DNA from: Bacteroidales bacterium
GTDB taxonomy: Bacteria > Bacteroidota > Bacteroidia > Bacteroidales > UBA932
Direction of reading: 5' to 3'
DNA length: 64,000 nucleotides
NCBI GenBank assembly: GCA_017430365.1
Contig: JAFRNC010000009.1
Location: 161,804-225,803, forward strand
Positions 1 to 64,000 of the stretch are shown here, piece by piece (the stretch's first letter is position 1; every line of letters begins with the position of its first letter). A program made the translations under genes and the position numbers. The notes beneath the pieces are model-generated. The model saw only the letters and a list, made by a program, of their open reading frames with translations. It did not search any database and was not told where the DNA came from.

Positions 1-1430
1 GGACCGTATCTCTCCTCGACTTCCCTGTATTTATCCGGGAGCAGGGTCTCGTGAGCCCAGGATTCGTATTGTTCACGGCTGAGCCAGACCGGGTGGGATT
101 TCTTCAGGAAGTCAGCCTGTGCTCCGGGGGCGTAGGAGCCCATGACGCTGCCTTCGCGGTGGACCATTCTTCCGAAAGCCTCCTCTGTGGCCGGCAGCCC
201 GCTGACATCGTATCCTTCGCTGCGAAGACGTAGCAGGAATCTGTAGATCGACGGGATAACTTCCATGCCGCTTGCGAGCAATGCGTCCTTGCCCGGCGAC
301 TTGAAATAGCATATTGCCACATGCTTGTCGCAGTTGGGCATGGTCCGCAAGGCCATGTAACGCGAGAAATATTCCAGGAAAGCGTCGATCCTCTCCTTTT
401 CAGGGGTGTAAAGGAAGAATCCCGATTCGCCCTCGTTCTGGGTCGCAACGCAATAATTGCCTATGCCTCCATCGATTTCCGGAACCACCACACGTGCGGT
501 GAGTGTGCCGCTGCTCACGGGCAGGAGCGGGTTGATCCAGTCGCTGTGGGGCTGTATAAGCGGGAAAGGATTGAAAAGAGGAATGTTTTCTTCGTGCAGC
601 CAATTGATGAAATCGTCGTTTCCAAGCCGCCCCATGGGCATATAGATCACCGCGTCGGGATGCAGGCTGCGTATCATTTCCTCCCGGGTTTTTCCCTCAG
701 CTGTCAGTGGATAGACATTGTATCCGGCACCGGTCATGCGCGATATCAGGGTATCGACATGGGCACGGTTGCCTTCCATAGGGAAGTTGAGGCCGGAAAT
801 GAAGAGGATCTTTCCGCCGCCTTCATGATATAGGCCTTTTTCGCGCAGATACTCCGTTACGGCTTCGTGGGTAGGGAAATACTTTCCGTATTCCCGGTGG
901 TAATACATGTTTTTCAACAAAGGCACGGGAGGGTCGCAACTGCGGTCCCCGACCCTGAGCGGGGTGGCGATGCTGCGCAGGTAGCGCAGCCCATTGCGGT
1001 AGTTGCCGGCGCTTGGGTTCCGGAAATACTCCGAGAGCGTCTGACGCTGCGCTTCCGTGATGTTGCATTGTACATCGACGTGCTGGTTGTTGAGGGTGTT
1101 GGTGAATACGGCCGTGCCCCGTCGCCCGGCTTTTTCCAGGGCGGCGACCTGCCCGTCGTCAAGATAGAGTCCGCGGCTGAAGATGAAGACCGCGTCGATG
1201 CCCCTCAGACTCCGGCCGTCTTCCTTGACCTGATCGGCATTGGAAAACTTCAGGCGGATACGCCGGCTGTCGTTGTTCAGGGCCACGTCGGCCTGCTGGG
1301 CGAGAGTGGCGTTGATCACAAGGATACGGGTCGGCCGGAGGAATACGAACCAGGCCACCGCTGCCAGAAGGATGACTGCGGCGGCAATCAGGACGGATTT
1401 GCGGATACGGCTAATCCTTTCCTGCGGCAT
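1..1430 (-). CDS. CobN/Mg-chelatase-like large protein (HmuS-like), N-terminal ~476 codons; the gene runs off the left edge
   Basis: Absent from the ORF track because there is no stop in the window. My reverse-complement translation from the ATG at 1430 stays open to position 1: MPQERISRIRKSVLIAAAVILLAAVAWFVFLRPTRILVINATLAQQADVALNNDS ... PDAVIYMPMGRLGNDDFINW ... WAHETLLPDKYREVEERYG. It has an N-terminal TM anchor. The start overlaps the cbiK stop by 20 nt. The + strand ORFs 321..833 and 867..1451 look like antisense shadows. The family call rests on context and recollection of CobN-like HmuS proteins. Confidence 0.65.
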   Translation of the reverse strand, partial: MPQERISRIRKSVLIAAAVILLAAVAWFVFLRPTRILVINATLAQQADVALNNDSRRIRLKFSNADQVKEDGRSLRGIDAVFIFSRGLYLDDGQVAALEKAGRRGTAVFTNTLNNQHVDVQCNITEAQRQTLSEYFRNPSAGNYRNGLRYLRSIATPLRVGDRSCDPPVPLLKNMYYHREYGKYFPTHEAVTEYLREKGLYHEGGGKILFISGLNFPMEGNRAHVDTLISRMTGAGYNVYPLTAEGKTREEMIRSLHPDAVIYMPMGRLGNDDFINWLHEENIPLFNPFPLIQPHSDWINPLLPVSSGTLTARVVVPEIDGGIGNYCVATQNEGESGFFLYTPEKERIDAFLEYFSRYMALRTMPNCDKHVAICYFKSPGKDALLASGMEVIPSIYRFLLRLRSEGYDVSGLPATEEAFGRMVHREGSVMGSYAPGAQADFLKKSHPVWLSREQYESWAHETLLPDKYREVEERYG

Positions 1431-2316
1431 AAGCCTCTTTCTTCTTCATGATGTCCACGGGTGCGTGGTGCAGGCTGAAGCGGATGTGTTCGATGTAGAT
1501 GTCCTGTATTTCAGGGATTTCGCCCATCCCTTCCAGACGGCAATCCACCTGGAAGCCTTCTGACTCGAGCGCTTCCTTCCAGTCGACTGCAATGTCGTTG
1601 GAGGCGTGGTCTCCTGCAACGAAAAGCAGGGGGACGAGCGTCACTTTCTTCGCTTTGGCCATCTTGAGCCTCTCGCACATGGTCCCGAATGTCGGGTATC
1701 CTTCGATTGTGGCAACATGGAAGAGCGGATTGCCCTTTGCAGAGAACATATAGTCAATCTGGCTGTATGTCGCCGTGGCGGGTGTATAGGTACCGTGTCC
1801 CACAAGTACTACATGCGCCTTCTGGCGGGCGTCAGCCGCATCGGCGTGCCTGGCGGCCATTATTCCGACCACCTTTTCACAGTCTTCCACATTGTACAAC
1901 AGAGGGGATCCCACTCTTATTTCCTTGAAGAAACCCTCCATGGCAGCAACATCGCGACGGAGTGATTCCATTTCGGCCCCGTCGAGCAGCGTCGTGCTCT
2001 GGACGATCACATGGGTAAATCCGTCTGCGCGGAGCCGGAGCATCGCTTCCAGCGGGGTCTGCTTCTCGATGCCGCGTTCCTTAAGCCTGCGGATGACGAT
2101 GCGCGAGGTATAGGCGTCCCTCAGGGTTAGTTCGGGGAATGCGGTGCGGGCTTTGGCATTTATGGCTTCGATGGTCTTTTCCCGGGTTTCGTCGTACGTG
2201 GTGCCGAAATGGACCATGAGCAGTGCGGCCTTGTCGCCGGTGAAATTACTTTCTTCCTGGCCGTAAACGGCGAAAGCAGGGAAGAGCATGCAAATAATCA
2301 GGAGGATTTTTTTCAT
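1411..2316 (-). CDS. cbiK: Sirohydrochlorin cobaltochelatase-fold protein CbiK with a signal peptide (periplasmic type)
   Basis: 301 aa. Signal peptide MKKILLIICMLFPAFAVYG. CbiK His motifs VLVGHGTYTP and LLFVAGDHASNDIA. It lies directly upstream of, and overlaps, the CobN-like gene. Confidence 0.85.
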   Translation of the reverse strand: MKKILLIICMLFPAFAVYGQEESNFTGDKAALLMVHFGTTYDETREKTIEAINAKARTAFPELTLRDAYTSRIVIRRLKERGIEKQTPLEAMLRLRADGFTHVIVQSTTLLDGAEMESLRRDVAAMEGFFKEIRVGSPLLYNVEDCEKVVGIMAARHADAADARQKAHVVLVGHGTYTPATATYSQIDYMFSAKGNPLFHVATIEGYPTFGTMCERLKMAKAKKVTLVPLLFVAGDHASNDIAVDWKEALESEGFQVDCRLEGMGEIPEIQDIYIEHIRFSLHHAPVDIMKKKEAYAAGKD

Positions 2317-2414
2317 ATCTTACAAATATAACGATTTTGGCGTCTGATTGTGCCGTGGCCTTCGGCAGTTTCCGGGAAATGCCTTATCTTCGCAGAAAGT
2401 AAAAATGAAGGGAT

Positions 2415-3089
2415 ATGGATATTCTCGAGGCCATCAGTGCACGGCATTCCGTGCGTAAGTATCTTGACCGTCCTATAGGGACGAAGGAACGTGAAATCAT
2501 TCAGGCTGCCGTCGAACGGTGCAACGCTGAAAGCGGGCTGCATATCCAGCTGGTGCTTGACGAGCCCCAGGCTTTCGCCGCGGGTATCTGGAAATACGGC
2601 CAGTTCTCCGGCGTCAGAAACTATTTCGTCATGGCCGGTCCGAAAGGGAAGGAGGCCGAGGAGAAAGTGGGCCGGTATGGTGAGGAGCTGGTATTGCTGG
2701 CCCAGACCCTGGGCCTGAATACATGTTGGGTCGGGCTTACCTACAGGAAGATACCGGGAACATTCACCATTGCCGACGGCGAGAAGATACATTGTGTAAT
2801 CTCGCTGGGCTACGGTGCGAACCAGGGTGTGCAGCATCCTCTCCGTCCCAAGGAGAAGTTTTATGAGGCGGAAGGAGAAACGCCGGAATGGTTCCAGAAA
2901 GGCGTTGAGGCCGCCCTGCTTACCCCCACCGCCGTCAACCAGCAGAAGTTCAAGTTCATCCTCGGCCCCGACGGAACCGTCGAGGCGATATCCCTTTTCT
3001 CTTTGATGGGCTATACGTCCATCGATCTGGGCATAGTCAAATACCATTTCGAACAGGCTGCGGGGAAGGAAAATTTCCGGTGGAAATAG
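2415..3089 (+). CDS. Nitroreductase-family flavoprotein
   Basis: 224 aa. The N-terminus MDILEAISARHSVRKYLDRPI is typical of the nitroreductase family. It is divergent from cbiK. Confidence 0.75.
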   Translation: MDILEAISARHSVRKYLDRPIGTKEREIIQAAVERCNAESGLHIQLVLDEPQAFAAGIWKYGQFSGVRNYFVMAGPKGKEAEEKVGRYGEELVLLAQTLGLNTCWVGLTYRKIPGTFTIADGEKIHCVISLGYGANQGVQHPLRPKEKFYEAEGETPEWFQKGVEAALLTPTAVNQQKFKFILGPDGTVEAISLFSLMGYTSIDLGIVKYHFEQAAGKENFRWK

Positions 3090-3116
3090 CGGAAACAGGC
3101 TTGTTGTCCCGTTTTT

Positions 3117-3227
3117 CGCTGCAACGGACACACTTGACAATCAGCCGATTACAACAGGTGATCCCCCTCAAAACGAGGGGGATCACTTTACATAAATAAC
3201 TGAATGCCAGATGCGTACATTGCAGCG
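3117..3227. repeat. 111-nt nested palindromic intergenic element, copy A
   Basis: Runs CGCTGCAACGGAC ... GTGATCCCCCTC-AAAAC-GAGGGGGATCAC ... GTACATTGCAGCG. It sits between convergent genes (nitroreductase and a TonB-dependent receptor). Three further copies of the same length are in the window. Confidence 0.9.
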
Positions 3228-3239
3228 AAAAAATGATGA

Positions 3240-5609
3240 TCAGAACTTGAAACCGACCGTAATCATGAAATGACGGGGTTTGGCGGGGCGGGTTGCGCTG
3301 ATGAAATATTTCGTGTTGAAAATGTTGTACAGGTTGCCGCCGAGCGTGACACCATTCCTGAGGGTGTAGAAAAGACCGCCGTCCACAATGAAGGTCGCGG
3401 GGAGATAGATGTTGTTGGTGATGTTTGTATACCGCTTGTCGGTATAGTTTCCGTTGATGTGGAACGAGAGGTTCTTCAGGGCGCCCGTCATGATGGTGTA
3501 ATCGGCGAAAGCGTAGAAGGTCGTGCGCGGGAAGTTGGTGGCGCGCAGGTTGATCGTACCGTCTTCGTTATAGGTGACCCATGTGGCGTCTTTCGGAATC
3601 CAGTCAAGGTAGCTGGCTACGGTACGCATGTCCGAAACGGCAAGGCCGCCGGTGAATTGGAAGCCCTGGAAAGGACGGAGGGTCAGATCGAGGTCAACGC
3701 CTTTTGAAGTCTGCTTGCCCACCTGGGCGCGGACGCTCTTGTTGATGACGGATCCGTTTTCTTCGACAGGTTTGTTGCCGATGGTCCTGACAACGTTATA
3801 TTTCCGGATGTAGAATACACTGGCGTTGACGTCGAGCCAGTCTGCCAATTCGTAGCGTACGCCGAACTCTCCCTGATAACCCTTCTCCGGCTTGAATACT
3901 TCTCCGCCGGCTTCATCGGGATTGAATTCGTTGCCGTTGCGGTCGATGTAAATGTAATTGGGGTTATAGACCGTGGTGTTGGGTTTGAAATAATTTGCTA
4001 CGGAGCCATAGAACGAAAGGGGCTCCACCGGCTGCCATACCAGTCCCAGTTTATAGGTCAGCGCACCGGTACGGGTCTCTTTCCATGCGGCGCGGTCTGC
4101 CTCTTCATAATGTTGCCTGCCGTCCTTGATGGTGGCTGAAGCATTCTGGTAGTGATAGAAATCGTAACGGAGTCCCACCATCGCCTTGAGTTGCTTGCTG
4201 AATGCGATGACATCATGAAGATAGATGCCATTCGTGATGTAATTGCGGATAGCCGCAGCCGAGACCTTGCAGTCCCACCAGTCCCGCACTGTGTGAGGAT
4301 CCTTGAGCGAAACTATTTCACCAAGGCCGGGACCCCAGACGTCGTCGTTGTTGTATCCGTTGTACTGGGTATAGTTGAAGAACTGATATGTCCAGCCGAA
4401 GTTGTAGTTGTGATTCAGGTTTCCGGTATTGAACTTTCCGCCCAGTTCCAGGACATTGGTGTAGTTGTGGCTGTCGGGGTTGAAGCAAAGCGGAGAGCCT
4501 GACTTGACGTTTTCAAGGTCAATGTAGGTAGTGGCACCGTTGCGGGTGTTGATGTAATACCAGTCATAGATCGGCTGGGTGCTTGTAGGATAGCTTACGT
4601 TCTCGACGCACCAGTAATCCAGGTCGCTGTGACCGTAGTTGAAACGTTCGCGAAGCGTCATCCAGTCAGTGATCTTGTGGGTATAGTTTAGCGAGACATC
4701 TATGACCCGGCGCTGCATATGGTTGTTGGCATTGTCGTTGAGAGACAGGTCGTAATCGAAGAACGGGTTGCGTTCACCGCTCTTCTTGAAGATCTGGCCA
4801 CCGGCCGTAAAGACGTCCCCGGGCATGACCGGTGCTCCGCCGATGTCTGTGGTGTACCGGTCGTCGTTGAAAGAGACGACACCTTCAAGGTATCCGTTGT
4901 CCGTAATTGCTGTCCCCAGGGTGAACAGGCCGCTGAAATTGTTGACGTTCACTTCGCGATAGCCGTCGCCGTTGGCGTAGTGCACGTGTGCACGGTAGTT
5001 GACAGGCCCTATCAGTTTGCCGCCGAAACCGACTGTCGCTTCTTTCTGGTTCCAGCTGCCGAGGCTGATACTGGCGTTTACGGTCTGCTGCGGTGAGGCT
5101 TTCTTGCGCACGATATTGATGACACCGCCCATTACGGAGTGGCCGCTGAGCACGGACGAGGGACCCTTGAGTACTTCGATGGATTCCACCGATGAAAGGT
5201 CACTGAACGGAACGTTGTTGATCAGGGAACGCTCGTCGCGGATGCCGTCCACTGCAATGACGGCGTCTGTGGTTCCCCGGATGCTGTATCGTTTGAATGC
5301 ACCGAGTTGGTCGGATGTCTGTACGACGCCCGGCAGATATTTCACTGCGTCTTCAAGTTGCAGGATATGGTTGCGTTCCAAAGTCTTGGCTTCTATGCGG
5401 CTGACCGTGATCGGAAGGTCCTTGATGGGGACATCGAGGTTGAGCAATTTTACCTGGTTGTCCTGCAAGGGACGATAATAATAATCATAGATGGCTGCGC
5501 TGTCAAGCGAAAACACGGAGTCGACCATGCTTTTATGGCGCTCAGGCTGTTGGGCCGATGCTGTGATGGCGCATAAGGTACAGATTGTAAGCAGAATGGT
5601 TTTTTTCAT
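3240..5609 (-). CDS. TonB-dependent receptor, siderophore-receptor-like
   Basis: 789 aa. Signal peptide present. Plug motifs VESIEVLKGPSSVLSG and GGVINIVRKK. Terminal beta-strand is ...MITVGFKF. The start overlaps the PepSY gene stop (ATGA). Confidence 0.9.
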   Translation of the reverse strand: MKKTILLTICTLCAITASAQQPERHKSMVDSVFSLDSAAIYDYYYRPLQDNQVKLLNLDVPIKDLPITVSRIEAKTLERNHILQLEDAVKYLPGVVQTSDQLGAFKRYSIRGTTDAVIAVDGIRDERSLINNVPFSDLSSVESIEVLKGPSSVLSGHSVMGGVINIVRKKASPQQTVNASISLGSWNQKEATVGFGGKLIGPVNYRAHVHYANGDGYREVNVNNFSGLFTLGTAITDNGYLEGVVSFNDDRYTTDIGGAPVMPGDVFTAGGQIFKKSGERNPFFDYDLSLNDNANNHMQRRVIDVSLNYTHKITDWMTLRERFNYGHSDLDYWCVENVSYPTSTQPIYDWYYINTRNGATTYIDLENVKSGSPLCFNPDSHNYTNVLELGGKFNTGNLNHNYNFGWTYQFFNYTQYNGYNNDDVWGPGLGEIVSLKDPHTVRDWWDCKVSAAAIRNYITNGIYLHDVIAFSKQLKAMVGLRYDFYHYQNASATIKDGRQHYEEADRAAWKETRTGALTYKLGLVWQPVEPLSFYGSVANYFKPNTTVYNPNYIYIDRNGNEFNPDEAGGEVFKPEKGYQGEFGVRYELADWLDVNASVFYIRKYNVVRTIGNKPVEENGSVINKSVRAQVGKQTSKGVDLDLTLRPFQGFQFTGGLAVSDMRTVASYLDWIPKDATWVTYNEDGTINLRATNFPRTTFYAFADYTIMTGALKNLSFHINGNYTDKRYTNITNNIYLPATFIVDGGLFYTLRNGVTLGGNLYNIFNTKYFISATRPAKPRHFMITVGFKF

Positions 5610-7030
5610 ACTTTGATGTTATTGTTAGGTCTGATGTGTTTCTTCCTGAACAGTTTTCTGATACCGCGGGCAATCCATTTGACGCTGAGTACGATACCGG
5701 TGACGGAAAGTGCGGTACCGCCGATCATCAGTGTGTACATGACGATATTCCAGAGCCACGGGCGGTCGGTAAGGAACTTGAAGTCCAGTGTATGTAGTTT
5801 GTGGTAGAGCCAGTTGCGAGTGCGGGTGTCATCGTCGAACCGACGGGTTTCCAGGGTGACAGGATTGTAGTACCAGCGGGTGTGCATATAGTCGTCTACG
5901 ATGACGCGGTATACGGGAAGCGAGGTTTCATTGACTTTCCGTGTATGATAGTCGCGGTCGAATTCATCGATCAGCTCGACCGTGTAGGGAATGCTGTCGC
6001 GGTACTGCCGCTCCATATCGAGGCGTACCATGTCTTCGGTGATGACAAATGGTCTGACCCCGTCTGCCTGGGCATCGATGAATACGCGTTCCGTCGGGGA
6101 GATAGTCAGGGTATAATAGGGATGTCCTTTGAATTCGCTCCAGGCTAAAGTCCGGGTATCCGGATATGCTGCCAGTGCTGTGCGGTAGTCCAGTGTGTAA
6201 AGACCGGGATCAAAATAACGGGATTCGCCGCGGCGTCCGTCGGGCGGCCCGTTACGTTGCTCGGTTTTCGGCGCTTTCTTCAGGAATTCCGGCATGTCAG
6301 CCAGCGACATCATGCCGCTGAAGGCGAAAGTAATGGCGAAAATGCCGAAAGAGAAACCGAGGATGTAGTGCCAGTTATACCACTTCTTCTTATAAGGGGC
6401 CGCCTTTTTTTTGCTCTTGACGGCCACGCGGATGGCAAGGACGAAGCCCAGGATCACCATAATGCAACCTATGCCGGCCGCCCATTTCACTGAGTTCAGC
6501 CAGAGTTGCTGTTCCTGCCGGAGTTTCGTGAAATATACCCAGTGGGGTATGGCGCCGACCCAGGCCCACATGCGTTCTTTGTGCGAAGTGAACTGCAGCA
6601 CCCGGCCTGTCTTGGAGCCCAGATAAAGCTGATGTCGCTCCGGATCGTCAAAATGATACTTGTAGATTGGAAGCTCTTCCCGGTTGCGACCGAAAGGAAT
6701 CCATTGGTCCAGCTTTTTCAGCGTGTCGATACGTGCCACCGGAGCTGTGCACCAACTGCGGATGGTGGCTTCAAGGGTGTCTTCTACGGGAGTGAACGTC
6801 CGGGCGGAAATCGTCCGGTCCCGTTGATTGGCAAGTATTTCCGTAAGGTTGTCCTTGTCGGGCAGTTCCACCGTGACGAGCGGAGGCAACAACGCCAGTT
6901 GCTTGTCAGCGGACGCACGGGGGAAACCGTGATATATCATCACGATACCCGTGGAGAACCATAGGAAGAACAATCCACACAGTAATACTCCCAGCAACTT
7001 GTGCAGGAAAGAAAGTATTTTGTACAACAT
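5606..7030 (-). CDS. PepSY-associated TM helix protein (PiuB-like)
   Basis: 474 aa. N-terminal TM segment LLGVLLCGLFFLWFSTGIVMIYHGFPR, further TM helices mid-protein and at the C-terminus. This architecture is typical of PepSY_TM proteins encoded next to TonB-dependent receptors. Confidence 0.8.
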   Translation of the reverse strand: MLYKILSFLHKLLGVLLCGLFFLWFSTGIVMIYHGFPRASADKQLALLPPLVTVELPDKDNLTEILANQRDRTISARTFTPVEDTLEATIRSWCTAPVARIDTLKKLDQWIPFGRNREELPIYKYHFDDPERHQLYLGSKTGRVLQFTSHKERMWAWVGAIPHWVYFTKLRQEQQLWLNSVKWAAGIGCIMVILGFVLAIRVAVKSKKKAAPYKKKWYNWHYILGFSFGIFAITFAFSGMMSLADMPEFLKKAPKTEQRNGPPDGRRGESRYFDPGLYTLDYRTALAAYPDTRTLAWSEFKGHPYYTLTISPTERVFIDAQADGVRPFVITEDMVRLDMERQYRDSIPYTVELIDEFDRDYHTRKVNETSLPVYRVIVDDYMHTRWYYNPVTLETRRFDDDTRTRNWLYHKLHTLDFKFLTDRPWLWNIVMYTLMIGGTALSVTGIVLSVKWIARGIRKLFRKKHIRPNNNIKV

Positions 7031-7094
7031 GTTTTGGAATTGAATTCCAGCATACGTGAAACAGCACTGACCCGGCGCTTTTCCACCTTATTGC

Positions 7095-7240
7095 AGACAG
7101 GCAGGTCTTCTGACTCGTTCCGCTTCAAGCGTCTTCCCGGCAATAAGCCAGTGACAAAGGAATGCTTGAGGCTTCAAAGGAACATACAGCAGCGGGCACT
7201 GCTCCGGATTCACACCGGATTCCCTATTCTTTCTCAACCG
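7095..7240 (-). promoter_or_regulatory. Cobalamin (B12) riboswitch, 5' leader of the PepSY-TBDT operon
   Basis: The reverse complement reads AATAGGGAATCCGGTGTGAATCCGGAGCAGTGCCCGCTGCTGTA ... GTCACTGG ... GGGAAGACG ... B12 box AGTCAGAAGACCTGCC (plus-strand 7100-7115). It lies about 70 nt upstream of the ATG at 7030. Confidence 0.85.
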
Positions 7241-7272
7241 TGGTCACGGCTTCGAACACCTGTTTGCGGAGG

Positions 7273-7280
7273 CAAAAATA
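7273..7280 (-). promoter_or_regulatory. Bacteroidetes -7 promoter box (TATTTTTG) for the riboswitch-1 operon
   Basis: Matches TAnnTTTG on the minus strand, about 30 nt upstream of the riboswitch core. Confidence 0.5.
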
Positions 7281-7301
7281 GCATTTTTGGAGCGAAAAAC
7301 C

Positions 7302-7341
7302 AAAAAAAAAAACGCCCCGTGACCGGCTGGATCACGGGGCG
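7302..7341 (-). terminator. Rho-independent terminator of the upstream (DASS) operon
   Basis: The minus strand reads CGCCCCGTGA-TCCAGCCGG-TCACGGGGCG followed by T11. That is a perfect 10-bp GC-rich stem, 28 nt after the DASS stop. Confidence 0.8.
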
Positions 7342-7368
7342 GGGACACACTATAATTCAACAGGGTTC

Positions 7369-8874
7369 CTACACCAGGTGAAGGGTGCCGAAACCATAGA
7401 GGAAGACATAGCCCAGGACTATGCTGATGACGCCGACTATCAGGCCGATCTTGGCCATGTCCTTCTGCTGGACGAGATTCGTGGCGAAGGCCAGGGCGTT
7501 CGGCGGAGTGGATATGGGCAGCACCATCGCACTGCTGGAGGCTATGGCTACGCCGATCAGTACGATGGCGGTGCCGCCGATGGGAGCAATCTTGTCACCC
7601 ATCGCGGTGCATACGACAGCCAGTATCGGCATAAGAAGTGCTGCTGTCGCCGAATTCGAAATGAAGTTCGACAGAGCGTAGCAGATCAGTCCGGAAAGGA
7701 TCAGGATCAGCAGCGGTGAGAACGAATCGAAAGGAATGCTCCTGACCAGCAGCGAGGCGAGCCCCGAGACGTTCATCGCATAACCCAGTGCGAAGCCGCC
7801 TGCCACCATCCAGATGACGGACCAGTTGATTTCCTCTAGGTCGCGCCGGTCTATCACGCCGGTCGTGCAGAAGACAGCCAGAGGAAGCAGGGCTACCGTA
7901 TAGGTATTGATGCCCGTGAACGAGTCGAGGAGCCAGAGCAGTACGGTGACAATGAAGGTCACGATGACGATCTTGGTTTTGCGGTCGCGTTTCATCTCGC
8001 CTTCGATGACCAGGTCGACGGTCTTCTGCGTGAACGGGAAAATCTTCTTGATCAGCAGCCAGCTGATGAACAGCAGCAGTATGACCAGCGGCACCATCAT
8101 CAGCATCCACTGGCCGAAACCGATGTTGAGATTCAGTCCTTCGGGATCGTTCAGGTATTTGAGGGCGATCGTGTTGGGCGGCGTGCCGATAGGGGTGCCG
8201 ATGCCGCCCAGGTTGGCTGCAACCGGGATGCTGAGGGCCATTGCGATGCGGCCCTTGCCATTGGCGGGCAGCTGTTTGAAAACCGGGGCCAGGAATGTCA
8301 GCATCATTGCCGCCGTGGCGGTGTTGCTGATGAACATCGAAAAGAGGCCGGTAATGAGCAGGAATCCCAGAAGCACCATCTCGCTCTTGTTCCCGAAGGG
8401 CTTGAGCAGGATCTTGGCCAGATGGACATCCAGCCCGGTCTTGGTGGCTGCGATGGCCAGCACGAAACCGCCGAGGAAGAGCATTATCACCGGATCGGCG
8501 AAGCAGGCCATGATACCTTTGTAGCTCAGAAGGGTGCCGACCTGGTCCGGATCACAGATCCATTTGATGCCGGAATCCGAAGCGAAGAACAGGAGCATGG
8601 CCATGATCGCGATGGAAGTGGCCCAGGCAGGGACCGGTTCCATGATCCACATGAGCGTCGCGAAGGCGAAGACAGCTATGATGCGCTGCTGGACCACCGT
8701 CAGGCCGTCGATTCCGAAGGCGCTGGCTGGAATCAGGAACAGCGTAATCGTGACGGCCGCGATGATCAGCAGGCTGGCGGTCCTTCGTTTGATCCGGCCG
8801 GCCTGGTGCTTCAACTCCATTCCCATCTGGTAGATGGACTCTACCAGATGGAAACCTGGGAAATTCTTATACAT
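7369..8874 (-). CDS. DASS/SLC13-family anion (di/tricarboxylate or sulfate type) transporter
   Basis: 501 aa polytopic membrane protein. It carries the duplicated DASS signature FISNTATAAMMLTFLAPV and FISNSATAALLMPILAVV. The start is 6 nt after the CbiK-like lipoprotein gene stop, so it belongs to the same operon. Confidence 0.8.
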   Translation of the reverse strand: MYKNFPGFHLVESIYQMGMELKHQAGRIKRRTASLLIIAAVTITLFLIPASAFGIDGLTVVQQRIIAVFAFATLMWIMEPVPAWATSIAIMAMLLFFASDSGIKWICDPDQVGTLLSYKGIMACFADPVIMLFLGGFVLAIAATKTGLDVHLAKILLKPFGNKSEMVLLGFLLITGLFSMFISNTATAAMMLTFLAPVFKQLPANGKGRIAMALSIPVAANLGGIGTPIGTPPNTIALKYLNDPEGLNLNIGFGQWMLMMVPLVILLLFISWLLIKKIFPFTQKTVDLVIEGEMKRDRKTKIVIVTFIVTVLLWLLDSFTGINTYTVALLPLAVFCTTGVIDRRDLEEINWSVIWMVAGGFALGYAMNVSGLASLLVRSIPFDSFSPLLILILSGLICYALSNFISNSATAALLMPILAVVCTAMGDKIAPIGGTAIVLIGVAIASSSAMVLPISTPPNALAFATNLVQQKDMAKIGLIVGVISIVLGYVFLYGFGTLHLV

Positions 8875-8880
8875 GGAAGA

Positions 8881-10020
8881 CTATTCCGGATTCTTGGAGT
8901 GATAGTAGTCGAGAGGCTCGCCGGCGATTGCGTCCTGGGTGTGATTCATCCAGATCTGGCGAACGGTAGGCAGTTCGAGCAGGCCTTTCTCGATCATGGT
9001 CGAGTTGTTGCAGGTGAAGCCGGAACCGTTTGCACCGAAGAAGACTTTCCAACTGCAGTCCTCTACTTCGCCTTCTTCATTGGCTTCGGCCATGAGGTCT
9101 GCGAAAGTGTAGCTCTTGCCTTCGAATTTCTCGGGCAGGTCGTCGCCGGCCATGTCGTTGTGGCCGTGGTCGCCGTCGATGGACATCAGCGGGTGCAGAT
9201 AGACTTTGCGGTTGCCGGTATTCAGGCCGGCCTCCGCCATGCGCTCATAGACATGGGGTTTGAAATTCTCCATCATGTCCACGGTTCCTACGAAGTAGTG
9301 GGGGTTGATTGCCTGCAGTGCTTCTTCAAGCTGGGAGTAGCGGACGTTGGCCTTGTATGTATCGTAGGAGTCGGGGTTGCCGTGGCCCATGAATGCGACG
9401 ATGTCGTTGGCCGCCTGGCTCTTGTAGAGATTGTCGAGGGCCCTGGCTACTGCAGAAACGTCCTTGTCCTCATCCTGGAGGAGTGGAACGCCGAGTTTCA
9501 GGACAACCCTGGACAGGTAGTCGTCATCGAGGTCGCCGTTGGCGTTGTTGGCGAAGTCCTTGATGTAGTTGATCACGCGGGTGTACTCCTCACCGGGGAT
9601 TACCTGCAGCGACTGGACAACGATTTCGCTGTACCTGACGTTTTTCTGGGCGAAAGCGGTGAGCCAGAACGGCGGGGCGTAATAGTTGCGGATTTCGGCG
9701 CCGTCGGCGGCGTTTTCACCGGCGGCCGCACGGTTGATGCAGATTGCAGAGGAGAAGGAGAGGAAGACGTCGTAGCCGGGGAATGCTTTTTTGTAGGCAT
9801 CCACGGTTGCGTCGAATGCGTTGAAGGCCTGCTGCCAGGTCGAACCGAAGGCGACCAGCAGGATAACCTTGTTGTTCTTCTTCTGCTTGTTAACCGTCTC
9901 GTTGACGGCTTTCTGGTAAGCGTTGTAGTTGTACTCCTCGTTTTCTTTCGGGTTGCAGGAAGACAATCCGAAGACGAGTCCTACCATGAGGGCAAGCGCT
10001 AAAATTTTAGTTTTCTTCAT
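8881..10020 (-). CDS. CbiK-fold lipoprotein (IhtB-like), probably surface exposed
   Basis: 379 aa. Lipobox LVFGLSSC followed by the acid-rich stretch NPKENEEYNYN. CbiK motifs LLVAFGSTW, AFMGHGNPDSYD and LHPLMSIDGDHGHNDMAGDD. It overlaps the upstream TBDT gene by 14 nt. Confidence 0.75.
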   Translation of the reverse strand: MKKTKILALALMVGLVFGLSSCNPKENEEYNYNAYQKAVNETVNKQKKNNKVILLVAFGSTWQQAFNAFDATVDAYKKAFPGYDVFLSFSSAICINRAAAGENAADGAEIRNYYAPPFWLTAFAQKNVRYSEIVVQSLQVIPGEEYTRVINYIKDFANNANGDLDDDYLSRVVLKLGVPLLQDEDKDVSAVARALDNLYKSQAANDIVAFMGHGNPDSYDTYKANVRYSQLEEALQAINPHYFVGTVDMMENFKPHVYERMAEAGLNTGNRKVYLHPLMSIDGDHGHNDMAGDDLPEKFEGKSYTFADLMAEANEEGEVEDCSWKVFFGANGSGFTCNNSTMIEKGLLELPTVRQIWMNHTQDAIAGEPLDYYHSKNPE

Positions 10021-12163
10021 ATTGTTTTGAATTGTAGTTGTTGTTTATGGTGGAATTGAATTTGTCGCTGACTTTCCTGCCCTGGTTGAACCGTACGGTG
10101 ACTCCGATGTATACGGTCGTTCCGGGCGTGGTCGTACCCAGGTGCAGGCCGTGGAGCGTACGGTCCACATAGTTGAAGATGTTGTCCACACCGGCTTCGA
10201 CCTTCCACGCGGTACGTTTGGAATGTCCCAGGTCATGACCTGTGGAGATGCGCCATATCTGGTAGCCCTTGCCGTCGCCGTCGATCTGATAGTGGCGTCT
10301 GGAGGACATACGGCCGTAAAGGCCCGCACTCAGCCGGTAGTCCGGTGAGAACCGGTGATTCCATGTGATGAAACAGTTGCCCTTGTGGTGCGCCGTACCG
10401 TCGATTGTCACCTGGCGCATCCTGTCGTGGTCTGCGTCGTACTGGTTGGCGTCCGTATCGAGCCAGCTGTACCCCAGGCCGAAAGCCCATTCCCTGAGGC
10501 TGTATCTGGCGCTGAAATCCACGCCAAGCGTCCTGGCGTCATCCACGTTCTGATACTGCCGGGTCCGTACGGGGTCGTACTGGATGATGTACTCTGCAGG
10601 CGCTTCGTAGTTCGGGATAGTCACAAGTGTGATCATGTCCTTGACACGGTTATAGTAGCCCGTGACGTTGATGCTCAGTCCGGAGAGTGTGTATTCCCCT
10701 CCCAGCGAGAAATAATCGCTGGTCTGCGGACGCAGGCCGAGGTTGCCGAGATAGAGATACGTGCCGCTCATCTGTTTGACGTAGCGGTAGTGCAGTTCCT
10801 TGGGGGTAGGGGTCTTGAAGCCCTGGCTCCAGGTGGCGCGTATGCGCCAGGGCAGGCCCAGTGCAAGCATCGCGGAGACTTTCGGGGTGACCTTGATCCC
10901 GAACTGGCCGTTCCAGGTCAGGCGCGCACCGCCGGCCAGCTGGAGCCGGTTACGACCGAAATCGTGCTGCCATTCGTCCTGGACGTAAAATGCGGCGGTC
11001 CAGTCGCTGACCGTTCCGCCGACCACACGGGTAGGGGCATACAGCCAGTCGTAGCGGTATTCGGCGCCGGTGTTCAGCAGATTGTCGGCGGGCAGCCTGA
11101 AGATGCCTTTCAAACTGGCCATGGCCCTGCGCTGGTCGCTCTGCATTTCGGTCTGGCCGGGCAGATATGGATAGTAGGGATAATAGATCGTCCCCTTGCT
11201 CTTCTCGTAATCTTCGACCAGGGTGGTGGCCGTAAAATAATACATATACGCATGCCGGTTCCAGTCCAGGTCGAGCGTCACCACGTCTGTGGCGTTGGGC
11301 TTCCATTTGGCTCCGGCAGATGCCGAGGCGTTGCGGTACTGCAGGTCGTAGGTGTGTACGTCGAACTGGGCGTATTTTCCGTTGGGACGGTAGATCCGCT
11401 TGCCGTAAATGGTACCGCCCGCATAGAGTTCCAGTTTGTCGGAAGCCGTGAAGGTCAGCTGTTCGCCCACCTGGGCGTTGGTGTGCCGGTTCACGGTCTT
11501 GTTCTGCGAGTCCATGACGGGAGCCTGGGTGCCCGTGGTATGTTCTACGGATGTATTCTGCCAGCCGTCTGAATGCTGGAGCTGGAAGTTGGTGAGTGAA
11601 CTGAGCCGGCCGTATTTCAACCCTACGGCGTTATGCTGGCGCAGGTCGTTGTAGGAGCCGTAGCGGGAGCTGTTTTCCAGCAGCAGGCCCTCTTCGTGGT
11701 GTTTCCTGGTTATGATGTTGATCACGCCGGCGATGGCGTCGCTGCCATAAAGGGCGGATGAGGCTCCTTTTACGATCTCTATCTTTTCTATGTTCTGTGG
11801 ATCTATGAGCGACAGATCGTTCTCGCCGCCCACGTCGCCGTGGATGCGCTTGCCGTCGATCAGGATAAGTATATAACTGTTGCCCAGTCCGCCGAGTTGC
11901 ATGTGCGATCCCATGTCGTCTTCGTTGAATGCGAAGGCGGAGGTAAGGCCGCCCAGGATGTCCTCCAGGGAACGCCCGGCGTAATTGTTCAGCATCTGCC
12001 GGGTTATGACTTCAGTCTGGACGGGAACGTCTTTCAGAAGATGCGTCGTGCCGGTGGCCGTGACGACGGTCTCCGGAATCGTGTCCTGCAGATACGATTG
12101 CGCTGACATGGTTACGGCTAGGCACATGGCCCAACCGATGAGCAATAACTCCCTTATCTTCAT
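10007..12163 (-). CDS. TonB-dependent receptor, BtuB-like
   Basis: 718 aa. Signal peptide present. TonB-box-like PETVVTATG. Plug motifs IEKIEIVKGASSALYGSDAIAGVINIITRK. It is the first gene after cobalamin riboswitch 2. Confidence 0.85.
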   Translation of the reverse strand: MKIRELLLIGWAMCLAVTMSAQSYLQDTIPETVVTATGTTHLLKDVPVQTEVITRQMLNNYAGRSLEDILGGLTSAFAFNEDDMGSHMQLGGLGNSYILILIDGKRIHGDVGGENDLSLIDPQNIEKIEIVKGASSALYGSDAIAGVINIITRKHHEEGLLLENSSRYGSYNDLRQHNAVGLKYGRLSSLTNFQLQHSDGWQNTSVEHTTGTQAPVMDSQNKTVNRHTNAQVGEQLTFTASDKLELYAGGTIYGKRIYRPNGKYAQFDVHTYDLQYRNASASAGAKWKPNATDVVTLDLDWNRHAYMYYFTATTLVEDYEKSKGTIYYPYYPYLPGQTEMQSDQRRAMASLKGIFRLPADNLLNTGAEYRYDWLYAPTRVVGGTVSDWTAAFYVQDEWQHDFGRNRLQLAGGARLTWNGQFGIKVTPKVSAMLALGLPWRIRATWSQGFKTPTPKELHYRYVKQMSGTYLYLGNLGLRPQTSDYFSLGGEYTLSGLSINVTGYYNRVKDMITLVTIPNYEAPAEYIIQYDPVRTRQYQNVDDARTLGVDFSARYSLREWAFGLGYSWLDTDANQYDADHDRMRQVTIDGTAHHKGNCFITWNHRFSPDYRLSAGLYGRMSSRRHYQIDGDGKGYQIWRISTGHDLGHSKRTAWKVEAGVDNIFNYVDRTLHGLHLGTTTPGTTVYIGVTVRFNQGRKVSDKFNSTINNNYNSKQYEEN

Positions 12164-12204
12164 TTTCAGCTCCCGCTTTTTCCTGAGCGGGCGAACTCCA
12201 AATC

Positions 12205-12395
12205 CGGTTCTGGCAGGTCTTCTGACTTTCCCCGGTCCGCTCCGCCTTCCCGGGCATCAGCTTCGTTCCGGCCCGGCAGACGGGGGATGGCGAAGCGCCC
12301 AGTGGCGTTTTGGAAGCGGACCCTTTACGGGGATTACAGCTGCAGGTACAGTCCCGGTCTTTCACCGGATTCCCTTGCACCGGAGCGGCCAAATG
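12205..12395 (-). promoter_or_regulatory. Cobalamin (B12) riboswitch, 5' leader of the TBDT / CbiK-lipoprotein / DASS operon
   Basis: The reverse complement reads GGGAATCCGGTGAAAGACCGGGACTGTACCTGCAGCTGT ... GCCACTGGGCG ... GGGAAGGCG ... B12 box AGTCAGAAGACCTGCC (plus-strand 12212-12227). Confidence 0.85.
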
Positions 12396-12418
12396 CCGCC
12401 CGGTTACCAAAACCGATG

Positions 12419-12426
12419 CAAATATA
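12419..12426 (-). promoter_or_regulatory. -7 promoter box (TATATTTG) for the riboswitch-2 operon
   Basis: Matches TAnnTTTG on the minus strand, about 25 nt upstream of the riboswitch. Confidence 0.5.
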
Positions 12427-12446
12427 GCAATTAATCGGAAATTGTT

Positions 12447-12454
12447 TATCTTTG
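12447..12454 (+). promoter_or_regulatory. -7 promoter box (TATCTTTG) for the riboswitch-3 operon
   Basis: Matches TAnnTTTG on the plus strand, about 30 nt upstream of the riboswitch. It sits back to back with the minus-strand box. Confidence 0.5.
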
Positions 12455-12484
12455 CCGCCGGTTTCGGTGTCCACCGCCACCTGC

Positions 12485-12632
12485 CGGGGCGGGGAAGAAT
12501 AGGGAATCCGGTGAGAATCCGGAGCAGACACCGCTGCTGTCAGTCCTGCTAAACGCCTTGACAATCAATGGTCACTGTCCTTCAGGGGGCGGGAAGACGT
12601 CAGGGATGGGACAAGCCAGAAGACCTGCCGTA
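12485..12632 (+). promoter_or_regulatory. Cobalamin (B12) riboswitch, 5' leader of the TBDT / lipoprotein / cbiA / ABC importer operon
   Basis: Reads AATAGGGAATCCGGTGAGAATCCGGAGCAGACACCGCTGCTGT ... GTCACTG ... GGGAAGACG ... B12 box AGCCAGAAGACCTGCC (12614-12629). Confidence 0.85.
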
Positions 12633-12680
12633 ACCTTGATAGGAATGAAGCTTTCGGGTAATAAAAGCTTGCCGGATCCG

Positions 12681-14837
12681 ATGAGTATCCGATATAGACT
12701 GCTGGTGTCACTGGTCCTTCTGGGGCTGTGCTTCCCTCTTTTCGGGCAGGATTCCCTGTCTGTCAAGGGGACGCTCGGCGATACGCTCGTCCTCAGCAAC
12801 GCTACCGTAACGGCCAAGAGCCGCGAACAGCAGTTGCGTGAAGGGGCTTTCGCCGTGGGGGCTCTGAACATCCGCCTTCAGGCCAGTACGTTGCAGTCGC
12901 TGACATCCGCGATCGACCGCACGGCCGGCATCCGCATCCGCGAGGAAGGCGGTGTGGGAAGCGACTTCGACCTTTCGATCAACGGCATGAGCGGCAATTC
13001 CATCCGCTACTTCCTGGACGGTATGCCCCTGGACGCCAAAGGGACCGGCATGACGCTGGCCAATCTTCCCGTGAACATCATCGACCGTGTCGAAATATAT
13101 AAAGGTGTCATTCCCGCAAGTTTCGGCAGCGACGCACTGGGAGGTGCCGTCAACATCATAACCAACCGCAGCAGCCGCAACTATCTGGACTTTTCCTACG
13201 GAATTGGTTCGTTCCATACCCACAAGGCCGATTTCAGCGCGCAGTACATAGGTAAGAAGACCGGACTGGTTTTCAAGCCCGTGCTGAGCGCGAACTATTC
13301 GAAGAACGACTACCTGATGCGGGACGTCAAGGTCCGCAATGCCGACAGGACCGCGTTCATAGTAACCGACCTGCCGCGTTTCCATGACGCCTACCTTTCG
13401 CTCTTCGGCCAGCTTGAGGCCGGGGTACAGGACCGCGGCTGGGCAGACGCCTTCTTCGTGTCCGCCTCGGTTTCGAAAATCGACAAGGAGATACAGACCG
13501 GTGCGACCCAGGACCGTGTCATCGGAATGGCGGAGCGCAACACCCAGTCGCTGAACGTCGCTGCCCGCTATGAAAAGGCGGATTTCCTGACGGAAGGGAT
13601 GCAGTTCCAGGCATCCGTCTCACACACCTGGGACCATTCCCAGACTATCGATACGACTTACCGCCGCTACTATTGGGACGGTACCTATATCAACGGCGGC
13701 TACAGTGAGATACGCAGCCGCGGCAAGACACTGAGGCAATACAGGCGTCCTCTGACCGTGGTCCGCTCCAATCTTGCCTACCGCCTGGCGGAAGGTCACG
13801 AACTGGCGTTGAACTATCTGCTGAACCGTGCAGGCAACAGGCAGACGGATACATGGGACAGCGATTTCGTTCCGACCGACGATGTCCTGGCAAAGCACAT
13901 AGTCAGTCTTTCCTACGACCAGTCCCTCATGGACGGGCGTATGAACAACGCCCTGTTTGTCAAGGACTATGTCAATCACCTGACAGTCGGCCAGAGCGAA
14001 CTGCCTTCGACGACAGGGTCGGACAAGGTCAGAGGGTCTAATACCCAGAACTATGTGGGGTACGGCATAGGGTCCCGCTATCTCTTCCTGGATCCCCTGG
14101 CCGTCAAGGCTTCCTTAGAACACAGCATCAGGTTGCCGATATCACGCGAGGTGCTGGGCAACGGATCCACGGTCTATCCCAACCTGGCCCTCAAGCCAGA
14201 GATCAGCGACAATTTCAATCTGGGTCTCTTCGGTACCTTCGACCTGGGCGGCGGCCATTCCATATCATATGAGGCCAACGGGTTCATCAGGCTGGTGGAC
14301 AACTATATACGTGCTACTGTCACCGAGACTGAGAGCATGATGCAGTATGTCAACGTGGATGCCGTCCACATCAAGGGCGTGGACGGTGAGATCCGATACG
14401 ACTGGGCCGGGAAACTGCATGTGGCTGCGAATGTAAGCTACGACGACAGCCGCGATATGCGCAAGTACACGCAGTCTGGCGACATTTCTGTCACTTACCG
14501 CAACAGGACTCCGAACCGTCCGTGGACTTATTGCAATGCCGAGGTTTCCTATACCTTCCACAATGTCGGCCTCAGGGACAGCCGCCTCCGCCTGACGGCC
14601 GATTACCAGTACGTACACTGGTTCTATCTCACATGGGCGGCGTACGGCTCCGCCTCCACAAAATCCAAGGTGCCTACGCAGCATATCACCAACGCTTCAT
14701 TGCTCTATTCGTGGCAGGGCGGGCGTTACAATGTTTCGCTCGAGTGCACGAACCTGCTCGACGCACTGGCTTTCGACAACTACATGCTTCAGAAGCCCGG
14801 CCGCGCCTTTTTCTTGAAATTCAGACTGTTCTTATAA
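12681..14837 (+). CDS. TonB-dependent receptor
   Basis: The track ORF starts at TTG 12558, inside the riboswitch. The ATG at 12681 gives a clean signal peptide, MSIRYRLLVSLVLLGLCFPLFGQ. Plug motif VEIYKGVIPASFGSDALGGAVNIITN. The C-terminus is FFLKFRLFL. Length 718 aa. Confidence 0.85.
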   Translation: MSIRYRLLVSLVLLGLCFPLFGQDSLSVKGTLGDTLVLSNATVTAKSREQQLREGAFAVGALNIRLQASTLQSLTSAIDRTAGIRIREEGGVGSDFDLSINGMSGNSIRYFLDGMPLDAKGTGMTLANLPVNIIDRVEIYKGVIPASFGSDALGGAVNIITNRSSRNYLDFSYGIGSFHTHKADFSAQYIGKKTGLVFKPVLSANYSKNDYLMRDVKVRNADRTAFIVTDLPRFHDAYLSLFGQLEAGVQDRGWADAFFVSASVSKIDKEIQTGATQDRVIGMAERNTQSLNVAARYEKADFLTEGMQFQASVSHTWDHSQTIDTTYRRYYWDGTYINGGYSEIRSRGKTLRQYRRPLTVVRSNLAYRLAEGHELALNYLLNRAGNRQTDTWDSDFVPTDDVLAKHIVSLSYDQSLMDGRMNNALFVKDYVNHLTVGQSELPSTTGSDKVRGSNTQNYVGYGIGSRYLFLDPLAVKASLEHSIRLPISREVLGNGSTVYPNLALKPEISDNFNLGLFGTFDLGGGHSISYEANGFIRLVDNYIRATVTETESMMQYVNVDAVHIKGVDGEIRYDWAGKLHVAANVSYDDSRDMRKYTQSGDISVTYRNRTPNRPWTYCNAEVSYTFHNVGLRDSRLRLTADYQYVHWFYLTWAAYGSASTKSKVPTQHITNASLLYSWQGGRYNVSLECTNLLDALAFDNYMLQKPGRAFFLKFRLFL

Positions 14838-14856
14838 ATAAAACCAAACAAGCGAT

Positions 14857-16179
14857 ATGAAAGAAATCAAAAAAATGCTCGTCCTGGCCATCACGCTGGT
14901 CACGATGATCACCATGGCCGTCAGCTGCCAGAAGCCCGTTCCGGAGCCTGAACCGGAGCCCGAGCCGGAAGTGCTGAAAGACTACAATTTCGACCTCTTC
15001 GTCTGCGCCGTAAAGCACGGCGGCATGAGCCAGAACAAGAACGGCACGTACGTTCGCAGCGTACCCGCACTGACCGCCGACCAGCCGCGTGTCGAATTCA
15101 CCGGCAAAGGCATCGACATTACTCAGAACTATACTCTCGAGAGCATTGTCCGCGGCAAGTATTATTATCAGGTGCCCCAGAAGGCCACCGGCGGCTTCGT
15201 GAAGTTCCATATCGAGCGCAACGCCGCCGGCGATGAGTCCATCGTCGAAGACGCGGAAGTCCCGTTCAAGGACAATGTGTATTCCGCACGCAAGTACACG
15301 CATGCCTGGCTCAACGACAGTACTACGCTCGTGGTCGTCGGCACCTCCGACAAGGCCACCAAGGTAATCTGGTCGAAACTCAACGAGTCGAACCTAGCCA
15401 TCCAGTCCGAAGGTACATTTGACATCACCCTGCCCGAGGGTTACGGCTCCTTCTCCACCACCGGTCTGCTGACCTATCGCAAGAGCGACGGCAAACTCTA
15501 TTATTTCTATTTCGCCAAACCGGCAGCCGGAATGAGCGATGCGGCAAAGTCCCAGACCTATATCGCCGTGATCGATCCTTCGACGATGAAGGTTGAGTCG
15601 AATACCGCCGTTCCCAACGCAGTTATGGAAGAGACAGCCGGCAGCGCCTACGGTGAACTGATGCAGAACATGATCATGTACGACGAGGCAGACAACCTGT
15701 ATGTGGCAGGCCTGATTACCGTCAGTGGCCAGGAAATGGGTATCCTGCGCCGCATCCCCGTGGGTTCCAGGACCTTCGACGCTTCCTGGAACGGTTTCCC
15801 GAATCCGGAAGGCAAGCTCCTGACCGTGCAGTATCTCGGCAACGGCAAAGTGCTGAGTTATTCCCGCGACGAGTCGCTCGGAACCAAGATCGACAGCAAG
15901 AGCCATTTCTACTCCATCATCAATCTGGCCAACTCGTCCCGCGAGCGCGTGAAGTTCAACGGACAGGACCTGCCTTATTGCGGCGGCCGCTTCTCGCAGC
16001 GCAGCGCCGTGGCCAACGGCAAGGCTTATATCGGTATCGGCGGTGAAGTTGAAGGCGAGGCCGAGGCCAACTATCCGACAATCTACATCTACGACTGCCG
16101 TACCGGCGTGGTGGAGAAGGGTGTGGAGCTCTCCAAGGGCTTCTGCTTCGACATCATCCGTGCAATGGACGTCAAGTAA
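14857..16179 (+). CDS. Lipoprotein with a (PE)5 linker, probable beta-propeller; TBDT accessory protein (BtuG/DUF4374-like role is an inference)
   Basis: 440 aa. Lipobox MAVSC followed by QKPVPEPEPEPEPEV. Strand motifs recur through the protein (GKYYYQV, GKLYYFYF, DNLYVAGL, GKAYIGIG, TIYIYD). The gene lies 19 nt after the TBDT gene. Confidence 0.55.
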   Translation: MKEIKKMLVLAITLVTMITMAVSCQKPVPEPEPEPEPEVLKDYNFDLFVCAVKHGGMSQNKNGTYVRSVPALTADQPRVEFTGKGIDITQNYTLESIVRGKYYYQVPQKATGGFVKFHIERNAAGDESIVEDAEVPFKDNVYSARKYTHAWLNDSTTLVVVGTSDKATKVIWSKLNESNLAIQSEGTFDITLPEGYGSFSTTGLLTYRKSDGKLYYFYFAKPAAGMSDAAKSQTYIAVIDPSTMKVESNTAVPNAVMEETAGSAYGELMQNMIMYDEADNLYVAGLITVSGQEMGILRRIPVGSRTFDASWNGFPNPEGKLLTVQYLGNGKVLSYSRDESLGTKIDSKSHFYSIINLANSSRERVKFNGQDLPYCGGRFSQRSAVANGKAYIGIGGEVEGEAEANYPTIYIYDCRTGVVEKGVELSKGFCFDIIRAMDVK

Positions 16180-16200
16180 GATTTGCTAACTTTGTGTCCG

Positions 16201-17496
16201 GTGAAACCACAATTGCTCATCGGCGCCATGCATTCCGGGAGTGGCAAGACCACTTTCACGATGGGGATCCTGCGGGCTTTGCAACGTCAAGGCCTGCAGG
16301 TTCAGCCATTTAAATGCGGCCCCGATTACATCGACACCCGTTTCCACGCCGTGGCGGCCGGACGGGAGTCGGTCAACCTCGACATCTGGCTCTCTTCCGA
16401 GTCGCATGTGCGGGATCTCTACGCCCGTTACGGCGAGGATGCAGGAGCCTGCCTCGTGGAAGGGGTGATGGGCCTCTTTGACGGTTTTGACCGGATGCAG
16501 GGGAGCAGCGCGGCAATCGCGAGGCTTCTCGATATTCCCGTGGTACTGGTTGTAGGCGCCCGCTCGATGGCGTATACCGTGGCTGCGCAGCTTCACGGCA
16601 TGAAGAGTTTCCTTCCGGGACTGCGCATCGCCGGCGTGGTTTTCAACCAGGTATCTTCGGAAAACCATTTCCGTTTCCTGCGCGAGGCCTGTGATGATGC
16701 GGGCCTTCGCTGTTTCGGGTGGCTGCCGAAAGCACCGGGACTGGAGGTGCCTTCCAGGCATCTCGGTCTTACGCTTGCGGCCAGGCAGGATATGGAAACC
16801 TGGATCGACAGGGCTGCGGATCTGGTATCGGCCAATATAGACATAGCCGGATTGCTGGAAGCCGTGAACTCTCTTGTCCATGAACCGGCGGAACGACCCG
16901 TGGAACGGTCTGGTTCACTCAGGACGGCCGTAGCCCGCGACGCGGCTTTCAACTTCACTTACCGGGAGAACATCGCCCGGCTTACCCTGCTCGGACCGGT
17001 GACGTTCTTCAGCCCTCTTGCAGGGGATCCGCTTCCTGAAGCCGATCTGGTCTATCTTCCGGGAGGCTATCCCGAGCTTTTCGCCGCAGAATTGTCTTCC
17101 CGTTCCGGCCTGATGGCTCAGATACGGGACTTCGCAGAATCAGGCGGCCGCATTCTGGCGGAGTGCGGAGGCATGATTTATCTCTCACGGGCCATCGAAG
17201 GAGTGGAAGGCGGTCCTTTCCCCATGTGCGGAGTACTTCCTTTCGCCGCCACCATGGCCGGAGCGCGTCTCCACCTCGGTTATCGCCGCATTGTGGATGC
17301 TGCCGGACGGGAATGGCGCGGGCATGAGTTCCACTATTCCGACGTGACGTCGCCGGAAGCGCTGCCTTCAGCCGCCGTCCAATTCAACGCCAGGGGCGGG
17401 AGGGTATCCACTCCCCTGTATCGCTGGAAAAACGTAATCGCCGGTTATACGCACCTCTACTGGGGTGAGACCGGCATAATGAAATTATGGGATTGA
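16201..17496 (+). CDS. cbiA: Cobyrinic acid a,c-diamide synthase
   Basis: P-loop LIGAMHSGSGKTTFTMGIL and FKCGPDYID. C-terminal glutamine amidotransferase part with AECGGMIYL. The track start is TTG 16183. I prefer the GTG at 16201 (MKPQLLIG...), which is uncertain. Confidence 0.85.
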   Translation: MKPQLLIGAMHSGSGKTTFTMGILRALQRQGLQVQPFKCGPDYIDTRFHAVAAGRESVNLDIWLSSESHVRDLYARYGEDAGACLVEGVMGLFDGFDRMQGSSAAIARLLDIPVVLVVGARSMAYTVAAQLHGMKSFLPGLRIAGVVFNQVSSENHFRFLREACDDAGLRCFGWLPKAPGLEVPSRHLGLTLAARQDMETWIDRAADLVSANIDIAGLLEAVNSLVHEPAERPVERSGSLRTAVARDAAFNFTYRENIARLTLLGPVTFFSPLAGDPLPEADLVYLPGGYPELFAAELSSRSGLMAQIRDFAESGGRILAECGGMIYLSRAIEGVEGGPFPMCGVLPFAATMAGARLHLGYRRIVDAAGREWRGHEFHYSDVTSPEALPSAAVQFNARGGRVSTPLYRWKNVIAGYTHLYWGETGIMKLWD

Positions 17497-17498
17497 AT

Positions 17499-18644
17499 AT
17501 GAAAAAGATAACCCTGGTACTGCTGCTGGCGGCATCTTCACTTCTGTTTTTCTCATGTAAGGGAGGATCCCGCGGTGCGGGAGGAGCCGCTGTCTCCGGT
17601 ACGAAGGAAGGGGCCGTATCTACTGCCTACGCAACCGGATTCAGCGTCAGTTATACTGATGACGGCTGCCTGGTGGACATCCAGGACCCCATGCGCGAAG
17701 AGAGCCAGTCATTCCACTATATGCTCGTAAAGCGCGGCGGCAAGCCGGCACATGTGCCGGAAGGATATACTGTCATTGAAGTGCCCGTGCAGCGCATCGT
17801 CTGCATGACCTCGCTCCAGCTTTCCAATTTCATCTGCCTCGGCGAACTCGACAGGGTAGCAGGCATTACGAGTACCCGCCATCTCTTCAATCCCGAGATG
17901 AGGCAGCGTCTCGCCGACGGACGTACCAGCAAGATCGGCATAGAAGGCAATTTCGACAGCGAGGTGATCCTTGGGCTCGATCCCGACCTGATTCTGATCT
18001 CCCCATTCAAGAGGGGCGGATATGAGGCCCTCAGGGGAGTCGACATACCGCTGATTCCACACCTGGGCTATCAGGAAATGACCCCGCTCGGCCAGGCCGA
18101 ATGGATCAAGTTCATAGGACTTCTTTGCGGCGGGGAGGAAAAAGCCAATCGTGTTTTCAGCGAAATCGAAGAGCGTTACAATTCGCTCAAGTCACTCACT
18201 GCCGACGTGGCGGAGAGGCCTGTCGTGCTGAGCGGCGAGCTGCACGGCGGCAACTGGTATGTAGGAGGCGGCCGCAGCTTCCTCGCCCAGATTTTCAAGG
18301 ATGCCGGTGGAGCGTATTTCCTGCCCGATGACGGAAACTCCGGCGGGCTGAATCTCGATTTCGAGACTGTATACAGCCAGACAGCCGACGCCAAGTACTG
18401 GCGCATCGTCAACAGTTACAACGGCACATTCAGCTATGACGCACTCAAGGCCGAGGATGCCCGTTACGCCGACCTCAACGCTTTCCGCAACAAGGGCGTG
18501 ATCTATTGCAACATGCGTGAGAAACCCTTTTACGAGAGCATGCCTGTCCAGCCCGATGTCGTGCTTGCCGACCTGATCCATATATTCCATCCCGAACTGC
18601 TTCCCGCCGGTTATCAGCCGGTCTTTTATGAACTCCTGAAATGA
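17499..18644 (+). CDS. ABC transporter periplasmic substrate-binding lipoprotein (BtuF/FecB-type)
   Basis: MKKITLVLLLAASSLLFFSC lipobox. It is followed by FecCD-type permease and ATPase genes. The ATG at 17499 lies 2 nt after the cbiA stop. Confidence 0.8.
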   Translation: MKKITLVLLLAASSLLFFSCKGGSRGAGGAAVSGTKEGAVSTAYATGFSVSYTDDGCLVDIQDPMREESQSFHYMLVKRGGKPAHVPEGYTVIEVPVQRIVCMTSLQLSNFICLGELDRVAGITSTRHLFNPEMRQRLADGRTSKIGIEGNFDSEVILGLDPDLILISPFKRGGYEALRGVDIPLIPHLGYQEMTPLGQAEWIKFIGLLCGGEEKANRVFSEIEERYNSLKSLTADVAERPVVLSGELHGGNWYVGGGRSFLAQIFKDAGGAYFLPDDGNSGGLNLDFETVYSQTADAKYWRIVNSYNGTFSYDALKAEDARYADLNAFRNKGVIYCNMREKPFYESMPVQPDVVLADLIHIFHPELLPAGYQPVFYELLK

Positions 18645-19678
18645 AACGTCCGGTCGCCGTCGGCATGATCCTGCTGGGAGTGTCGATTTTCCTGCTGTTC
18701 TTCCTCAATCTGCTGCTGGGCTCGGTGTCAGTCCCGGCCGGACAGGTGTGGAAGATATTGTGGGGAGGGGAGGCCGAAAATGCGATCTGGCAGAACATCG
18801 TGCTCAAGTCGCGCTTCCCCCAGGCGCTTACGGCCCTTGTGGCCGGCGCCGGGCTTTCGGTAGCCGGCCTTCAGATGCAGACGGTGTTCCGCAATCCGCT
18901 GGCGGGGCCTTCGGTACTGGGTGTGAGTTCGGGATCGAGCCTCGGCGTGGCCTTCGTGGTCCTGCTTTCCGGCAGGCTCGGCGGCGTCGCCCTGAGCCGC
19001 CTGGGATATATGGGCGAGTTCGCCATGACTGTCGCCGCCATCATCGGCGCCCTGGCCATTATGGCGCTTATCGTATGGGTGGCGCAGAAGGTCCGTGGCA
19101 ACGTCACCCTGCTCATCATCGGCGTGATGATCGGATACGTCGCCACAGCCATCATCGGAGTACTGAAATTCTTCAGCGCGGAAGAAGACGTGCGTGCCTA
19201 CGTTGTATGGGGCCTCGGCAGTTTCGCCCGCGTGTCGGGAGGCCAGGTGATGACTTTCGTCATAATCATGGCCGTCCTGCTGCCTCTGTCTTTCCTGCTT
19301 GTCAAGACGCTCAACCTGTTGCTCCTCGGCGACGGATATGCCCGGAACCTCGGTCTGAACATACGCCGGGCGCGTCTATGGGTCATCACATGTGCCGGTG
19401 TCCTGGTGGCTATCGTCACGGCTTATTGCGGTCCCATCTCGTTCCTGGGCCTGGCGGTGCCGCACCTGTGCCGCGGTATTTTCCGCACCTCTGACCACCG
19501 CATCCTGATGCCGGCATCGCTTATGGCCGGTGCGTCCCTGGCCTTGCTCTGCAATCTGATCGCCAGGATGCCCGGATTCGAGGGGGCCCTTCCCGTCAAT
19601 TCAGTGACAGCCCTGATCGGTGCCCCGGTCGTGGCTGTAGTACTTTTCAAACGCAGGAAGGAGGACACCGGGGAATGA
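18641..19678 (+). CDS. FecCD/BtuC-family ABC permease
   Basis: 345 aa polytopic protein. ATGA overlaps on both sides. Confidence 0.85.
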   Translation: MKRPVAVGMILLGVSIFLLFFLNLLLGSVSVPAGQVWKILWGGEAENAIWQNIVLKSRFPQALTALVAGAGLSVAGLQMQTVFRNPLAGPSVLGVSSGSSLGVAFVVLLSGRLGGVALSRLGYMGEFAMTVAAIIGALAIMALIVWVAQKVRGNVTLLIIGVMIGYVATAIIGVLKFFSAEEDVRAYVVWGLGSFARVSGGQVMTFVIIMAVLLPLSFLLVKTLNLLLLGDGYARNLGLNIRRARLWVITCAGVLVAIVTAYCGPISFLGLAVPHLCRGIFRTSDHRILMPASLMAGASLALLCNLIARMPGFEGALPVNSVTALIGAPVVAVVLFKRRKEDTGE

Positions 19679-20709
19679 AACGCGAAGAGACCATCAGGAT
19701 TTCAGGCCTGTCGATAGGCTATCGCGGGAAGCATGGTATCAAGACTGTCGCAGAAGGCATCTCCAAGGTGATCCGAAGCGGCGAACTGACCTGCCTGCTT
19801 GGGGAGAACGGTGCAGGGAAGTCAACATTGCTCCGCACCTTGTCCGGATTCCTCCCGCCCCTTTCAGGAGAGATATACATTCTGGGCAAGTCTTTGAACT
19901 CTTATCGGGAGCGTGAACTGGCTACCGTCATCGGCGTGGTCCTTACCGAGAAGACCAATCTGCAGAACATGACTGTCGCAGAACTGGTCGGGATGGGACG
20001 CAGTCCATACACCGGATTCTGGGGACGGCTTTCTGCGGAAGACCGGCGGAAGGTGGATGACGCCTTGGATCTGGTCGGCATCGTCCCCCTGCGTGACCGT
20101 ATGGTCCAGACGCTGAGCGACGGTGAGAGGCAGAAGGTCATGATAGCCAAGGCTCTGGCACAAGAAACCCCGGTCATCTTCCTCGACGAGCCGACTGCTT
20201 TTCTCGACTATCCCAGCAAGGTAGAGATCCTGCATCTGCTCCACCGCCTTTCCCGCGAGATGGGCAAGACCATTTTCCTTTCGACACACGACCTTGAACT
20301 GGCTCTTCAGATCGCCGACCAGCTCTGGCTGATGGCCCGGGGCCGCGGGGTTACGGTCGGTACGCCGGAAGATCTGGCGCTCGACGGAGTTCTAGACACC
20401 TTCTTCCGCCGCAAGGGTGTAGCATTCGAGAAACAGACAGGGCTTTATCGCATAGAATCCGAATACCGTTCAGCTGTCAGGCTGTCCGGCGATCCGGTGG
20501 CCTGCGAGATGGTGCGCAAGGCGCTCCGCCGTGACGCCATCCGTGCCGACTTCGACATAGAAGCCCCGGTTTCGGTCCATGCTGTCATCAATCCTGACGG
20601 AAAGCCTTCGTTCACCGTCTCGGACGCTTCACAACGCCCTTCCGTACCGTCCGGAGAAGTGCATTCGGTCGCAGGGCTCCTGGATCTTCTGTCCGAATTC
20701 CGTTCCTGA
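19675..20709 (+). CDS. ABC transporter ATP-binding protein (BtuD/FepC-like) with a C-terminal extension of about 90 aa
   Basis: Walker A GENGAGKST, signature LSDGERQKV, Walker B VIFLDEPTAFLD. There is an extra tail after about residue 250. Confidence 0.85.
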   Translation: MKREETIRISGLSIGYRGKHGIKTVAEGISKVIRSGELTCLLGENGAGKSTLLRTLSGFLPPLSGEIYILGKSLNSYRERELATVIGVVLTEKTNLQNMTVAELVGMGRSPYTGFWGRLSAEDRRKVDDALDLVGIVPLRDRMVQTLSDGERQKVMIAKALAQETPVIFLDEPTAFLDYPSKVEILHLLHRLSREMGKTIFLSTHDLELALQIADQLWLMARGRGVTVGTPEDLALDGVLDTFFRRKGVAFEKQTGLYRIESEYRSAVRLSGDPVACEMVRKALRRDAIRADFDIEAPVSVHAVINPDGKPSFTVSDASQRPSVPSGEVHSVAGLLDLLSEFRS

Positions 20710-20755
20710 CATACTCCTTTTTGGGACATTGGCCCCTTTTTTATATCTTTGAAAT

Positions 20756-22054
20756 ATGAAAAGAATGATACTGGCGGCGTTGCTGCTGCTGGCCGGCGGC
20801 TTCTGCAGGGCGCAGCTTCCCACGGGGACGTGGTCGGGCGCGCTTGATATACAGGGTACTTCCCTTACCCTGGTGTTCAATTTCAACGAAGAAGGATGCT
20901 CGATGGATGTTCCCGACCAGGGAGCCAAGGGCATAGCCGCCTCGGCTTCCCTGACTCCGCTGGGAGCTGTCCATATTGATATTGCGGCCCTCGGCGCCTC
21001 TTTCGAAGGGTTCCGTTTCGGTGAGAGGATCAACGGCACCTTCACTCAACGGGGCGCTTCTTTCCCTCTGACCCTTGCTCCTGGAGCACCGCAGAGAAAG
21101 CGTCCCCAGACGCCGAAACCGCCTTTCCCGTATACTTCGGAAGAGGTTTCTTTTTCCAACGGCGATGCCGTCCTGAAGGGAACTCTGACCCTGCCGGCCG
21201 GATGCGACCGCTCGACTCCGGTACTTCTTATGGTGACCGGCAGCGGCCTGCAGAACCGGGATGAAGAGTTGTTCGAGCATAAACCTTTTGCCGTCATAGC
21301 GGATTTCCTGGCCAGGAAGGGCATTGCCACGCTCCGCTACGATGACCGCGGTTTCGGTGAATCGACGGGCGATGTCGTGAACGTCACCACCGCTGACCTG
21401 AAAGAAGACGCGGCTGCCGGCATCGCGCTGCTGCGCGGACGCTTCGACCGGGTCGGCGTCCTCGGGCACAGCGAAGGGGGTACGATAGCTTTGATGCTTG
21501 CGGCTGAGAAGAAAGCCGATTTCATTGTCAGCCTGGCGGGCATGGCCGTCTCCGGAAGGGAAACACTGATGCAGCAGAACCGTCAGGGGCTGGCTCAGGC
21601 AGGAGTTGACCAGACTACGGTCGATACTTACTGCAAGGCACTTTCCGACACATTCGACGCCGTAACCGACGGGATGCCGCTCCCGTCCCCCGGCCGTTAT
21701 GACATGCCTGCCGCCCTGCAGCAGAATCTCCAGCAGGTCCAGGCCCAACTGGCACTGCCGTATCTGCGTTACTTCATCCAGTTGGATGTTTCGAAGCTGC
21801 TGGCCGACGTCACCTGCCCGGTCCTTGCGTTGAACGGTACCAAAGACACGCAGGTGGACTGCACAGCCAATCTCGGCGCGCTTGAGAATGGACTGCCCGC
21901 CTCAAGCCCGAACAGCGTACGGGCCGTGGACGGTCTCAATCACCTTTTCCAGACCTGCACCACGGGCCTTGCCGCCGAATACCCCCAGATAGAGGAGACC
22001 ATATCTCCGGAGGTCCTGGACATTCTCGCTGCCTGGCTCGTTTCGCTCCGTTGA
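20756..22054 (+). CDS. Secreted alpha/beta hydrolase
   Basis: 432 aa. Signal peptide present. Nucleophile elbow GVLGHSEGG. Confidence 0.75.
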   Translation: MKRMILAALLLLAGGFCRAQLPTGTWSGALDIQGTSLTLVFNFNEEGCSMDVPDQGAKGIAASASLTPLGAVHIDIAALGASFEGFRFGERINGTFTQRGASFPLTLAPGAPQRKRPQTPKPPFPYTSEEVSFSNGDAVLKGTLTLPAGCDRSTPVLLMVTGSGLQNRDEELFEHKPFAVIADFLARKGIATLRYDDRGFGESTGDVVNVTTADLKEDAAAGIALLRGRFDRVGVLGHSEGGTIALMLAAEKKADFIVSLAGMAVSGRETLMQQNRQGLAQAGVDQTTVDTYCKALSDTFDAVTDGMPLPSPGRYDMPAALQQNLQQVQAQLALPYLRYFIQLDVSKLLADVTCPVLALNGTKDTQVDCTANLGALENGLPASSPNSVRAVDGLNHLFQTCTTGLAAEYPQIEETISPEVLDILAAWLVSLR

Positions 22055-22097
22055 GTGTCAGCCGGTTTTTGCGCTGTTTTTTTTACAGTTTTTTTTG

Positions 22098-22208
22098 CGC
22101 TGCAACGGACGCATCAGTCAATCAGCGTATTATGCAAAGTGATCCCCCTCAAAACTAGGGGGATCACTTTCAGTAAACAGCTCACAGTCAGCTGCGTCCG
22201 TTGCAGCG
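22098..22208. repeat. 111-nt nested palindromic intergenic element, copy B
   Basis: Runs CGCTGCAACGGACGCA ... GTGATCCCCCTC-AAAAC-TAGGGGGATCAC ... TGCGTCCGTTGCAGCG. It sits between convergent genes. Confidence 0.9.
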
Positions 22209-22228
22209 CAATTGGCGCCGGAGCGGTG

Positions 22229-22510
22229 TCATTTCAGGTACGCCTTCAGTGCTTCCACGTATTCGTTGAAGGCTGCGAGCCCGGCCGGGGTGATCATGCA
22301 GGTCGTGCAGGGCATTTTGCCCTTGAAGCCTTTCTCCACGGAGATGTATCCGGCAGTGGTCAATTTGTCAATCTGGACGCTGAGGTTCCCTGATGTCGCT
22401 CCCGTCTGCTTTTTCAGGTAGGTGAAATCGGCGGAATCCACCCCTGCCAAAAGCGACATCACTGCCAGCCTCAGCTCCGAATGGAGGATGGGGTCGAGTT
22501 TCGGGAACAT
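22229..22510 (-). CDS. Small winged-helix transcriptional regulator
   Basis: 93 aa. The stretch LRLAVMSLLAGVDSADFTYLKKQTGATSGNLSVQIDKLTTAGYISVEK is a typical wHTH. The gene starts 3 nt after the stop of the upstream membrane protein gene. Confidence 0.7.
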   Translation of the reverse strand: MFPKLDPILHSELRLAVMSLLAGVDSADFTYLKKQTGATSGNLSVQIDKLTTAGYISVEKGFKGKMPCTTCMITPAGLAAFNEYVEALKAYLK

Positions 22511-22513
22511 GGC

Positions 22514-23089
22514 CTACTTGTACTGATATTTGACGACCAGGCCGGTAGCCGCAAGGATTACGCCGCCGAGTGTGAAGAGCAGCAGCTGCGCTTCGGATTT
22601 GAGGAGAATTGCAGCAACGGCACCGCCTACGCCAAGGAGGAATCCTCCGACGATGATGGGCCAGTTCTTTAGGATCACGCCTGTGATGCTTTCGGCGATT
22701 CCCAGGAGGATGATGATTGTGAAAGTGATCGGCATCGGCACGATGAATACCGCGATGGCGCTGAGCGTGATCGAGAAGAGCCCGAAGATGCCCCATACCT
22801 TTCCGGTCAGGCTGCCGACGAAACTTTCGGGCAGGGCCTTGTCGTTTTTGCCCAGCATCCAGGCAAACAGGTAGCCGAACGCAGGCATCGCGAACCAGAG
22901 GAGATTCCATGAAGCCTTGCCGGTCGAATGCCAGAGGAGGTAGATTACGAGCGAAAAGACCGTCAGCAGGGAGCCCCAGAGGACATAATACTTGGCGCTT
23001 TTGCTGAGGATGTCGCGCCTGCTGTTGTTCAGCGTCTCGCTGATGAGCTTGAGGCTCTCCTGAGCCGTCATTTCTTTGTTCTGTTCCAT
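22514..23089 (-). CDS. Integral membrane protein (about 5 TM), unknown function
   Basis: I prefer the ATG at 23089 (MEQNKEMTAQESLKLISETL...). The track start at 23158 adds a non-protein-like extension. Confidence 0.6.
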   Translation of the reverse strand: MEQNKEMTAQESLKLISETLNNSRRDILSKSAKYYVLWGSLLTVFSLVIYLLWHSTGKASWNLLWFAMPAFGYLFAWMLGKNDKALPESFVGSLTGKVWGIFGLFSITLSAIAVFIVPMPITFTIIILLGIAESITGVILKNWPIIVGGFLLGVGGAVAAILLKSEAQLLLFTLGGVILAATGLVVKYQYK

Positions 23090-23279
23090 TGTAAATATAC
23101 TTTTTACTTGTTTCCGGATCCGGCATAGCTGCGCAGTCTGTACCGTATCACGATGCAAAGGTAAACAAGTTTATATTATAAACCAAATAAAATTGTAAAC
23201 TTTTTTCAAAAATTTTACCACCGGGCACCAAACCGCTGATACTCAGGATATAGGGTTATCTGGTCGCGATTCTGCGTTC

Positions 23280-25544
23280 TCAAATAAACTCCTTCGTGAC
23301 GGAATCAGGGCACTCCGGCAGGCCTGCAGGGGTGCCGGTGAAGAGTAGGCGGCCACCGGCTTCGCCCGCTCCCGGCCCGAGCTCGATGACGAAATCGGCC
23401 GAACGTATCACGTCAAGATTGTGCTCGATCATATAGACGGTGTTGCCCCGGTCGACGAGCGAATCGAATAGGCGGATGATGTGGCGGATGTCCTTTATGT
23501 GAAGGCCGTCGGTCGGCTCGTCCACGATGAAGATCCTGTCTTCGACACCGAGATAGGAAGCTAACTTCAACCGCTGAAGTTCCCCGCCGGAGAGAGTCGA
23601 GAGCGCCTGGTTCAAGTGAAGGTACTGCAAGCCGACGTCCACCAGCGGCTTCAGTTTCTTTTCGATTATCGTCCCCGCGAAGAAACGGGATGCCAGACGT
23701 ACCGACAGGTCCATGGCCTGCGCGATGTCGAGTGTCTCGCCTGTTGCAGGGCTGGTGAGTTTATATTCGAGGGCCTCGGGCCGGTACCGGAGGCCGCCGC
23801 AGGCTTCGCATGTGGTTTCGATGGCGTCCATGAACGCCATCTCGGACACGATTACGCCTTTGCCGCCGCATACCGGGCATGCCCCGGCACCGTTGAAGGT
23901 GAAATAGGCCTCTTTCAATTTATGCGCGCGTGCGAAAGCCTTCCGGATGTCACCCGCAACATCCATGTAGGTGCCGGGCGTGGAGCGGAGGCTGACGCCG
24001 ATGTTCTTCTGGCTGATATAGATTACCTTTTCGGGATCGGGATACTGACGGCGGAAACACTCCATCAGAGAACTCTTGCCGGAACCGGCCACGCCGGCCA
24101 CAACACCGAAGACCCCCAGCGGGAAATCGACTGTCAAGCCCTGCAGGTTGTTCAGGGAAGCGTTTTCCACCCTGAATGAGCCGTTCCCGCATCGTGGTGA
24201 ATCCTTGAAGGGCAGCCTTTCTTCGACAAGATGACCCGTGGCCGTATCGCTCCTGAGCAGTTCGTCCCAGGATCCCTCGAACATTATTTTTCCTCCGTCG
24301 ATCCCAGGTCCCGGCCCGAGGTCCACGATATGGTCGGCGATGCGGATCATCTCCGGATGATGTTCCACCAGCAGGACTGTGTTGCCGGCATCGCGCAGCC
24401 GCCGGACAGAGCGCTTCAGCCGCTCGATGTCCCGGGGATGAAGCCCCACGCTGGGCTCGTCCAGGATGTAGAGTACGTCGGAGAGCGACGAGTTGATGTA
24501 TTTGGCGATCTTGCAGCGCTGGGCCTCGCCGCCGGAGAGCGTGCCTACCGGGCGGTTCAGCGACAGATAGCCCAATCCGATCTCTTCAAGCGCGGACAGC
24601 CTCGTTCCTATGGCGACTTTCAGGTCGGCTGCCAGCGGATCGGAGAGCGAAGCCACCCAGGCGTTCAGCCTGGAGATGGACATGGCGCATACCTCGGCGA
24701 TGTTGAGACCTTCAATCTTGCAGGTCAGCACCTTGGGGTTGAGGCGGGTTCCGCCGCAGTCCGGGCAGGTGCCCATGCGGAGCATAGGGTTCAACACGGC
24801 TGCGTGCAGCAGCCCCTCTTCTGAGTTGATGATGCTGCGGTACATGCGCGGGATCAGCCCCTCGTACTTGGCGGTCTTGGGCCAGTTCTTCGGCGGGTTC
24901 TTGAGCCTGATCTGGGGACTGTTCAGGAACAGGTCGAGTTCTTCCGGCGAATAGTCCCGTATCTTCTTGTCGAGGTCGAACAGTCCGCTGTGCGCGTACC
25001 GGATCCAGCGCCAGCCTCCCTTTCCGAATGCAATATAGTGTATGGTATCCTCATCATTCAGGCTCTTGTCAAAGTCCACCAGTTTGTGGATGTCCAGTTC
25101 ACGGATCTCTCCCAGTCCCGCGCAGCGCGGGCAGCTGCCCTGCGGATGGTTGAAGCTGAAACTGTCGGAATATCCCACGAACGGTTTGCCGACGCGCGAG
25201 AAAAGGAGACGTATGAGTGCGTAGATATCGGTATACGTGCCGACGGTGGAGCGGGAGTTCTGCGCGGGCTTCTTCTGGTCGATGACTATGGCGATGGGCA
25301 GTCCCTCGATATTGTCCACCTTCGGTCTCCCGTATTTCGGGAGATACTGTTGTACGAAAGTGGGGAAGGTGTCGTTCAGTTCGCGGCGGCTCTTGGCCGC
25401 TATGGTATCCATGACGAGCGAGCTCTTTCCCGAGCCGGAAACGCCGGTGAAGATCGTTATTTTATATTTGGGTATGTCGAGCGACAGGTTGCGGAGGTTG
25501 TTTTCCCGTGCCCCGCGTATGCGTATGGTATCGAAGGAATTCAT
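23280..25544 (-). CDS. Short UvrA-like ABC ATPase (UvrA paralogue lacking about 190 aa of canonical UvrA)
   Basis: The ATG at 25544 gives MNSFDTIRIRGARENNLRNLSLDIPKYKITIFTGVSGSGKSSL. There are two ABC modules (LSGGEAQRCK and LSGGELQRLK) and Zn modules CPRCAGLG, CPDCGG and CPVCGGKG...CEACGG. Length 754 aa. The start overlaps the Lrp stop (ATGA). Confidence 0.85.
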   Translation of the reverse strand: MNSFDTIRIRGARENNLRNLSLDIPKYKITIFTGVSGSGKSSLVMDTIAAKSRRELNDTFPTFVQQYLPKYGRPKVDNIEGLPIAIVIDQKKPAQNSRSTVGTYTDIYALIRLLFSRVGKPFVGYSDSFSFNHPQGSCPRCAGLGEIRELDIHKLVDFDKSLNDEDTIHYIAFGKGGWRWIRYAHSGLFDLDKKIRDYSPEELDLFLNSPQIRLKNPPKNWPKTAKYEGLIPRMYRSIINSEEGLLHAAVLNPMLRMGTCPDCGGTRLNPKVLTCKIEGLNIAEVCAMSISRLNAWVASLSDPLAADLKVAIGTRLSALEEIGLGYLSLNRPVGTLSGGEAQRCKIAKYINSSLSDVLYILDEPSVGLHPRDIERLKRSVRRLRDAGNTVLLVEHHPEMIRIADHIVDLGPGPGIDGGKIMFEGSWDELLRSDTATGHLVEERLPFKDSPRCGNGSFRVENASLNNLQGLTVDFPLGVFGVVAGVAGSGKSSLMECFRRQYPDPEKVIYISQKNIGVSLRSTPGTYMDVAGDIRKAFARAHKLKEAYFTFNGAGACPVCGGKGVIVSEMAFMDAIETTCEACGGLRYRPEALEYKLTSPATGETLDIAQAMDLSVRLASRFFAGTIIEKKLKPLVDVGLQYLHLNQALSTLSGGELQRLKLASYLGVEDRIFIVDEPTDGLHIKDIRHIIRLFDSLVDRGNTVYMIEHNLDVIRSADFVIELGPGAGEAGGRLLFTGTPAGLPECPDSVTKEFI

Positions 25545-26005
25545 AGGTAAAGGCCGTATGAGTGCTTGATTTCGTTCATGACGAAGGAAGACTGGATGCT
25601 TCCTATGGTGTCGAGCGTGCCCAGGGTGTTGATGATGAAGTCGTTGTACTGCTTCATGCTGCGGGCCCGTATCTTGAGGAGATAGTCGTATTCGCCGGAG
25701 ATGTTGTAGCACTCCGCCACCTGCGGAATCTGACGTATCATCCTTGTGAAGTCGCGGGCCACGTCGCGCGACATCTGTTTCAGTTTTACGGAGCAGTAAA
25801 CTTCGAATCCGAGGTCGAGTTTCTCGGCATCGAGGATGGCGACATATTGCCGGATATAACCTTCGCGTTCCAGCCGTTTGAGACGCTCGAAGACAGGTGT
25901 GGTGGAGAGGTTGACCTTTGCCGCCAGCTCCTTCGTAGTCTGCCTGGCGTCTTCCTGGAGGCAGCGGAGAATTTGCAGGTCTATACTGTCGAGGGAGGTT
26001 GCCAT
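25541..26005 (-). CDS. Lrp/AsnC-family transcriptional regulator
   Basis: The ATG at 26005 gives MATSLDSIDLQILRCLQEDARQTTKELAAKVNLSTTPVFERLKRLEREGYI. Length 154 aa. Confidence 0.85.
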   Translation of the reverse strand: MATSLDSIDLQILRCLQEDARQTTKELAAKVNLSTTPVFERLKRLEREGYIRQYVAILDAEKLDLGFEVYCSVKLKQMSRDVARDFTRMIRQIPQVAECYNISGEYDYLLKIRARSMKQYNDFIINTLGTLDTIGSIQSSFVMNEIKHSYGLYL

Positions 26006-26130
26006 GAAGAAAAATAATCTAAATCTTATTTTGATTTCAGAAAATACAACTAAAAGTATCGTTTTCAACGGCAAATTTAGGTATATTTTCCGAATTATCG
26101 TAGACTATTGCCTGCTTCTTTCCATCCTCC

Positions 26131-26138
26131 TATCTTTG
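26131..26138 (+). promoter_or_regulatory. -7 promoter box (TATCTTTG) for the metY operon
   Basis: Matches TAnnTTTG, 21 nt upstream of the ATG at 26159. Confidence 0.45.
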
Positions 26139-26158
26139 CAGGGTAAATGATAGAGACA

Positions 26159-27448
26159 ATGAGCAAGCAAGGCATCGGCACGCGCTGCGTGCACGCGGGC
26201 TACAAGCCCGGTAAAGGAGAACCCCGGCAGATTCCGGTCATCCAGAGCACGACATTCAAATACGAGACATCCGACCAGATGGGCCGGCTTTTCGATCTCG
26301 AGGAGAGCGGCTATTTCTATACCCGTCTTCAGAATCCCACGAACGACCATGTGGCCGCGAAGATAGCGGAACTGGAAGGGGGTGTGGGTGCGATGCTGAC
26401 CTCTTCGGGCCAGGCTGCTAACCTCTTCGCCTGCCTTAACATATGCCAGGCCGGCGACCATATCGTGAGTGCCGGAAATATATATGGCGGCACTTTCAAT
26501 CTGTTGGGCGTAACGCTGGAAAAGATGGGCATCGCCGTCACTTTCGTCGATCCTGAAGACCCGGAGGAAAAGATTGCGGCTGCTTTCAGGCCGAACACGA
26601 AACTGCTCTTTGGGGAAACCCTGTCCAATCCGGGTGTCGAAGTGCTGGATATAGAGAAATTCGCTCGGCTGGCACATTCGCACGGCGTGCCTTTGATTGT
26701 CGACAATACATTCCCCACGCCGGTGAACTGCCGTCCGTTCGAATGGGGCGCTGATATCGTGACGCATTCCACTACCAAGTATATGGACGGACATGGCGTC
26801 GCGGTAGGCGGAGCGCTTGTCGACAGCGGCAATTTCGACTGGGAGGCGCATGCCGACAAGTTCCCCGGCCTTTGCACGCCGGATGCATCCTATCACGGAC
26901 TCGTCTATACAAAAGCCTTCGGCCGTGCTGCATTTATCACCAAGGCGACTACCCATCTGATGCGCGACCTGGGCTCGATACAGAGCCCGCAGAACGCGTT
27001 CTACTTGAACCTGGGCCTGCAGACACTGCATCTGAGAATGGCCCGGCACTGCCAGAGCGCCCTTGAAGCAGCGCGGTTCCTGCAGCGTCATCCCGATGTG
27101 GCGTGGGTGAAATATCCCGGCCTGCCGGGAGACAGCCAGCATGTGAAAGCGTTGAAATACCTTCCCGAAGGATCTTCCGGCGTGATGTGCATAGGTCTCA
27201 AGGGCGGCCGCGAATTCGACAACCGTTTCATGGATGCGCTGAGGCTCATCACTATAGAGACACATGTGGCCGACTGCCATAGCTGCATACTGCATCCTGC
27301 GTCTCATACGCACCGGCAGCTCAGCGACGAGCAGCTGCGCGCCGCAGGCATAGATCCCGGCCTGATGCGCCTCAGCATCGGCCTTGAAGATGCCGTAGAC
27401 ATAATCGCGGATTTGGAACAGGCTCTGGAAGCGGCGCACAGGGGATGA
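26159..27448 (+). CDS. metY: O-acetylhomoserine sulfhydrylase (PLP-dependent)
   Basis: MSKQGIGTRCVHAGY...; PLP-lysine motif HSTTKYMDGHG. An alternative ATG at 26147 would be nearly leaderless. Confidence 0.85.
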   Translation: MSKQGIGTRCVHAGYKPGKGEPRQIPVIQSTTFKYETSDQMGRLFDLEESGYFYTRLQNPTNDHVAAKIAELEGGVGAMLTSSGQAANLFACLNICQAGDHIVSAGNIYGGTFNLLGVTLEKMGIAVTFVDPEDPEEKIAAAFRPNTKLLFGETLSNPGVEVLDIEKFARLAHSHGVPLIVDNTFPTPVNCRPFEWGADIVTHSTTKYMDGHGVAVGGALVDSGNFDWEAHADKFPGLCTPDASYHGLVYTKAFGRAAFITKATTHLMRDLGSIQSPQNAFYLNLGLQTLHLRMARHCQSALEAARFLQRHPDVAWVKYPGLPGDSQHVKALKYLPEGSSGVMCIGLKGGREFDNRFMDALRLITIETHVADCHSCILHPASHTHRQLSDEQLRAAGIDPGLMRLSIGLEDAVDIIADLEQALEAAHRG

Positions 27449-28446
27449 TAAGGCACGAACTTGTCCTGGATGATTTTTCCTTCGAGGCAGGCGGCCGTCT
27501 CGAGCATGTAAAGATAGTATATCACACCTCCCGAATCCCTCGGGGGCGGGTGATCTGGATTTGTCATGCACTGACTGCCAACAGCGATCCCGAAGACTGG
27601 TGGCCGGAGATGGTGGGACCCGGCAGATTCTTCGACCCGGAGAGGGATTTCATCGTCTGCGTGAACATGATCGCATCGCCATATGGATCATCCGGCCCGG
27701 CTTCCGTCAATCCTGAGACAGGTATTCCTTTCTTCTTCGATTTTCCTGCTGTTACGGTACGCGACATGGTCACTGCGATGGCCGCGGTAAGACGTCATCT
27801 GGGTATAGGAAAGATCGATTTGCTGGTAGGAAGTTCCATCGGCGGTTTCCAGGCGGTGGAATGGGCGGTGACGGAACCTGATTTGTTTGAGAAGGCGGTA
27901 TTCATCGCCACGTCCCCCCGCGTGTCGCCATATCTGTCGGCGGGCATCGAGACTCAGCGTATGGCACTCGAGGCCGACCAGACGTTCCGGAAGGCGTCTG
28001 ATCTTTCCGGCGGAGCCGCAGGGCTGCGCTGCGCCCGCGCCCAGGCATTGATATCCTACCGTTGTTTCGAAGGATACGGGCTTACGCAGGCCGAGGCCGG
28101 CGACGATACGCTTTTTGCGACGCGGGCCGCCTCGTACGAACGCTATCAGGGAGAGAAACTGGTGCGCAGGGGATTCGATGCGTATTCATATTATTATCTT
28201 TGCAACGCCGTGGACAGCCACAACGTCGGCCGCGGCCGCGGCGGCGTCGCCGCAGCACTCGGCCGCATCCGGGCGAAGACCGTCGTCGCTTCGATCGACA
28301 CCGACTGCATTTTCCCGCCGCAGGAGATTGAAACCTGGGCTCCGTTCATCCCCGGAGCCGTTTATAAACGTTTAACATCTTCTTTTGGACATGACGGTTT
28401 CCTGCTTGAGACCGGACAATTGACTGAATTATTATGCAAGTTCTGA
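27445..28446 (+). CDS. metX: Homoserine O-acetyltransferase
   Basis: 333 aa. Motifs ICHALTANSD and GSSIGGFQAVEW (G-x-S-x-G). ATGA overlap with metY. Confidence 0.85.
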   Translation: MIRHELVLDDFSFEAGGRLEHVKIVYHTSRIPRGRVIWICHALTANSDPEDWWPEMVGPGRFFDPERDFIVCVNMIASPYGSSGPASVNPETGIPFFFDFPAVTVRDMVTAMAAVRRHLGIGKIDLLVGSSIGGFQAVEWAVTEPDLFEKAVFIATSPRVSPYLSAGIETQRMALEADQTFRKASDLSGGAAGLRCARAQALISYRCFEGYGLTQAEAGDDTLFATRAASYERYQGEKLVRRGFDAYSYYYLCNAVDSHNVGRGRGGVAAALGRIRAKTVVASIDTDCIFPPQEIETWAPFIPGAVYKRLTSSFGHDGFLLETGQLTELLCKF

Positions 28447-30800
28447 AATTCGGCGGCACTTCGGTCGCCCGCCCCGAAAAGATTATCGATATCGTCCGTA
28501 CGTCGCTGGAACGCGACCGGACAATCCTTGTATGCTCGGCCATCAGCGGCTGCACCGATACCCTGATACGGCTGGGCCGTCTTGCCGCCGCCCGCGACGA
28601 ATCATATCTGTCGGAGCTGGACGCCCTTTATCAGCGGCACCGTCGAATGATAGAGGACCTCTTGACGGCCGACAGGGTGCCTGCCGTTACCGAGACGGTC
28701 GACGGACTGTTTGACTCGCTGCGGGGTATCCTCCACGGCGTGTTCCTGCTGGGTGAACTCAGCCCGACCAGCCTGGATGCCGTCCAGGGCTACGGCGAAC
28801 TGTTTTCGACCAGGATCCTCGCCGACAAGTTCATCTCGCTCGGGATACCTTGCCGCTGGCTGGATTCCCGCCAGATCATACGCACGTCCGGCGGGGTGGT
28901 GGATACGGTTAAAACCTATGCCAACGTTTCGGCCGCCATCGATGCTTTCCCCCATACTTCGCTGTTCATCGTTCCAGGATTCATAGCTTCCGACGAGCAG
29001 GGCCGTGTCACGACCCTTGGGCGGGGAGGCTCCGACTACACCGCTTCGCTTTACGCCGTCGGGGTAAACGCACGCCTCGTGGAGATTTGGACCGATGTGC
29101 CGGGCATTATGACATCGAATCCGAAAACCGTTCCGACCGCCCGGACCATACGCAACATTTCATACAGGGCGGCACAGGAACTCTCTCATTTCGGAGCCAA
29201 GGTTATCTTCCCGCCGACCATCCAGCCCGTCGTAAATGAAGGGATTCCGATTTATGTGAAAGATACTTTCAAGCCCGACGATCCCGGGACCCTGGTGGAG
29301 AAGAATCCGCCCCGTCGCGAAGAGGCTCTGCTGGGCATCGCCAATTCCGACAAGATCGCCCTCATATCGCTGGAAGGAAGCGGTATGGTAGGCATTCCCG
29401 GCTTTTCTTCGAGGCTGTTCGATGCGCTCACCCGCGCCGGTATCAACATCATACTCATCACCCAGGCATCTTCCGTCCATACGATGTGCATCGCCATAGC
29501 CGAGGCGGATGCGCCGGCGGCGAAGAAGGCGGCGGACACTTGTTTCGCATACGAAATCTCCCTGGGCAAACTTCAACCGCTCAAGGTGGAGAAAGGCTAT
29601 TCGATCGTATGCCTGGTGGGTGACGATATCCTGGGACACAGCGGCGCGACCGGCCGTATGCTTGCGGCGCTGGGCGCCCGCGGCATTCCGGTCCGCGCCA
29701 CGGCGCAGGGCTCTTCCGAGAGGAACATTTCGGTTATCGTAGCTTCCGACAAGGCAGACGAGGCCATACGGGCAATCCATGGAGAATTCTTTGACCGTTC
29801 GCCGCTGGAGACGGTGAACCTGTTCATAGCGGGCTACGGGAATGTCGGCAAGGCGCTGGTGAAAATGATCCTGGAAAACAGGGAGGCCATCGCGCGCCGT
29901 ACAGGCAAGGATCTGCGCATATGCGGTCTGGCCAACAGCCGCCGCTATCTGCTGGATACCGCCGGAGTGGATCCTTTCGCACTTGCAGAAGGAACCGCCG
30001 GTTCCTTCTTCGACGCGCTTGCCGACCTTTCCTTGTCCGGTTCAGTGTTCGTCGACTGTACGGCCAGCGAAGAAGCAGGACTGAGATATACACAGTTGAT
30101 GAAGGCCGGTTACGGCATTGTGGCCTGCAACAAGATCCCGTTCGCCGGCAGTTCGGCGCGCTATGAGGCGCTTACCAGGACAGCGGCCCGAGAGCATGTG
30201 GGCCTGCGATATGAGACGACAGTCGGTGCCGCGCTGCCGATTCTCTCTACACTTGAGCGGGCGGCGGTTTCCGGTGACACTGTAGTGTCGGTCGAGGCCG
30301 TGCTTTCGGGGACGCTGAACTATCTGTGTGACAAATATGAGGGCCATGACTTTGATGCATTGGTTGAAGATGCCCGTCAGAAAGGCTACACTGAGCCGGA
30401 CCCTTCGATCGACCTGAGCGGCCGCGACGTTCTTAGGAAGACGCTTATCCTTTCCCGCGTCGCCGGCGCGCCGCTGGAAGAAAGCGATGTCCGTCTTGAA
30501 CCCTTCCCCGAAGAGTCGGCCCTGGCTGCGGCTTATGCCCAAGCCACTGATGCCGGACGGCGCCTGCGCTATGTCGCATCTCTCCGTCGCGAAGTCCCGG
30601 CTGACGGGACCGCCCGGTGGTCCGCCACCGTCGGTCTTCAGGCCGTCGGTCCCGACAGTCCGCTCTATTCGCTTCCTGGCACCGACAATTGCGCAGTCAT
30701 AACTACGGCCGACTATCCGTCGCCGCAGGTGATCCGCGGCGCCGGCGCAGGCCCCCGCCAGACCGCCGCCGGAGTACTCCTCGACATACTGTCACTCTGA
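28434..30800 (+). CDS. thrA: Bifunctional aspartate kinase / homoserine dehydrogenase
   Basis: 788 aa. MQVLKFGGTSV aspartokinase start, ACT region, C-terminal homoserine dehydrogenase. Overlaps metX by 13 nt. Confidence 0.9.
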   Translation: MQVLKFGGTSVARPEKIIDIVRTSLERDRTILVCSAISGCTDTLIRLGRLAAARDESYLSELDALYQRHRRMIEDLLTADRVPAVTETVDGLFDSLRGILHGVFLLGELSPTSLDAVQGYGELFSTRILADKFISLGIPCRWLDSRQIIRTSGGVVDTVKTYANVSAAIDAFPHTSLFIVPGFIASDEQGRVTTLGRGGSDYTASLYAVGVNARLVEIWTDVPGIMTSNPKTVPTARTIRNISYRAAQELSHFGAKVIFPPTIQPVVNEGIPIYVKDTFKPDDPGTLVEKNPPRREEALLGIANSDKIALISLEGSGMVGIPGFSSRLFDALTRAGINIILITQASSVHTMCIAIAEADAPAAKKAADTCFAYEISLGKLQPLKVEKGYSIVCLVGDDILGHSGATGRMLAALGARGIPVRATAQGSSERNISVIVASDKADEAIRAIHGEFFDRSPLETVNLFIAGYGNVGKALVKMILENREAIARRTGKDLRICGLANSRRYLLDTAGVDPFALAEGTAGSFFDALADLSLSGSVFVDCTASEEAGLRYTQLMKAGYGIVACNKIPFAGSSARYEALTRTAAREHVGLRYETTVGAALPILSTLERAAVSGDTVVSVEAVLSGTLNYLCDKYEGHDFDALVEDARQKGYTEPDPSIDLSGRDVLRKTLILSRVAGAPLEESDVRLEPFPEESALAAAYAQATDAGRRLRYVASLRREVPADGTARWSATVGLQAVGPDSPLYSLPGTDNCAVITTADYPSPQVIRGAGAGPRQTAAGVLLDILSL

Positions 30801-30880
30801 CCTGGCCAAATCCGGCCGAAACTGGTCTGATTAAAACTGAACCAAGATTATTTGAACCAACCATACCAAACCAAACCTTG

Positions 30881-30991
30881 CGCTGCAATGTACGCATCAG
30901 TCTGTCAATCGTTTACGCAACCTGATCCCCTCCCGGCGGAGGGGGATCAGGTTGAGCAAGCCGTTGATTCTCAATTGTGTCCGTTGCAGCG
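30881..30991. repeat. 111-nt nested palindromic intergenic element, copy C (variant hairpin)
   Basis: Runs CGCTGCAATGTACGCA ... CTGATCCCCTCC-CGGC-GGAGGGGGATCAG ... TGTGTCCGTTGCAGCG. It sits between the co-directional genes thrA and asd. Confidence 0.9.
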
Positions 30992-31003
30992 AAAAACAGA
31001 CAT

Positions 31004-32002
31004 ATGAAAGTAGCAGTAGTGGGCGCCACCGGACTTGTGGGCACCCGGATGATACAAGTCCTCGAAGAGAGGCATTTTCCAGTCGATGAACTCATACCCG
31101 TCGCTTCGGAACGGTCGGTCGGCAAGACCGTCGTATTCCGCGGCGAACCCGTCACCGTCGTCGGGGTCGACGAGGCGATATCCCGCCGGCCGGCATTGGC
31201 AATCTTTTCCGTCGGGGCGGCCGCCTCGCGGGAACTGGCGCCCCGTTTCGCAGCCGCGGGCTGCCGTGTTGTCGACAACTCCTCATGCTGGCGCATGGAT
31301 CCGGACAAAAAACTGGTCGTGCCCGAAATCAACGCCGAAGTCCTGACGGCCGATGACTGGATCATAGCCAATCCAAACTGCTCCACGATCCAGATGCTGC
31401 TGCCCCTGGCACCCCTCCATAAACTTTTCACGGTAAAACGTGTAGTCGTCTCCACTTACCAGAGCATCACCGGTACCGGGCAGAAAGCGGTTGTCCAGAT
31501 GGCCGCCGAGCGGGAGGGGAAGGAATGGGGAACCTATCCCGCGGTCTATCCCTATCCTATCGACGGCAATATACTTCCGCACATCGACAGTTTCCTCGAT
31601 AACGGTTACACGAAGGAGGAGATGAAGATGGTGAACGAGACCCATAAAATCCTGGATCCATCCATCGCAGTCAGTGCCACGACGGTGCGCGTTCCCGTCC
31701 GCGGCGGCCATAGCGAATCGATCAATCTCGAATTCGAAAAGCCTTTCGAACTCGACTGGATACGGGAAATACTCGCCGCAACTCCCGGCGTCGTCGTGCA
31801 GGATGATCCCGCCAGAAACATTTACCCTATGCCGCTCTACGCCGAAGGCCGCGACGAGGTCTTCGTCGGCCGCATCCGCCGCGACTTCTCTCTTCCAAAC
31901 GGACTGAATTTCTGGTGTGTGGCCGACAATCTGCGCAAAGGCGCCGCAACCAACGCCGTACAGATAGCCGAAGAACTGCTCCGCCGGGGCTTTATCGGCT
32001 GA
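31004..32002 (+). CDS. asd: Aspartate-semialdehyde dehydrogenase
   Basis: MKVAVVGATGLVG Rossmann start and active-site motif ANPNCSTIQM. The track start at 30977 lies inside repeat C. Confidence 0.9.
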   Translation: MKVAVVGATGLVGTRMIQVLEERHFPVDELIPVASERSVGKTVVFRGEPVTVVGVDEAISRRPALAIFSVGAAASRELAPRFAAAGCRVVDNSSCWRMDPDKKLVVPEINAEVLTADDWIIANPNCSTIQMLLPLAPLHKLFTVKRVVVSTYQSITGTGQKAVVQMAAEREGKEWGTYPAVYPYPIDGNILPHIDSFLDNGYTKEEMKMVNETHKILDPSIAVSATTVRVPVRGGHSESINLEFEKPFELDWIREILAATPGVVVQDDPARNIYPMPLYAEGRDEVFVGRIRRDFSLPNGLNFWCVADNLRKGAATNAVQIAEELLRRGFIG

Positions 32003-32038
32003 TCGCTCCCGGCGGTACGGCAATGCCTTGACCCCGCA

Positions 32039-34375
32039 TTACCTGCAGCGGAATTTCGTGATCTGTCCGTCCTGCCAGGCCAGGTCTACAGTTTTGCCCG
32101 TCCGAGTACGCAGTCCCTTGACCGAGCCCGAAGGCCATGCTTTCGGGAGCGCGGGGAGGGGTGTGACTGAAATGGGGGTGGAGCGGACCAGCATCTCCGC
32201 AATTCCGGCGGTTCCTCCGAAATTGCCGTCGATCTGGAAAGGTGAATGGGCATCCAGAAGATTGGGATAAGTTCCGCCTCCGCGCCGGGCGTCCGGGCCC
32301 GTATAGCCGTCAGGGCTGACATAGCGGAGCAGGCGGCGGTACATCTTGTAGGCGCTTTCCGCATCGCCCAGCCGGGCGTAGAGATTGACACGCCAGCCGC
32401 AGCTCCAGCCGGTAGTTTCGAAACCTTTTATCTCCAGGGATTTCAACGCTGCCTTCTCCAGGTCCGGGTCTCCCTCTACGGAATGCCCGGGATAGACACC
32501 GAACAGATGGGACTGGTGGCGGTGCCTGGGATCTTCATCGGCCCAGTCGTAATACCATTCCTGCAGATGTCCGTCCGCGCCGATATGATAGGGCCTCAGG
32601 CGTGAAATGGCCTCGCGGGCCTCTTCCGCGAATGAACGGTCCCCCAGGAGGTCTGCCGCTGCGGCAGCGTCGGACAGGCATTCGCGTATCATGGCCAGAT
32701 CGGCGGTCCCTCCGTAGAGCGTAGCTCCGTGGAAACCCTTGTCAGTAATGTAACGGTTTTCCGGGGAGGTAGCCGGCGAGGTGATCAGTTCCCCGTCCTT
32801 TTCCACAAGCCATCCCAGGCAGAACCGGGCCGCGCCTTTGAGCGCTGCATAATCTTCTTTCAGCCGCGCCTTGTCGCGGGTGAACAGGTAATGCTCCCAT
32901 ATATGGGTTGACAGCCAGACGCCGCCGAGCGGCCAGTTGGCCCATGAGGGATCTCCGGTCCCCAGTCCTACGGGCGAGGTCATCGCCCAAATGTCGGAAT
33001 TGTGACCGAGGGCCCAGCCGCTGTCCACGCCGCAATAGTTAGAAGCCGTCGCCCGTCCCCCCTGCGAGAGATTGTGAATGAAATCCAGCATGACTTCGTG
33101 CATCTCAGGCAGGGCCGTCACTTCTGCGGGCCAGTAGTTTTCTTCCAGATTGATGTTTACGGTGTAGTTGCAGCTCCACGGCGGGTCCATGCGTTCGTTC
33201 CACAGTCCCTGGAGATTGGCAGGGACGCCTTCGGTCCGTGACGAGCTGATCAGCAGGTACCGGCCATACTGGAAATAGAGGGCCTCCAGCTCAGGATTCG
33301 CCTCTCCCATGTCAGCATAGCGCTTCAGCTGGACGTCTGTCGGCAGGGCCTTCACTTCAGGGTCTGTGTCGCCGAGGTCGATCGAAACCCGGTCGAAGTA
33401 ATGCCGGTAGTCTGCGATATGTGCCTTAAGCAGTTTGTGATACAATTTCGCTGAAGCGGAGGCTGCCTGGGCCTCGGCAAGTTCCTTGTACGGCCTGCCT
33501 TCCCTGACCGGATCCTTGTCGAATCCGTTGAAGGAGGTGGCGTTCACAATCCTGATTACACTCTCCGTAGCCCCGCTGACTGTCAGACTCCCTTCTGATG
33601 CAGTCACCTTCCCGTCAGTCTCAACCGAAGCTATCGTCCGGAAGTGGATTCCGCGCTGCGGATCATAGACACGCTGCTCCCCGTTTGCTGCGTAATAGCC
33701 GGGATAAGCGTGCCAGGCGGTATAACCGTCCACGACTATCCGCCCGTCCGCAGTGGAGACGGTGTGGGGATGCGGAATTTCCAGACGGAGAGTAGCGTCT
33801 TCCGGCGATTCGCTCAACATGCGGACAACAATGGCGGATTCGGGTGCCGAGACGAAATACTCTTCACGGAAGCGGCGTCCGTCCATCAGATACTCCACCA
33901 TGGCCGTGGCGTTGCTGATGTCCAGTTCGCGCCTGTATTCTGTCACGGCTCCTTCGGGATGCCCTATCCACATGGTGCCGAGCGGCTGGTAGCTTTCGCT
34001 GAAATGCCCCTGGAGATGCTTCTGAAGTTGTTCCGCCAGCGGATAATCTTCAGCATCAAGCGCTTCTCGGATTTGCGGGATATATGATGCGGCTTCGCCC
34101 CAGGGTGTCACGTCAGGACATTGGAGCATGTCGACATGCTCCGCCCCGCGGTCCGGTTCTCCGGTCCAGAGGGTTATGTCATTGAGGGATATGCGTTCTT
34201 CAACCGTTCCGCCATATACCATGGCACCGAGCCGTCCGTTTCCGAGAGGCAGCGCCTCCTCGAAGAACGATGCGGGAGCGTCGTAATGCAGTGTCATATG
34301 CGGGGTATCGGGCGTGCAGCCGGCCAGACCGGGAATCATGGCGGATAGCAGAATTAGTACGGACAAACGTTTCAT
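32039..34375 (-). CDS. Glycoside hydrolase family 95 (alpha-L-fucosidase-like) lipoprotein
   Basis: 778 aa. Lipobox GLAGC. GH95 N-terminal signature LHYDAPASFFEEALPLGNGRLGAMVYGG...LNDITLWTGEP. Confidence 0.85.
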   Translation of the reverse strand: MKRLSVLILLSAMIPGLAGCTPDTPHMTLHYDAPASFFEEALPLGNGRLGAMVYGGTVEERISLNDITLWTGEPDRGAEHVDMLQCPDVTPWGEAASYIPQIREALDAEDYPLAEQLQKHLQGHFSESYQPLGTMWIGHPEGAVTEYRRELDISNATAMVEYLMDGRRFREEYFVSAPESAIVVRMLSESPEDATLRLEIPHPHTVSTADGRIVVDGYTAWHAYPGYYAANGEQRVYDPQRGIHFRTIASVETDGKVTASEGSLTVSGATESVIRIVNATSFNGFDKDPVREGRPYKELAEAQAASASAKLYHKLLKAHIADYRHYFDRVSIDLGDTDPEVKALPTDVQLKRYADMGEANPELEALYFQYGRYLLISSSRTEGVPANLQGLWNERMDPPWSCNYTVNINLEENYWPAEVTALPEMHEVMLDFIHNLSQGGRATASNYCGVDSGWALGHNSDIWAMTSPVGLGTGDPSWANWPLGGVWLSTHIWEHYLFTRDKARLKEDYAALKGAARFCLGWLVEKDGELITSPATSPENRYITDKGFHGATLYGGTADLAMIRECLSDAAAAADLLGDRSFAEEAREAISRLRPYHIGADGHLQEWYYDWADEDPRHRHQSHLFGVYPGHSVEGDPDLEKAALKSLEIKGFETTGWSCGWRVNLYARLGDAESAYKMYRRLLRYVSPDGYTGPDARRGGGTYPNLLDAHSPFQIDGNFGGTAGIAEMLVRSTPISVTPLPALPKAWPSGSVKGLRTRTGKTVDLAWQDGQITKFRCR

Positions 34376-34413
34376 ACCGTAAAGTTACGACATTTCTTCC
34401 TAAGAAAAGTTCC

Positions 34414-34421
34414 TATATTTG
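34414..34421 (+). promoter_or_regulatory. -7 promoter box (TATATTTG) for the MATE operon
   Basis: Matches TAnnTTTG, 19 nt upstream of the ATG at 34440. Confidence 0.45.
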
Positions 34422-34439
34422 CAGACTTAAGGCCTGTCT

Positions 34440-35885
34440 ATGTCAGCTGCGAAAGATATCTTGCTGAATGACATCCGCAGCGGCGCATCGCTGGGGGTTC
34501 GGGAGCGTGTGCGGCTCACGCTGCTGCTCAGCGGCCCGGCGATTCTCGCCCAGTTCGCTTCCGTGCTGCTCCAGTTTATCGATGCGTCGATGGTCGGCAG
34601 CCTTGGAGCAGGCCCTTCGGCCTCAATAGGACTGGTATCCACCAGCACCTGGCTGTGCGGCGGGTTTTGCATCGCGCTTGCACAGGGTTTCTCAGTGCAG
34701 GTCGCCCATCGTATCGGTGCCGGTGATTTTGCGGGAGCCAGGCAGGTGCTCCGGCAGGGCCTGGTGACCGTGACGGTTTTTTCCATCGCGCTGTCGCTGA
34801 TTGCCGCCGGCATCGCCGGGCCGCTGCCGCGCTGGCTGGGCGGAGAAGAAGCCATCCGTGCCGACGGTACTTCATACTTCCGCATATACGCCTGTTTCCT
34901 GCCGATGATGCAGCTCGGCTTTTTTGCCAGCACGATGCTCCAGTGCAGCGGTGACATGAAACTGCCCAGCATGCTCAATATCCTCATGTGCGTGCTCGAC
35001 GTGCTTTTCAATTTCCTGCTGATTTTCCCCACCAGGGAGGTCCGGTTATTCGGTGCAAGTGTCACGCTGCCGGGCGCCGGGATGGGGGTCCGCGGAGCTG
35101 CCATGGGCACGGGTCTGGCGGAGACCGTCGTCGCGATACTTATAATGTATTTCCTGCTGGTCCGCAACCGGAATCTTGCCATCGCCGGCGAACGGGGCTC
35201 CTTCCGTCCGGAGCGCGACTGCCTGAAGAAGGCTTTCGGCATTACCGGGCCGATGTGGGTGCAGAACCTGGTGATGAGGGGTGCCCATGTCATGAGTACA
35301 CTCATCGTCGCTCCTCTGGGCGCAATTTCAATTGCGGCCAATTCCTTTGCGATAATAGCTGAGAGTTTCTGCTACATGCCCGGTTACGGTATGGGCGATG
35401 CCGCCACGACCCTGGTCGGGCAGAGTCTGGGAGCGGGACGGAAGGATCTGGCCCGCGCTTTCTCACGTGTAACCATCTCGCTCGGCGTAGGAATCATGGT
35501 CGTCCTGGCCGTATTCATGTTCTTTCTGGCCGTCCCCATCATGCGGCTGTTGAGTGTGGATCCGGATGTCGTTGCCCTGGGGGCAAGATGCCTGCGACTG
35601 GAGGCTTTCGCCGAGGCTGGATATGCCGCTGCGATAGTGGCGAACGGCGCCTGCGTAGGGGCAGGGGACACCAGGGTCCCTGCCGCGATGAACCTGCTGA
35701 GCGTCTGGGTCGTCCGGATCGGACTGGCCCTTGTCCTCACGCCCAGGCTGGGACTTATCGGCTACTGGATCGCGATGTGCATCGAATTGAATGTCCGCGG
35801 CATTTTCTATCTCCTCCGGGTTCACGGGACCCGCTGGATGGAACATAGTTTGACAAATATAGAATCAGAATATGAAACTAATTAA
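34440..35885 (+). CDS. MATE-family efflux transporter
   Basis: 481 aa, about 12 TM helices, with a typical MATE N-terminus. Confidence 0.8.
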   Translation: MSAAKDILLNDIRSGASLGVRERVRLTLLLSGPAILAQFASVLLQFIDASMVGSLGAGPSASIGLVSTSTWLCGGFCIALAQGFSVQVAHRIGAGDFAGARQVLRQGLVTVTVFSIALSLIAAGIAGPLPRWLGGEEAIRADGTSYFRIYACFLPMMQLGFFASTMLQCSGDMKLPSMLNILMCVLDVLFNFLLIFPTREVRLFGASVTLPGAGMGVRGAAMGTGLAETVVAILIMYFLLVRNRNLAIAGERGSFRPERDCLKKAFGITGPMWVQNLVMRGAHVMSTLIVAPLGAISIAANSFAIIAESFCYMPGYGMGDAATTLVGQSLGAGRKDLARAFSRVTISLGVGIMVVLAVFMFFLAVPIMRLLSVDPDVVALGARCLRLEAFAEAGYAAAIVANGACVGAGDTRVPAAMNLLSVWVVRIGLALVLTPRLGLIGYWIAMCIELNVRGIFYLLRVHGTRWMEHSLTNIESEYETN

Positions 35886-36717
35886 AAATCAGGAATTCGG
35901 CGGCGAACGGCCGCTGTTCGAGGTTCACGGCGCCCGACTGGAGAACATCACGATTATCGATGGGGAATCGGGCATCAAGCATTGCAGCGACCTGGAAGCC
36001 GACGGCTGCAAGTTCTACGGCAAGTATCCCTGGTGGCATGTAGACCGCTGCCTGATCACGAACTGCTATTTCGCACCCGGATCCAGGTCTGCGATCTGGT
36101 ATACGAACGACCTGGTGATGCGCGACTGCACCATCGACGGTCCGAAATTCTTCCGCGAGATGAAGAACGTCACGCTCGAGCGCGTGCTCATCACCGACGC
36201 CGATGAGACCTTCTGGAAAGTGAACGGGCTGAAGATAAAGGATGTGGAACTGCGCGGCGGCACATATCCCTTCATGTTCTCCCGCAATATCGAAGTGGAC
36301 GGACTGGTGAGCGACGCCAAGTATGTATTCCAGTACTGCAGGGACGTGGTCGTGCGCAATGCGAAGATCACGACCAAAGACTCTTTCTGGGAGTGCGAGA
36401 ACATCACGATCTATGATTCCGAACTCGACGGCGAGTATTTGGCCTGGCATTCGAAAAACGTACGTCTGGTGAACTGCAAGCTGAGCGGCGAACAGCTGTT
36501 GTGCTATGCGCAGGGACTTGTCCTGGAGAATTGTACATTCGACGCGGCTTGCGACCGGGTATTCGAGTACTCTACCGTGGAGGCCGACATACGAGGCCAT
36601 ATAGAGAATATCAAGAATCCGACTTCCGGCCATATAGTGGCTGACAGCATCGGCAGCATAACGCTAGACGAAAACATACGTCAGCCGGCCGACTGCGTGA
36701 TCACGGTCCGCAAGTAG
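35872..36717 (+). CDS. DUF3737-like beta-helix protein
   Basis: 281 aa. MKLIKNQEFGGERPLFEVHGARLENITI..., with repetitive beta-helix-like turns. Overlaps the MATE gene by 14 nt. Confidence 0.65.
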   Translation: MKLIKNQEFGGERPLFEVHGARLENITIIDGESGIKHCSDLEADGCKFYGKYPWWHVDRCLITNCYFAPGSRSAIWYTNDLVMRDCTIDGPKFFREMKNVTLERVLITDADETFWKVNGLKIKDVELRGGTYPFMFSRNIEVDGLVSDAKYVFQYCRDVVVRNAKITTKDSFWECENITIYDSELDGEYLAWHSKNVRLVNCKLSGEQLLCYAQGLVLENCTFDAACDRVFEYSTVEADIRGHIENIKNPTSGHIVADSIGSITLDENIRQPADCVITVRK

Positions 36718-36731
36718 GACGGTATGCTGCC

Positions 36732-37958
36732 ATGAAAACTTCTTTCGATTTCGAAATCCCCGTCGACCGCCGCGGCAGCGGCAGTTACAAATGGGATGCG
36801 GATCTGCCGGACGGCGTCGTCCTGACGCCGGCGCAGCGCCGCCGCGTGATTCCGCTCTGGGTCGCGGATATGGATTTTCAGGCGGCCCCGTGCATCCTCG
36901 ACGCACTGCGCCGCAGGGTGGAGCACGGAGTGTTCGGCTACACTCGCGTCCCCGATTCATACTACGACGCCACGATCCGCTGGTTTGCGGACAGGCACGG
37001 CCTTTCCCTGAGAAGGGAGTGGATACTGTATACGACAGGCGTAGTGCCGGCTCTTTCCGCCGTCATAAAGGCATTCTGCAGTCCCGGTGAAGGTGTCATA
37101 GTCCAGACGCCGGTCTACAATTGTTTCTTTTCCTCCATCCGCAACAACCAGTGCCGGATCGTGGTTGTGCCGCTCCTGCGCCGGAATCTTCCTGGTGGAC
37201 GCTTTACCTACGGAATGGATTATGACGGACTCGAGAGAGCCTGTGCAGACCCCGGCAACCGTATACTCCTCCTGTGCAATCCCCATAATCCGGCCGGGCG
37301 CCGCTGGACGGGGGAGGAACTCCGCCGCGCCGGCGACATCGCCCGGCGCTACGGCGTGATTGTCGTCTCCGACGAAATCCATTGCGAGATTGTCGCGCCC
37401 GGAACGGCCTATACGCCGTACGCTTCGCTTGGCGGCGATTACTGCCGCGATTCCGTGACGCTTGGCTCGCCCTCGAAGAGTTTCAATACTGCGGGCCTGC
37501 AGATTGCCAACATCATCTGTGCGCGTCCCGAATGGCGGGAGAAGATCGACAAGGCCATCAACATCAACGAAATCTGCGATGTCAATCCCTTCGGGCCGGT
37601 GGCACTCGAAGCCGCTTATTCCGATGAGGGTGCCAGATGGCTCGCGGCGCTGAACGAGATAATATGGCGGAATTACGAAACGCTGCTGACCCGGTTCAGG
37701 AGCGAGCTGCCTGAATTCCCGGTGGCCGAGTTGGAAGCCACTTATCTGGCCTGGATCGATACATCGGTCCTGCCGCTATCCTCGGAAGAGATCGAAGCCG
37801 AACTGCTCCGGGGGGAGCAGGTCTGGATCAACGCCGGTTCAATGTACGGCGCCGACGGCTTCATCCGCATCAATCTGGCTTGTCCTTCCGCCCGTCTGCA
37901 GGAAGGTCTCGACCGGCTGGTAGAAGGCCTCCGCCGCCTCCGCCGGGCTTTCTTGTAG
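36732..37958 (+). CDS. MalY/PatB-type cystathionine beta-lyase (class I/II aminotransferase fold)
   Basis: 408 aa. Motifs FDFEIPVDRRGSGSYKWD and the PLP-lysine motif GSPSKSFNTAGL. Confidence 0.85.
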   Translation: MKTSFDFEIPVDRRGSGSYKWDADLPDGVVLTPAQRRRVIPLWVADMDFQAAPCILDALRRRVEHGVFGYTRVPDSYYDATIRWFADRHGLSLRREWILYTTGVVPALSAVIKAFCSPGEGVIVQTPVYNCFFSSIRNNQCRIVVVPLLRRNLPGGRFTYGMDYDGLERACADPGNRILLLCNPHNPAGRRWTGEELRRAGDIARRYGVIVVSDEIHCEIVAPGTAYTPYASLGGDYCRDSVTLGSPSKSFNTAGLQIANIICARPEWREKIDKAININEICDVNPFGPVALEAAYSDEGARWLAALNEIIWRNYETLLTRFRSELPEFPVAELEATYLAWIDTSVLPLSSEEIEAELLRGEQVWINAGSMYGADGFIRINLACPSARLQEGLDRLVEGLRRLRRAFL

Positions 37959-37992
37959 AATTGCACCAAATCAGCTAACTTTAAGGCCGGTT

Positions 37993-39318
37993 ATGAAAAA
38001 GAGAACAATCCTTCGAGTTTTCCCCGTGCTGCTGCTGGCCGCAGTCCTGGGCGGCTGCATTTATCTGAACAGCCTGATGCCCATCATTACTGGCTATGCG
38101 GCCAAGAACCTGGCTTCCGACGTCTTCGTCTCAGGCCGCGAACCGGCTGACATCGAGGCACTCGACCTGAATTTCTCATTCATAAAATTCTGCCGCAACC
38201 GTGTGGATTACGAAAACCATACGGTGACAAGCCGTTTCCTGTGGAGCAAGTCGACCGCGCTTTATCGCGACGGATATGGCGTGACACTTCTGCGGGGCCG
38301 CAAGGCAAAGGAGCGTCTTCTGGCGCAGTCCTTCCCCCTTCCGCCTGAAGGCAAGGGCCCAGAAGCCCTGCAGCCGGGCGATCCGGCCCTGTCGGCCCGC
38401 CTGGAACCAATCGCAAAAGCCCTGGTCGATGACCATTCCTACAACGGGACGCCCTTCGCTTTCGTGGTGCTGCACGAAGGCACGGTCGTGGCCGAGCGGT
38501 ATCGCAGCGGCATTACTGCTGACACGCGGCTCCTGAGCTGGAGCATGGGAAAAAGTTTCACCAACGCCCTGATCGGACTAATGGCGGGCGACGGCATGGT
38601 GGATGTTTTCGCCCCGATGGATATTCCCCAGTGGAAGGATGACGGACGCAGCGCCATCACGCTCAACGACCTGATGCAGATGCAGAGCGGTCTGGAATGG
38701 AACGAAAACTACGGCAACCGCTCCGATGTCAATCTCATGCTGCACAGGGAGGAGGATATGGGCCTGTTCGCTCTTTCTAAACCCTTGATGGCAAAACCGG
38801 GTACGCATTGGTACTATTCCAGCGGAAGCACCAACATCGTCATGCGATATCTCCGCGGCAAATTCTCCTCTGATACGGAGTTCCTCGCTTATATCCGTTC
38901 CCGGCTTTTCGAACCGCTCGGCATCAGGAACGCCTGTTTCGAACCCGACATGAGCGGCACGCCCGTCGGTTCGTCTTACCTGTATGTGACGGCGCGGGAT
39001 TATGCCCGTTTCGGACAGCTATATCTGGATGACGGCATGATTGGCAATGAACGCATTCTGCCGGAGAACTGGGTGGATTATACAGTGACGCCGGCATCGG
39101 ACAGTCAGGGCGGATACGGAGCGTTCTTCTGGCTGAACCGGGACAGGAAGTGCCCGGACGTTCCTGAGGACATGTATTCCTGCCAGGGCCATGACGGACA
39201 GGAGATATACATCATCCCTTCGAAGCAACTGGTAGTGGTCGTGCTTGGCTACTCCCCGAAACCCGACCGCGTGATTGATTTCAACGCCCTTCTCCGTGAC
39301 ATTATGGCCGCTTTGTGA
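37993..39318 (+). CDS. Serine hydrolase (beta-lactamase/PBP family)
   Basis: 441 aa. S-x-x-K motif LLSWSMGKSF. N-terminal membrane anchor. Confidence 0.75.
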   Translation: MKKRTILRVFPVLLLAAVLGGCIYLNSLMPIITGYAAKNLASDVFVSGREPADIEALDLNFSFIKFCRNRVDYENHTVTSRFLWSKSTALYRDGYGVTLLRGRKAKERLLAQSFPLPPEGKGPEALQPGDPALSARLEPIAKALVDDHSYNGTPFAFVVLHEGTVVAERYRSGITADTRLLSWSMGKSFTNALIGLMAGDGMVDVFAPMDIPQWKDDGRSAITLNDLMQMQSGLEWNENYGNRSDVNLMLHREEDMGLFALSKPLMAKPGTHWYYSSGSTNIVMRYLRGKFSSDTEFLAYIRSRLFEPLGIRNACFEPDMSGTPVGSSYLYVTARDYARFGQLYLDDGMIGNERILPENWVDYTVTPASDSQGGYGAFFWLNRDRKCPDVPEDMYSCQGHDGQEIYIIPSKQLVVVVLGYSPKPDRVIDFNALLRDIMAAL

Positions 39319-39415
39319 CAAGCCATCGGACACCGTGAGAATTTTTAAGGGGAACTCCCGGCAAGTTTGTATATTTATCAGATTCACCGAAACAAAACCG
39401 AAAAACCGATACCTT

Positions 39416-41437
39416 ATGAGATACTTCAGACTCCTGATCCTTTCCCTGCTGCTGGCGGTGCCGGCATTCGCCCAGATGCAGCCCGTCTCCTGGAAGGCCG
39501 AGGCCGTCCAGGTGGAAGGCAATACCTATGAAATCCGTGCGACAGGCACGATCGCCGGCAACTGGCACATCTATGATTTGACGGACTACGGCTCCAGCGG
39601 CCCCAACGGCACGATCTTCACGGTCGATGCCGGCGACAAGGTGAAACTGCTCGGTGACCCGTACATTTCTTCCGAGGTCCACAAAGGTTTCGACGATGTC
39701 TTCGGTATCGAGATCGGGACCTGCGAAAGCCCGGTGGTCATCTGCCAGAAAGTGGAGTTGCTTCAGGGCAATGAAGTGAAAGTTCCCGTTACGGTTGAAT
39801 GGCAGGCCTGCAACGATGAGAACTGCATTCCCCCGGATGATTTCACGGTCGACGTGACCCTGCCCGGCGGAGCCGGCCTGCCGGTCCTCGCGCCGGCAGA
39901 ACCCGAACCGGATCCGAATGCGACTGCGCCCGGCGAGGGCAAATCCATTTGGGGCCTTATACTCGAGGCTATCGCCTGGGGCTTTGTCGCCCTGCTTACC
40001 CCTTGCGTTTTCCCCATGATCCCTATGACCGTGAGTTTCTTCCTGAAACAGAACCAGGTCGCGGAAGGGGAGGAGAAGAAGAAGGGCCGCGGCAAATGGC
40101 TCGCCACGATTTTCGGCCTCTCTATCGTCGGTCTCTACACGATTCCTATCGCGGTCATAATCCTGATCACCTACTTCGCCGGCGGCGAAGCCGTGACGGC
40201 CGACATCTTCAACTGGCTGGCTACGCACTGGCTCCCGAATATCATCTTCTTCTTGATCTTCATGATCTTTGCGGCCTCGTTCTTCGGCGCCTTCGAGATT
40301 ACGCTGCCGAATTCATGGCTCAACAAATCGGATGAGAAATCCAACAAGGGCGGCCTGGCAGGCGTATTCTTCGTAGCCCTGACCTTAGTGCTGGTATCGT
40401 TCTCCTGCACCGGCCCTATCGTGGGTTCTGTGCTGATCAAGAGCACCCAGGGCCAGTTCTGGGAGCCGATCATCACTATGCTCGCCTTCTCGATCGCTTT
40501 CGCCCTTCCGTTCACGCTCCTGGCCTTCGCCCCGAGCCTGCTCGACAAACTCCCGAAAAGCGGCGGCTGGCTCAACAGCGTCAAGGTGGTGCTTGGCTTC
40601 GTCGAGGTTGCCCTCGGCTTCAAGTTCCTGAGCGTCGCAGACCAGACCTACCACTGGGGCCTGCTTGACCGTGAGGTTTATCTGGCAATCTGGATCGTGG
40701 TCTTCACCCTGCTGGGCCTCTACCTTCTGGGCAAGATACGTTTCGCATACGACTCTCCCGTGGAGCACCTCAGTGTATTCCGGCTGATCCTCGTTATCAT
40801 CGATTTCACCTTCGTGGTCTACATGATCCCCGGCATGTGGGGTGCGCCGCTCAAGGCCCTTTCCGGCTACCTTCCGCCGATCACGACCCAGGACTTCGTG
40901 CTCGACCCCGCCCAGCATTCCGGCGGTGGAGGAACGACATATGTGGTGGGACAGCCCATGGAAGATGAACACGGCATCCCCGCCACGCGCAAATATTCGG
41001 ATTTCCTGCACATGCCCTACGATATTCCCGCTTTCTTCGATTACGAGGAAGCCCGCGCTTATGCCGCCAAGGTCGGCAAGCCGATCCTGCTCGATTTCAC
41101 CGGTCACGGCTGTGTGAACTGCAGGGAGATGGAGTCGCGCGTCTGGAGCGACCCCCGTGTGCTGAAACTCATGAAGAACGACTATGTGGTCTGCTCGCTC
41201 TACGGCGACGACAAGAAAGTGCTCGACAAGGAAGACTGGGTGACGACTGAAGACGGCAAGGTCCTCAAGAGCCTGGGCAAGATCAATTCGTATTTCATGA
41301 TGAAACGTTATCACGTGAATGCCCAGCCCTACTATGTGATACTGGATCCGGTAACGGAAAAGAACAAGGTACCGGCCCGCAGTTATAATCTCGACGTGGA
41401 CGAATATGTGGCCTTCCTGGAAAAGGGGCTGGAATGA
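39416..41437 (+). CDS. dsbD: Thiol:disulfide interchange protein DsbD (alpha, TM beta and thioredoxin gamma domains)
   Basis: The ATG at 39416 gives the signal peptide MRYFRLLILSLLLAVPAFAQ. Alpha-domain motif VEWQACNDENCIPP. TM-domain cysteines LTPCVFPMIP and SFSCTGPIVG. C-terminal thioredoxin motif DFTGHGCVNCREME. Confidence 0.85.
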   Translation: MRYFRLLILSLLLAVPAFAQMQPVSWKAEAVQVEGNTYEIRATGTIAGNWHIYDLTDYGSSGPNGTIFTVDAGDKVKLLGDPYISSEVHKGFDDVFGIEIGTCESPVVICQKVELLQGNEVKVPVTVEWQACNDENCIPPDDFTVDVTLPGGAGLPVLAPAEPEPDPNATAPGEGKSIWGLILEAIAWGFVALLTPCVFPMIPMTVSFFLKQNQVAEGEEKKKGRGKWLATIFGLSIVGLYTIPIAVIILITYFAGGEAVTADIFNWLATHWLPNIIFFLIFMIFAASFFGAFEITLPNSWLNKSDEKSNKGGLAGVFFVALTLVLVSFSCTGPIVGSVLIKSTQGQFWEPIITMLAFSIAFALPFTLLAFAPSLLDKLPKSGGWLNSVKVVLGFVEVALGFKFLSVADQTYHWGLLDREVYLAIWIVVFTLLGLYLLGKIRFAYDSPVEHLSVFRLILVIIDFTFVVYMIPGMWGAPLKALSGYLPPITTQDFVLDPAQHSGGGGTTYVVGQPMEDEHGIPATRKYSDFLHMPYDIPAFFDYEEARAYAAKVGKPILLDFTGHGCVNCREMESRVWSDPRVLKLMKNDYVVCSLYGDDKKVLDKEDWVTTEDGKVLKSLGKINSYFMMKRYHVNAQPYYVILDPVTEKNKVPARSYNLDVDEYVAFLEKGLE

Positions 41438-41461
41438 TTTTTGTTTGAGAAAGAACCCGTT

Positions 41462-41941
41462 ATGAAGAAACTTATCCTCTGCTGCCTGCTGCTGGCCGGA
41501 CTGTCATCCGCAGGCTTCGCCCAGAATATCGAAGTGGGCGCCCAGGCTCCCGATTTCTCCGCCATGAAGATTGACGGCAAAACGTTCACTCTATCCTCGC
41601 TCCAGGGCAAATATGTCGTTCTCGACTTCTGGGGCAGCTGGTGCAAGTGGTGCATCAAGGGTTTCCCCGACATGAAAGAGGCATACGCAAAGCATAAGGG
41701 CAAGGTGGAATTCGTGGGCATCGCATGCCGCGATACCGAAGAGAAGTGGAAGGCCGCCACTGCGAAATATGAGCTTCCCTGGATCAGCGTCCTGAATCCT
41801 GCCGCGAACGATCTTGTCAAAGTGTATGAAGTGAAGGGTTTCCCGACCAAGATAGTCCTCGACCCGCAGGGCAGGATCGCCAAGGTCATACTCGGTGAAG
41901 ATCCCGAGTTCTATACTTATCTTGACTCAGTTCTAAAATAG
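41462..41941 (+). CDS. TlpA/ResA-like thioredoxin-fold protein
   Basis: MKKLILCCLLLAGLSSAGFAQ signal peptide. CxxC motif FWGSWCKWC. The gene starts 24 nt after dsbD. Confidence 0.8.
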   Translation: MKKLILCCLLLAGLSSAGFAQNIEVGAQAPDFSAMKIDGKTFTLSSLQGKYVVLDFWGSWCKWCIKGFPDMKEAYAKHKGKVEFVGIACRDTEEKWKAATAKYELPWISVLNPAANDLVKVYEVKGFPTKIVLDPQGRIAKVILGEDPEFYTYLDSVLK

Positions 41942-41964
41942 ATTAAATATAGGTTATCAGGTAA

Positions 41965-42000
41965 GCCGGGGCCATCCGTGAAGGGTGGCTTCGTCTTTTT
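41965..42000 (+). terminator. Probable intrinsic terminator
   Basis: GCCGGGGCCATCC-GTGAA-GGGTGGCTTCG followed by TCTTTTT. Confidence 0.5.
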
Positions 42001-42070
42001 GGAGGACTGACACGGCATGTTTAGCATGTTTTTTGCTGTAATATTACTATAGACTTAGACAATTTGCATT

Positions 42071-42580
42071 ATGAAAAAGTTTTTCAGTACCATCCTTATT
42101 GGCATTTGCGCAGCATTTGCATTATGTTCCTGCGAAACGATGGATCCCGAAAATGATTTTGGCGGGACTCCTTACGGTTTCTGGGTTGTTGACAAACTTG
42201 TAGTCGAAGCTTCTGTAACCATCAACGGTAATACGACCTCCACCACGAACACGACAGACTTTTCTTCCGAATACTGCCGCCTGAATCTTGATACCTCGCA
42301 CCTGGCTACGCTTTGGTTCAATTTCGAATTCCCGGATGTCGAGAGTTTTACCTATGATGAATCGAAAGAGATGATTTATTTCAAAAAGGGACTCGACAAA
42401 GGCGACAACGGTAAGGCCATCGTCCTCCTCGGTGCCTATGAAGTCATCATGAAAGGCGACACCATGATGCTCCGCCAGCCTGAGGCCGCCGTCGGCGTTC
42501 TCGGATACGGTGCCAGCGAACGGGCAACCTATTATTTCCATCGCGCACCCAAGACCGAAAAACCCAGGGAGACCAACTAA
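42071..42580 (+). CDS. Small lipoprotein, unknown function
   Basis: 169 aa. Lipobox AFALCSC followed by the acidic stretch ETMDPENDF. Confidence 0.6.
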   Translation: MKKFFSTILIGICAAFALCSCETMDPENDFGGTPYGFWVVDKLVVEASVTINGNTTSTTNTTDFSSEYCRLNLDTSHLATLWFNFEFPDVESFTYDESKEMIYFKKGLDKGDNGKAIVLLGAYEVIMKGDTMMLRQPEAAVGVLGYGASERATYYFHRAPKTEKPRETN

Positions 42581-42607
42581 TCGATTGTTTCGGTAAGCGT
42601 CAATGAG

Positions 42608-42643
42608 CCGGGACCATCCATAACGGGTGGCCCCGACTTTTTT
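42608..42643 (+). terminator. Probable intrinsic terminator, sequence-related to 41965..42000
   Basis: CCGGGACCATCC-ATAAC-GGGTGGCCCCG followed by ACTTTTTT. Confidence 0.5.
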
Positions 42644-42709
42644 GAGGGGAGGCTTCGGAAAATCTGTAGTATTGGGTAGAAAGTAATTTTTTGCCTAAAT
42701 CTTTAATTT

Positions 42710-43039
42710 ATGACAGTCAAACACTTCATCAAGATGATGTCCCTGGCCCTGGTCATTATGCTCGGATCCGCGCAGCTGGCCTCGGCGCAGAACATCACGC
42801 TGAACTTTGACAGGACGCCGCTCAAGACCGTCCTGAACGAGATCCAGAAGCAGGTGGACTACACGTTTGTCTACAACGACCAGCAGGTCGGTGCCGACAA
42901 ACCGGTCACCATCCACGTCCAGAATGCCGGCCTGACCGCCGTTCTCGACCAGATGCTCAAACCTTTGAACATCAACTACAAGATTCTCGACAAACAGATC
43001 GCCCTCTCACCGGCCGCAGCAACTTCGACGTCCAGATGA
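42710..43039 (+). CDS. Signal peptide plus STN (secretin/TonB N-terminal signalling) domain, encoded as a separate ORF; probably the detached N-terminus of the following SusC-like gene
   Basis: 109 aa. Signal peptide MMSLALVIMLGSAQLASAQ. STN-like stretch ITLNFDRTPLKTVLNEIQKQVDYTFVYNDQ...LNINYKILDKQIAL. The stop TGA overlaps the next ATG (ATGA at 43036-43039). Confidence 0.7.
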   Translation: MTVKHFIKMMSLALVIMLGSAQLASAQNITLNFDRTPLKTVLNEIQKQVDYTFVYNDQQVGADKPVTIHVQNAGLTAVLDQMLKPLNINYKILDKQIALSPAAATSTSR

Positions 43040-46000
43040 CCTACAGCCGCATGTTCATCGAAGGTGCGGTGGTTACCGGTTATCAGGAGATTCAGCAGAA
43101 GAAAGTGACGGGTGCCATCGCCACGGTCAATTCCAAGACCATCGAGGAGCGTTACACCCCGAGCCTGATGCAGAACCTCGAGGGCCGCGTGGCCGGTCTT
43201 TCGACCTATGGCGGCAAGCTTACAATCCGCGGTGTCAGTTCCATGTACGCCGAGGCCAATCCGCTCCTCGTGGTGGACGGCCTGCCGATGGAAGGCTCCA
43301 TCGACGACCTGAACCCCTACGACATCGAGAGCATCAACGTGCTGAAAGACGCGGCCGCCGCGGCAATCTACGGCGCCCGTGCTTCCAACGGTATCATCGT
43401 CATCACGACCAAGAGCGCCCGCGAGAAAGGCAAGATCGACGTGGACTTCTCCACCAACGTCACGGTCTTCTCCAAGCCCGACATGGACTATGCGCACAAC
43501 TTCTATATGAATGCCGAGCAGCAGGTCGCCCTGGAGAAGAACTACTACGACTACTATTACTTCCACAACGAAGGCGAGGTTACGAATCCGGGCCAGTCGA
43601 TGGAACAGAATCTGTTGTCCGGTTCGGGTTATATTTCCCCAATCGACTATGCCTACTACCGTATGTTCATCGGCGAAGGCACTCAGGCTGAGATCGACCA
43701 GCTCTGCAACCAGCTCTCAAAGAACAATTTCGCGCAACAGTATGCCGACGCGGTTTTTCGCCGTCAGCTGCTGCAGCAGTACAACCTGGCCCTGCGCAGC
43801 CGTTCCGACCGATTCCAGAGCAACTTCGTCGTGAACTGGCGCAACGACAACGCCGGCATCATCAATACATTCGAACGGCAGATGCAGATCAGCTACAAAG
43901 GTTCCTACGATGTCACCAAGTGGCTGACCGCCACCGTGGCCGTCAACGGAATTTACGGCAATCAGCGGGCTAAGGGCTTTACCTACAACGGCTTCGAAAG
44001 CCCCTGGATGACGCCTGCCTATGAAAGTCTTTACAATGCAGATGGTTCCACCAAACTGCTCTATACCTGGTACAACGGCAACCAGTACAGAGACAATACC
44101 GAAGGTGGCTATTTCAAGGAAACCGGCATCAACCTGGTGGACGAGTACTATAACAATGTGATGAACACCAAGCGCCAGTACATGCGTTACCACGGCGACC
44201 TGCTTTTCAAGATTGTAAAGGGCCTGACGGCCAATGCGCAGTTCGTCTATGAGACCGACCACCGCACAGCCGACTGGTACGCCACTCAGGACAGCCAGGC
44301 TGCCAAGACGATCTACAATGCCTATACCGAGGTCGATCCTTACGGCAACGTGACGCATCTTACTCCTGCTTCCGGCGGTTTCCGTGCTGCCCAGAATGTG
44401 GACGGCCGCTACTGGACCGCCCGCGGCCAGCTCAACTATGCAGGCACCTTCGGCAAGCACGAAATCGTGGCCCTGGCCGGTCTGGAATTCCGCGAGACTC
44501 TCTATTCCGGCACCAGCGCCCTGATGCTGGGCTATGACGACCAGTTGCAGAACGCTTCGACGGCGACCATCGACTTCTCGACCATCAGCCAGATGCGCTA
44601 CAGCAGCAACTATATGGCGCTCGGCGGCGGCTTCCCGGCTGTTCAGTTCGCCTACGACCCGTATATCCGCAGCAATATGGACCCTGTGGTCGAGCAGCAT
44701 CACCGCTACGCTTCCGGTTACGCAAACTTTACCTACACCTATGACGAGAAGTACAACGTCTTCGGCTCCTTCCGCAAGGACTACGCTGATGTGTACGGCC
44801 TGAACGTGAAGCTTCGCGGCCGTCCGCTCTGGAGTGCCGGTGTGGCCTGGAACATCAACAACGAAGAATTCCTCAAGCCGGTCAGCTGGATCAATGCACT
44901 CAAGCTCCGTCTGAGCTACGGTGTCACCGGTAACATTTACCAGGGCGCCACCAGCTATATGACTGCCACCAGCACAGGCCTGAACTACTATACCAACGAG
45001 CCGTTCGGTACCATCCAGAGCCCGGCCAACCCGAACCTCAAGTGGGAGCGGACGCTGACGACCAATGTCGGTCTCGACTTCTCGTTCGTTGAAAACCGTT
45101 TCCGCGGCTCCCTCGACTACTACCGCAAGGTCGGCAAGGACCTCTTCTCCTACAAGACGCTCGACCCGACCACCGGTTTCACCTCGATGTTCATGAACGT
45201 GGCCGATATGGTCAACAACGGTGTGGAACTCACTTTCACTGGCGACTGGATCCGTGAACGCCGCCGCAGCGATTTCGGTTGGAGCAGCACCCTGACCTTC
45301 GCCGTCAACAAGAACAAGATCACCAATGTGGAGAACGCTTCCACCAAGGCCTATGAATTGATCTCCAATCCGTATGTCGTCGGCTATCCGACAAGTGCCC
45401 TCTGGAGCTGGCAGTTCGCCGGCATCAGTGAGGCTGATGGAGAAAAAGGACAGACGCTCTGGTATTCCGATAACGACCGCAAGACGCACAGTGCCCAAAG
45501 CGGAAGTGTCGACATCATGAAATATTCCGGCCAGGCTGAGCCTGTAGTTATAGCCGGCCTGGATAACCGCTTCACCTGGAACGGTCTTAGCCTGAGTGTC
45601 CTGATGGCTTACTACGGCGGTCACGTGATGCGTGCCCTGGCGGAAGATGAGACCTTCGGCGTCGGTAGCGGACTGGCTGTCCCCAGTTATTTCCTCAATG
45701 CCTGGACGCCGGAGAACAAGACCAATACCCCGGGTATCGGCCGCTATTCCTCCAATGCACTCGGCCGAGAACCCAGTACGAGCGACATCTCGGTCCGCAA
45801 CGCAGCCTTCCTGAAAATCCGCAACATCGTGCTGGGTTATGAACTGCCCGAAAACTGGGTCCGCAAGATCGGTGCTTCCCGCGCGAACCTGCAGTTCCAG
45901 ATCGATAATCTGCCGGCCCTCTGGACGGCCTTCAACCCGGGTCGCGACATCCCGTATTATGAAAAGGGCGTCCGTTTCGATCCCGAGACCCTCGGCATCC

Positions 46001-46044
46001 CGCAGCGCAGTTCCTATATCTTCGGTCTCCACATCAACTTCTAA
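43036..46044 (+). CDS. SusC-like TonB-dependent transporter (plug plus barrel), with no signal peptide of its own
   Basis: 1002 aa. Plug motifs VVTGYQEIQQKKVTGAIATV, LEGRVAGL and IESINVLKDAAAAAIYGARASNGIIVITTK. The C-terminus is IFGLHINF. It is followed by a SusD-like gene. Confidence 0.85.
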   Translation: MTYSRMFIEGAVVTGYQEIQQKKVTGAIATVNSKTIEERYTPSLMQNLEGRVAGLSTYGGKLTIRGVSSMYAEANPLLVVDGLPMEGSIDDLNPYDIESINVLKDAAAAAIYGARASNGIIVITTKSAREKGKIDVDFSTNVTVFSKPDMDYAHNFYMNAEQQVALEKNYYDYYYFHNEGEVTNPGQSMEQNLLSGSGYISPIDYAYYRMFIGEGTQAEIDQLCNQLSKNNFAQQYADAVFRRQLLQQYNLALRSRSDRFQSNFVVNWRNDNAGIINTFERQMQISYKGSYDVTKWLTATVAVNGIYGNQRAKGFTYNGFESPWMTPAYESLYNADGSTKLLYTWYNGNQYRDNTEGGYFKETGINLVDEYYNNVMNTKRQYMRYHGDLLFKIVKGLTANAQFVYETDHRTADWYATQDSQAAKTIYNAYTEVDPYGNVTHLTPASGGFRAAQNVDGRYWTARGQLNYAGTFGKHEIVALAGLEFRETLYSGTSALMLGYDDQLQNASTATIDFSTISQMRYSSNYMALGGGFPAVQFAYDPYIRSNMDPVVEQHHRYASGYANFTYTYDEKYNVFGSFRKDYADVYGLNVKLRGRPLWSAGVAWNINNEEFLKPVSWINALKLRLSYGVTGNIYQGATSYMTATSTGLNYYTNEPFGTIQSPANPNLKWERTLTTNVGLDFSFVENRFRGSLDYYRKVGKDLFSYKTLDPTTGFTSMFMNVADMVNNGVELTFTGDWIRERRRSDFGWSSTLTFAVNKNKITNVENASTKAYELISNPYVVGYPTSALWSWQFAGISEADGEKGQTLWYSDNDRKTHSAQSGSVDIMKYSGQAEPVVIAGLDNRFTWNGLSLSVLMAYYGGHVMRALAEDETFGVGSGLAVPSYFLNAWTPENKTNTPGIGRYSSNALGREPSTSDISVRNAAFLKIRNIVLGYELPENWVRKIGASRANLQFQIDNLPALWTAFNPGRDIPYYEKGVRFDPETLGIPQRSSYIFGLHINF

Positions 46045-46056
46045 GACATCCGTGCC

Positions 46057-47487
46057 ATGAAAAAGATATTTGTTATCCTGACTACCTGCCTGCTGCTGGC
46101 CTCCTGCGCCGAGTTCACCGAACTGCAGCCCAAAGGCATGAACCTGCTTTCCACCGTCGATGAGCTGGAACTCCTGCTCAACGCCGAGTTTGAAGGCCCC
46201 ACTTCGGATATGAAACGGATGTGCGGCGATATGATCAGCTATGCCAACATTCCCAACGAACTGGCTTCGCCGACACCGTCGCGCTATACCATAATGCTGA
46301 CCTGGGACGAGTCGAAAATCGAGACTTTCAATGATTTGACGGCCGGCGACGGCGATTATACTTCCATGTACGGTTTCATCGGCAGGGTATGCAACCCGAT
46401 CCTCAGCCGTATCGGTGACGCAACGGGCGACGAGTCCAGAAAGAACCAGCTGAAGGCCGAAGCCTATACCATCCGCGCCTGGGCCCAGTATATCCTGGTC
46501 AACAAGTTTGCGGCAGCTTACAATCCTTCTACCGCAGCCAATACGCCGGGTATCCCCATCCTGCTGGAAGACTGGGACATCTCCGAGCCTACCGAAGTCT
46601 GGACAGTCGCCGAGGTGTATGACCAGATCATCGCCGACTGCGACGCCGCAATCGCCCTTAACGCACTTCCGCTGAACAATGTCAACCGGATGCGCATGAG
46701 CAAGGCCTGCCCGTACGCCGTCAAGGCGCTGGCGCTGATGGCCATGCAGAAATTCGACGAGGCGGAGTCAGTCGCCAAGCAGGCGCTCGACATCAACGGT
46801 ACCGTTTCGGATTATCTGGATGCCGCGCATACCACCATCACTACGGGCTATATAATCGGCGGTCAGTATCCTTCCCTGTATCTGGCCAAACTCGAACAGG
46901 AAGAAGACTACTTCCATACCTACGATATCATTTTCTACGAGGCCGTCAGCCAGGAAGGTGTCGCGCGCTTCGAGCCCGGCTATGCCACCTATTCCCGCAT
47001 GTCCAGCATGGATATGATGTACGACTATATGATGGGCGGCGAAATGATGACCGGCGTTCCCTGTTTCATGACCTTCGACCTGAACTCCAGCTGGAACACC
47101 TACGGCCTGAAGACGCCGCATATGTACCTGACCGTCGCCGAGTGCGAAATCCGCAAGGGGAACATCGACGAAGCCATGAAGTATCTTGACTTCATCCGCG
47201 TGAAACGCGTCGAGCCCGCCATGTATGCCCCGCTGCAGGGTAACGTGTCCACGAAGGCTGACGCGATCGCCCACCTGAAGCAGGTGTCGCACGGCGAATT
47301 CGTGTATACCCCGTACAACTTCATCATCCGCAAGCGCTGGAATCAGCTCGACGATATGAAGGAGACCTTCACCCGCGAACTGGCCGGCAAGACCTATACG
47401 CTGACACCCGATTCGAAGATGTGGATCTTCCCGTTCCCCAAGAACGCGATGAGCAACAACGCCAACATCGTTCCGAACAACCTTTAA
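46057..47487 (+). CDS. SusD/RagB-family lipoprotein
   Basis: 476 aa. Lipobox LLLASC. The gene sits 12 nt after the SusC-like gene. Confidence 0.8.
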   Translation: MKKIFVILTTCLLLASCAEFTELQPKGMNLLSTVDELELLLNAEFEGPTSDMKRMCGDMISYANIPNELASPTPSRYTIMLTWDESKIETFNDLTAGDGDYTSMYGFIGRVCNPILSRIGDATGDESRKNQLKAEAYTIRAWAQYILVNKFAAAYNPSTAANTPGIPILLEDWDISEPTEVWTVAEVYDQIIADCDAAIALNALPLNNVNRMRMSKACPYAVKALALMAMQKFDEAESVAKQALDINGTVSDYLDAAHTTITTGYIIGGQYPSLYLAKLEQEEDYFHTYDIIFYEAVSQEGVARFEPGYATYSRMSSMDMMYDYMMGGEMMTGVPCFMTFDLNSSWNTYGLKTPHMYLTVAECEIRKGNIDEAMKYLDFIRVKRVEPAMYAPLQGNVSTKADAIAHLKQVSHGEFVYTPYNFIIRKRWNQLDDMKETFTRELAGKTYTLTPDSKMWIFPFPKNAMSNNANIVPNNL

Positions 47488-47496
47488 GCTATTGAA

Positions 47497-49461
47497 ATGA
47501 AAAGGTTATTTCTTACCCTTTCCCTGCTGCTCTGCTGTTTTCTGGGCCTCAACGCCCAGAAAAAGCAGGCGGTAAGCGTGCTGTATGTGGGCGGCTCGGC
47601 CGACTTGGAAACGATGGGCCTGGAAGTGAAGCCCGACCCCGCGGTACTCGCCAGGAGCGCTGCCGAGCGCACCGCCGCTTTCGAGAAGTTCCTCAAGAAG
47701 AACTTCAAGACCGTCAAGGTAGTCGATGCCAAGGACTATCATTACTCGATGTCCGATTATTACGACGTGACCATCCTGGACGGAAAGCCTGAACCGATTG
47801 CACCCGGCATCCGCGACGTGGATGAACACGGCCGCCTGGTCCGGTATGCGCTGCCCCAGTATTTCCCGCTCGATTTCAACCGGCCTGTGATTACCATCGC
47901 CAATTTCGGTGAAGACCTTGGCAGGCGCATCGGCACCAAGAATGACTGGTACTGCCTCTGTCTCCAGGACATGGCCCTTGGCTGGAACGCTTCGCATCCC
48001 ATTTTCCAGGGCCCTGTGAAAGTGACACTCGAAACATCGATGCAGCCGACTCCTGCTCCCGCCCTTGAAATCGCGCAGATGATGGGTGAGACCCTGCCGG
48101 CCGAGACCGAGATGTTCCGGATGCAGACGGTCAATTTCGAGCAGAACCGTGACTACCGCATCGGCATGGTCTCACGTCCGGGCGGTTATCTCGATTCGCC
48201 TGAGGCCGAAGTTATAACCGGCGGCAAATGCGACAAGAGTATCGACGCCGTGGCCATCGGCCGTCACGCCAACTGGCTGACCTGGGGTTTCTCCGCCTCG
48301 CCGGCCTATATGACCGAGACAGCCAAGGCACTCTTTGTCAACGCTATCGTCTATATGAAACAGTTCGCTGGACAGCATCCCATCGCCCGGAAGTTCAATG
48401 ACGGTGTCTCCACACGTGACCATATAGCGATGGAGCGCAACCGTATGAGCCGTGCCATGTGGGAGGCCAACAACAAGGCCAACGCCGATTTCAACCGGAT
48501 GGTGGACAGCCTGAAAGCCGTCATCAAAGATCAGAAAGCGCGTGGGGAAGCTGTTGACCCCAATATGGCCATCTATGAGAATTTCCCTGCTCAGAAATTG
48601 TTGACTTATAGGGAATTCCTTATGCAGATGGATCGTGGCAAGGGCCTCTATGCCGTTTTCGGCACTGACGAGAAGGCCTATAAGGACTACTATGACAAGA
48701 ATTACGGCTGGTTCTGGTGTCCCAACGGCTCCTATGAGCTTGCCATCGACGACGAGGTCCGCTATCTGGGCATTCCGAACAATGACATCCGCATCCTCGA
48801 CAAGTGCATCTCGATGCTCGAGAAGAACGATCCGGAGAAGGACATTGCCGAAACAATTCTGAAACGCTACACGCTCTGCCGTTTCGAAACCGCGAAAGAG
48901 TGGCGCGACTGGTACAACCGCTATCACGACAAACTCTTTTTCACGGAGAGCGGCGGCTACCTCTGGCTGGTCAATACCTTTGAAAATGTACCTGGCAACG
49001 ACTACCGTGTGCGTCTGGCCGAGGAAGAAGAGGCTTATATGCTGGGCAGGGATTCCCGCCTCCGCGGGAATGACGGTCCGGCCTCGCTGACCGACGACCG
49101 CAACCCCGTATATCTCCAGGCCAAGGCTGTCAATACCGATAAGGGCAAGGATATCGTGGTCTTCCAGAAGATCCATCCCGGTTATCACACCTATGCCGTG
49201 GTACCTGCGGATGAGGTTTTCGTCGTGACGACCGTCGAGATCGAACTGCCTGCCGGTTATGAGAAAGTAGGGCCCCTCTATCTCCCCGAAGCCGGCCTGC
49301 TCGACGCTTCCGGCACGACCGTATACCGCGGCACAGGCGAATTCCGCCAGTCGATCCAGGGCAGGGGCGAGGGCGATGCCATCGTCAAAATCACCTACCA
49401 GTGCTGCAATAACAACACCTGCCTGGTGCCCGAAACCAAAACCTTTACCGTAAAACTTTAA
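47497..49461 (+). CDS. Secreted protein of unknown function with a C-terminal DsbD-alpha-like (DsbD N-terminal type) domain
   Basis: 654 aa. Signal peptide present. The C-terminal roughly 110 aa end in KITYQCCNNNTCLVPETKTFTVKL, which resembles the DsbD alpha motif (compare VEWQACNDENCIPP in the DsbD of this window). Confidence 0.6.
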   Translation: MKRLFLTLSLLLCCFLGLNAQKKQAVSVLYVGGSADLETMGLEVKPDPAVLARSAAERTAAFEKFLKKNFKTVKVVDAKDYHYSMSDYYDVTILDGKPEPIAPGIRDVDEHGRLVRYALPQYFPLDFNRPVITIANFGEDLGRRIGTKNDWYCLCLQDMALGWNASHPIFQGPVKVTLETSMQPTPAPALEIAQMMGETLPAETEMFRMQTVNFEQNRDYRIGMVSRPGGYLDSPEAEVITGGKCDKSIDAVAIGRHANWLTWGFSASPAYMTETAKALFVNAIVYMKQFAGQHPIARKFNDGVSTRDHIAMERNRMSRAMWEANNKANADFNRMVDSLKAVIKDQKARGEAVDPNMAIYENFPAQKLLTYREFLMQMDRGKGLYAVFGTDEKAYKDYYDKNYGWFWCPNGSYELAIDDEVRYLGIPNNDIRILDKCISMLEKNDPEKDIAETILKRYTLCRFETAKEWRDWYNRYHDKLFFTESGGYLWLVNTFENVPGNDYRVRLAEEEEAYMLGRDSRLRGNDGPASLTDDRNPVYLQAKAVNTDKGKDIVVFQKIHPGYHTYAVVPADEVFVVTTVEIELPAGYEKVGPLYLPEAGLLDASGTTVYRGTGEFRQSIQGRGEGDAIVKITYQCCNNNTCLVPETKTFTVKL

Positions 49462-49500
49462 CCTGTCATTTCCGGTTTGACCGGGAATATCACAACAATC

Positions 49501-50676
49501 ATGAAAAAAATACTTTCAATCATTTTCGCCGTTGCCGCCCTCTGTGCCTGCTCCAAACAGCAGCACGGCTACGTCATCAAGGGCCAGGCAGGCGATCTGG
49601 ACGGAAAGGCCGTTCTCTCGTATGCTCTCCCGGATGGCACTGCCGTCAATGATACTGTAGCGATGAACAAAGGCCGCTTCACCTTCAAGGGCTCGGTGCC
49701 CGATGTGGTGATCGGCTCCGTCGCCCTGCTTCCTGCCGGTGAGGACCCCATGCATACCAATGTCTATGTCGAAAACTGCCCGTTGACGATGAATATCAAT
49801 CTGGACAAGGTGATCGACTATGCCCGCTACGGCGGCAAGTTCCTGTCTGATGTCACCACGACAGGCGGCCCGAACAACGAGTTCGCCGATAAACTGCAGA
49901 ATGTGCGTACGGTTGTCGGACAGCGTCCCGAACTCAAAGAGGTTGCCGCCGCCATCGATGAAGTGGAGTCGATGGGTTATTCCGACATGGCCGCCTATCA
50001 GCAGAAACAGGCTGAAATCCAGAGCAAGTTTGCCGATCAGTTGGAGTCTTATTACAATGCGGTTGAGGAAGAGACCAAAAAACTCATAGCAGCCAATCCG
50101 GATGTCGAGGCCGCGGCCTATATGTTCAACCGCTATTACAACGATGCCGGCACGGAGGAATTTGAAGAAGCCTTTAATAAGTACAGCGAGAAAGTCCGCA
50201 ACAGCTTCCTGGCAGCGGAAGCCCGCGAAGAACTCGCCGCCCGCAAGGCGACGCAGCCGGGCGCCCAGGCTCCGGATTTCACGCTGAACGATCCCGAAGG
50301 CAAACCCGTGACCCTCTCGTCGCTTCGCGGCCAGTATGTCATCGTGGATTTCTGGGCATCCTGGTGCAAGCCCTGCCGCGCAGGTATGCCGGCCATGAAG
50401 GAACTGTATAAGAAATATCACCCCAAGGGTCTGGAAATCATCGGTGTGTCCGACGATACCGACCACAATGCATGGAAAAATGCCATCGAGCAGGACCAGA
50501 CTCCCTGGATCCACGTAGTCGACGAATTCCCGATCGAAAACAGACCCGCACGTGTCGGTTTGCTCTACGGCGTCCACTACATCCCTTCATATTTCCTGTT
50601 GGACAAGGAAGGCAAGGTCATAGGCAAGATGGAGCACGAGGAACTGGAAACCAAACTTGCTGAGCTTCTCGACTAA
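49501..50676 (+). CDS. TlpA-like thioredoxin-fold lipoprotein with an N-terminal DUF4369-like domain (paralogue 1)
   Basis: MKKILSIIFAVAALCAC lipobox and CxxC motif DFWASWCKPC. I prefer the ATG at 49501 over the track start at 49477. Confidence 0.8.
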   Translation: MKKILSIIFAVAALCACSKQQHGYVIKGQAGDLDGKAVLSYALPDGTAVNDTVAMNKGRFTFKGSVPDVVIGSVALLPAGEDPMHTNVYVENCPLTMNINLDKVIDYARYGGKFLSDVTTTGGPNNEFADKLQNVRTVVGQRPELKEVAAAIDEVESMGYSDMAAYQQKQAEIQSKFADQLESYYNAVEEETKKLIAANPDVEAAAYMFNRYYNDAGTEEFEEAFNKYSEKVRNSFLAAEAREELAARKATQPGAQAPDFTLNDPEGKPVTLSSLRGQYVIVDFWASWCKPCRAGMPAMKELYKKYHPKGLEIIGVSDDTDHNAWKNAIEQDQTPWIHVVDEFPIENRPARVGLLYGVHYIPSYFLLDKEGKVIGKMEHEELETKLAELLD

Positions 50677-50693
50677 TTGTCTTTATAATTGAT

Positions 50694-51851
50694 ATGAAGA
50701 AATCATTCTTTACTGCAGCGGCGGCCCTTGCGGCCGCCCTGCTCGTTTCCGCCTGCGGCGGGAACGGTTATACGATCGAAGGCGTCGTGGAAGATTCCGC
50801 CCTTGAAGGCTCGAAAGTCTATAAGATGGACGGTTTCAATATCGCCGATTTCGTGGCTGATCCGACACAATCCATGCCGATGGATTCCACCATTATACAG
50901 AATGGAAAGTATGTTTTCACCGGCAAGGTTTCTGAACCGGATTATTGCATGATCTACGTCGGTGACATGAGCGCAGGAAATCCTGCAGCACATGCAATTG
51001 CCGTCATTGAACCGGGCGCCAGGGTCAGTGTCGTCACCGATGCAGGCCACAAGACCCGTGTTTCGGGGACGCCGTCGAATGATCTGGCCCAGCGGAATGC
51101 CGATGAATACGACCGCCTGACAGACCAGTTCATGCCGCTTTATGAACGCATTGGATCCGGCGAGGCCGATGCCGAAGAATCCGCCCGCCTCGAAAAGCAG
51201 ATGGATGAAATCCGCGCGCAAATGCAGGAGGCCGATTATCGCTTCGTCAAGGAAAATATCAACAATCCTGCGGCATGGTACAAGTTGTATAACGTCGGCG
51301 TGACTGCGGCGATGGAAGACGATGCGGTAGCTAAGTTGAAAGATCTGATTGCAGGGGCGGAAGGGAGCACGAAAGAACGTGTCGACTATAAGGGTATCGT
51401 CGACCGCATCGCGGTCCTGGAACGCACGGCCGTCGGCCAGCCTTTCACTGATCTGGCCATGGAAGATCCCGACGGGAACATGATGCATCTTTCTGACTAT
51501 GCCGGCAAGGGCAAATACATCCTCGTCGATTTCTGGGCCTCCTGGTGCGGCCCCTGCAAGGCCGAGATGCCCCATGTCGTGGAATTGTACAATAAGTACA
51601 GGGACAAAGGCTTCGATATCGTGAGCGTGTCGTTCGACAGCAAGAAAGAGAACTGGCTGAAGGCCATCCCCGAATGGGGCATGACCTGGCATCATATGTC
51701 GGATCTCAAGGGCTGGGGCAGTGAAGGCTCATCAGCCTATGCGGTGAACGCAATACCCCACACGGTCCTCCTTGGCCCGGACGGCACTATTCTCGCCCGC
51801 AACCTGACTGGTGACGCCCTCGCCGCCAAACTTGCTGAACTGTTGAAATGA
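50694..51851 (+). CDS. TlpA-like thioredoxin-fold lipoprotein (paralogue 2)
   Basis: Lipobox LLVSAC and CxxC motif DFWASWCGPC. Same three-part architecture as paralogue 1. Confidence 0.8.
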   Translation: MKKSFFTAAAALAAALLVSACGGNGYTIEGVVEDSALEGSKVYKMDGFNIADFVADPTQSMPMDSTIIQNGKYVFTGKVSEPDYCMIYVGDMSAGNPAAHAIAVIEPGARVSVVTDAGHKTRVSGTPSNDLAQRNADEYDRLTDQFMPLYERIGSGEADAEESARLEKQMDEIRAQMQEADYRFVKENINNPAAWYKLYNVGVTAAMEDDAVAKLKDLIAGAEGSTKERVDYKGIVDRIAVLERTAVGQPFTDLAMEDPDGNMMHLSDYAGKGKYILVDFWASWCGPCKAEMPHVVELYNKYRDKGFDIVSVSFDSKKENWLKAIPEWGMTWHHMSDLKGWGSEGSSAYAVNAIPHTVLLGPDGTILARNLTGDALAAKLAELLK

Positions 51852-53080
51852 AGGCCATGAAACGGATGGTTTTTATCTGCGGCTTTGCAGCCGCCCTGCT
51901 TCTTCTGGCCGGATGTGCCGATGAGGCAGGTAGATTCCGGATTGATGGAACTTTCTACGGAGATGTGGAAGGCAAAACGGTTTATCTGACCCGCGCAGGC
52001 GTGGATCCGGAAAGTCGTTGGCAGCCGGAGGTGCTCGACAGTACGGTCATCAGCAATGGCAGGTTCAGTTTCAGCGGGTCCGTGGAAGAGCCGACATTGC
52101 TCATAATCAAGTATTTTCCCGATGAAAGGCGGGCGGCTGCCGATGACCGGGGCGTCATCATGCATCCGGTCGTCCCGCTCCTTATTGACGGAGGGAATAT
52201 CCAGGTGGAAGCCGCGGTCGACAGTCTGCCGAGTGATTTCCTGTTTTATGCCTATGGCAATTATGATTATCGCCATGCCAGAACTGCCGGGTCTCAGCTC
52301 AACAGTCATTATCAGGAATACCAGCAGGAATATTCACGTCTGAAGGATCTTGCTTCAGATATATCCGACCGGTTTAACCAGCGGTATTATTATGAAAAGG
52401 ATGCGACGATAGACTACATCGTAACTGAACTGGATAAACTGGATGCCGCCAAGGCGGATGAAAGGGCTTACCTGAGCGGCTTCATTACCCGGAACCGGGA
52501 CAATGCGGCCGGTTTGATGTCCCTTTCCGAGACGCTCGACCTGTTCAGCAAGGACGAAATCGAAAGCCTTGTGGAAACGCTCTCTCCGAAAATGAAAGAT
52601 ACTCCGCTGGGAAAAGCCGTGATTGAACGTGCTTCCGTCATTGCCAATACGGCTAAAGGGTCACAGTTCGCCGACGTTACGCTCATAGATCCTTCGGACG
52701 GACATCATCAGCTTTCGGAATATCTGGGTAAAGGCAATTATACCCTGTTGGAATTCTGGGCCTCGTGGTGCGGTCCCTGCCGCAGTTCGATTCCTCATCT
52801 CAAGGAAGTTTACTCTCTCTATCATCCGTCGGGTTTCGACATCGTGAGTGTTTCGATGGACGACAAACTTGACGCCTGGAAAAAGGCAGTGGACGAGGAA
52901 CGGATGCCCTGGACGCAGCTCGGCTGCGAAGACGGCTTCGGTGAAGTCGCCAGGATCTACAATTTCAACGGTATTCCATATTGCGTACTCATCGGTCCCG
53001 ACGGCGAAGTGGTGGAAACCAACTGCCGCGACGCCCGCCTCGACCGCCAGCTTGTGAACCTTTACGGTAACAAGTTTTAA
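51848..53080 (+). CDS. TlpA-like thioredoxin-fold lipoprotein (paralogue 3)
   Basis: Lipobox LLLAGC followed by ADEAG. CxxC motif EFWASWCGPC. ATGA overlap with paralogue 2. Confidence 0.8.
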   Translation: MKAMKRMVFICGFAAALLLLAGCADEAGRFRIDGTFYGDVEGKTVYLTRAGVDPESRWQPEVLDSTVISNGRFSFSGSVEEPTLLIIKYFPDERRAAADDRGVIMHPVVPLLIDGGNIQVEAAVDSLPSDFLFYAYGNYDYRHARTAGSQLNSHYQEYQQEYSRLKDLASDISDRFNQRYYYEKDATIDYIVTELDKLDAAKADERAYLSGFITRNRDNAAGLMSLSETLDLFSKDEIESLVETLSPKMKDTPLGKAVIERASVIANTAKGSQFADVTLIDPSDGHHQLSEYLGKGNYTLLEFWASWCGPCRSSIPHLKEVYSLYHPSGFDIVSVSMDDKLDAWKKAVDEERMPWTQLGCEDGFGEVARIYNFNGIPYCVLIGPDGEVVETNCRDARLDRQLVNLYGNKF

Positions 53081-53118
53081 GCCTGCGACCCGTTTTCCTC
53101 CGGGCTGCGGGTATTTTT

Positions 53119-53229
53119 CGCTGCAACGGACGCAACTGTCTTTCAGATACTTATGCAAAGTGATCCCCCTCAAAACGAGGGGGATCACTTTGCATAACAA
53201 CCTGATTCATAAGTGTGTCCGTTGCAGCG
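53119..53229. repeat. 111-nt nested palindromic intergenic element, copy D (longest inner stem)
   Basis: Runs CGCTGCAACGGACGCA ... TTATGCAAAGTGATCCCCCTC-AAAAC-GAGGGGGATCACTTTGCATAA ... TGTGTCCGTTGCAGCG. It sits between convergent genes. Confidence 0.9.
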
Positions 53230-53276
53230 CAAGAAATGCAGAGGGCGGAAGATGAGGGCGGAAGATGGGGGCGGAA

Positions 53277-54299
53277 TCAGCGAAGTTCGACTTCGGTGGG
53301 ACTCGTGATGCGGGACTTGATTCCGCAGGTGATGTCGAGGAGTGTGAGGACCTGCTGGAGCGATTCGCTGCGGAAACTGGCAGTGAAGGTGTTGTTCATC
53401 ACGCGGGCGTCGGCCACTGTGATGTCGACGCCGTACCAGCGCTCCATCTTCTTTATGACTTCGCGGATAGGCGTATTATCAAACACCAGGTAGCCGTCTT
53501 TCCACGAAGTGTTGAGACGCATGTCGGCAGCCTTTCGGGCAGGTTTCTCCAGTTTGGACGTAGCGCCGACGACCACTTCCTCCTTTTCTTTTACGATGAC
53601 CTCGGTATCGTTCTTTTCATCGAGAAGGGTTACTTTGCCGCGGACCAGGGTCAGTTTCAGCGCGGCGTCGTCGCTGTAGGTCGAGAGATTGAATTCGGTG
53701 CCGGTGACCTTTACCGTCACGCCCTTGCTCGTCCGCACGTACATCGGCCAGTCGGGATTTGTTTCGACCTTGAAGTAGCCCTCTCCTTCGAGTTCGACCA
53801 CCCGCTTGCCGTTTTCGAATCTGGCAGGCGTACGGAGAGTACTGGCGCTGTTGAGAATCACTTCGCTGCCGTCGGGCAGGGTGATCTTGCCCTTTACGCC
53901 GGGATTGACCTTATAGTTGAGGACGGATTCTCCCTGGACAAGTTCGGGAATGGCGATGAGTTTCTCGTTCTGGGCGGTCAGGCTCATCACTTGTTTGTTG
54001 AGGCGGGAATTGTCGTGCAGGACCCAGAGGAAAGCTCCGACGACAAAGACGGCGGCAGCGGCTGCGACGGCTCGCAGGAAACTGATCCTGCGCCGATGAG
54101 GCGCAATCGTTTCCAGCATCTGGGCGGTCGCGGCATGCGACGGTGCGGCGTCGGGCATGGAGTCGAAGACGAAATCCGCTTCGCGGCGCAGGAACTCTTC
54201 CTTGTTCTCGGGAGAATCCTGCACCCACGCGAGGACTTCGCGCCGCTCTGCCTCAGTGGCCGTGCCGGCGAAGTAGCTATGGAGTGTAGCCTCTTTCAT
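53277..54299 (-). CDS. FecR-family anti-sigma factor
   Basis: MKEATLHSYFAGTATEAERREVLAWV... N-terminus, TM segment AAAAAVFVVGAFLWVL, and FecR motif ITLPDGSEVILNSASTL. The track start at 54326 is an alternative. Confidence 0.85.
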   Translation of the reverse strand: MKEATLHSYFAGTATEAERREVLAWVQDSPENKEEFLRREADFVFDSMPDAAPSHAATAQMLETIAPHRRRISFLRAVAAAAAVFVVGAFLWVLHDNSRLNKQVMSLTAQNEKLIAIPELVQGESVLNYKVNPGVKGKITLPDGSEVILNSASTLRTPARFENGKRVVELEGEGYFKVETNPDWPMYVRTSKGVTVKVTGTEFNLSTYSDDAALKLTLVRGKVTLLDEKNDTEVIVKEKEEVVVGATSKLEKPARKAADMRLNTSWKDGYLVFDNTPIREVIKKMERWYGVDITVADARVMNNTFTASFRSESLQQVLTLLDITCGIKSRITSPTEVELR

Positions 54300-54344
54300 T
54301 TTACCACCAATAATACCGATATCCATATACTTCCCCTCAAAAAA

Positions 54345-54923
54345 TCATTTGAAAAGTGACAGTTTGTTGCGGAATTGCTTCAGGGCTTTCACCATGTTAT
54401 ACTCCACCTTCTTGACCGTAAGGCCGGTTGACTCCGCGATTTCCTCGTAGGTCATGTTCCCGTCGCGGTTCATCACGAAAATCCTGCGGGTGAGTTCGGG
54501 GAGTCTTTCGTATACAAGGTCGATAATCCGCTTCATGTCCATGGCATCGATTCGCGATATCACGTGTTCGCTGCTCAAACTCTCTATCGACAGGTTCACG
54601 GAATCCCTCTCCAGGGGATCTGTGAGCCTTGTCCGCAGGGAACTCAGGTGATTTAGAGCCTTGTTGCGGGCGATGGTGAAGAGGAATGAACGGATATTGC
54701 GCTGCGGATCGATGCGGTCGCGGTTGGTCCATAGCGAAGCGAAGGTCTCCTGCGCCAGGTCTTCGGATTCCGCTCCGTCGTGGACGTAGTGCCGGATGAA
54801 AAACTTGACGTTCTCATACTCCGCCTTGAACAGCACTTCGTAAGCCTCGGTGTCCGAAGCCTTGATGGCTTCTGAGAAGACCCTGAGGATTTCCCGGTCA
54901 CTGCTGTTGTAATACGGAGGCAT
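54345..54923 (-). CDS. ECF-type RNA polymerase sigma-70 factor
   Basis: 192 aa. Region 2 (EDLAQETFASLW) and region 4 (TYEEIAESTGLTVKKVEYNMVKAL). Confidence 0.85.
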   Translation of the reverse strand: MPPYYNSSDREILRVFSEAIKASDTEAYEVLFKAEYENVKFFIRHYVHDGAESEDLAQETFASLWTNRDRIDPQRNIRSFLFTIARNKALNHLSSLRTRLTDPLERDSVNLSIESLSSEHVISRIDAMDMKRIIDLVYERLPELTRRIFVMNRDGNMTYEEIAESTGLTVKKVEYNMVKALKQFRNKLSLFK

Positions 54924-54938
54924 GTAGGATAGATTGTC

Positions 54939-55883
54939 CTACAAAGATAAGATAAAATGGATAAAGCAGACGAGCAGCACCATCAGTATTTCAGCCAGGC
55001 GGTTGACGCGGACTGCGCGTTCCATGTCTTCTGTTGTCAGCGGGCGGGCGTGTTCGCCTATCCACGGTTTCCAGACCTCCTTGCCGAAATAGTTGTGCGG
55101 TCCTCCGAAGCGGCAGTCGAGTATTGCGGCAAGGGCGGCTTCCGGATGACCCGAATTGGGGCTCAGATGGAGCTGGCCGTTCTTGTGCACCCACGCGATC
55201 TTACCGGGTTTTCCGCCTGCGAGAAGCATCAGTAAGGCGGTCAGCCGCGCCGGAATCCATCCGGCCACGTCGTCAAGCCGGGCGGCGACGCGTCCGAACT
55301 CGAGATAGCGTTCGTTGCGGTAGCCTATCATGGAGTCGAGCGTATTGACCATCTTGTAGGCCATCATCCCCGGGACCCCGAGCAGGGCGAGCCAGAAGAG
55401 CGGGGCGATGACGCCGTCGTTGAGGTTTTCCGCCAGGGTTTCGAGGGCTGCGGTGCGGATCTCCTGGGCCGACAGCTCCGATGTGTCCCGTCCGACTATG
55501 CGCGCCACCTGCTTCCGTCCTTCTTCCAGGGATCGGTCCACGGCACGGAATACCTCACGGACTTCGCGGATGAGCGTGGTTCCCGCCAGGCAGAAGAAGA
55601 TAAGTACGGCTTCAGTGACCCATTGGAGCCATCGGCCCAGATGGATGGCTTCGCCTGCAAGCTTGAGGCCGCGGAGCAGGAAAAATGTCACGAGAAATGT
55701 ACCGGCTACCAGTGCGATGGTCATCCAGGCTCCTTTCCGGCGGCGGTTCTCACCTTTGTTCCAGCGTTTCTCTCCTGCAGCTATCAGTTTTCCGAAACCG
55801 ACGACAGGGTGGGGCAGCCCTGCCGGATCGCCCAGAAACAGGTCGGCCAGCCAGCCGGCCAGAAGGGTAAAGATACGGCTCAT
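54939..55883 (-). CDS. cbiB: Adenosylcobinamide-phosphate synthase
   Basis: 314 aa. MSRIFTLLAGWLADLFLGDPAGLPHPVVGFGKLI is a typical CbiB/CobD-family N-terminus. Confidence 0.85.
   Translation of the reverse strand: MSRIFTLLAGWLADLFLGDPAGLPHPVVGFGKLIAAGEKRWNKGENRRRKGAWMTIALVAGTFLVTFFLLRGLKLAGEAIHLGRWLQWVTEAVLIFFCLAGTTLIREVREVFRAVDRSLEEGRKQVARIVGRDTSELSAQEIRTAALETLAENLNDGVIAPLFWLALLGVPGMMAYKMVNTLDSMIGYRNERYLEFGRVAARLDDVAGWIPARLTALLMLLAGGKPGKIAWVHKNGQLHLSPNSGHPEAALAAILDCRFGGPHNYFGKEVWKPWIGEHARPLTTEDMERAVRVNRLAEILMVLLVCFIHFILSL
54942..54949 (-). promoter_or_regulatory. -7 promoter box (TATCTTTG) embedded in the last codons of cbiB, upstream of the ECF sigma gene
   Basis: Matches TAnnTTTG on the minus strand, 19 nt upstream of the ATG at 54923. 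Confidence 0.4.
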
Positions 55884-56986
55884 GCTGTCACCTCCTCCAG
55901 ATACCGGCTGATCGCCTCAATAAGCATATCGTTCTCTTCGGGAGTCTGGGTGGCAATCCTGAAACAACCTGCGTCGAGTCCTTCGAAATTCGAAGCGTCC
56001 CGGATCAGCAGCCCGTGCATATCGGCCAGCCATAGCTTGAGGTCGGCGGCGCTCCCTTTGGCAAGCCGGCAGAGGAAGAAATGCGTCTGAGTGGGCTCGG
56101 CAGTCAGGCCGGGCAGGGCATCGAGCGCTGCACGGAGCCGCTGCGTCTCGGCCAGCAGTGACGGCAGGTCGATAGGGGCGGTATCCGGATGTTCACAAAG
56201 ATAGAGTCCGGCCTCGATGGCAAGGGCATTGACAGACCAGGGCATCCGGACGGAGCGCAAGCGGTCGACCAGATTCGGGTCCCCCGTGACGTATCCCAGC
56301 CTTAAGCCGGGCATGGCGTAGCGCTTGGTCATGGAATGGAGCAGGATGACATTGGGATATGCCGCTGCTTCGGCTGTGCTGAACAGGGGCTCCCTGGTGA
56401 AGAATCCATAAGACTGGTCAATGACGTAGACGGTATCAGGATGTCCTTCGATTTCCGCCGCCAACTTTGCTTTAGGAACTACGCTTCCCGTCGGATTATT
56501 CGGATTGCAGAGCCAGATAAGGTCATGCCCGGCGTCGGACAGGCAGCCCTGAGGCGCGCAAGAACCTTTTTGGGGCCGATGGGGGCGCAGGGCCCCAAAA
56601 GAACCTTGTCGCTCCACCAGGCCATCCCGCGCCTGTCCGGCGCAGATTACGATATGGTTATAGATAGCACAGGCATCTGCGTATTCGCTGAATGTGGGGC
56701 CGAGGATGGCGCTGCGGCTGCCGGCGAAGGCATGGGCGGTGAGATAAATCGCCTCTGTGGCGCCGTTCGTGACGCACACGGAATCCGGGGCAATACCCAG
56801 ACGTCCGGCAAGGGCCCGCTCCAGGGAATAGGGCTCGGGTTCCGGGTAGCGGCCAATAGCATCCAGCCTAGTCGCCAGATGCCCCTTCAGCCGGGCAAGG
56901 TCTACATGGCCGAAAACATTGGAGCTGAAATTGGCCCTGATCGGGCGGCCGAACCGCCATGCGTCGTCTCCGTGTCCCTGGATCAT
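55880..56986 (-). CDS. cobD: L-threonine-O-3-phosphate decarboxylase (class I/II aminotransferase fold)
   Basis: The ATG at 56986 gives MIQGHGDDAWRFGRPIRANFSSN... Motifs LCNPNNPTG and HSMTKRYAMPGLRLGY. Length 368 aa. ATGA overlaps on both sides. The track start at 57208 is an unlikely extension. Confidence 0.8.
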   Translation of the reverse strand: MIQGHGDDAWRFGRPIRANFSSNVFGHVDLARLKGHLATRLDAIGRYPEPEPYSLERALAGRLGIAPDSVCVTNGATEAIYLTAHAFAGSRSAILGPTFSEYADACAIYNHIVICAGQARDGLVERQGSFGALRPHRPQKGSCAPQGCLSDAGHDLIWLCNPNNPTGSVVPKAKLAAEIEGHPDTVYVIDQSYGFFTREPLFSTAEAAAYPNVILLHSMTKRYAMPGLRLGYVTGDPNLVDRLRSVRMPWSVNALAIEAGLYLCEHPDTAPIDLPSLLAETQRLRAALDALPGLTAEPTQTHFFLCRLAKGSAADLKLWLADMHGLLIRDASNFEGLDAGCFRIATQTPEENDMLIEAISRYLEEVTA

Positions 56987-58488
56987 CGTTTCCCCAGCAG
57001 TATATCGTAAAGCAGCGGCACGTCCACGTACTTGCGGACGTGCGCGGCCAGTTTGTCGTATTGTTCTTCCTTGAAGGCGTGGTAATCGAAAGAAGCGGCT
57101 GCATCCGCCAGCTTTCCGCTGTGCGGAGCAAGCAGCCGGTCGATGAACGGAGTATTGTCGAGCAGGCCGTGGATGTAGCTGCCCATGCATTTCCCGTCGA
57201 TGAAGCAACCGTCGGTATGGCCGTCCTCCAAATTGTTCAGCGGCGTGAAGGCCGATCCTTCCACCGGCAGGGTCGTGCCCATGTGTATCTCATAGCCTTC
57301 CAGCGGGAAGCCGTCCGCGGTTCCGTCACTTGCCAGCGCGAACCGCACCTGCCGCGTCACTTTTTCCGGGAGCATCTCCGTAACCATCGGAAGCAGGCCG
57401 AGTCCCGGCATCGCTTCGATGGAGCCTTCCACATGGTGAGGGTCGCGTATCTGCACACCCATCATCTGGTAGCCGCCGCATATGCCCAGGACCGCAGCGC
57501 CTTCGCGACGGGCCCGCAGGATCGCCTGGGCGACTCCGTTGCGGCGCAGTTCATAGAGATCGTCCAGCGTGCTCTTGCTGCCGGGCAGGATGATGATGTC
57601 GGCCTTTGCCAGTTCTTCGACGTTGTTGCTGTAGAACAGATGTACCCTGGGGTCGCGCTCCAGTACGTTGAAGTCGGTGAAATTGCTGATGTGGCGCAGA
57701 AGCACCACGGCCACGTTGATCTTCCCCCTCTGCGCGGCTGCGGACTTGGCGGCCAGCGCCACGGAATCCTCCTCTTCAATGTGTATGTCGTGGTAGTAGG
57801 GAACTACGCCCAGCACGGGAATTCCACACAGATCCTCCAGCATCCTGCGCCCTTCTTCGAAAAGCCGCAGGTCGCCCCGGAACTTGTTGATGATTATGCC
57901 CTTTACATATTTCCGTTCCTCTGGCCTGAGCAGCATGACAGAGCCGTAGACACTCGCGAAAACCCCTCCCCGGTCGATGTCGCCCACCAGGATTATGTCT
58001 GCCCCGGCGTGCATTGCCATCGGGACATTCACCAGATCGGAATCGCGCAGATTGATTTCAGCGAGGCTTCCGGCCCCTTCCATGACGATGGGGTTATGAC
58101 GGGCGGCCAGCCTGTCGTAGGCGGCATACACAGCATCCCGGAGTTCTTCACGGCCATCCTTGCGGAAATAGTCGTAGGCGTCGCGGTTGCCGATGGGCTT
58201 GCCGTTCAGGACCACCTGCGAAGTATGGTCGCTCTGCGGTTTCAGCAGCAGCGGGTTCATGTCTGTATGGCATGGAACGCCCGCCGCCTCGGCCTGTACG
58301 GCCTGGGCCCGGCCTATCTCAAGCCCTTCCGGCGTCGCGAAAGAGTTGAGGGCCATGTTCTGCGCCTTGAACGGGGCGGGATCGTAGCCGTCCTGCCGGA
58401 AGATGCGGCAGAAAGCCGTGGCAATTATGCTCTTGCCGACGTCGCTGCCGGTTCCGGCAAACATTACAGGATGGAGTCGCTCTTTCAT
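56983..58488 (-). CDS. cobQ: Cobyric acid synthase
   Basis: 501 aa. MFAGTGSDVGKSIIATAFCRIF P-loop and C-terminal GATase part with GICGGYQMMG. Confidence 0.9.
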   Translation of the reverse strand: MKERLHPVMFAGTGSDVGKSIIATAFCRIFRQDGYDPAPFKAQNMALNSFATPEGLEIGRAQAVQAEAAGVPCHTDMNPLLLKPQSDHTSQVVLNGKPIGNRDAYDYFRKDGREELRDAVYAAYDRLAARHNPIVMEGAGSLAEINLRDSDLVNVPMAMHAGADIILVGDIDRGGVFASVYGSVMLLRPEERKYVKGIIINKFRGDLRLFEEGRRMLEDLCGIPVLGVVPYYHDIHIEEEDSVALAAKSAAAQRGKINVAVVLLRHISNFTDFNVLERDPRVHLFYSNNVEELAKADIIILPGSKSTLDDLYELRRNGVAQAILRARREGAAVLGICGGYQMMGVQIRDPHHVEGSIEAMPGLGLLPMVTEMLPEKVTRQVRFALASDGTADGFPLEGYEIHMGTTLPVEGSAFTPLNNLEDGHTDGCFIDGKCMGSYIHGLLDNTPFIDRLLAPHSGKLADAAASFDYHAFKEEQYDKLAAHVRKYVDVPLLYDILLGKR

Positions 58489-59072
58489 TTTTGGTTCTTA
58501 TATGCGAAGGACTTCCATTTTTCTTCCGGAAACTCCTGGCGTGCCAGTTCATGGCGTGCCATTACGAAAAGCAGGTCCGAAAGGCGGTTGATGTATTTGA
58601 GGATATCCTGCGGGACGGGGTCTTCGCGGTTGAGGGTCCATAGCTTCCTTTCGGCGCGGCGGCATACGGCGCGTGCCAGTTGCAGGTGCGCGGCGACCGG
58701 GGTGCCGCCGGGAAGCAGGAAGTGCAGGCCCGGGCCTATGCCTTCAGCCAGTGCGTCCATGGTCTCCTCGCACTCCGCGACAAGGTTTTCCGGAAGGGCG
58801 TTGGGATTTTGCTCCCTTTGGGCTGACGGCGTAGCCACCAGGCTCATCACAGTCATCAGGTTCTTCTGGATTTCATGAAGGACCTTGTCATAAGCGGCAG
58901 GTTCGGGCTCGGGACCCTGGGATATGAGCAGGCTGCGTACCACGCCGATCTGGCAGTTGAGTTCGTCCAGTGTGCCGTTGGCTTCGATCCTTATGTCGTC
59001 TTTGGCAACGCGGCCGCCTCCGTGGATACCGGTAGTTCCGCCGTCGCCTGTACGTGTATAGATTCGGTTCAT
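58485..59072 (-). CDS. PduO-type ATP:cob(I)alamin adenosyltransferase
   Basis: The ATG at 59072 gives MNRIYTRTGDGGTTGIHGGGRVAKDDIRIEANGTLDELN. Confidence 0.85.
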   Translation of the reverse strand: MNRIYTRTGDGGTTGIHGGGRVAKDDIRIEANGTLDELNCQIGVVRSLLISQGPEPEPAAYDKVLHEIQKNLMTVMSLVATPSAQREQNPNALPENLVAECEETMDALAEGIGPGLHFLLPGGTPVAAHLQLARAVCRRAERKLWTLNREDPVPQDILKYINRLSDLLFVMARHELARQEFPEEKWKSFAYKNQK

Positions 59073-59127
59073 CTTGCTGAAATGTCCGTATAACTTACAA
59101 ATATAATCAAAAATGGACATAGGCGCA

Positions 59128-59481
59128 TCACGGTCCCGGACGGGAGATGATATGGACCTTCCCTGACCGCGAGATGCGGTAGGCGTAGTTGTAGCACCAG
59201 AAATAGCGCTTTCCGGGGAAACGGCGGCTGCTTGCGGTGAAGAGACCGAAATTGAAGTCGCGGGCCGACAGTTCCGAGACGCTGACAGTGCTCCTGCCTT
59301 CCCTCATGCTGGCTGCGAGAATCCGCCAGTTGTTCGAAAGGATGCAGTTCACTTTCCGCAATTGTTTCTCCTCGCGCCGCCTGATCTCGTTGTGATAATC
59401 GCTGCGGCAGTCGTCACTGCAGAATTTCTTGTCCGCACGCCCGCAGATGGGCTTCCCGCATCTTATACAGTGTCTTTCCAT
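59128..59481 (-). CDS. Small Zn-ribbon protein, unknown function
   Basis: 117 aa. Four cysteines arranged CIRCGKPIC...KFCSDDC, followed by a basic helix. It lies 55 nt upstream of the pduO-type gene. Confidence 0.55.
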   Translation of the reverse strand: MERHCIRCGKPICGRADKKFCSDDCRSDYHNEIRRREEKQLRKVNCILSNNWRILAASMREGRSTVSVSELSARDFNFGLFTASSRRFPGKRYFWCYNYAYRISRSGKVHIISRPGP

Positions 59482-59498
59482 CGCCCCGCCCTTTTATG

Positions 59499-59506
59499 CA
59501 AATATA
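59499..59506 (-). promoter_or_regulatory. -7 promoter box (TATATTTG) for the Zn-ribbon / corrinoid salvage operon
   Basis: Matches TAnnTTTG on the minus strand, 18 nt upstream of the ATG at 59481. Confidence 0.45.
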
Positions 59507-59679
59507 ATCCCTGCCGCCTCCGAAAACAAATACGGACAGAAGATTTACTGATTCTCGGGAAAGCCGGTGAAAATCTGTCTTTTCCGAAACGTTTATATCC
59601 GTTTATAAACATTTGGAGTCTGGATTCCGCCTCTCCGGCTTTCCATATTTGCATCCGTAACCGGTAAAACAAATGCGTT

Positions 59680-60027
59680 ATGATTGAAACTGAATTTTTG
59701 AACCGAGTGGAACTTCGGGGGCGTGTGGGACACGATCCGAGGATTACGACCGTGGGAGACTCCCAGGTGGCGCGTTTCTCGCTCGCCACCAACGAAGCCT
59801 TCCGTGGAAAGAACGGCGACCTCCGCGAGGAGACGACATGGCACAACATCACCGCCTGGGCGGGGAAGAACGTCATGGACTTCAACGACGTACACAAGGG
59901 GACTTTCGTCTCACTTACGGGCAGGCTCCGGAGCACCCGTTTCACGGGCAGCGACGGTGTCGAGCGGAGCGTTTTCGAGATAGTGGCCAACCGCCTGGAA
60001 CCGTTTGTCCCGGCGGTGCGGGAGTGA
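59680..60027 (+). CDS. ssb: Short single-stranded DNA-binding protein (OB fold, no acidic tail)
   Basis: 115 aa. [32 protein letters not shown]...[11 protein letters not shown]-like OB-fold pattern. Confidence 0.75.
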
Positions 60028-60076
60028 TGGGCAGGGGGAAGCTCGGGCCGGAAGTCCATTTCTGTAAAAAAATGCC

Positions 60077-60084
60077 TATTTTTG
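60077..60084 (+). promoter_or_regulatory. -7 promoter box (TATTTTTG) for cysS
   Basis: Matches TAnnTTTG, 30 nt upstream of the ATG at 60114. Confidence 0.45.
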
Positions 60085-60113
60085 TTTTTTGTAACGAAAA
60101 TCCAGAAAAGGAA

Positions 60114-61589
60114 ATGGCCCGAGACTTCTTTATCTACAATACCCTTTCACATCGCAAGGAACTCTTCAAACCCGTACACCCCGGAATGGTGGGAATGTAT
60201 GTATGCGGACCGACGGTCTATGGCGACGCCCATCTCGGACATGCCCGTCCGGGCATCACATATGACGTGCTGTTCCGTCTTTTCCGCAACCTGGGTTACA
60301 AGGTGCGCTACGTCCGCAACATTACCGACGTGGGCCATCTGGAGAACGACGCGGATGCAGGGGAGGACAAGATCGCGAAGAAGGCCCGTCTCGAGCAGCT
60401 GGAACCGATGGAGGTCGTGCAGACCTATACGCTCCGCTATCACGATGCGATGCGCCGGCTGAATGTCCTGCCCCCGTCCATCGAACCCCGGGCTTCCGGC
60501 CATATCATCGAGCAGATAGCCCTGGTAAAGAAGATACTCGATGCGGGTTACGCCTACGAGAGCAACGGCTCCATCTACTTCGACGTCGCCAAGTATGACG
60601 AGGCTCACCACTACGGCATCCTCTCCGGACGCAATCTCGACGACACCCGGGAAGGGACCCGCAATCTTGACGGACAGGACGACAAACATTCGCCGCTCGA
60701 TTTCGCCCTATGGAAAAAGGCCTCCCCTGAGCACATCATGCACTGGCCTTCACCCTGGAGCGAAGGTTTCCCCGGATGGCACCTTGAGTGCTCGGCAATG
60801 AGCGAGAAGTATCTCGGCGAGGTGTTTGATATCCACGGCGGCGGAATGGACCTCATGTTCCCCCACCACGAATGCGAGCTGGCGCAGAACACCGCTTCCC
60901 GCGGCCAGGGCGGCGTCCATTACTGGATGCACAACAACATGATCACCATCAAGGGGCAGAAGATGGGCAAGTCGCTGGGCAATTTCATCACCCTCGACGA
61001 ACTCTTCACCGGCAACAACAAGGTGCTCGACCAGGCCTACAGCCCGATGACCATACGTTTCTTCATCCTGCAGGCACATTACCGCAGCCCGCTCGATTTC
61101 AGCAACGAAGCCCTCCAGGCGGCTGAGAAGGGTTACAAGAGAATGATGCAGGCGGCCAAGGATGTCCGCAGTCTCCCGACAGACGGAAGCGCTCCGGCCA
61201 ATGCTGAGATCGGAGGCCTTACCGACCGGGTCTATGATGCGCTTTGCGACGACCTCAATACTCCGATTGCCCTCTCGGTATTGTTCGATGCGGTCCGAAT
61301 CGTCAACAGCGTGAAAGACAAGTCCTTGAAGATCAACGCTGCAGACAGGGATACACTCGTCTCCCTCTTCACTGTCGTGCTGCAGGACGTGCTGGGCCTG
61401 CAAGACGAAACCACCGACTCCGCTTCAGGGAAGCTTGTCGATGGTTTGATAGGAATGATCGTCGAGGAGCGGAAACAGGCCAAGGCCAACAGGGACTGGG
61501 CCACAAGCGACCGCATCCGCGACGAACTCAAGGCTTTGGGCGTCCAGATCAAGGACACTAAGGACGGCTGCGAGTGGACGATAGAGTAG
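60114..61589 (+). CDS. cysS: Cysteine--tRNA ligase
   Basis: The ATG at 60114 gives [18 protein letters not shown]... HIGH motif [15 protein letters not shown] and KMSKS motif KMGKSLGN. The track start at 59838 overlaps ssb. Confidence 0.9.
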
Positions 61590-61592
61590 TCT

Positions 61593-62000
61593 CTACCAGA
61601 CGAATTCGATGACCTTTTTGATGTCCGGGTGGATGCTGTTCGCCACCGGGCAGGTTTTTGCGGCGTTCTCGATTAGTTTCTTCTCCTTGTCGGAGTAGTT
61701 GCTTCCCTCGGGGAACCTGATTTCGAGGTGCAGCTCGGCGACCCTGCGCGGGTTTGCAGCCATTATCTTTTCGGTGGTTATGGTCGTCCCTTCTATCGAG
61801 AAACCATAGGTGCGGGCGGTCATGCCCATTATGGTCAGCATGCAGCAGCCCAGCGAAGTTGCGAAAAGGTCGGTGGGGGAGAAAAGGGAGCCGTCGCCGT
61901 TGTTGTCCTTGGGAGCGACTGTGCGGATCTTGCTGCCTGAGTCGAGATGTTCGGCTTCGCACCGGAGGTCGCCCAGGTAGATGGTTTTCATTTTTGTCAT
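61593..62000 (-). CDS. OsmC-family peroxiredoxin-like protein
   Basis: 135 aa with an OsmC-like pattern: SPTDLFATSLGCCMLT and AAKTCPVANS. Confidence 0.75.
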   Translation of the reverse strand: MTKMKTIYLGDLRCEAEHLDSGSKIRTVAPKDNNGDGSLFSPTDLFATSLGCCMLTIMGMTARTYGFSIEGTTITTEKIMAANPRRVAELHLEIRFPEGSNYSDKEKKLIENAAKTCPVANSIHPDIKKVIEFVW

Positions 62001-62012
62001 ATCGATGTATTT

Positions 62013-63419
62013 TTAGAGTTCTTTCCTCAGCCGTGCGATGGGGATGTTCAACTGCTCGCGGTATTTCGCCACGGTGCGCCGTGCCACTTTGTATCCCTTT
62101 TCGCTGAGTACCTTGACCAGCTCTTCGTCGGTAAGAGGCTTACGCTTGTCCTCCTCGTTGATGCTGTCGGTGAGTATGGTCTTTATTTCCCGTGTCGACA
62201 CCTCCTCGCCGTCGTTGGCGACCAGGCCCTCGGAGAAGAAATATTTGAGCGGATAGATGCCGAAGTGTGTCTGGACGTATTTGCAGTTGACGACCCTGGA
62301 TATGGTCGAGATGTCCAGGCCGGTCTTCTCTGCTATGTTGCGCAGGACCATGGGCTTGAGGAGCGTCTCGTCGCCGTCGATGAAGAAGTCGTGCTGATAG
62401 TCTATTATGGCGTTCATCGTGTTCTGCAGCGTGTTGTGACGCTGCTTGATGGCCTCGATGAACCATTTCGCGGAGTCGAGTTTCTGCTTGACGAAACTGG
62501 CGGCCTCCTTCTTTTCCCTGGTGGCGCTGTTGGCGGCTTCCATGAGCACGTCGGCGTAGCGCTTGTTTACCTTGAGTTCGGGGATGGAGAATCTCGGCAT
62601 GGACATCACCGGCTCTCCCTCCTTGAGTTCGACCAGGAAGTCGGGTACCACCTGCTGGATCTGTTCGGAGTAGGAGTCGTCTATCTGTCCGCCGGGGCGG
62701 GGATTGAGCCTGACTATCTCCCCGATAGCCTCTTTCAGGTCCTCGTCGGTGATGCCGAGTTTCCCGGTGATCTTGTTGTAGTGCTTCTTGGTGAATTCGG
62801 TGAAGAAATCCTTCAATATGCGTTTGGCCAGTTCCACCTGGGGTGTCTGCTTCTTGGCTCCCAGCTGGAGCAGCAGGCATTCCTGCAGGTTGCGGGCCCC
62901 TACGCCGACCGGGTCGAACTCCTGGATCATCTTGAGCAGTTCCTCCACCTCATTCTCATCGGTCTCTATCCCGAGACGGAATGATATGTCGTCGGAGAGC
63001 GATTCGAGGTCGCGGCGCAGATAGCCGTCGTCGTCTATCATGCCTATGATGAAGAGGGCGATCTGCCGTCTGCGGTCGTCGAGCCTGCAGTATCCGAGCT
63101 GGGCCTCGAGGCTCTGGTGGAAACTCTCCCGTACCGAGAAAGTGTTGTACTGGGGTTTGAGGTCCTTTCCCTGATTGTTGACGTATAGTTTGTAGGAGGG
63201 TGTAGGATCGCTTCCGCTGTATTCGCTCAGGGAGACGTTCTTTTTCTCCTCGCCTTCAGGAGAGTCGTCGGTAACCTCCTCCAGCACGGGGTTTTCCTCC
63301 AGCTCCTTCTGGATGCGCTGCTCCAACTCGGGGGCCGGAAGTTCAAGCAGCTTGATGGTCTGGATCTGCAGCGGCGAGAGCTTCTGGATCTGTTTGAGTT
63401 GTTGAGTCTGCTTCAGCAT
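62013..63419 (-). CDS. rpoN: RNA polymerase sigma-54 factor
   Basis: 468 aa. N-terminal QLKQIQKLSPLQIQ region I and C-terminal RpoN box ARRTVAKYREQL. Confidence 0.9.
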   Translation of the reverse strand: MLKQTQQLKQIQKLSPLQIQTIKLLELPAPELEQRIQKELEENPVLEEVTDDSPEGEEKKNVSLSEYSGSDPTPSYKLYVNNQGKDLKPQYNTFSVRESFHQSLEAQLGYCRLDDRRRQIALFIIGMIDDDGYLRRDLESLSDDISFRLGIETDENEVEELLKMIQEFDPVGVGARNLQECLLLQLGAKKQTPQVELAKRILKDFFTEFTKKHYNKITGKLGITDEDLKEAIGEIVRLNPRPGGQIDDSYSEQIQQVVPDFLVELKEGEPVMSMPRFSIPELKVNKRYADVLMEAANSATREKKEAASFVKQKLDSAKWFIEAIKQRHNTLQNTMNAIIDYQHDFFIDGDETLLKPMVLRNIAEKTGLDISTISRVVNCKYVQTHFGIYPLKYFFSEGLVANDGEEVSTREIKTILTDSINEEDKRKPLTDEELVKVLSEKGYKVARRTVAKYREQLNIPIARLRKEL

Positions 63420-63420
63420 C

Positions 63421-63888
63421 TTAGAAACCGGGAAAATTGATTTGTTCCTTGACGACGAAGACGTAGCGGTAGGCTCCGCTGTTGGTCAGCCTGCTGGCGA
63501 ACCGCTGGGCATCCGCCCTCGTGCGGAAATCACCCACGGTCACCTTGAAATAAGGGCTTACATGGCTCCTGTAGGCGCGCACGCCGGGATAGCGATTCTC
63601 GAATTCGGTCGCTATGGCTTCCGATTTGGCACGGGCCGTGCGGTCGCTGTCGAAGAAGATGCGGACGCGGTATCCCTGCATCTTGCGGCCGCTGTTGGCC
63701 ACGATATGGCGCGAGAGGGCGTTGCGCAGGTCATATGACTGGTTGACCGTGGCCGTTCCGCGCCCTTTCTGGTTTATGAGCGAGAGGATGTCCACTCCCA
63801 GATAGGTGCTGTCCACATCCTGCTGGGCGTATGCCGCGCTGCATATGGTCAGGGCGGCCATGAGTATGAGGAGCCTCTTTATTTTCAT
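63421..63888 (-). CDS. SPOR-domain protein
   Basis: 155 aa. Signal peptide present. SPOR-like stretch GYRVRIFFDSDRTARAKSEA...FKVTVGDFRTRADAQRFASRL. Confidence 0.7.
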   Translation of the reverse strand: MKIKRLLILMAALTICSAAYAQQDVDSTYLGVDILSLINQKGRGTATVNQSYDLRNALSRHIVANSGRKMQGYRVRIFFDSDRTARAKSEAIATEFENRYPGVRAYRSHVSPYFKVTVGDFRTRADAQRFASRLTNSGAYRYVFVVKEQINFPGF

Positions 63889-63896
63889 CGTTCTTT

Positions 63897-64000
63897 CATT
63901 TTTGGGGTTGAGGGAGCATCTCTCCCAACTGGTCGAGGGGTATGCGCTCCTGCTGTATTCTTCTCTTGAAAGCGCCTTTCTTTACGATGAGGTCCACGTC
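63897..64000 (-). CDS. 3' end of an unidentified gene running off the right edge
   Basis: The reverse-complement frame is open from 64000 and ends ...VDLIVKKGAFKRRIQQERIPLDQLGEMLPQPQK-stop (TGA at 63897-63899). It is too short to name. Confidence 0.4.

Follow-up and report, generated by a model that had tools for sequence, protein, structure and literature searches.

The window, the 64-kb stretch of Bacteroidales DNA analysed here, contains four intergenic palindromes of the same length. What are these palindromes, and do they belong to a mobile family, to the transcripts of the neighbouring genes, or to a protein that binds DNA? The original prediction had likened them to REP/BIME, Correia or MITE-like elements on the one hand, and to a dedicated bidirectional terminator or a protein-binding module on the other, and each of these possibilities is considered below.

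Four copies of one element in the window

The sequence was re-read and aligned, and the four 111-nt copies are indeed present as predicted, at 3117–3227 (copy 1), 22098–22208 (copy 2), 30881–30991 (copy 3) and 53119–53229 (copy 4); these and all later coordinates are given without strand, except for genes. All four are intergenic, and they are 9–22 kb apart. A covariance model of the element gives them 124.6, 117.7, 111.9 and 118.3 bits, respectively. With the filters off, the window copies score 98–125 bits, against 12.5 bits for the next best match in the window.

All four copies start with CGCTGCAA and finish with TTGCAGCG, and possess the inverted arms CGCTGCAAYGKAC / GTMCRTTGCAGCG. Zero-mismatch matches to the 13-nt arm pattern are restricted, in the window, to these eight arms, which puts the pattern well outside chance. 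The GC-rich hairpin is located at the exact midpoint, as had been described: it occupies core positions 42–70 (29 nt), with 41 nt on each side, corresponding to residues 3158–3186 in copy 1, 22139–22167 in copy 2, 30922–30950 in copy 3 and 53160–53188 in copy 4. The hairpin sequence that had been quoted for the element, GTGATCCCCCTC-AAAAC-GAGGGGGATCAC, is matched exactly by copies 1 and 4 only, as copy 2 departs from it by one mismatch and copy 3 has a compensated variant, CTGATCCCCTCC-CGGC-GGAGGGGGATCAG. The folding z-score is −5.6 to −13 per window copy, on both strands.

The flanks of the copies are T-rich on the left and A-rich on the right to varying degrees. In copy 1 the stem is lengthened by a T-run (3112–3116) and an A-run (3228–3233); copy 2 is flanked by a T-run plus G (22089–22097) and by CAA (22209–22211), and copy 4 by a T-run (53112–53118) and by CAAGAAA (53230–53236). 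Purine-rich tandem repeats are found after copy 4, at ∼53240–53290.

Genes of the window were called with my own codon model and checked with Pfam. On these calls three of the four copies lie between convergent genes, in agreement with the original prediction: copy 1 between a nitroreductase (2415–3089, + strand) and a TonB-dependent receptor (3240–5528, − strand), copy 2 between an alpha/beta hydrolase (20756–22054, +) and an HTH_34 protein (22229–22510, −), and copy 4 between a thioredoxin-like protein (51848–53080, +) and FecR (53277–54326, −). Copy 3 has a tandem setting, between the gene for aspartokinase/homoserine dehydrogenase (28434–30800, +) and asd (31004–32002, +). It starts 80 nt past the former and ends 12 nt ahead of the asd ATG, and therefore has one side toward a gene start.

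The family had been thought not to be a described one, and it is absent from Rfam. At gathering thresholds, Rfam 15 identifies only three cobalamin riboswitches in the window; with E up to 10, copy 1 returns only noise. An RNA family of Rfam 15 was accordingly rejected as an identity, there being no covariance-model match for the element. The literature was also searched for earlier descriptions of such a repeat in Bacteroidales, and none was found.

A large family of fixed length

In order to determine how far the element extends beyond the window, one genome per species was scanned for two arms 75–95 nt apart. This yielded at least 85 stretches with both arms, in 17 or more assemblies, and among the stretches listed all but one are in uncultured rumen Bacteroidales MAGs. 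The sole non-Bacteroidales match is on a 4-kb contig binned as Schwartzia, which is probably a binning error. Viral contigs scanned for the element gave zero matches.

The covariance model identified ∼103 copies in 603 kb of related loci, all scoring 73–134 bits except one at 55 bits and one at 21 bits. Almost no copies are low-scoring, and decayed relics are therefore nearly absent. A genome-wide scan with such a model had been proposed with the original prediction; in all, the searches gave more than 100 copies, spread over at least 17 MAGs of rumen Bacteroidales. The palindromes of the window are members of a large, previously uncatalogued REP/REPIN-type family of uncultured rumen Bacteroidales.

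The length of the element is nearly constant. Among 99 copies with exact ends (the count accepted 101–121 nt), 96 are 111 nt long and the remaining three measure 110 nt (two copies) or 112 nt (one copy), and allowing two mismatches per arm added seven further copies, all of 111 nt. No solo arms were found in the related loci, even with two mismatches per arm, and ∼1 Mb of sequence contains no larger elements and no arm pairs at other spacings. At core positions 1–13, invariance is in part imposed by the search pattern; conservation that is independent of it is seen in the fixed length, and in positions 15–16, 25–27, 33–34 and 47–50 together with their mirror positions. The copies are old and diverse all the same: they share, on average, 74% identity within one genome and 71% when taken from different genomes. 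Few pairs of copies of one genome exceed 85% identity, and there is therefore no sign of current activity.

A RAYT-like partner protein

It had been noted originally that no RAYT gene is nearby. This is correct for the window, in which tblastn found no RAYT gene over the 64 kb, but not for the family, as in related genomes a RAYT is flanked by copies of the element. The gene was located by inspecting loci with several close-set copies. It spans ∼305 codons, and in the related genomes it is convergent with a gene for a low-molecular-weight phosphotyrosine phosphatase (LMW-PTP).

Pfam Y1_Tnp matches the encoded protein with 27–30 bits, for a cut-off of 23, and all 30 of the 30 homologues scanned are matched. 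The best NCBIfam model is ‘REP-associated tyrosine transposase’ (E = 2e-9, model positions 7–142 of 146), with a score of 37 bits that is below the equivalog cut-off of 80, while the IS200 model scores 18 bits. Both the HUH motif DHIH (DH.H) and the tyrosine motif AY[VL]YNNPVE (Y..NNPVE) are invariant among homologues. A database search gave 260 relatives, all ∼305 aa in length, one of which is called RayT by JGI. An AlphaFold model was obtained (pLDDT 84, pTM 0.86), for which the top Foldseek matches in the PDB are Y1 transposases only, including 4ER8 and the ISDra2 TnpA, with a probability of 1.00. Among the leading PDB matches, the lowest rmsd (3.4 Å over 128 columns) is that of 4ER8, the structure of the E. 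coli RAYT in complex with a REP hairpin. The C-terminal ∼165 residues are helical, with weak matches to HTH_23. From its motifs and its predicted fold, the 305-aa protein is a putative RAYT-like Y1/HUH transposase.

Association between the RAYT and the element

In at least eight related loci, one copy of the element lies on each side of the RAYT and LMW-PTP genes (L059, L015, L020, L055, L060, L009, L050, and L022 with L014). In RUG13471, no two copies are more alike than those around the main RAYT, which are 96% identical. A metagenome scan yielded 80 loci encoding RAYT relatives. In all 26 of the 26 loci that fall in the 56–99% identity tiers and have room upstream, a copy ends ∼100–125 nt before the RAYT ATG, and a second copy is usually present past the LMW-PTP gene.

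For RAYTs at 38–44% identity, the model still has matches just upstream and downstream, full-length but weak (22–55 bits). The elements beside these RAYTs are ∼106–116 nt long and have a like layout, with other ends and other central stems; the diverged ends are CGTGGCAC, GCTGGAG, CTTGGCAC, ATTCAAATCG and TCTGACAC. In a UPGMA tree of 25 RAYTs, the clusters correspond exactly to the end types of the flanking elements. Other element types (CGTGGCAC, GCTGGAG, TTGGCAC, and a short REP) were sought in the window, and none was found there.

This arrangement is a REPtron with co-divergence of RAYT and repeat, the two features that define REP-RAYT systems (Quentin et al., 2018, PMC6006769; Bertels et al., 2017, PMC5581495; Di Nocera et al., 2013, PMC3733652). 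The presence of a RAYT-like gene flanked by copies is the reason for choosing REP/REPIN over MITE, and it bears out the resemblance to REP/BIME that had been proposed. The most probable explanation, to which I assign a probability of about 85%, is that the elements are REPIN-like ‘double-foot’ long REPs, moved or copied in trans by a cognate RAYT that would be encoded once elsewhere in the genome. The window's own genome is predicted to encode this RAYT outside the 64 kb. The window organism and a RAYT of this clade are both present in samples of one metagenome series.

Constraint on a symmetric hairpin

To analyse the structure, 93 copies were aligned without gaps. The proportion of cells that pair is 79% for mirrored columns and falls to 36–43% when the partner columns are slid, and none of 500 shuffles reached the observed covariation. 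In the central stem, AU is swapped with GC, and UA with GC or CG, with 14–32 sequences per pair; double changes include AU in 35 sequences versus GC in 28, and UA in 31 versus GC in 23 and CG in 9. The central stem also swaps GAT/ATC for CCT/AGG.

From the ends inwards, the element consists of an outer stem (core positions 1–16), an 8×8 internal loop (17–24), a TCAG/CTGA stem (25–28), a 4×4 loop (29–32), a stem (33–40), the central stem (41–52) and the loop (53–59). Minimum-free-energy folds give one long hairpin, in which the arms do not have internal hairpins of their own. Two inverted conserved 16-nt ends, together with the variants described below, fit a doublet, but the minimum-free-energy folds lack arm hairpins.

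Two arm variants are found, A (..GCAATTGATTGTCAG) and B (..GCATCAGTCAATCAG), in the combinations A/B (38), A/A (19) and B/B (0), and because of these the element carries a weak orientation signal. Relative to transcription, orientation in tandem contexts is unbiased (5 vs 11), and the counts of G-U and A-C in the central stem are equal. The structural data therefore place the constraint on a symmetric hairpin rather than on one RNA strand, which is what folded single-stranded DNA or a cruciform would require; a strand-specific RNA reading of the arm-variant signal was rejected on the same grounds.

Gene context and flanks

Part of the original prediction was that all copies sit at gene 3′ ends. 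This does not hold for the family as a whole: of the 76 copies whose neighbours were called on both sides, 27 have a convergent, 37 a tandem and 12 a divergent setting, and many abut promoters. The proportions nevertheless differ from those of all spacers (17% convergent, 66% tandem and 16% divergent), with convergent settings, at 36% of copies, enriched about twofold. Gene ends adjoining the copies are 3′ ends in 60% of cases, many of them less than 20 nt from the stop codon.

This enrichment is in favour of an alternative in which the element is not mobile, but primarily a host-encoded RNA structure acting as a bidirectional terminator, a stabiliser of mRNA 3′ ends or an RNase target. The hairpin is highly stable on both strands and orthologous copies are kept, both of which fit such a role, and E. 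coli REPs are known to influence mRNA stability (for background, see Di Nocera et al., 2013, PMC3733652). The flanks, however, are arranged the wrong way for termination. Their consensus, YTTTTS[core]SAAAAR on both strands, lengthens the stem and places a T-run ahead of the hairpin and an A-run behind it, whichever strand is read, and the polarity is therefore reversed compared to an intrinsic terminator. A scan with a terminator consensus called none at copy 1 or copy 4, and the T count after the central stem, determined by eye, is at most ∼4 in 8 nt. The dedicated bidirectional terminator suggested originally is therefore not supported, and a canonical terminator was rejected on the reversed polarity, the negative scan and the varied gene context. 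An RNA role is further at odds with the 12 divergent copies out of 76 and the many that are just upstream of promoters, with the unbiased orientation and the G-U/A-C symmetry described above, and it leaves the link to the RAYT unaccounted for. I judge a host RNA structure very unlikely as the primary identity of the element, although such a role is plausible as a secondary effect.

Beyond the consensus, the outer flanks of all copies are pyrimidine-rich on the left and purine-rich on the right. Insertion into pre-existing hairpins was also considered. The flank complementarity score is 10.97, compared to 10.39 for mismatched partners, so that complementarity is generic, shared by all copies and not specific to the locus, and landing in pre-existing hairpins was rejected for this reason.

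Spacing to promoter boxes

Boxes with the sequence TAnnTTTG, corresponding to the −7 element of Bacteroidetes promoters and directed outward, occur at preferred distances from the end of the core. Within the 28 flanks that have TAnnTTTG within 72 nt, the distance is 10 nt in 11 flanks, 11 nt in two, 21 nt in four and 22 nt in one, with the boxes at 10–11 nt representing ∼9 independent loci; the reversed control motif has 3 matches. The two sets of distances differ by about one helical turn. For an orthologous gene, the box is found at 10, 11, 21 or 22 nt depending on the species, and one gene also has an empty site.

A second alternative is suggested by this spacing, namely that the element is a protein-binding or promoter-associated DNA module, whose ends would be bound by a host factor in phase with the adjacent promoters. 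The 13 flanks with a box at 10–11 nt and the five at 21–22 nt, set against three control matches, are in its favour, as is the recurrence of all four distances at one gene across species. Only ∼9% of flanks, however, have a box within 22 nt, and most copies face gene 3′ ends. The usual spacing of the −33 box in Bacteroidetes promoters is ∼19–21 nt, whereas the TTTG that the element could provide is at 15 nt, and the element was rejected as a source of the −33 box. In addition, a preference in the choice of insertion site could yield an equal pattern. I consider a promoter module very unlikely as the primary identity. The spacing itself may reflect target choice beside promoter T/A tracts, tails of fixed length that move together with the core, or selection for the phasing of a bound protein.

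Filled and empty sites

Empty sites had been suggested as a way to look for mobility, and pairs of filled and empty orthologous sites were found in related genomes. Within the window, the 14-nt spacer at 36718–36731, between genes at 35872–36717 and 36732–37958, is empty, and its counterpart in RUG13471 (locus L027) is filled, at 2720–2830. The intergenic region 23090–23279 is similarly devoid of the element; one related locus, L049, has one copy there (2149–2259), and in another, L019, the counterpart has two copies (3068–3178 and 3726–3836) around an extra small gene. The latter arrangement, together with AAC/GTT in the ends, raised the possibility of an integron attC site, which was rejected, as the copies are dispersed among housekeeping genes in all orientations.

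Cleaner pairs are provided by L104 (versus L108 and L109) and by L054 (versus L020). In these the inserted block is 133–136 nt, comprising the core, a T/pyrimidine-rich tail of 7–17 nt and an A/purine-rich tail of 8–15 nt, which suggests that the mobile unit is the core plus tails of 7–17 nt.

No target-site duplication is clearly seen in the filled/empty pairs. In 96 copies there are no adjacent direct repeats of 3–8 nt, and repeats of 2 nt are found in only 2; the longest direct match between flanks within 30 nt is 4.03 on observation, against 4.12 for the null. These results bear on the possibility that the family is a MITE of the DDE type (Correia, RUP or ERIC-like), mobilised by an IS transposase that binds terminal inverted repeats of 13–16 bp. 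Conserved terminal inverted repeats, a small size and numerous intergenic copies would all be consistent with a MITE. However, direct repeats are absent both beside the core and within 30 nt of it, and ∼1 Mb of sequence holds neither a longer element nor a solo arm with these ends. A DDE enzyme also does not need the covarying interior pairing or the fixed length, and the only transposase that consistently adjoins the copies is the Y1/HUH enzyme. I regard a DDE-type MITE as very unlikely, and the resemblance to Correia and MITE elements that had been proposed is not upheld, for want of target-site duplications.

Orthologous copies can also be retained over long times. Copy 3 has orthologues at an equal site and in the same orientation in three other genomes, in which the flanking genes are ∼80% identical and the rest of the orthologous spacer is unalignable. 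That orthologues are kept at such saturating divergence, that the length is fixed and that relics are lacking all point to selection still acting on intact hairpins, whether it favours mobility, the host or both.

Proposed mechanism

If the elements are REPIN-like and served by the RAYT, a mechanism can be proposed by analogy with IS200/IS605 TnpA and the E. coli TnpA-REP (Quentin et al., 2018, PMC6006769; Di Nocera et al., 2013, PMC3733652). The RAYT would recognise the element as folded single-stranded DNA. The foot that it reads would be a tetranucleotide, for this family GCTG at the 5′ end, which pairs with CAGC at the 3′ end. When the ends are aligned, GCTG (C-GCTG-CAAC) takes the place of GTGG in a sister family (C-GTGG-CACC), with the complement at the 3′ end; the element consensus contains neither GTAG nor GTGG, the two forms of the canonical foot GT[AG]G. 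The enzyme may then cleave and rejoin single strands, which would lead to insertion without duplication. Copies would persist because selection, acting on the element population or exerted by the host, keeps their length and pairing, and any effects on flanking mRNAs or promoters would be secondary.

Comparison with known systems

The system is of a kind already known, REP/REPIN with a RAYT, and atypical structures near RAYT genes of Bacteroidetes have already been noted by Quentin et al. (2018). It shares many properties with the REP/BIME and RAYT (TnpA-REP) of E. coli and with the REPINs of Pseudomonas fluorescens. In all of these, the repeats are extragenic, high-copy hairpins without target-site duplication, a low-copy Y1/HUH gene is flanked by its own repeats (the REPtron), repeat and RAYT types co-diverge, and compensatory changes preserve the hairpin. 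Long-term persistence, with vertical, syntenic inheritance of the RAYT, is a further common trait, and the predicted fold of the N-terminal domain matches that of the E. coli RAYT in 4ER8. In contrast to these systems, the host belongs to the Bacteroidales and not the Proteobacteria, the foot is GCTG rather than GT[AG]G, and the repeat is one hairpin of a fixed 111 nt whose arms do not contain short REP hairpins. The RAYT, at 305 aa, is roughly double the usual size and is extended at its C-terminus by a helical region of ∼165 aa, and the copies within a genome are diverse (the 74% identity given above), with no abundant master sequence in the sample.

In the classification of Quentin et al. 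(2018, PMC6006769), ‘double-foot’ long REPs belong to TnpA-Y1 subclass 2.4, atypical structures flank subclass 2.6 genes in Bacteroidetes, and subclasses with large C-terminal domains are not REP-associated. As in subclass 2.4, a long REP carries a 5′ foot that is matched by its complement at the other end, and the Y motif YxYNNP approximates YIxNNP; as in subclass 2.6, the host belongs to the Bacteroidetes and the canonical GT[AG]G foot is lacking. Compared by motif and length, the present RAYT differs from the subclasses of that study in having DHIH and not NH[IFVL]H, and 305 aa against medians of 179–194 aa; also unlike in that report, a RAYT with a large C-terminal domain is REP-associated here (PMC6006769). 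In other species, long terminal inverted repeats (TIRs) have been reported on both sides of RAYT genes, the TIR families being moderately abundant (Di Nocera et al., 2013, PMC3733652). Likened to these by description, the present system also has a RAYT flanked by longer, non-GTAG inverted repeats, and scattered copies.

ERIC and Correia elements are similar in being imperfect palindromes of ∼100–150 nt that lie, in either orientation, in intergenic and often transcribed regions, and that are old, conserved, and present or absent between species. They are regarded as MITEs with TA duplications, and are not known to have a RAYT partner, unlike the family described here, which shows no duplication and has a Y1 transposase partner.

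What is new is this sequence family, with its sister families, in rumen Bacteroidales, the strict size of 111 nt, a foot other than the canonical one, a RAYT that is REP-associated although twice as long as usual, and the phasing to promoters. It is possible, though I put this forward only tentatively, that the family and its partner represent an undescribed RAYT subclass (305 aa, DHIH / YxYNNPVE, C-terminal helical and possibly HTH) with a superfamily of double-foot REPINs of fixed size (∼111 nt) that has at least five co-diverging end types in uncultured rumen Bacteroidales and is coupled to promoters, the −7 boxes being one or two helical turns away from the element end. If this is true, the promoter coupling would mean either that the RAYT targets tracts upstream of promoters, or that promoters have recruited REPIN ends as upstream modules; a fixed spacing to Bacteroidetes promoters, if functional, would connect gene regulation with a selfish repeat.

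Nearly all work on REPIN-RAYT systems has been in Proteobacteria, where they are a model of long-lived, vertically inherited genomic replicators. A system in gut and rumen Bacteroidales would widen this model, in that it offers several RAYT/element pairs that diverge together, elements of strictly fixed length and a longer transposase, and such a natural series of cognate protein-DNA pairs would help to show how HUH enzymes read hairpins. On a practical level, the family accounts for a recurrent repeat that confuses the assembly and annotation of rumen MAGs, and is a possible strain-typing marker. RUG13471 also possesses a second RAYT paralogue, associated with a different repeat, a short, classical REP-like hairpin.

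Sister element families and a second RAYT/REP pair

RAYTs (REP-associated tyrosine transposase-like proteins) of 38–44% identity are flanked by sister families of elements, which share the layout of the 111-nt element and are close to it in size (about 106–116 nt), but possess ends unlike those of the 111-nt family, namely CGTGGCAC, GCTGGAG, CTTGGCAC, ATTCAAATCG and TCTGACAC. Examples are found at L086 (3812–3925 and 4933–5046), and sister-family elements lie beside a RAYT gene in L124, L131, L137, L141, L144, L145, L156, L163, L166, L167 and L172. In a clustering of 25 RAYT proteins, the clade of the RAYT and the end type of the flanking element correspond exactly.

A second RAYT paralogue (39% identity) was identified in the MAG RUG13471 (CADAOB010000016; L056 4754–5659, minus strand). 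Around it lie four or more copies of a repeat that differs from the 111-nt element, a short REP-like hairpin of the form CTTTCTGTCC-N6-GGACAGAAAG (about 4565–4710 and 5785–5925). Since this paralogue possesses its own, different short REP, two RAYT/REP pairs are present in one genome.

The RAYT gene at L009 1005–1851 (RGIG2727) aligns in two pieces with differing frames, owing either to a frameshift, which would make it a pseudogene, or to an error in the assembly. Among the matches listed, L077 (JAFSWT010000111, 4 kb, MAG label Schwartzia sp.) is the one element-bearing record assigned outside the Bacteroidales; this contig is probably misbinned, because the sequence flanking its element shows 78% identity in an alignment with the Bacteroidales locus L054.

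Surroundings of the elements

In RUG13471, two copies in the same orientation, ∼90% identical as judged by eye, bracket a small lipoprotein-like gene (L019 3068–3836). This gene is missing from the corresponding spacer of the window (23090–23279), and may have been gained or lost between two element copies.

Many copies have in their flanks a TAnnTTTG promoter box pointing outward, exactly 10–11 or 21–22 nt from the core end, for example at L023 7161–7178, L030 3982–3999 and L061 957–974. The copy at L060 542–652 has such a box on both sides, producing a palindrome of about 155 nt.

Short tandem repeats also adjoin the elements, either purine-rich at the right flank or as the pyrimidine-rich complements at the left; these include GGCGGAAGATGRG (two to three units), (GGAATCAGCG)n, (GAAAAGGTAGCG)n, (CCCAA)n and (GCGCAAGGA)n. 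They are found at window 53240–53290, L043 from 7615 onward, L040 from 2369 onward, L049 2260–2330, and left of 4864 in L045.

Separately, Rfam matches place three cobalamin riboswitches in the window, at 7083–7278 (minus strand), 12195–12426 (minus) and 12448–12646 (plus), two of which form a divergent, back-to-back pair. All three are adjoined by TonB-dependent receptor and transport genes.

Follow-up and report, generated by a model that had tools for sequence, protein, structure and literature searches.

In this Bacteroidales genome a cobalamin riboswitch precedes genes for a PepSY_TM protein and a siderophore-type TonB-dependent receptor, which raises the question of what such a pair carries when it is placed under B12 control. 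We analysed the locus within a window of 64,000 nucleotides (the whole stretch of DNA presented, with coordinates counted from its first letter), and conclude that the pair most likely provides the enzymes that build the B12 ring with extracellular cobalt or an extracellular ring precursor.

Organisation of the operon and its neighbourhood

The riboswitch and the two genes behind it comprise the following features:

7313..7341, minus strand: intrinsic terminator of the preceding DASS operon (12-bp stem, then T10)
7273..7280, minus strand: Bacteroidetes-type -7 promoter box TATTTTTG, read from the sequence, at the 5' edge of the riboswitch
7083..7278, minus strand: cobalamin riboswitch aptamer (RF00174, full-length model)
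7031..7082, minus strand: leader, aptamer to start codon
5606..7030, minus strand: PepSY_TM protein, 474 aa (PF03929)
3240..5609, minus strand: TonB-dependent receptor, 789 aa, with signal peptide (Plug and TonB beta-barrel domains)

The covariance model search of the 64-kb window matched RF00174 at 7278-7083 on the minus strand (102.3 bits against a gathering score of 31.5 bits, E 1.8e-24, model positions 1-189), and the B12 box of this aptamer is intact. The -7 consensus of Bacteroides promoters is TAnnTTTG. Because the strong terminator of the DASS operon (7341-7313) lies just before the riboswitch and the -7 box is found at 7280-7273, the riboswitch heads its own transcription unit, which the terminator shields from upstream transcription. 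The leader at 7031..7082 contains no intrinsic terminator, suggesting that the operon is probably controlled at translation initiation or RNA stability.

The PepSY_TM gene is followed by the receptor gene with an ATGA overlap. These assignments bear out a preliminary description of the locus, which had placed a PepSY_TM protein and a 789-aa siderophore-type receptor under a B12 riboswitch, in an operon that has neither a BtuB-like receptor nor a BtuG-like lipoprotein. We add that the operon here consists of just two genes, and so contains no BtuB-like gene and no BtuG-like or other lipoprotein gene. The window holds two more riboswitch-controlled receptor operons, one of which is followed by btuFCD.

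Beyond the receptor gene lie three further genes:

2415..3089, plus strand: TM1586-type nitroreductase (PF14512, E 3.5e-70), convergent with the receptor gene
1411..2316, minus strand: exported CbiK, 301 aa, with Sec signal peptide
3..1430, minus strand: membrane-anchored CobN-like protein of BtuS/HmuS type, 5' part, running past the window edge

An open reading frame at 2313-3140 on the minus strand is spurious, the true gene there being the nitroreductase. The preliminary description had stressed that the operon lies next to the secreted CbiK/CobN-like pair. The association is relevant, as a CbiK with a signal peptide is a regular member of related cassettes (56 of 75 loci), and the genes are indeed near in the genome; however, the convergent nitroreductase gene stands between them and the receptor gene, so that CbiK and the CobN-like gene form a separate unit. 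The nitroreductase gene, an insertion into what was ancestrally a single cassette, does not belong to the module. Downstream of the CobN-like gene, the genome encodes a membrane protein, a MotA/ExbB-like protein and a DUF2149 protein. About 11 kb of this contig (C3) contains the exported CbiK, FhuA-like receptor, PiuB/PepSY_TM, CobN-like BtuS, MotA/TolQ-like and DUF2149 families, which by family co-occurrence makes it a btuS1-type (B12-regulated hmu-like) cassette of the kind seen in Bacteroides fragilis, though one split by the convergent gene and with the riboswitch on the PepSY-receptor unit only.

The btuS1 operon of B. fragilis 638R (BF638R_2501-2512) encodes an HmuR-like receptor, CbiK, FchA2, PiuB, BtuS1, a membrane protein, a TolQ-like protein, DUF2149, and cbiC/H, cbiE/T, cbiF/G and cbiD/J, and the same gene families in the same receptor-CbiK-receptor-PepSY order recur at two of our surveyed loci (L024 and L044). 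All of these pieces exist in the present genome, but as three units: riboswitch-PepSY-receptor, CbiK-BtuS-membrane protein-MotA/ExbB-DUF2149, and the cbi genes on another contig (C7). In B. fragilis NCTC 9343 an operon of this type is already known to be preceded by a cobalamin riboswitch (PMC6460266 Fig. S3; PMC10100974). This operon type has already been drawn for B. fragilis (CbiK-FchA2-PiuB-BtuS1) and never explained; the published work covered haem iron and ferrichrome only, and gave FchA2 and PiuB no function. By synteny, our receptor is the putative counterpart of FchA2, which is not required for growth of B. fragilis on ferrichrome (PMC5552952).

The receptor and the predicted haem reductase

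In fold, the receptor belongs to the siderophore-receptor class, with a plug and a barrel of 22 strands. Its best family was the siderophore-receptor subfamily TIGR01783, at 166.5 bits and thus under the cut-off of 223.5, and its closest folds were Fiu, FhuA, PiuA and FoxA. The fold comparison left BtuB outside the top 50 matches. The preliminary description had called the receptor FhuE-like, which is too specific: FhuE (6E4V) ranked 28th, behind the four folds just named, and did not appear in sequence matches at E <= 0.001. We likewise rejected a BtuB identity, since the models TIGR01779 and NF007926 gave 54.8 (cut-off 599.7) and 40.5 (cut-off 836) bits, over the plug region only. The same fold class includes PqqU, a carrier of a metal-free polyanionic cofactor, and FRAP/NPNL haem-receptor boxes were found in none of 61 receptors of this type.

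For the family of PepSY_TM/FoxB-type membrane reductases (PF03929, COG3182), the PepSY_TM protein gave a Pfam match over residues 9-448 (58.5 bits against a cut-off of 28.8). Its AF2 model (mean pLDDT 83.7) shows a four-helix transmembrane bundle (helices 2-34, 174-205, 216-243 and 424-465) under two periplasmic alpha/beta PepSY domains. Among 23 homologues four histidines (His34, His163, His221 and His413) never vary, and a fifth, His10, shows at least 90% conservation; each transmembrane region has an invariant histidine, and the conserved histidines, candidate haem ligands, lie at or beside helix ends in the model. FoxB (7ABW), which has two bis-His haems (preprint 10.1101/2021.01.28.428567), was the sole significant PDB fold match (E 5e-4, probability 1.0), but with a TM score of just 0.32-0.39, and phmmer detected no sequence similarity between the two. 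From these features we predict that the protein is a FoxB-like di-haem transmembrane reductase.

Several known systems likewise combine a TonB-dependent receptor of this fold class with a PepSY_TM protein, namely FoxA/FoxB of Pseudomonas aeruginosa, PiuA/PiuB and HiuABC of Caulobacter. The likeness extends to the four transmembrane helices, the two periplasmic PepSY domains and conserved histidines, which here are putative haem ligands, although global superposition with FoxB is weak. However, those systems are iron-regulated and handle ferric siderophores, whereas the pair described here is B12-regulated and linked both with corrin-ring genes and with a cobaltochelatase that is exported. The Bacteroides xenosiderophore system XusABC also joins a Bacteroidales receptor to a PepSY_TM protein (XusC), but has an XusB-type surface lipoprotein and iron control where our operon has no such lipoprotein and is under B12 control. 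A precedent for a pair that serves a non-iron metal and feeds a specific cofactor-dependent process is the copper receptor CrtA with the PepSY_TM protein CrpH in Bordetella pertussis (PMC13038864); it differs in being regulated by copper starvation, in its link to haem-copper oxidases and in belonging to another PepSY_TM sequence cluster.

A conserved cassette linked to corrin-ring synthesis

We found 80 loci with a homologue of the PepSY_TM protein, in Parabacteroides, Tannerella, Odoribacter, Dysgonomonas, Bacteroides, Phocaeicola, Prevotella and others. The preliminary description had suggested surveying RF00174 alongside PepSY-receptor pairs, and this showed that, of 62 assessable loci in other Bacteroidales, 60 have a cobalamin riboswitch ahead of the PepSY_TM gene within one gene run, with Rfam confirming all 10 of the loci checked. 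The homologues are mostly accompanied by a siderophore-type receptor and an exported CbiK, and the cassette often lies directly upstream of cbiH/C/E/T/G/F/J/D. Typical orders are riboswitch, CbiK, PepSY_TM, receptor; or riboswitch, B12/haem-like receptor, CbiK, receptor, PepSY_TM, cbiHC-cbiET-cbiGF-cbiJD, this full cassette thus having a second receptor that is more haem/B12-like. In minimal cassettes (L005-L009, L013, L018 and L038) the siderophore-type receptor is the sole receptor, together with CbiK and PepSY_TM, while at L021, L060, L064 and L071 PepSY_TM follows a B12/haem-like receptor and CbiK without a siderophore-type receptor. The btuS1-type cassette is unbroken in L071, L024 and L044; in many cassettes BtuS is not in the operon.

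Among 151 evenly sampled Bacteroidales genomes, the PepSY_TM clade occurred in 9 of 11 that were CbiD-positive and in none of 140 that were CbiD-negative (Fisher p = 6e-13), and 49 of 50 carrier genomes had CbiD. Carriers retain the steps from CbiL to CbiC, with CbiL not found in the present genome. Earlier steps are widely missing: HemB was absent from 48 of 50 carrier genomes, SirC from 49 of 51, and HemC and SUMT from 10 of 11 genomes. Of the CbiMNQO system, the cobalt carrier that the survey covered, CbiM was absent from all 51 carrier genomes. The cassette is thereby tied to ring synthesis in precursor auxotrophs. However, B. neonati and Dysgonomonas capnocytophagoides carry both HemB and SirC, with an exported CbiK as their only one, a combination that sits awkwardly with a model built on salvage alone.

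The riboswitch linkage, the co-occurrence with CbiD and the precursor gaps together argue that the pair very probably serves corrin-ring synthesis, rather than uptake of iron or finished B12. The link between the pair and CbiD holds even where the genes are unlinked, as in this genome (C3 and C7).

All 61 cassette CbiKs carry a signal peptide, and the exported CbiK keeps the catalytic His/Glu/His of the Salmonella enterica enzyme; the copy in the window matched 2XVX (E 4e-38) and 9B86 (E 3e-29). No second strong CbiK/CbiX match was found in any of 11 genomes checked, making the exported protein their sole chelatase of this type; in the present genome, too, it is the one strong CbiK/CbiX gene. 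CbiK(P) of Desulfovibrio vulgaris and IhtB/FetB of Porphyromonas gingivalis are likewise exported CbiK-fold proteins, but in D. vulgaris a second, cytoplasmic CbiK serves B12 synthesis, unlike in the Bacteroidales carriers checked. These observations favour periplasmic cobalt chelation as the likelier arrangement.

Proposed role and competing explanations

The cargo is most likely either a cobalt complex or a sirohydrochlorin-type tetrapyrrole, supplied from outside the cell. We tentatively prefer the cobalt complex, and with similar caution propose an envelope module that supplies anaerobic B12-ring synthesis from beyond the cytoplasm, with the pair as its regulated arm for reductive uptake. 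Under a shortage of adenosylcobalamin the riboswitch would permit expression of the operon, and the receptor would take the cargo into the periplasm, the leading candidate being a kinetically inert cobalt complex such as a 'cobaltophore' or other Co(III) chelate. PepSY_TM would act as FoxB does on ferric siderophores, conducting electrons over the inner membrane by way of two b-haems and thereby reducing the cargo and freeing Co(II). Exported CbiK could then insert this Co(II) into a sirohydrochlorin-type tetrapyrrole, itself imported, probably via the haem/B12-like receptor of the full cassette, and the cobalt-sirohydrochlorin would enter the cytoplasm through some carrier to reach CbiL, CbiH and the later enzymes.

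Against a cobalt complex as cargo, Co(II) is already the stable form in anoxic habitats, where a need for reduction is not obvious. Furthermore, confirmed examples of a natural cobaltophore or of a TonB receptor specific for cobalt are lacking (PMC7689651). The fold class shared with PqqU, the cassettes that lack a siderophore-type receptor, the low FoxB TM scores and the failure to find CbiL also count against this reading.

It is possible, though we rate it somewhat lower, that the receptor instead imports the sirohydrochlorin-type tetrapyrrole, either metal-free or carrying a metal (sirohaem or nickel-sirohydrochlorin given off by sulfate reducers or methanogens, for instance), and that exported CbiK inserts cobalt arriving otherwise. 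On the periplasmic side, PepSY_TM would then provide electrons with which the CobN-like BtuS removes the metal, or would preserve the proper redox state of the substrate. This accords with carriers that cannot make precorrin-2 or sirohydrochlorin and yet retain CbiL to CbiC and an exported CbiK, with the PqqU precedent for a metal-free polyanionic cofactor, and with the presence of BtuS, a paralogue of HmuS, within the B. fragilis cassette and adjacent here. Minimal cassettes, in which this receptor stands with CbiK and PepSY_TM, suit a tetrapyrrole at least as well as a cobalt complex, since Co2+ could pass porins and an octacarboxylate tetrapyrrole, an octa-anion of ~860 Da that requires a TonB-dependent gate, could not. 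Organisms that salvage tetrapyrrole precursors, of which P. gingivalis is the classic example, are moreover an acknowledged category, though one that is mechanistically open (PMC6461909). However, every characterised pair of this kind handles metal chelates, the second receptor of the full cassette is a more natural gate for a tetrapyrrole, the haem-receptor boxes are lacking, and sirohydrochlorin, the CbiK substrate, is already oxidised, which makes a role for a reductase less direct.

We consider it unlikely that unusable corrinoids or other cobalt tetrapyrroles are taken in by the receptor for their cobalt, with PepSY_TM reducing Co(III), BtuS acting as a reverse cobaltochelatase and CbiK re-inserting the cobalt into the cell's own ring precursor. 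HmuS is considered a haem dechelatase (PMC13227078), metalloporphyrin salvage was predicted for BtuS by Rodionov et al. 2003, as cited in PMC6460266, and BtuS/HmuS-type, MotA/ExbB-like and DUF2149 proteins are encoded next to CbiK in this genome and within the cassette itself in L071 and B. fragilis. To take cobalt out of a corrin is, however, without precedent and very demanding chemically; the receptor does not resemble BtuB, and BtuS is missing from many of the operons.

An accessory route for finished cobamides or cobinamide, in which PepSY_TM would reduce Co(III)-corrinoids and aid their hand-over to BtuF, is more doubtful still. B12-riboswitch control is typical of corrinoid transporters, and the two further receptor operons of the window, one with btuFCD, fit that pattern. 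However, the clade is absent from the 140 CbiD-negative Bacteroidales, although nearly all such organisms use cobamides (96% of the phylum; PMC6461909), the BtuB models fall far under their cut-offs and the operon has no BtuG-like partner. Together with the riboswitch linkage and the dispensability of fchA2 on ferrichrome, this agrees with the original suggestion of a substrate other than finished cobalamin, for which a cobalt chelate, a corrinoid precursor and a metal-free or alternative tetrapyrrole had been named as candidates.

Finally, a siderophore-receptor fold, a FoxB-like partner and a B. fragilis counterpart named after FhuA would suit an ordinary ferric-siderophore or haem-iron pair behind a B12 riboswitch by chance, but this is very improbable given a riboswitch linkage kept across many genera, strict co-occurrence with CbiD, a TIGR01783 score under its cut-off and an fchA2 mutant that has no ferrichrome phenotype.

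A cobalamin riboswitch heads the PepSY_TM/receptor operon

Rfam recognised three cobalamin riboswitches in the window, and one of them lies ahead of a PepSY_TM gene and a TonB-dependent receptor gene, the B12-switched pair that the preliminary description had read from the sequence. This reading was upheld by the full-model riboswitch match (102.3 bits against a gathering score of 31.5, E 1.8e-24), by the PF03929 match of the first protein (58.5 bits) and by the Plug and TonB beta-barrel domains of the second. The features of the region are as follows.

7341-7313, then T10: strong terminator of the preceding DASS-transporter operon, directly upstream of the riboswitch
7280-7273: TATTTTTG, which we take to be a Bacteroidetes-type -7 box
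7278-7083, minus strand: cobalamin riboswitch of the operon
7030-5606, minus strand: gene 1, PepSY_TM protein (474 aa)
5609-3240, minus strand: gene 2, TonB-dependent receptor (789 aa) with signal peptide
3117-3227: 111-nt REPIN-like palindrome between the ends of the receptor and nitroreductase genes
2415-3089, plus strand: TM1586-type nitroreductase (E 3.5e-70), convergent with the receptor gene
2316-1411, minus strand: CbiK with signal peptide, past the nitroreductase

The upstream terminator and the presumed -7 box together suggest that the riboswitch heads its own transcription unit. Because no intrinsic terminator was found from the aptamer to the start codon at 7030, riboswitch control of the operon is probably not simple attenuation. 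The PepSY_TM stop and the receptor start overlap by ATGA, and the operon is predicted to end after the receptor. A 275-aa minus-strand ORF (2313-3140) was considered as a third operon gene and rejected, as its translation looks non-coding and matches no family, and the opposite strand carries the clear nitroreductase.

The CobN-like gene beside CbiK on the minus strand extends in the genome to a BtuS/HmuS-type protein of about 1290 aa (BtuS being the CobN-like, HmuS-type protein), followed by genes for a small membrane protein, a MotA/ExbB-like protein and a DUF2149 protein. On the other side, a minus-strand operon (7369-12426) terminates directly upstream of the studied riboswitch; it comprises a second riboswitch, a haem/B12-like TonB receptor (718 aa), a CbiK-fold lipoprotein (379 aa) and a DASS anion symporter. 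With the PepSY_TM/receptor and CbiK/BtuS genes it forms a supercluster of about 17 kb encoding envelope proteins with links to the handling of tetrapyrroles or cobalt.

The receptor is of siderophore type and its partner resembles a haem reductase

The best curated family for the receptor was the TIGR01783 siderophore-receptor subfamily, at a score below the cut-off (166.5 against 223.5), and the nearest solved sequences were PiuD, PiuA, CntO and FoxA. BtuB models aligned to the plug region only. The AlphaFold model (pLDDT 80.3) was nearest in fold to Fiu, FhuA, PiuA and FoxA; FhuE ranked 28th, the first haem receptor 42nd, and BtuB was not in the top 50. These comparisons agree with the earlier view that the receptor is not BtuB-like, and on the modelled fold "siderophore-type" appears right and "FhuE-like" too specific. 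Not one of the 61 such receptors carried the FRAP/NPNL boxes of haem receptors.

In the PepSY_TM family His34, His163, His221 and His413 are invariant and His10 nearly so. The AlphaFold model (pLDDT 83.7) has four transmembrane helices bearing two periplasmic PepSY domains, with the conserved histidines at or beside the helix ends. Its sole significant fold match in the PDB was the siderophore reductase FoxB (7ABW; E 5e-4, probability 1.0), with a TM score of only 0.32-0.39; a sequence search of the PDB returned only a chance match to a phage portal protein, so that FoxB surfaced in the fold search alone. FoxB carries two bis-His b-haems, one per membrane face, and its reduction of ferric siderophores takes place in the periplasm (preprint 10.1101/2021.01.28.428567). 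The modelled PepSY_TM protein resembles FoxB in fold, and its conserved histidines may likewise bind haem; FoxB acts on ferric siderophores, whereas the operon in the window is B12-switched. Since the receptor/PepSY_TM pair CrtA/CrpH is linked to copper (PMC13038864), the design is not restricted to iron.

The first periplasmic domain of the PepSY_TM clade contains a strongly conserved motif, D108-Q-W-I-P-F113, with conserved surroundings, which suggests a single conserved substrate or partner. Database cluster names for these proteins say only "PepSY domain-containing protein". The pair appears to be a new functional form of receptor/PepSY_TM reductive uptake; if it lets in cobalt and/or an early tetrapyrrole, it would be a third functional branch of the PepSY_TM reductase superfamily, after iron and copper.

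The cassette is conserved across Bacteroidales

The PepSY_TM protein has hundreds of homologues, and a scan of one genome per species gave 80 PepSY_TM loci, from Parabacteroides, Tannerella, Odoribacter, Dysgonomonas, Bacteroides, Phocaeicola, Prevotella, Muribaculaceae and Rikenellaceae. To find riboswitches in these loci, we seeded an nhmmer profile with those of the window and refined it in one iteration. A same-strand cobalamin riboswitch preceded PepSY_TM in 60 of the 62 loci with a traceable upstream gene run (in another 13 the run goes past the end of the locus DNA), and Rfam agreed with the nhmmer calls in all 10 loci checked, which extends to other genomes the co-occurrence posited from the window. 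The siderophore-type receptor adjoins PepSY_TM in 60/75 loci. The CbiK/CobN-like pair had been described as the operon's neighbour; exported CbiK does lie within the locus in 56 of 75 cases, but in the window the pair is split off by the convergent nitroreductase. Clustering of the ORFs gave the following recurrent gene orders.

riboswitch > CbiK > PepSY_TM > receptor
riboswitch > PepSY_TM > receptor
riboswitch > B12/haem-like receptor > CbiK > receptor of this type > PepSY_TM > cbiH-C, cbiE-T, cbiG-F, cbiJ-D (long cassette)
a form with BtuS, a membrane protein, a MotA/ExbB-like protein and DUF2149 behind

Variants were also observed. PepSY_TM stands behind the other (B12/haem-like) receptor type in several genomes, and two PepSY_TM paralogues flank CbiK and the receptor in four Tannerella loci (L030, L031, L036, L076). 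The riboswitch lies between CbiK and the receptor in loci L030, L031 and L035; none was found within the locus DNA of T. forsythia ATCC 43037 (L036). In a Phocaeicola vulgatus MAG (L052) the receptor is broken into two ORFs, and CbiK, elsewhere in the genome, into two adjacent frames, so that this cassette looks decayed. The nitroreductase and REPIN-like palindrome that stand between receptor and CbiK in the window interrupt a cassette that most other genomes keep in one piece.

The operon type has been noticed before, and the cassette itself, widely conserved in Bacteroidales, is uncharacterised. The same gene set is present in B. fragilis 638R as BF638R_2501-2512 (HmuR-like receptor, CbiK, FchA2, PiuB, BtuS1, membrane protein, TolQ, DUF2149, cbiC/H, E/T, F/G and D/J; PMC6460266 Fig. 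S3), where FchA2 and PiuB are by synteny the counterparts of the receptor and PepSY_TM. Knockout of FchA2 gave no ferrichrome phenotype (PMC5552952), and a btuS1 btuS2 double mutant grew poorly with haem as the only iron source. In B. fragilis, Meslé et al. reported a cobalamin riboswitch ahead of an hmu-like two-receptor operon, for which they suggested a role related to cobalamin (PMC10100974). Rodionov et al. (2003), as cited in PMC6460266, named BtuS and predicted metalloporphyrin salvage. We found no paper tying PepSY_TM to a cobalamin riboswitch, nor one noting an exported CbiK as sole chelatase in precursor-auxotrophic ring synthesisers.

The pair is co-distributed with corrin-ring synthesis

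CbiD, which marks the anaerobic ring pathway, is encoded in 49 of 50 genomes carrying the PepSY_TM clade. Among 151 evenly sampled Bacteroidales genomes from 149 genera, with the clade called at profile E <= 1e-60, 9 genomes held the clade and 11 CbiD; all nine carriers were CbiD-positive, and the clade occurred in none of the 140 CbiD-negative genomes (Fisher p = 6e-13). As 96% of Bacteroidetes use cobamides and very few make them (PMC6461909), a device for uptake of finished cobamides would be expected to be far commoner than this clade. The pair thus appears, from its genomic distribution, to go with ring synthesis and not with B12 use, and the proposal of a substrate other than finished cobalamin holds in its general form. 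The window's own genome has the pair on contig C3 and cbiHC-ET-GF-JD on contig C7; the two are unlinked yet both retained, which argues that the association is more than operon hitch-hiking.

Carrier genomes mostly lack precursor synthesis, and their CbiK is predicted to be exported

HemB was absent from 48/50 carrier genomes, HemC and true uroporphyrinogen methyltransferase from 10/11, precorrin-2 dehydrogenase (CysG N-terminal domain, SirC) from 49/51, and CbiM, the cobalt importer that anaerobic cbi operons usually encode, from 51/51. CbiL was found in 10 of 11 genomes; the exception was the window's own genome (98.7% complete), where this C20 methyltransferase was not detectable by HMM or tblastn. 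The cbi genes of that genome (C7:101499-107777: cbiHC, cbiET, cbiGF, cbiJD) had no detected riboswitch ahead of them.

In 11 genomes including the window's own, the cassette CbiK was the only strong CbiK/CbiX match, the latter genome additionally encoding the CbiK-like lipoprotein of the adjacent operon. Each of the 61 cassette CbiKs opens with a typical Sec signal peptide, and in the window CbiK the catalytic His/Glu/His known from S. enterica CbiK are retained. Two sources of a cytoplasmic chelatase were considered and found no support: an isoform from an internal start (a pre-domain Met occurs in many homologues but is not conserved, and is absent in the own genome's CbiK), and another enzyme, there being no second CbiK/CbiX in the 11 genomes and no CysG-N/SirC-type protein in 49 of the 51.

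The only carriers with HemB and SirC were Bacteroides neonati and Dysgonomonas capnocytophagoides; HemC and SUMT, where checked, were found in B. neonati only. The exported CbiK is the only strong CbiK match in B. neonati, and the cassette CbiK of D. capnocytophagoides, a genome outside the whole-genome chelatase search, also has a signal peptide. Sirohydrochlorin made internally in these two species would still have to meet an exported chelatase.

The missing precursor enzymes place the carrier genomes among the "tetrapyrrole precursor salvagers" of Shelton et al. and match the old puzzle of P. gingivalis, which has a corrin pathway without precorrin-2 synthesis (PMC6461909). The simplest reading of these gene inventories is that sirohydrochlorin or a metallated form would come from outside, with the exported CbiK adding cobalt in the periplasm.

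Proposed mechanism and candidate cargoes

The genomic logic of the cassette suggests that B12 ring synthesis begins outside the cytoplasm. At low B12 the operon would be derepressed, the receptor would take in a cargo required for periplasmic chelation, and the PepSY_TM protein would hand electrons to the imported cargo. Our tentative first choice of cargo is a cobalt complex from which reduction would release Co(II); every known receptor/PepSY_TM precedent favours it, as do the second, more haem/B12-like receptor of the long cassette and the missing CbiMNQO. A sirohydrochlorin-type tetrapyrrole is a possible cargo that we place second, given that minimal cassettes hold this receptor alone, that an octacarboxylate needs a TonB gate, and that PqqU, of the same fold class as the receptor, provides a precedent. 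Mining of cobalt from corrinoids via BtuS seems improbable. Accessory corrinoid uptake is more improbable still, being disfavoured by the co-distribution of the PepSY clade with CbiD and by the fchA2 phenotype, and the same two observations disfavour plain iron (siderophore) uptake, the least credible reading.

With the cobalt complex as cargo, a fuller scenario can be drawn, in which most ring-synthesising Bacteroidales would start B12 synthesis outside the cytoplasm: a sirohydrochlorin-type precursor made by other microbes would be pirated, cobalt would arrive via the riboswitch-controlled receptor and haem reductase, and metallation of the ring by the sole cobaltochelatase would be periplasmic, with later import of the product. 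We regard this scenario as a whole as rather doubtful. If it were true, the receptor and haem reductase would be the first cobalt-dedicated TonB or "cobaltophore" route (according to a recent review, no cobalt-specific outer-membrane receptor is confirmed; PMC7689651), the long-standing "enigma" of P. gingivalis, a corrin pathway that lacks precursor synthesis, would be explained, and the salvager class would gain a concrete uptake machinery.

Bacteroidales are major players in the B12 economy of gut and rumen, and many are scored as B12 "producers" from their cbi genes though unable to make the ring precursor. Were the module to admit cobalt and/or an early tetrapyrrole, they would depend on precursors from neighbours, e.g. 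sulfate reducers or methanogens, and predictions of vitamin production from genomes would need revision. A cobalt-related TonB-dependent route would then also become testable in genetically tractable species such as B. fragilis or Parabacteroides.

A further riboswitch in the genome

Outside the window, nhmmer located a fourth cobalamin riboswitch in the same genome, on contig C10 (82193-82375, plus strand, 94 bits). It runs towards nrdG/nrdD-like genes (named from N-terminal sequences only) that lie convergently on the minus strand, entering them at the 3' end, and could reflect antisense control or a strand mis-call.

Follow-up and report, generated by a model that had tools for sequence, protein, structure and literature searches.

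A DASS-family anion carrier gene at the end of a cobalamin-riboswitch operon in a Bacteroidales bacterium: recurrence among relatives and a candidate role in dicarboxylate traffic

Introduction

Known B12 regulons contain genes for corrinoid uptake, for biosynthesis and for isoenzymes that work without B12. Why, then, should the gene for an anion carrier of the DASS/SLC13 family close an operon that begins with a cobalamin riboswitch? The question is raised by a 64,000-nucleotide stretch of DNA from an uncultured Bacteroidales bacterium of the rumen (the whole of which we refer to as the window), where such a gene is the last of three behind an RF00174 element. In rumen and gut Prevotellaceae, the balance of succinate to propionate follows B12 supply, and this balance bears on host glucose supply and on hydrogen and methane flows. 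A central-metabolite carrier that is repeatedly recruited behind B12 riboswitches would be a new functional class in the regulon, and the DASS carrier would be a concrete candidate for succinate handling, or for cobalt or precursor acquisition, when B12 runs out. In the literature, we found no DASS, SLC13 or dicarboxylate carrier paired with a cobalamin riboswitch, and no such pairing for a succinate exporter of Bacteroides or Prevotella; the papers that we consulted on Bacteroidales B12 regulons (btuB/btuG/btuFCD of B. thetaiotaomicron; Xylanibacter ruminicola KHP1) likewise make no mention of a DASS/dicarboxylate carrier.

Results

The DASS gene is the last gene of a single riboswitch-headed transcription unit

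The features that define the operon and its borders, in the order of transcription, are the following.

12419-12426, minus strand: -7 promoter box of the Bacteroidetes type, TATATTTG, just 5' of the riboswitch (pattern scan)
12195-12426, minus strand: cobalamin riboswitch RF00174 at the operon head (cmscan, 92.3 bits, gathering score 31.5, full model)
10007-12163, minus strand: TonB-dependent outer-membrane receptor, 718 aa, operon gene 1 (Pfam Plug and TonB_dep_Rec_b-barrel)
8881-10020, minus strand: CbiK-fold lipoprotein, 379 aa, operon gene 2 (PF06180, 123.9 bits, profile positions 1-221)
7369-8874, minus strand: DASS/SLC13 anion carrier, predicted to be sodium-coupled, 501 aa, operon gene 3 and the last
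7303-7341, minus strand: intrinsic terminator closing the operon (12-bp stem with 9 G-C pairs, 5-nt loop, T10)
7083-7280, minus strand: promoter box (7273-7280) and RF00174 riboswitch (cmscan, 102.3 bits) of the following operon

Together, these features place the DASS gene at the end of a single transcription unit that runs from the promoter box through the riboswitch, the TonB receptor, the CbiK-fold lipoprotein and the carrier to the terminator. The riboswitch lies on the same strand, upstream of the receptor gene by 31 nt, scores above its gathering threshold and is separated from the DASS gene by neither a terminator nor a promoter. Since Bacteroidetes promoter boxes take the form TAnnTTTG, we disregarded matches to the sigma-70 consensus; a pattern scan found no TAnnTTTG box on the minus strand between 7369 and 12418, and the flanking ones are only those at 12419-12426 and 7273-7280. 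The terminator, whose stem spans 7313-7341, was the sole minus-strand terminator-like site that a terminator scan returned within 6900-12800. Inside the unit, the genes are tightly packed: those for the receptor and the lipoprotein overlap by 14 nt, and the TAG stop of the latter is separated from the ATG of the DASS gene by the six nucleotides TCTTCC. The first-pass annotation had described the DASS gene as terminal in a B12-riboswitch operon, 6 nt behind a CbiK-like lipoprotein gene and in front of a strong terminator, and each part of this description is borne out.

Several details complete the picture of the locus. After the B12 box of the first riboswitch, a CCCGCT...AGCGGG hairpin lies 10 nt before the ATG and carries no U-tract. 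The N-terminus of the CbiK-fold protein matches a surface-lipoprotein model, and BtuB and haem-receptor models scored below their cutoffs on the receptor. The second riboswitch heads a separate operon that encodes PepSY_TM, a receptor, CbiK and CobN (Pfam).

A related riboswitch points to repression by B12

The closest experimentally studied riboswitch is that of X. ruminicola KHP1 at 291423-291608, a member of the orthologous class that is 66% identical to the element at 12195-12426 of the window. RNA-seq and proteome data from this strain show that B12 represses all six genes downstream of it 25-75-fold (PMC11575231 Table S6). The KHP1 and window operons share not only the riboswitch family but also their first two genes (receptor and CbiK-like). 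By analogy, we infer that ample adenosylcobalamin would turn the window operon off and that scarce B12 would allow the carrier to be made along with the outer-membrane scavenging pair; derepression under B12 scarcity, as anticipated from the sequence, is a reasonable expectation given this repressive relative. The list of B12-responsive genes in KHP1 contains no SLC13/DASS gene.

The protein belongs to the sodium-cotransporter branch of the DASS family

The 501-aa product matches the HMM of the DASS/SLC13 family (TC 2.A.47), TIGR00785 "dass", at 258.3 bits against a cutoff of 198.6 (residues 63-489), which is its only NCBIfam match, and PF00939 at 162.3 bits against a cutoff of 27. An overlapping match to PF03600 (CitMHS, 158 bits) belongs to the same clan as PF00939. 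The NCBIfam metal-citrate model citMHS did not match the protein, and neither did HMMs of known cobalt importer families (CbiMNQO, NiCoT, CbtAB, HupE/UreJ). Its first hairpin motif, FISNTATAAMM, occupies residues 181-191 (SNT at 183-185) and its second, FISNSATAALLMP, residues 404-416 (SNS at 406-408); their partner TPPN motifs lie at 231-234 and 456-459, respectively. The open reading frame, the HMMs and the motif positions thus agree with the initial reading of a 501-aa DASS transporter with SNT and SNS hairpins. The third residue of the second motif varies family-wide (PMC11584011); in part of the orthologue group the motif reads SHT, a Pho90-like form with His that the window protein does not share.

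An AlphaFold2 model computed from a 38-sequence alignment (pLDDT 82.6, pTM 0.78) was used in place of an earlier one from 6 sequences, which was unusable at pLDDT 43. The predicted structure has the DASS elevator fold, with scaffold and transport domains, and the top 39 Foldseek matches to it are all DASS proteins. Both its sequence and its fold group the protein with the sodium cotransporters (DASS-C: VcINDY, Pho90, NaS1, NaCT). Its S447 is invariant in 38 orthologues and corresponds to VcINDY S412, a Ser conserved only in DASS cotransporters (PMC13394699). N184, N234 and N459 are likewise invariant among the orthologues, and the window protein also has N407.

DASS orthologues were placed behind cobalamin riboswitches repeatedly

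A cobalamin riboswitch lies directly upstream, on the same strand, in 6 of 80 species-level orthologue loci, where 0.015 would be expected by chance (Poisson P ~1e-14); genomes in the Bacteroidales group examined hold only 1-5 RF00174 copies each. The riboswitch-linked orthologues fall into at least four separate clades of the tree, the riboswitches themselves are unrelated copies (45-62% identical), and the operon designs differ, with monocistronic riboswitch-DASS units among them. Altogether, these results show that the placement of this orthologue group behind B12 riboswitches arose repeatedly in rumen and gut Bacteroidales, so that the proposed check for RF00174-DASS linkage among relatives came out positive and recurrent. 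Since the same transporter was put under B12 control several separate times, we regard it as a real, if uncharacterised, member of the B12-starvation response. Nor is it a marginal member of the regulon, because in three genomes examined the DASS gene owns one of only two genomic riboswitches.

Within the closest clade (83-93% identity), all five gene orders lie in cobalamin clusters, and four of the five were seen directly behind RF00174. A CbiK-fold gene adjoins the DASS gene in every one of these orders, a constancy suggestive of a particular link to chelatase chemistry, and in one order a CDF cation-efflux gene follows. A TonB receptor of the same type shares an operon with DASS in two lineages (the window and L003), and a Porin_O_P porin follows one riboswitch-linked copy. 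The GC content of the DASS gene (57.5%, against 56.7% for the window) is the same as that of its neighbours, on which ground we rejected a recent horizontal insertion.

Orthologue neighbours and the metabolism encoded in the genome

Across the orthologue group as a whole, gene context is very fluid. Orthologues at 57-76% identity have near-invariant binding motifs and lie next to genes for a KorAB-type 2-oxoacid:ferredoxin oxidoreductase (assignable as a 2-oxoglutarate synthase at the subfamily level only), glutamate dehydrogenase, a DcaP-family (dicarboxylate) porin and a Porin_O_P anion porin. Riboswitch-less orthologues have korAB, gdhA and DcaP-type porin genes as neighbours. An M49-like lipoprotein is among the DASS partners elsewhere. 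In the genome from which the window derives, korA, korB and gdhA are contiguous, with no DASS gene among them.

No citrate synthase, isocitrate dehydrogenase or SucD was found in this genome; therefore, succinate and succinyl-CoA form its C4/C5 hub. Both subunits of methylmalonyl-CoA mutase are encoded, in keeping with the premise of the first-pass annotation that Bacteroidales need this enzyme to turn succinate into propionate. The mutase is also present in all seven genomes tested that have a riboswitch-linked DASS gene, a correlation that is not significant (P = 0.096).

Discussion

A dicarboxylate carrier is the tentatively favoured function

The explanation that we favour, tentatively and with somewhat less than even confidence, is that the gene encodes a dicarboxylate carrier repressed by B12. 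The substrate would be a C4/C5 dicarboxylate, with succinate the likeliest. In favour are the korAB, gdhA and porin neighbours of orthologues and the succinate/succinyl-CoA hub of the genome; in addition, the first hairpin, ISNTATAAMM, is that of VcINDY, a succinate transporter, and the (S/T)PPN pair is kept. Such a carrier would adjust dicarboxylate traffic while the B12-dependent methylmalonyl-CoA mutase is idle. This enzyme is the sole B12-dependent step of dicarboxylate metabolism in these bacteria, and succinate cannot become propionate in its absence. The likeliest direction would be sodium-coupled efflux of accumulated succinate, although direction is the weakest step of the argument. 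A succinate relief valve, as suggested in the first-pass annotation, is consistent with the dicarboxylate-type contexts of the orthologues and with the occurrence of the mutase in every riboswitch-linked genome.

As a rule, DASS-C proteins use the sodium gradient to bring their substrates into the cell. Efflux would therefore be thermodynamically possible, yet to our knowledge it is unprecedented for this branch. The gene's partners also argue against efflux, since they look like uptake equipment (TonB receptor, dedicated porins, M49-like lipoprotein). A more far-reaching version, which we consider improbable, is that B12 starvation of these succinate/propionate fermenters switches on a sodium-coupled succinate efflux, which rids the cell of succinate left over by the idle mutase and also expels sodium and thereby replaces the sodium-pumping methylmalonyl-CoA decarboxylase, an enzyme that runs only with B12 present. 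If true, succinate/sodium efflux would amount to riboswitch-controlled rerouting of both a fermentation end-product and ion-motive energy conservation.

Alternative explanations

The main rival, rather unlikely in our judgment, is that the DASS carrier forms the inner-membrane step of B12-related scavenging of cobalt or a precursor. The receptor and the CbiK-fold lipoprotein would take up either chelated cobalt or a small precursor anion. The DASS protein would then carry one of three things over the inner membrane: the cobalt-carboxylate, the carboxylate ligand once freed, or the precursor. In a variant, it would export a carboxylate chelator. In favour of such a step, the genome is 98.7% complete and encodes CbiD, CbiK and CbiA yet lacks the cobalt importers CbiM, NiCoT, CbtA and HupE/UreJ; moreover, with HemB and HemC absent, the organism must salvage tetrapyrrole intermediates. 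The unbroken contact with the CbiK-fold gene in the closest clade, the CDF gene behind one of its members and the receptor shared in two lineages also argue for scavenging, as do the genomes with only two riboswitches, where one unit is the receptor/CbiK-lipoprotein pair and the other is the DASS gene, and genomic context of this kind is how many cobalt transporters were first predicted (PMC7689651). The same uptake-type partners that speak against succinate efflux (TonB receptor, dedicated porins, lipoprotein helper) keep alive the import of a metal-carboxylate or precursor, which the first-pass annotation had itself listed as an alternative. However, the CbiK adjacency within one clade may reflect descent from a common gene order and not selection acting repeatedly, and orthologues at 70-76% identity with identical binding motifs adjoin korAB or gdhA, with no riboswitch. 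Among the riboswitch-less orthologues are those of X. ruminicola-group genomes that have the B12-regulated receptor/CbiK-like operon, and the absence of SLC13/DASS from the B12-responsive genes of KHP1 weighs in the same direction. DASS proteins bind anions and sodium, the citMHS model is not matched, and we know of no metal-complex substrate in the family. Finally, the phyletic pattern of CbiD does not decide for or against a cobalt role: CbiD occurs in genomes both with and without a riboswitch-linked DASS gene, and two riboswitch-linked cases (L057 and L077) lack it, though possibly because their assemblies are incomplete.

Import of another anion for amino-acid synthesis, with B12 control reflecting the methionine/glutamate branch rather than the propionate branch, seems to us quite doubtful. 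The candidates would be 2-oxoglutarate for glutamate, or sulfate, thiosulfate or phosphate. Three orthologues (L010, L028 and L037) lie between an O-acetylhomoserine sulfhydrylase gene and gdhA, and a sulfhydrylase of the same type is among the most strongly B12-repressed genes of KHP1 (log2 -5.2). In fold, the protein is as close to Pho90 (phosphate) and NaS1 (sulfate) as to VcINDY, which makes an inorganic oxyanion a possible substrate, and both the Pho90-like SHT motif in part of the orthologue group and the Porin_O_P porin behind one riboswitch-linked copy would fit such a substrate. Against this, the SNT and SNS motifs of the window protein are unlike those of Pho90, and there is no obvious cause for B12 scarcity to raise demand for sulfate, phosphate or 2-oxoglutarate. 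A passenger gene that came to lie among cobalamin genes without any function tied to B12 is strongly disfavoured and, in our view, very improbable. The fluid context of the group and the 70 of 80 orthologue loci without a nearby riboswitch could be cited in its favour, but a linkage that spans at least four clades, with unrelated riboswitch copies and differing operon designs, is hard to ascribe to chance (P ~1e-14); it has also survived at least four rearrangements inside the closest clade, and the gene equals its neighbours in GC content.

Comparison with known systems

A parallel from the literature is "CbtD", which Zhang et al. (2009, PMC2667541) predicted to be a cobalt transporter because of its cobalamin genomic context in B. 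fragilis and P. gingivalis. Like the window DASS protein, it is an anion-transporter-type protein tied to the Bacteroidales B12 system by context alone. The two belong to unrelated families, "CbtD" being an AAE-family protein with two Asp-Al_Ex and two TrkA_C domains; the succinate exporter SucE belongs to the AAE family. No riboswitch was found within 1.5 kb of "CbtD" in 30 orthologues sampled across the order, including the copy in the window's own genome (C5:168650-170299), and the parallel therefore stays a lead from the literature.

The exchangers of the DASS-E branch (CitT, TtdT and LaINDY) have the superfamily fold in common with the window protein, and their dicarboxylate substrates include succinate. 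The analogy with the antiporters CitT and TtdT that the first-pass annotation drew finds no support, however, since the protein groups with DASS-C and retains S447. LaINDY is absent from its phmmer matches at E <= 0.001 and is structurally distant (TM 0.59, 19% identity, rank 28), and AtDiT1 and AtDiT2.1 align with the window protein at 18-19% identity. DASS exchangers use basic residues as sodium surrogates at the sodium sites (LaINDY Arg159 and His392; PMC7553777), whereas in the window protein the Ser typical of cotransporters is retained, as are the asparagines of the sodium sites.

Among solved structures, Pho90, the yeast low-affinity sodium/phosphate transporter (PDB 8R33-8R35), is the best match both in sequence (126 bits) and in structure (TM 0.79/0.82). 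It differs in having SNV and SHT hairpins and an SPX regulatory domain; the window protein lacks this domain, and its hairpins read SNT and SNS. VcINDY, the DASS-C sodium/succinate cotransporter of Vibrio cholerae (PDB 4F35, 5UL7, 6OKZ), is matched by phmmer at E = 1e-33 and in fold at TM 0.71-0.72 (query) and 0.79-0.82 (target). The two proteins are about 25% identical; the second motif is SNT in VcINDY and SNS in the window protein, which also has an extra N-terminal helix of about 30 residues, and no riboswitch control is known for VcINDY, whereas the window gene is riboswitch-linked. What they share is the ISNTATAAMM sequence of hairpin 1, the pair of (S/T)PPN motifs and the Ser that marks DASS-C (S412 = S447).

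The DASS gene is the last gene of a cobalamin-riboswitch operon

The first-pass annotation described a 501-aa DASS carrier encoded at the end of an operon under a B12 riboswitch, and the features of the window and its terminator scan bear this out.

Features of the operon and its neighbors, in window coordinates
12448-12646 (+), third riboswitch, heading genes for a receptor, a 440-aa protein, CbiA, and BtuFCD
12419-12426 (-), Bacteroidetes -7 box (TAnnTTTG) in front of the operon riboswitch
12195-12426 (-), RF00174 aptamer of the operon, 92.3 bits, 31 nt before the receptor gene
10007-12163 (-), TonB-dependent receptor gene, overlapping the lipoprotein gene by 14 nt
8881-10020 (-), CbiK-fold protein gene (PF06180) with a lipoprotein-type N-terminus, upstream of DASS
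7369-8874 (-), DASS open reading frame, 501 aa
7313-7341 (-), terminator hairpin, 27 bases past the DASS stop (12-bp stem with 9 GC, then T10)
7273-7280 (-), -7 box (TAnnTTTG) in front of the next riboswitch
7083-7278 (-), second riboswitch, heading genes for PepSY_TM, a receptor, a 275-aa protein, CbiK, and CobN

Six bases separate the TAG stop of the lipoprotein gene from the DASS ATG, exactly the spacing first reported, and the strong terminator claimed for the end of the gene corresponds to the hairpin at 7313-7341, the sole terminator-like site on the minus strand within 6900-12800. A minus-strand scan for TAnnTTTG boxes found only the two listed and none inside the operon. In the expression platform of the operon riboswitch, a hairpin lies 10 nt ahead of the ATG, and there is no U-tract.

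The genome to which the window (C3:161804-225803) belongs (2.67 Mb, 98.7% complete) carries only four RF00174 copies, three of them within 5.6 kb in the window. The fourth (contig C10:82193-82387, plus strand, 114.8 bits) lies between convergent genes. It faces the 3′ end of nrdG-nrdD (82538-85223, minus strand) in antisense orientation, which suggests that the B12-independent ribonucleotide reductase is subject to antisense transcription under B12 control.

The carrier resembles sodium cotransporters rather than exchangers

The protein scores 258.3 bits with TIGR00785 (“DASS family sodium-coupled anion symporter”; cutoff 198.6) and 162 bits with PF00939, and it carries the duplicated hairpin motifs noted earlier, FISNTATAAMM and FISNSATAALLMP. 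In a sequence search of solved structures, yeast Pho90 (126 bits) and VcINDY (120 bits) score highest, ahead of human NaCT, NaDC1, NaDC3, and NaS1, whereas the same search returned no match to the exchanger LaINDY at E <= 0.001. VcINDY has the same first hairpin motif, ISNTATAAMM, and the window protein retains both (S/T)PPN loops. Ser447, invariant across 38 orthologues, is equivalent to VcINDY S412, which is conserved in cotransporters only (PMC13394699). An AlphaFold2 model built on the 38-sequence alignment (pLDDT 82.6) superposes on Pho90 with TM scores of 0.79/0.82 and on VcINDY with 0.71/0.80, but on LaINDY with only 0.59. By sequence ranking, Ser447, and TM scores, the protein is a carrier of the sodium-cotransporter branch (DASS-C). 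The analogy originally drawn to the succinate antiporters CitT and TtdT therefore falls on the wrong branch, since these belong to the exchanger branch, DASS-E (PMC7553777).

The second hairpin motif (residues 406-408 in the orthologue alignment) varies within this one orthologue group. It reads SNS in the window and the Prevotella clade and SNT in six loci (L039, L043, L057, L061, L064, and L066); Bacteroidaceae, Muribaculaceae, and the clade with an M49-like partner have SHT or SHS. Pho90 likewise has SHT. Each of the three main variants (SNS, SNT, and SHT) is represented among riboswitch-linked members.

A second DASS copy in the genome (C8:285021-286124, minus strand, ~47% identity) is broken: its matches fall into two segments read in different frames, ~130 residues have been lost, and the longest open frame spans 251 aa. 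This leaves the riboswitch-controlled gene as the sole intact copy of this type found in the genome.

Riboswitch linkage recurs in relatives

We collected 80 species-level orthologue loci (57-93% identity) and searched them by an iterated nhmmer scan, then cmscan. In the closest clade (83-93% identity), all five gene orders recovered lie within cobalamin clusters, with riboswitches confirmed by Rfam at L036, L081, and L118.

Gene orders in the closest clade
Window: receptor, lipoprotein, and DASS behind the riboswitch
L036 and L081/L082: lipoprotein and receptor divergent, with their own riboswitch; DASS behind a separate one (in L082, followed by CbiK, CobN, and ExbB-like genes)
L118 (extended L085 locus): riboswitch, receptor, XusB-like, CbiA, BtuFCD, DASS, CbiK
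L117 (extended L083 locus): long collinear unit including BtuFCD, CbiK, receptor, lipoprotein, DASS, CDF

The CDF gene of L117 (11567-12973; ZitB/DmeF-like), directly 3′ of DASS within the cobalamin cluster, lies just ahead of a riboswitch that heads an adenosyltransferase-cobQ operon.

The first-pass annotation had proposed looking for this linkage in related genomes, and the outcome is positive and recurrent. RF00174 lies directly upstream on the same strand in 6/80 loci (L003, L036, L043, L048, L057, and L077); in four others (L060, L065, L067, and L076) it is on the other strand, at the head of a divergent btu operon. A maximum-likelihood tree distributes the linked genes over no fewer than four distinct clades (the window clade, L003, L043 with L057, and L048 with L077). 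Apart from the sister pair L043/L057, the riboswitches heading linked DASS genes share 45-62% identity, no closer than any two RF00174 copies. Each of these genomes has only 1-5 riboswitches, and in those of L003, L043, and L077 there are just two, one belonging to the DASS gene and the other heading a receptor/CbiK-lipoprotein unit. Against the six linked loci, chance predicts 0.015 (P ~1e-14). It is therefore very unlikely that the DASS gene merely landed in a cobalamin cluster as a passenger with no role in B12 physiology.

In L043 (7493-9544), the unit consists of riboswitch, DASS, biotin carboxylase, and biotin carrier protein; in its sister L057, an opposite-strand gene separates the same carrier-protein gene from DASS.

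A related operon is repressed by B12

The closest studied relative of the operon riboswitch is that at 291423-291608 of Xylanibacter ruminicola KHP1 (66% identity, vs ~50% for other copies), which likewise heads a receptor/CbiK-like pair. On B12 addition, expression of all six genes downstream of it, the farthest one included, drops by log2 4.6-6.2, and the proteins are likewise reduced (PMC11575231, Tables S5-S7). KHP1 is the best proxy for the direction of regulation in the window.

Candidate substrates of the carrier

Orthologues without a riboswitch retain the binding motifs.

Genomic contexts of orthologues
Unlinked, after KorAB-type 2-oxoacid:ferredoxin oxidoreductase: ~10 loci, X. ruminicola group
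Unlinked, before glutamate dehydrogenase: 4 loci
Unlinked, after O-acetylhomoserine sulfhydrylase: 3 loci
Followed by a porin, of the DcaP family in Muribaculaceae and of the Porin_O_P type in L077
With a neighboring M49-like lipoprotein gene: 4 loci
Adjoining nrdDG: Segatella copri group

The outer-membrane porin directly follows DASS at L035:7593-8840 and L077:2009-3022, and also in L041, L044, and L045; the Muribaculaceae type is a dicarboxylate porin, and the L077 pair sits behind a B12 riboswitch. The M49-like partner, a lipoprotein of 531 aa that matches Peptidase_M49 weakly (L006:6474-8069; also L009, L021, and L030), occurs in the clade that is sister to that of the window. The window itself carries an O-acetylhomoserine sulfhydrylase-type gene followed by an alpha/beta-hydrolase (MetX-like) gene (26147-28446, plus strand); genes of the former type adjoin DASS orthologues elsewhere in Prevotella, and in KHP1 the type ranks among those most strongly repressed by B12.

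In the window's genome, korA, korB, and gdhA lie side by side (C7:247001-251259) without an intervening DASS gene, as though the carrier had moved from this cluster into the B12 regulon. Both methylmalonyl-CoA mutase subunits are encoded, and no other step of this genome's C4/C5 metabolism depends on B12. Queries with the E. coli citrate synthase, isocitrate dehydrogenase, and SucD, their sequences checked against PDB, found no homologues in this genome; its C4/C5 metabolism thus centers on succinate and succinyl-CoA, and reductive carboxylation of succinyl-CoA is probably the sole source of 2-oxoglutarate. The mutase is present in 7/7 examined genomes with riboswitch-linked DASS, and three mutase-less genomes have unlinked copies only, an association that does not reach significance with this number of genomes (P = 0.096). 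The simplest reading, which we put forward tentatively as possible rather than probable, is that the protein carries a dicarboxylate, with succinate the likeliest substrate, and is made when the mutase is without its cofactor. Scarcity of B12 would leave the mutase without cofactor and the carrier would be synthesized; succinate might then be disposed of through efflux with sodium, a direction that we only infer.

Alternatively, DASS could be the inner-membrane step in cobalt-carboxylate or precursor traffic, which we consider rather unlikely. Consistent with such a role, the genome has CbiD, CbiK, and CbiA yet none of CbiM, NiCoT, CbtA, or HupE/UreJ; it has no recognized cobalt importer and, because HemB and HemC are absent, must scavenge tetrapyrrole intermediates. 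Moreover, the DASS gene touches a CbiK-fold gene in every closest-clade gene order and is followed by the cation-efflux gene in L117; in L003 it shares an operon with a receptor whose full-length identity to the window receptor is 27%. However, the chemistry of the family is anion plus sodium, near-identical unlinked orthologues sit in central-metabolism contexts, and the B12-responsive list of KHP1 contains no SLC13/DASS gene.

Part of the CbiD/CbiK/CbiA set is located at window positions 1-2316 and 16183-17496. The genome resembles a tetrapyrrole-intermediate salvager, with all four tested families of dedicated cobalt importers absent as well, and HemB and HemC are missing from 12/13 related Prevotellaceae genomes too.

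Comparison with known systems

Bacteroides B12 regulons in the searched literature comprise btuB/G/H/J, btuFCD, and biosynthesis genes, and we found no report there of a cobalamin riboswitch paired with a DASS carrier. Both the carrier family and the riboswitch are known; their regulatory logic is recurrent and is not described in that literature. The nearest precedent is “CbtD”, a cobalt transporter predicted by context in B. fragilis and P. gingivalis (PMC2667541), for which we found no riboswitch within 1.5 kb in 30 orthologues sampled across the order. Our domain analysis places “CbtD” in the AAE family, whereas the window carrier belongs to the DASS family; both are anion carriers.
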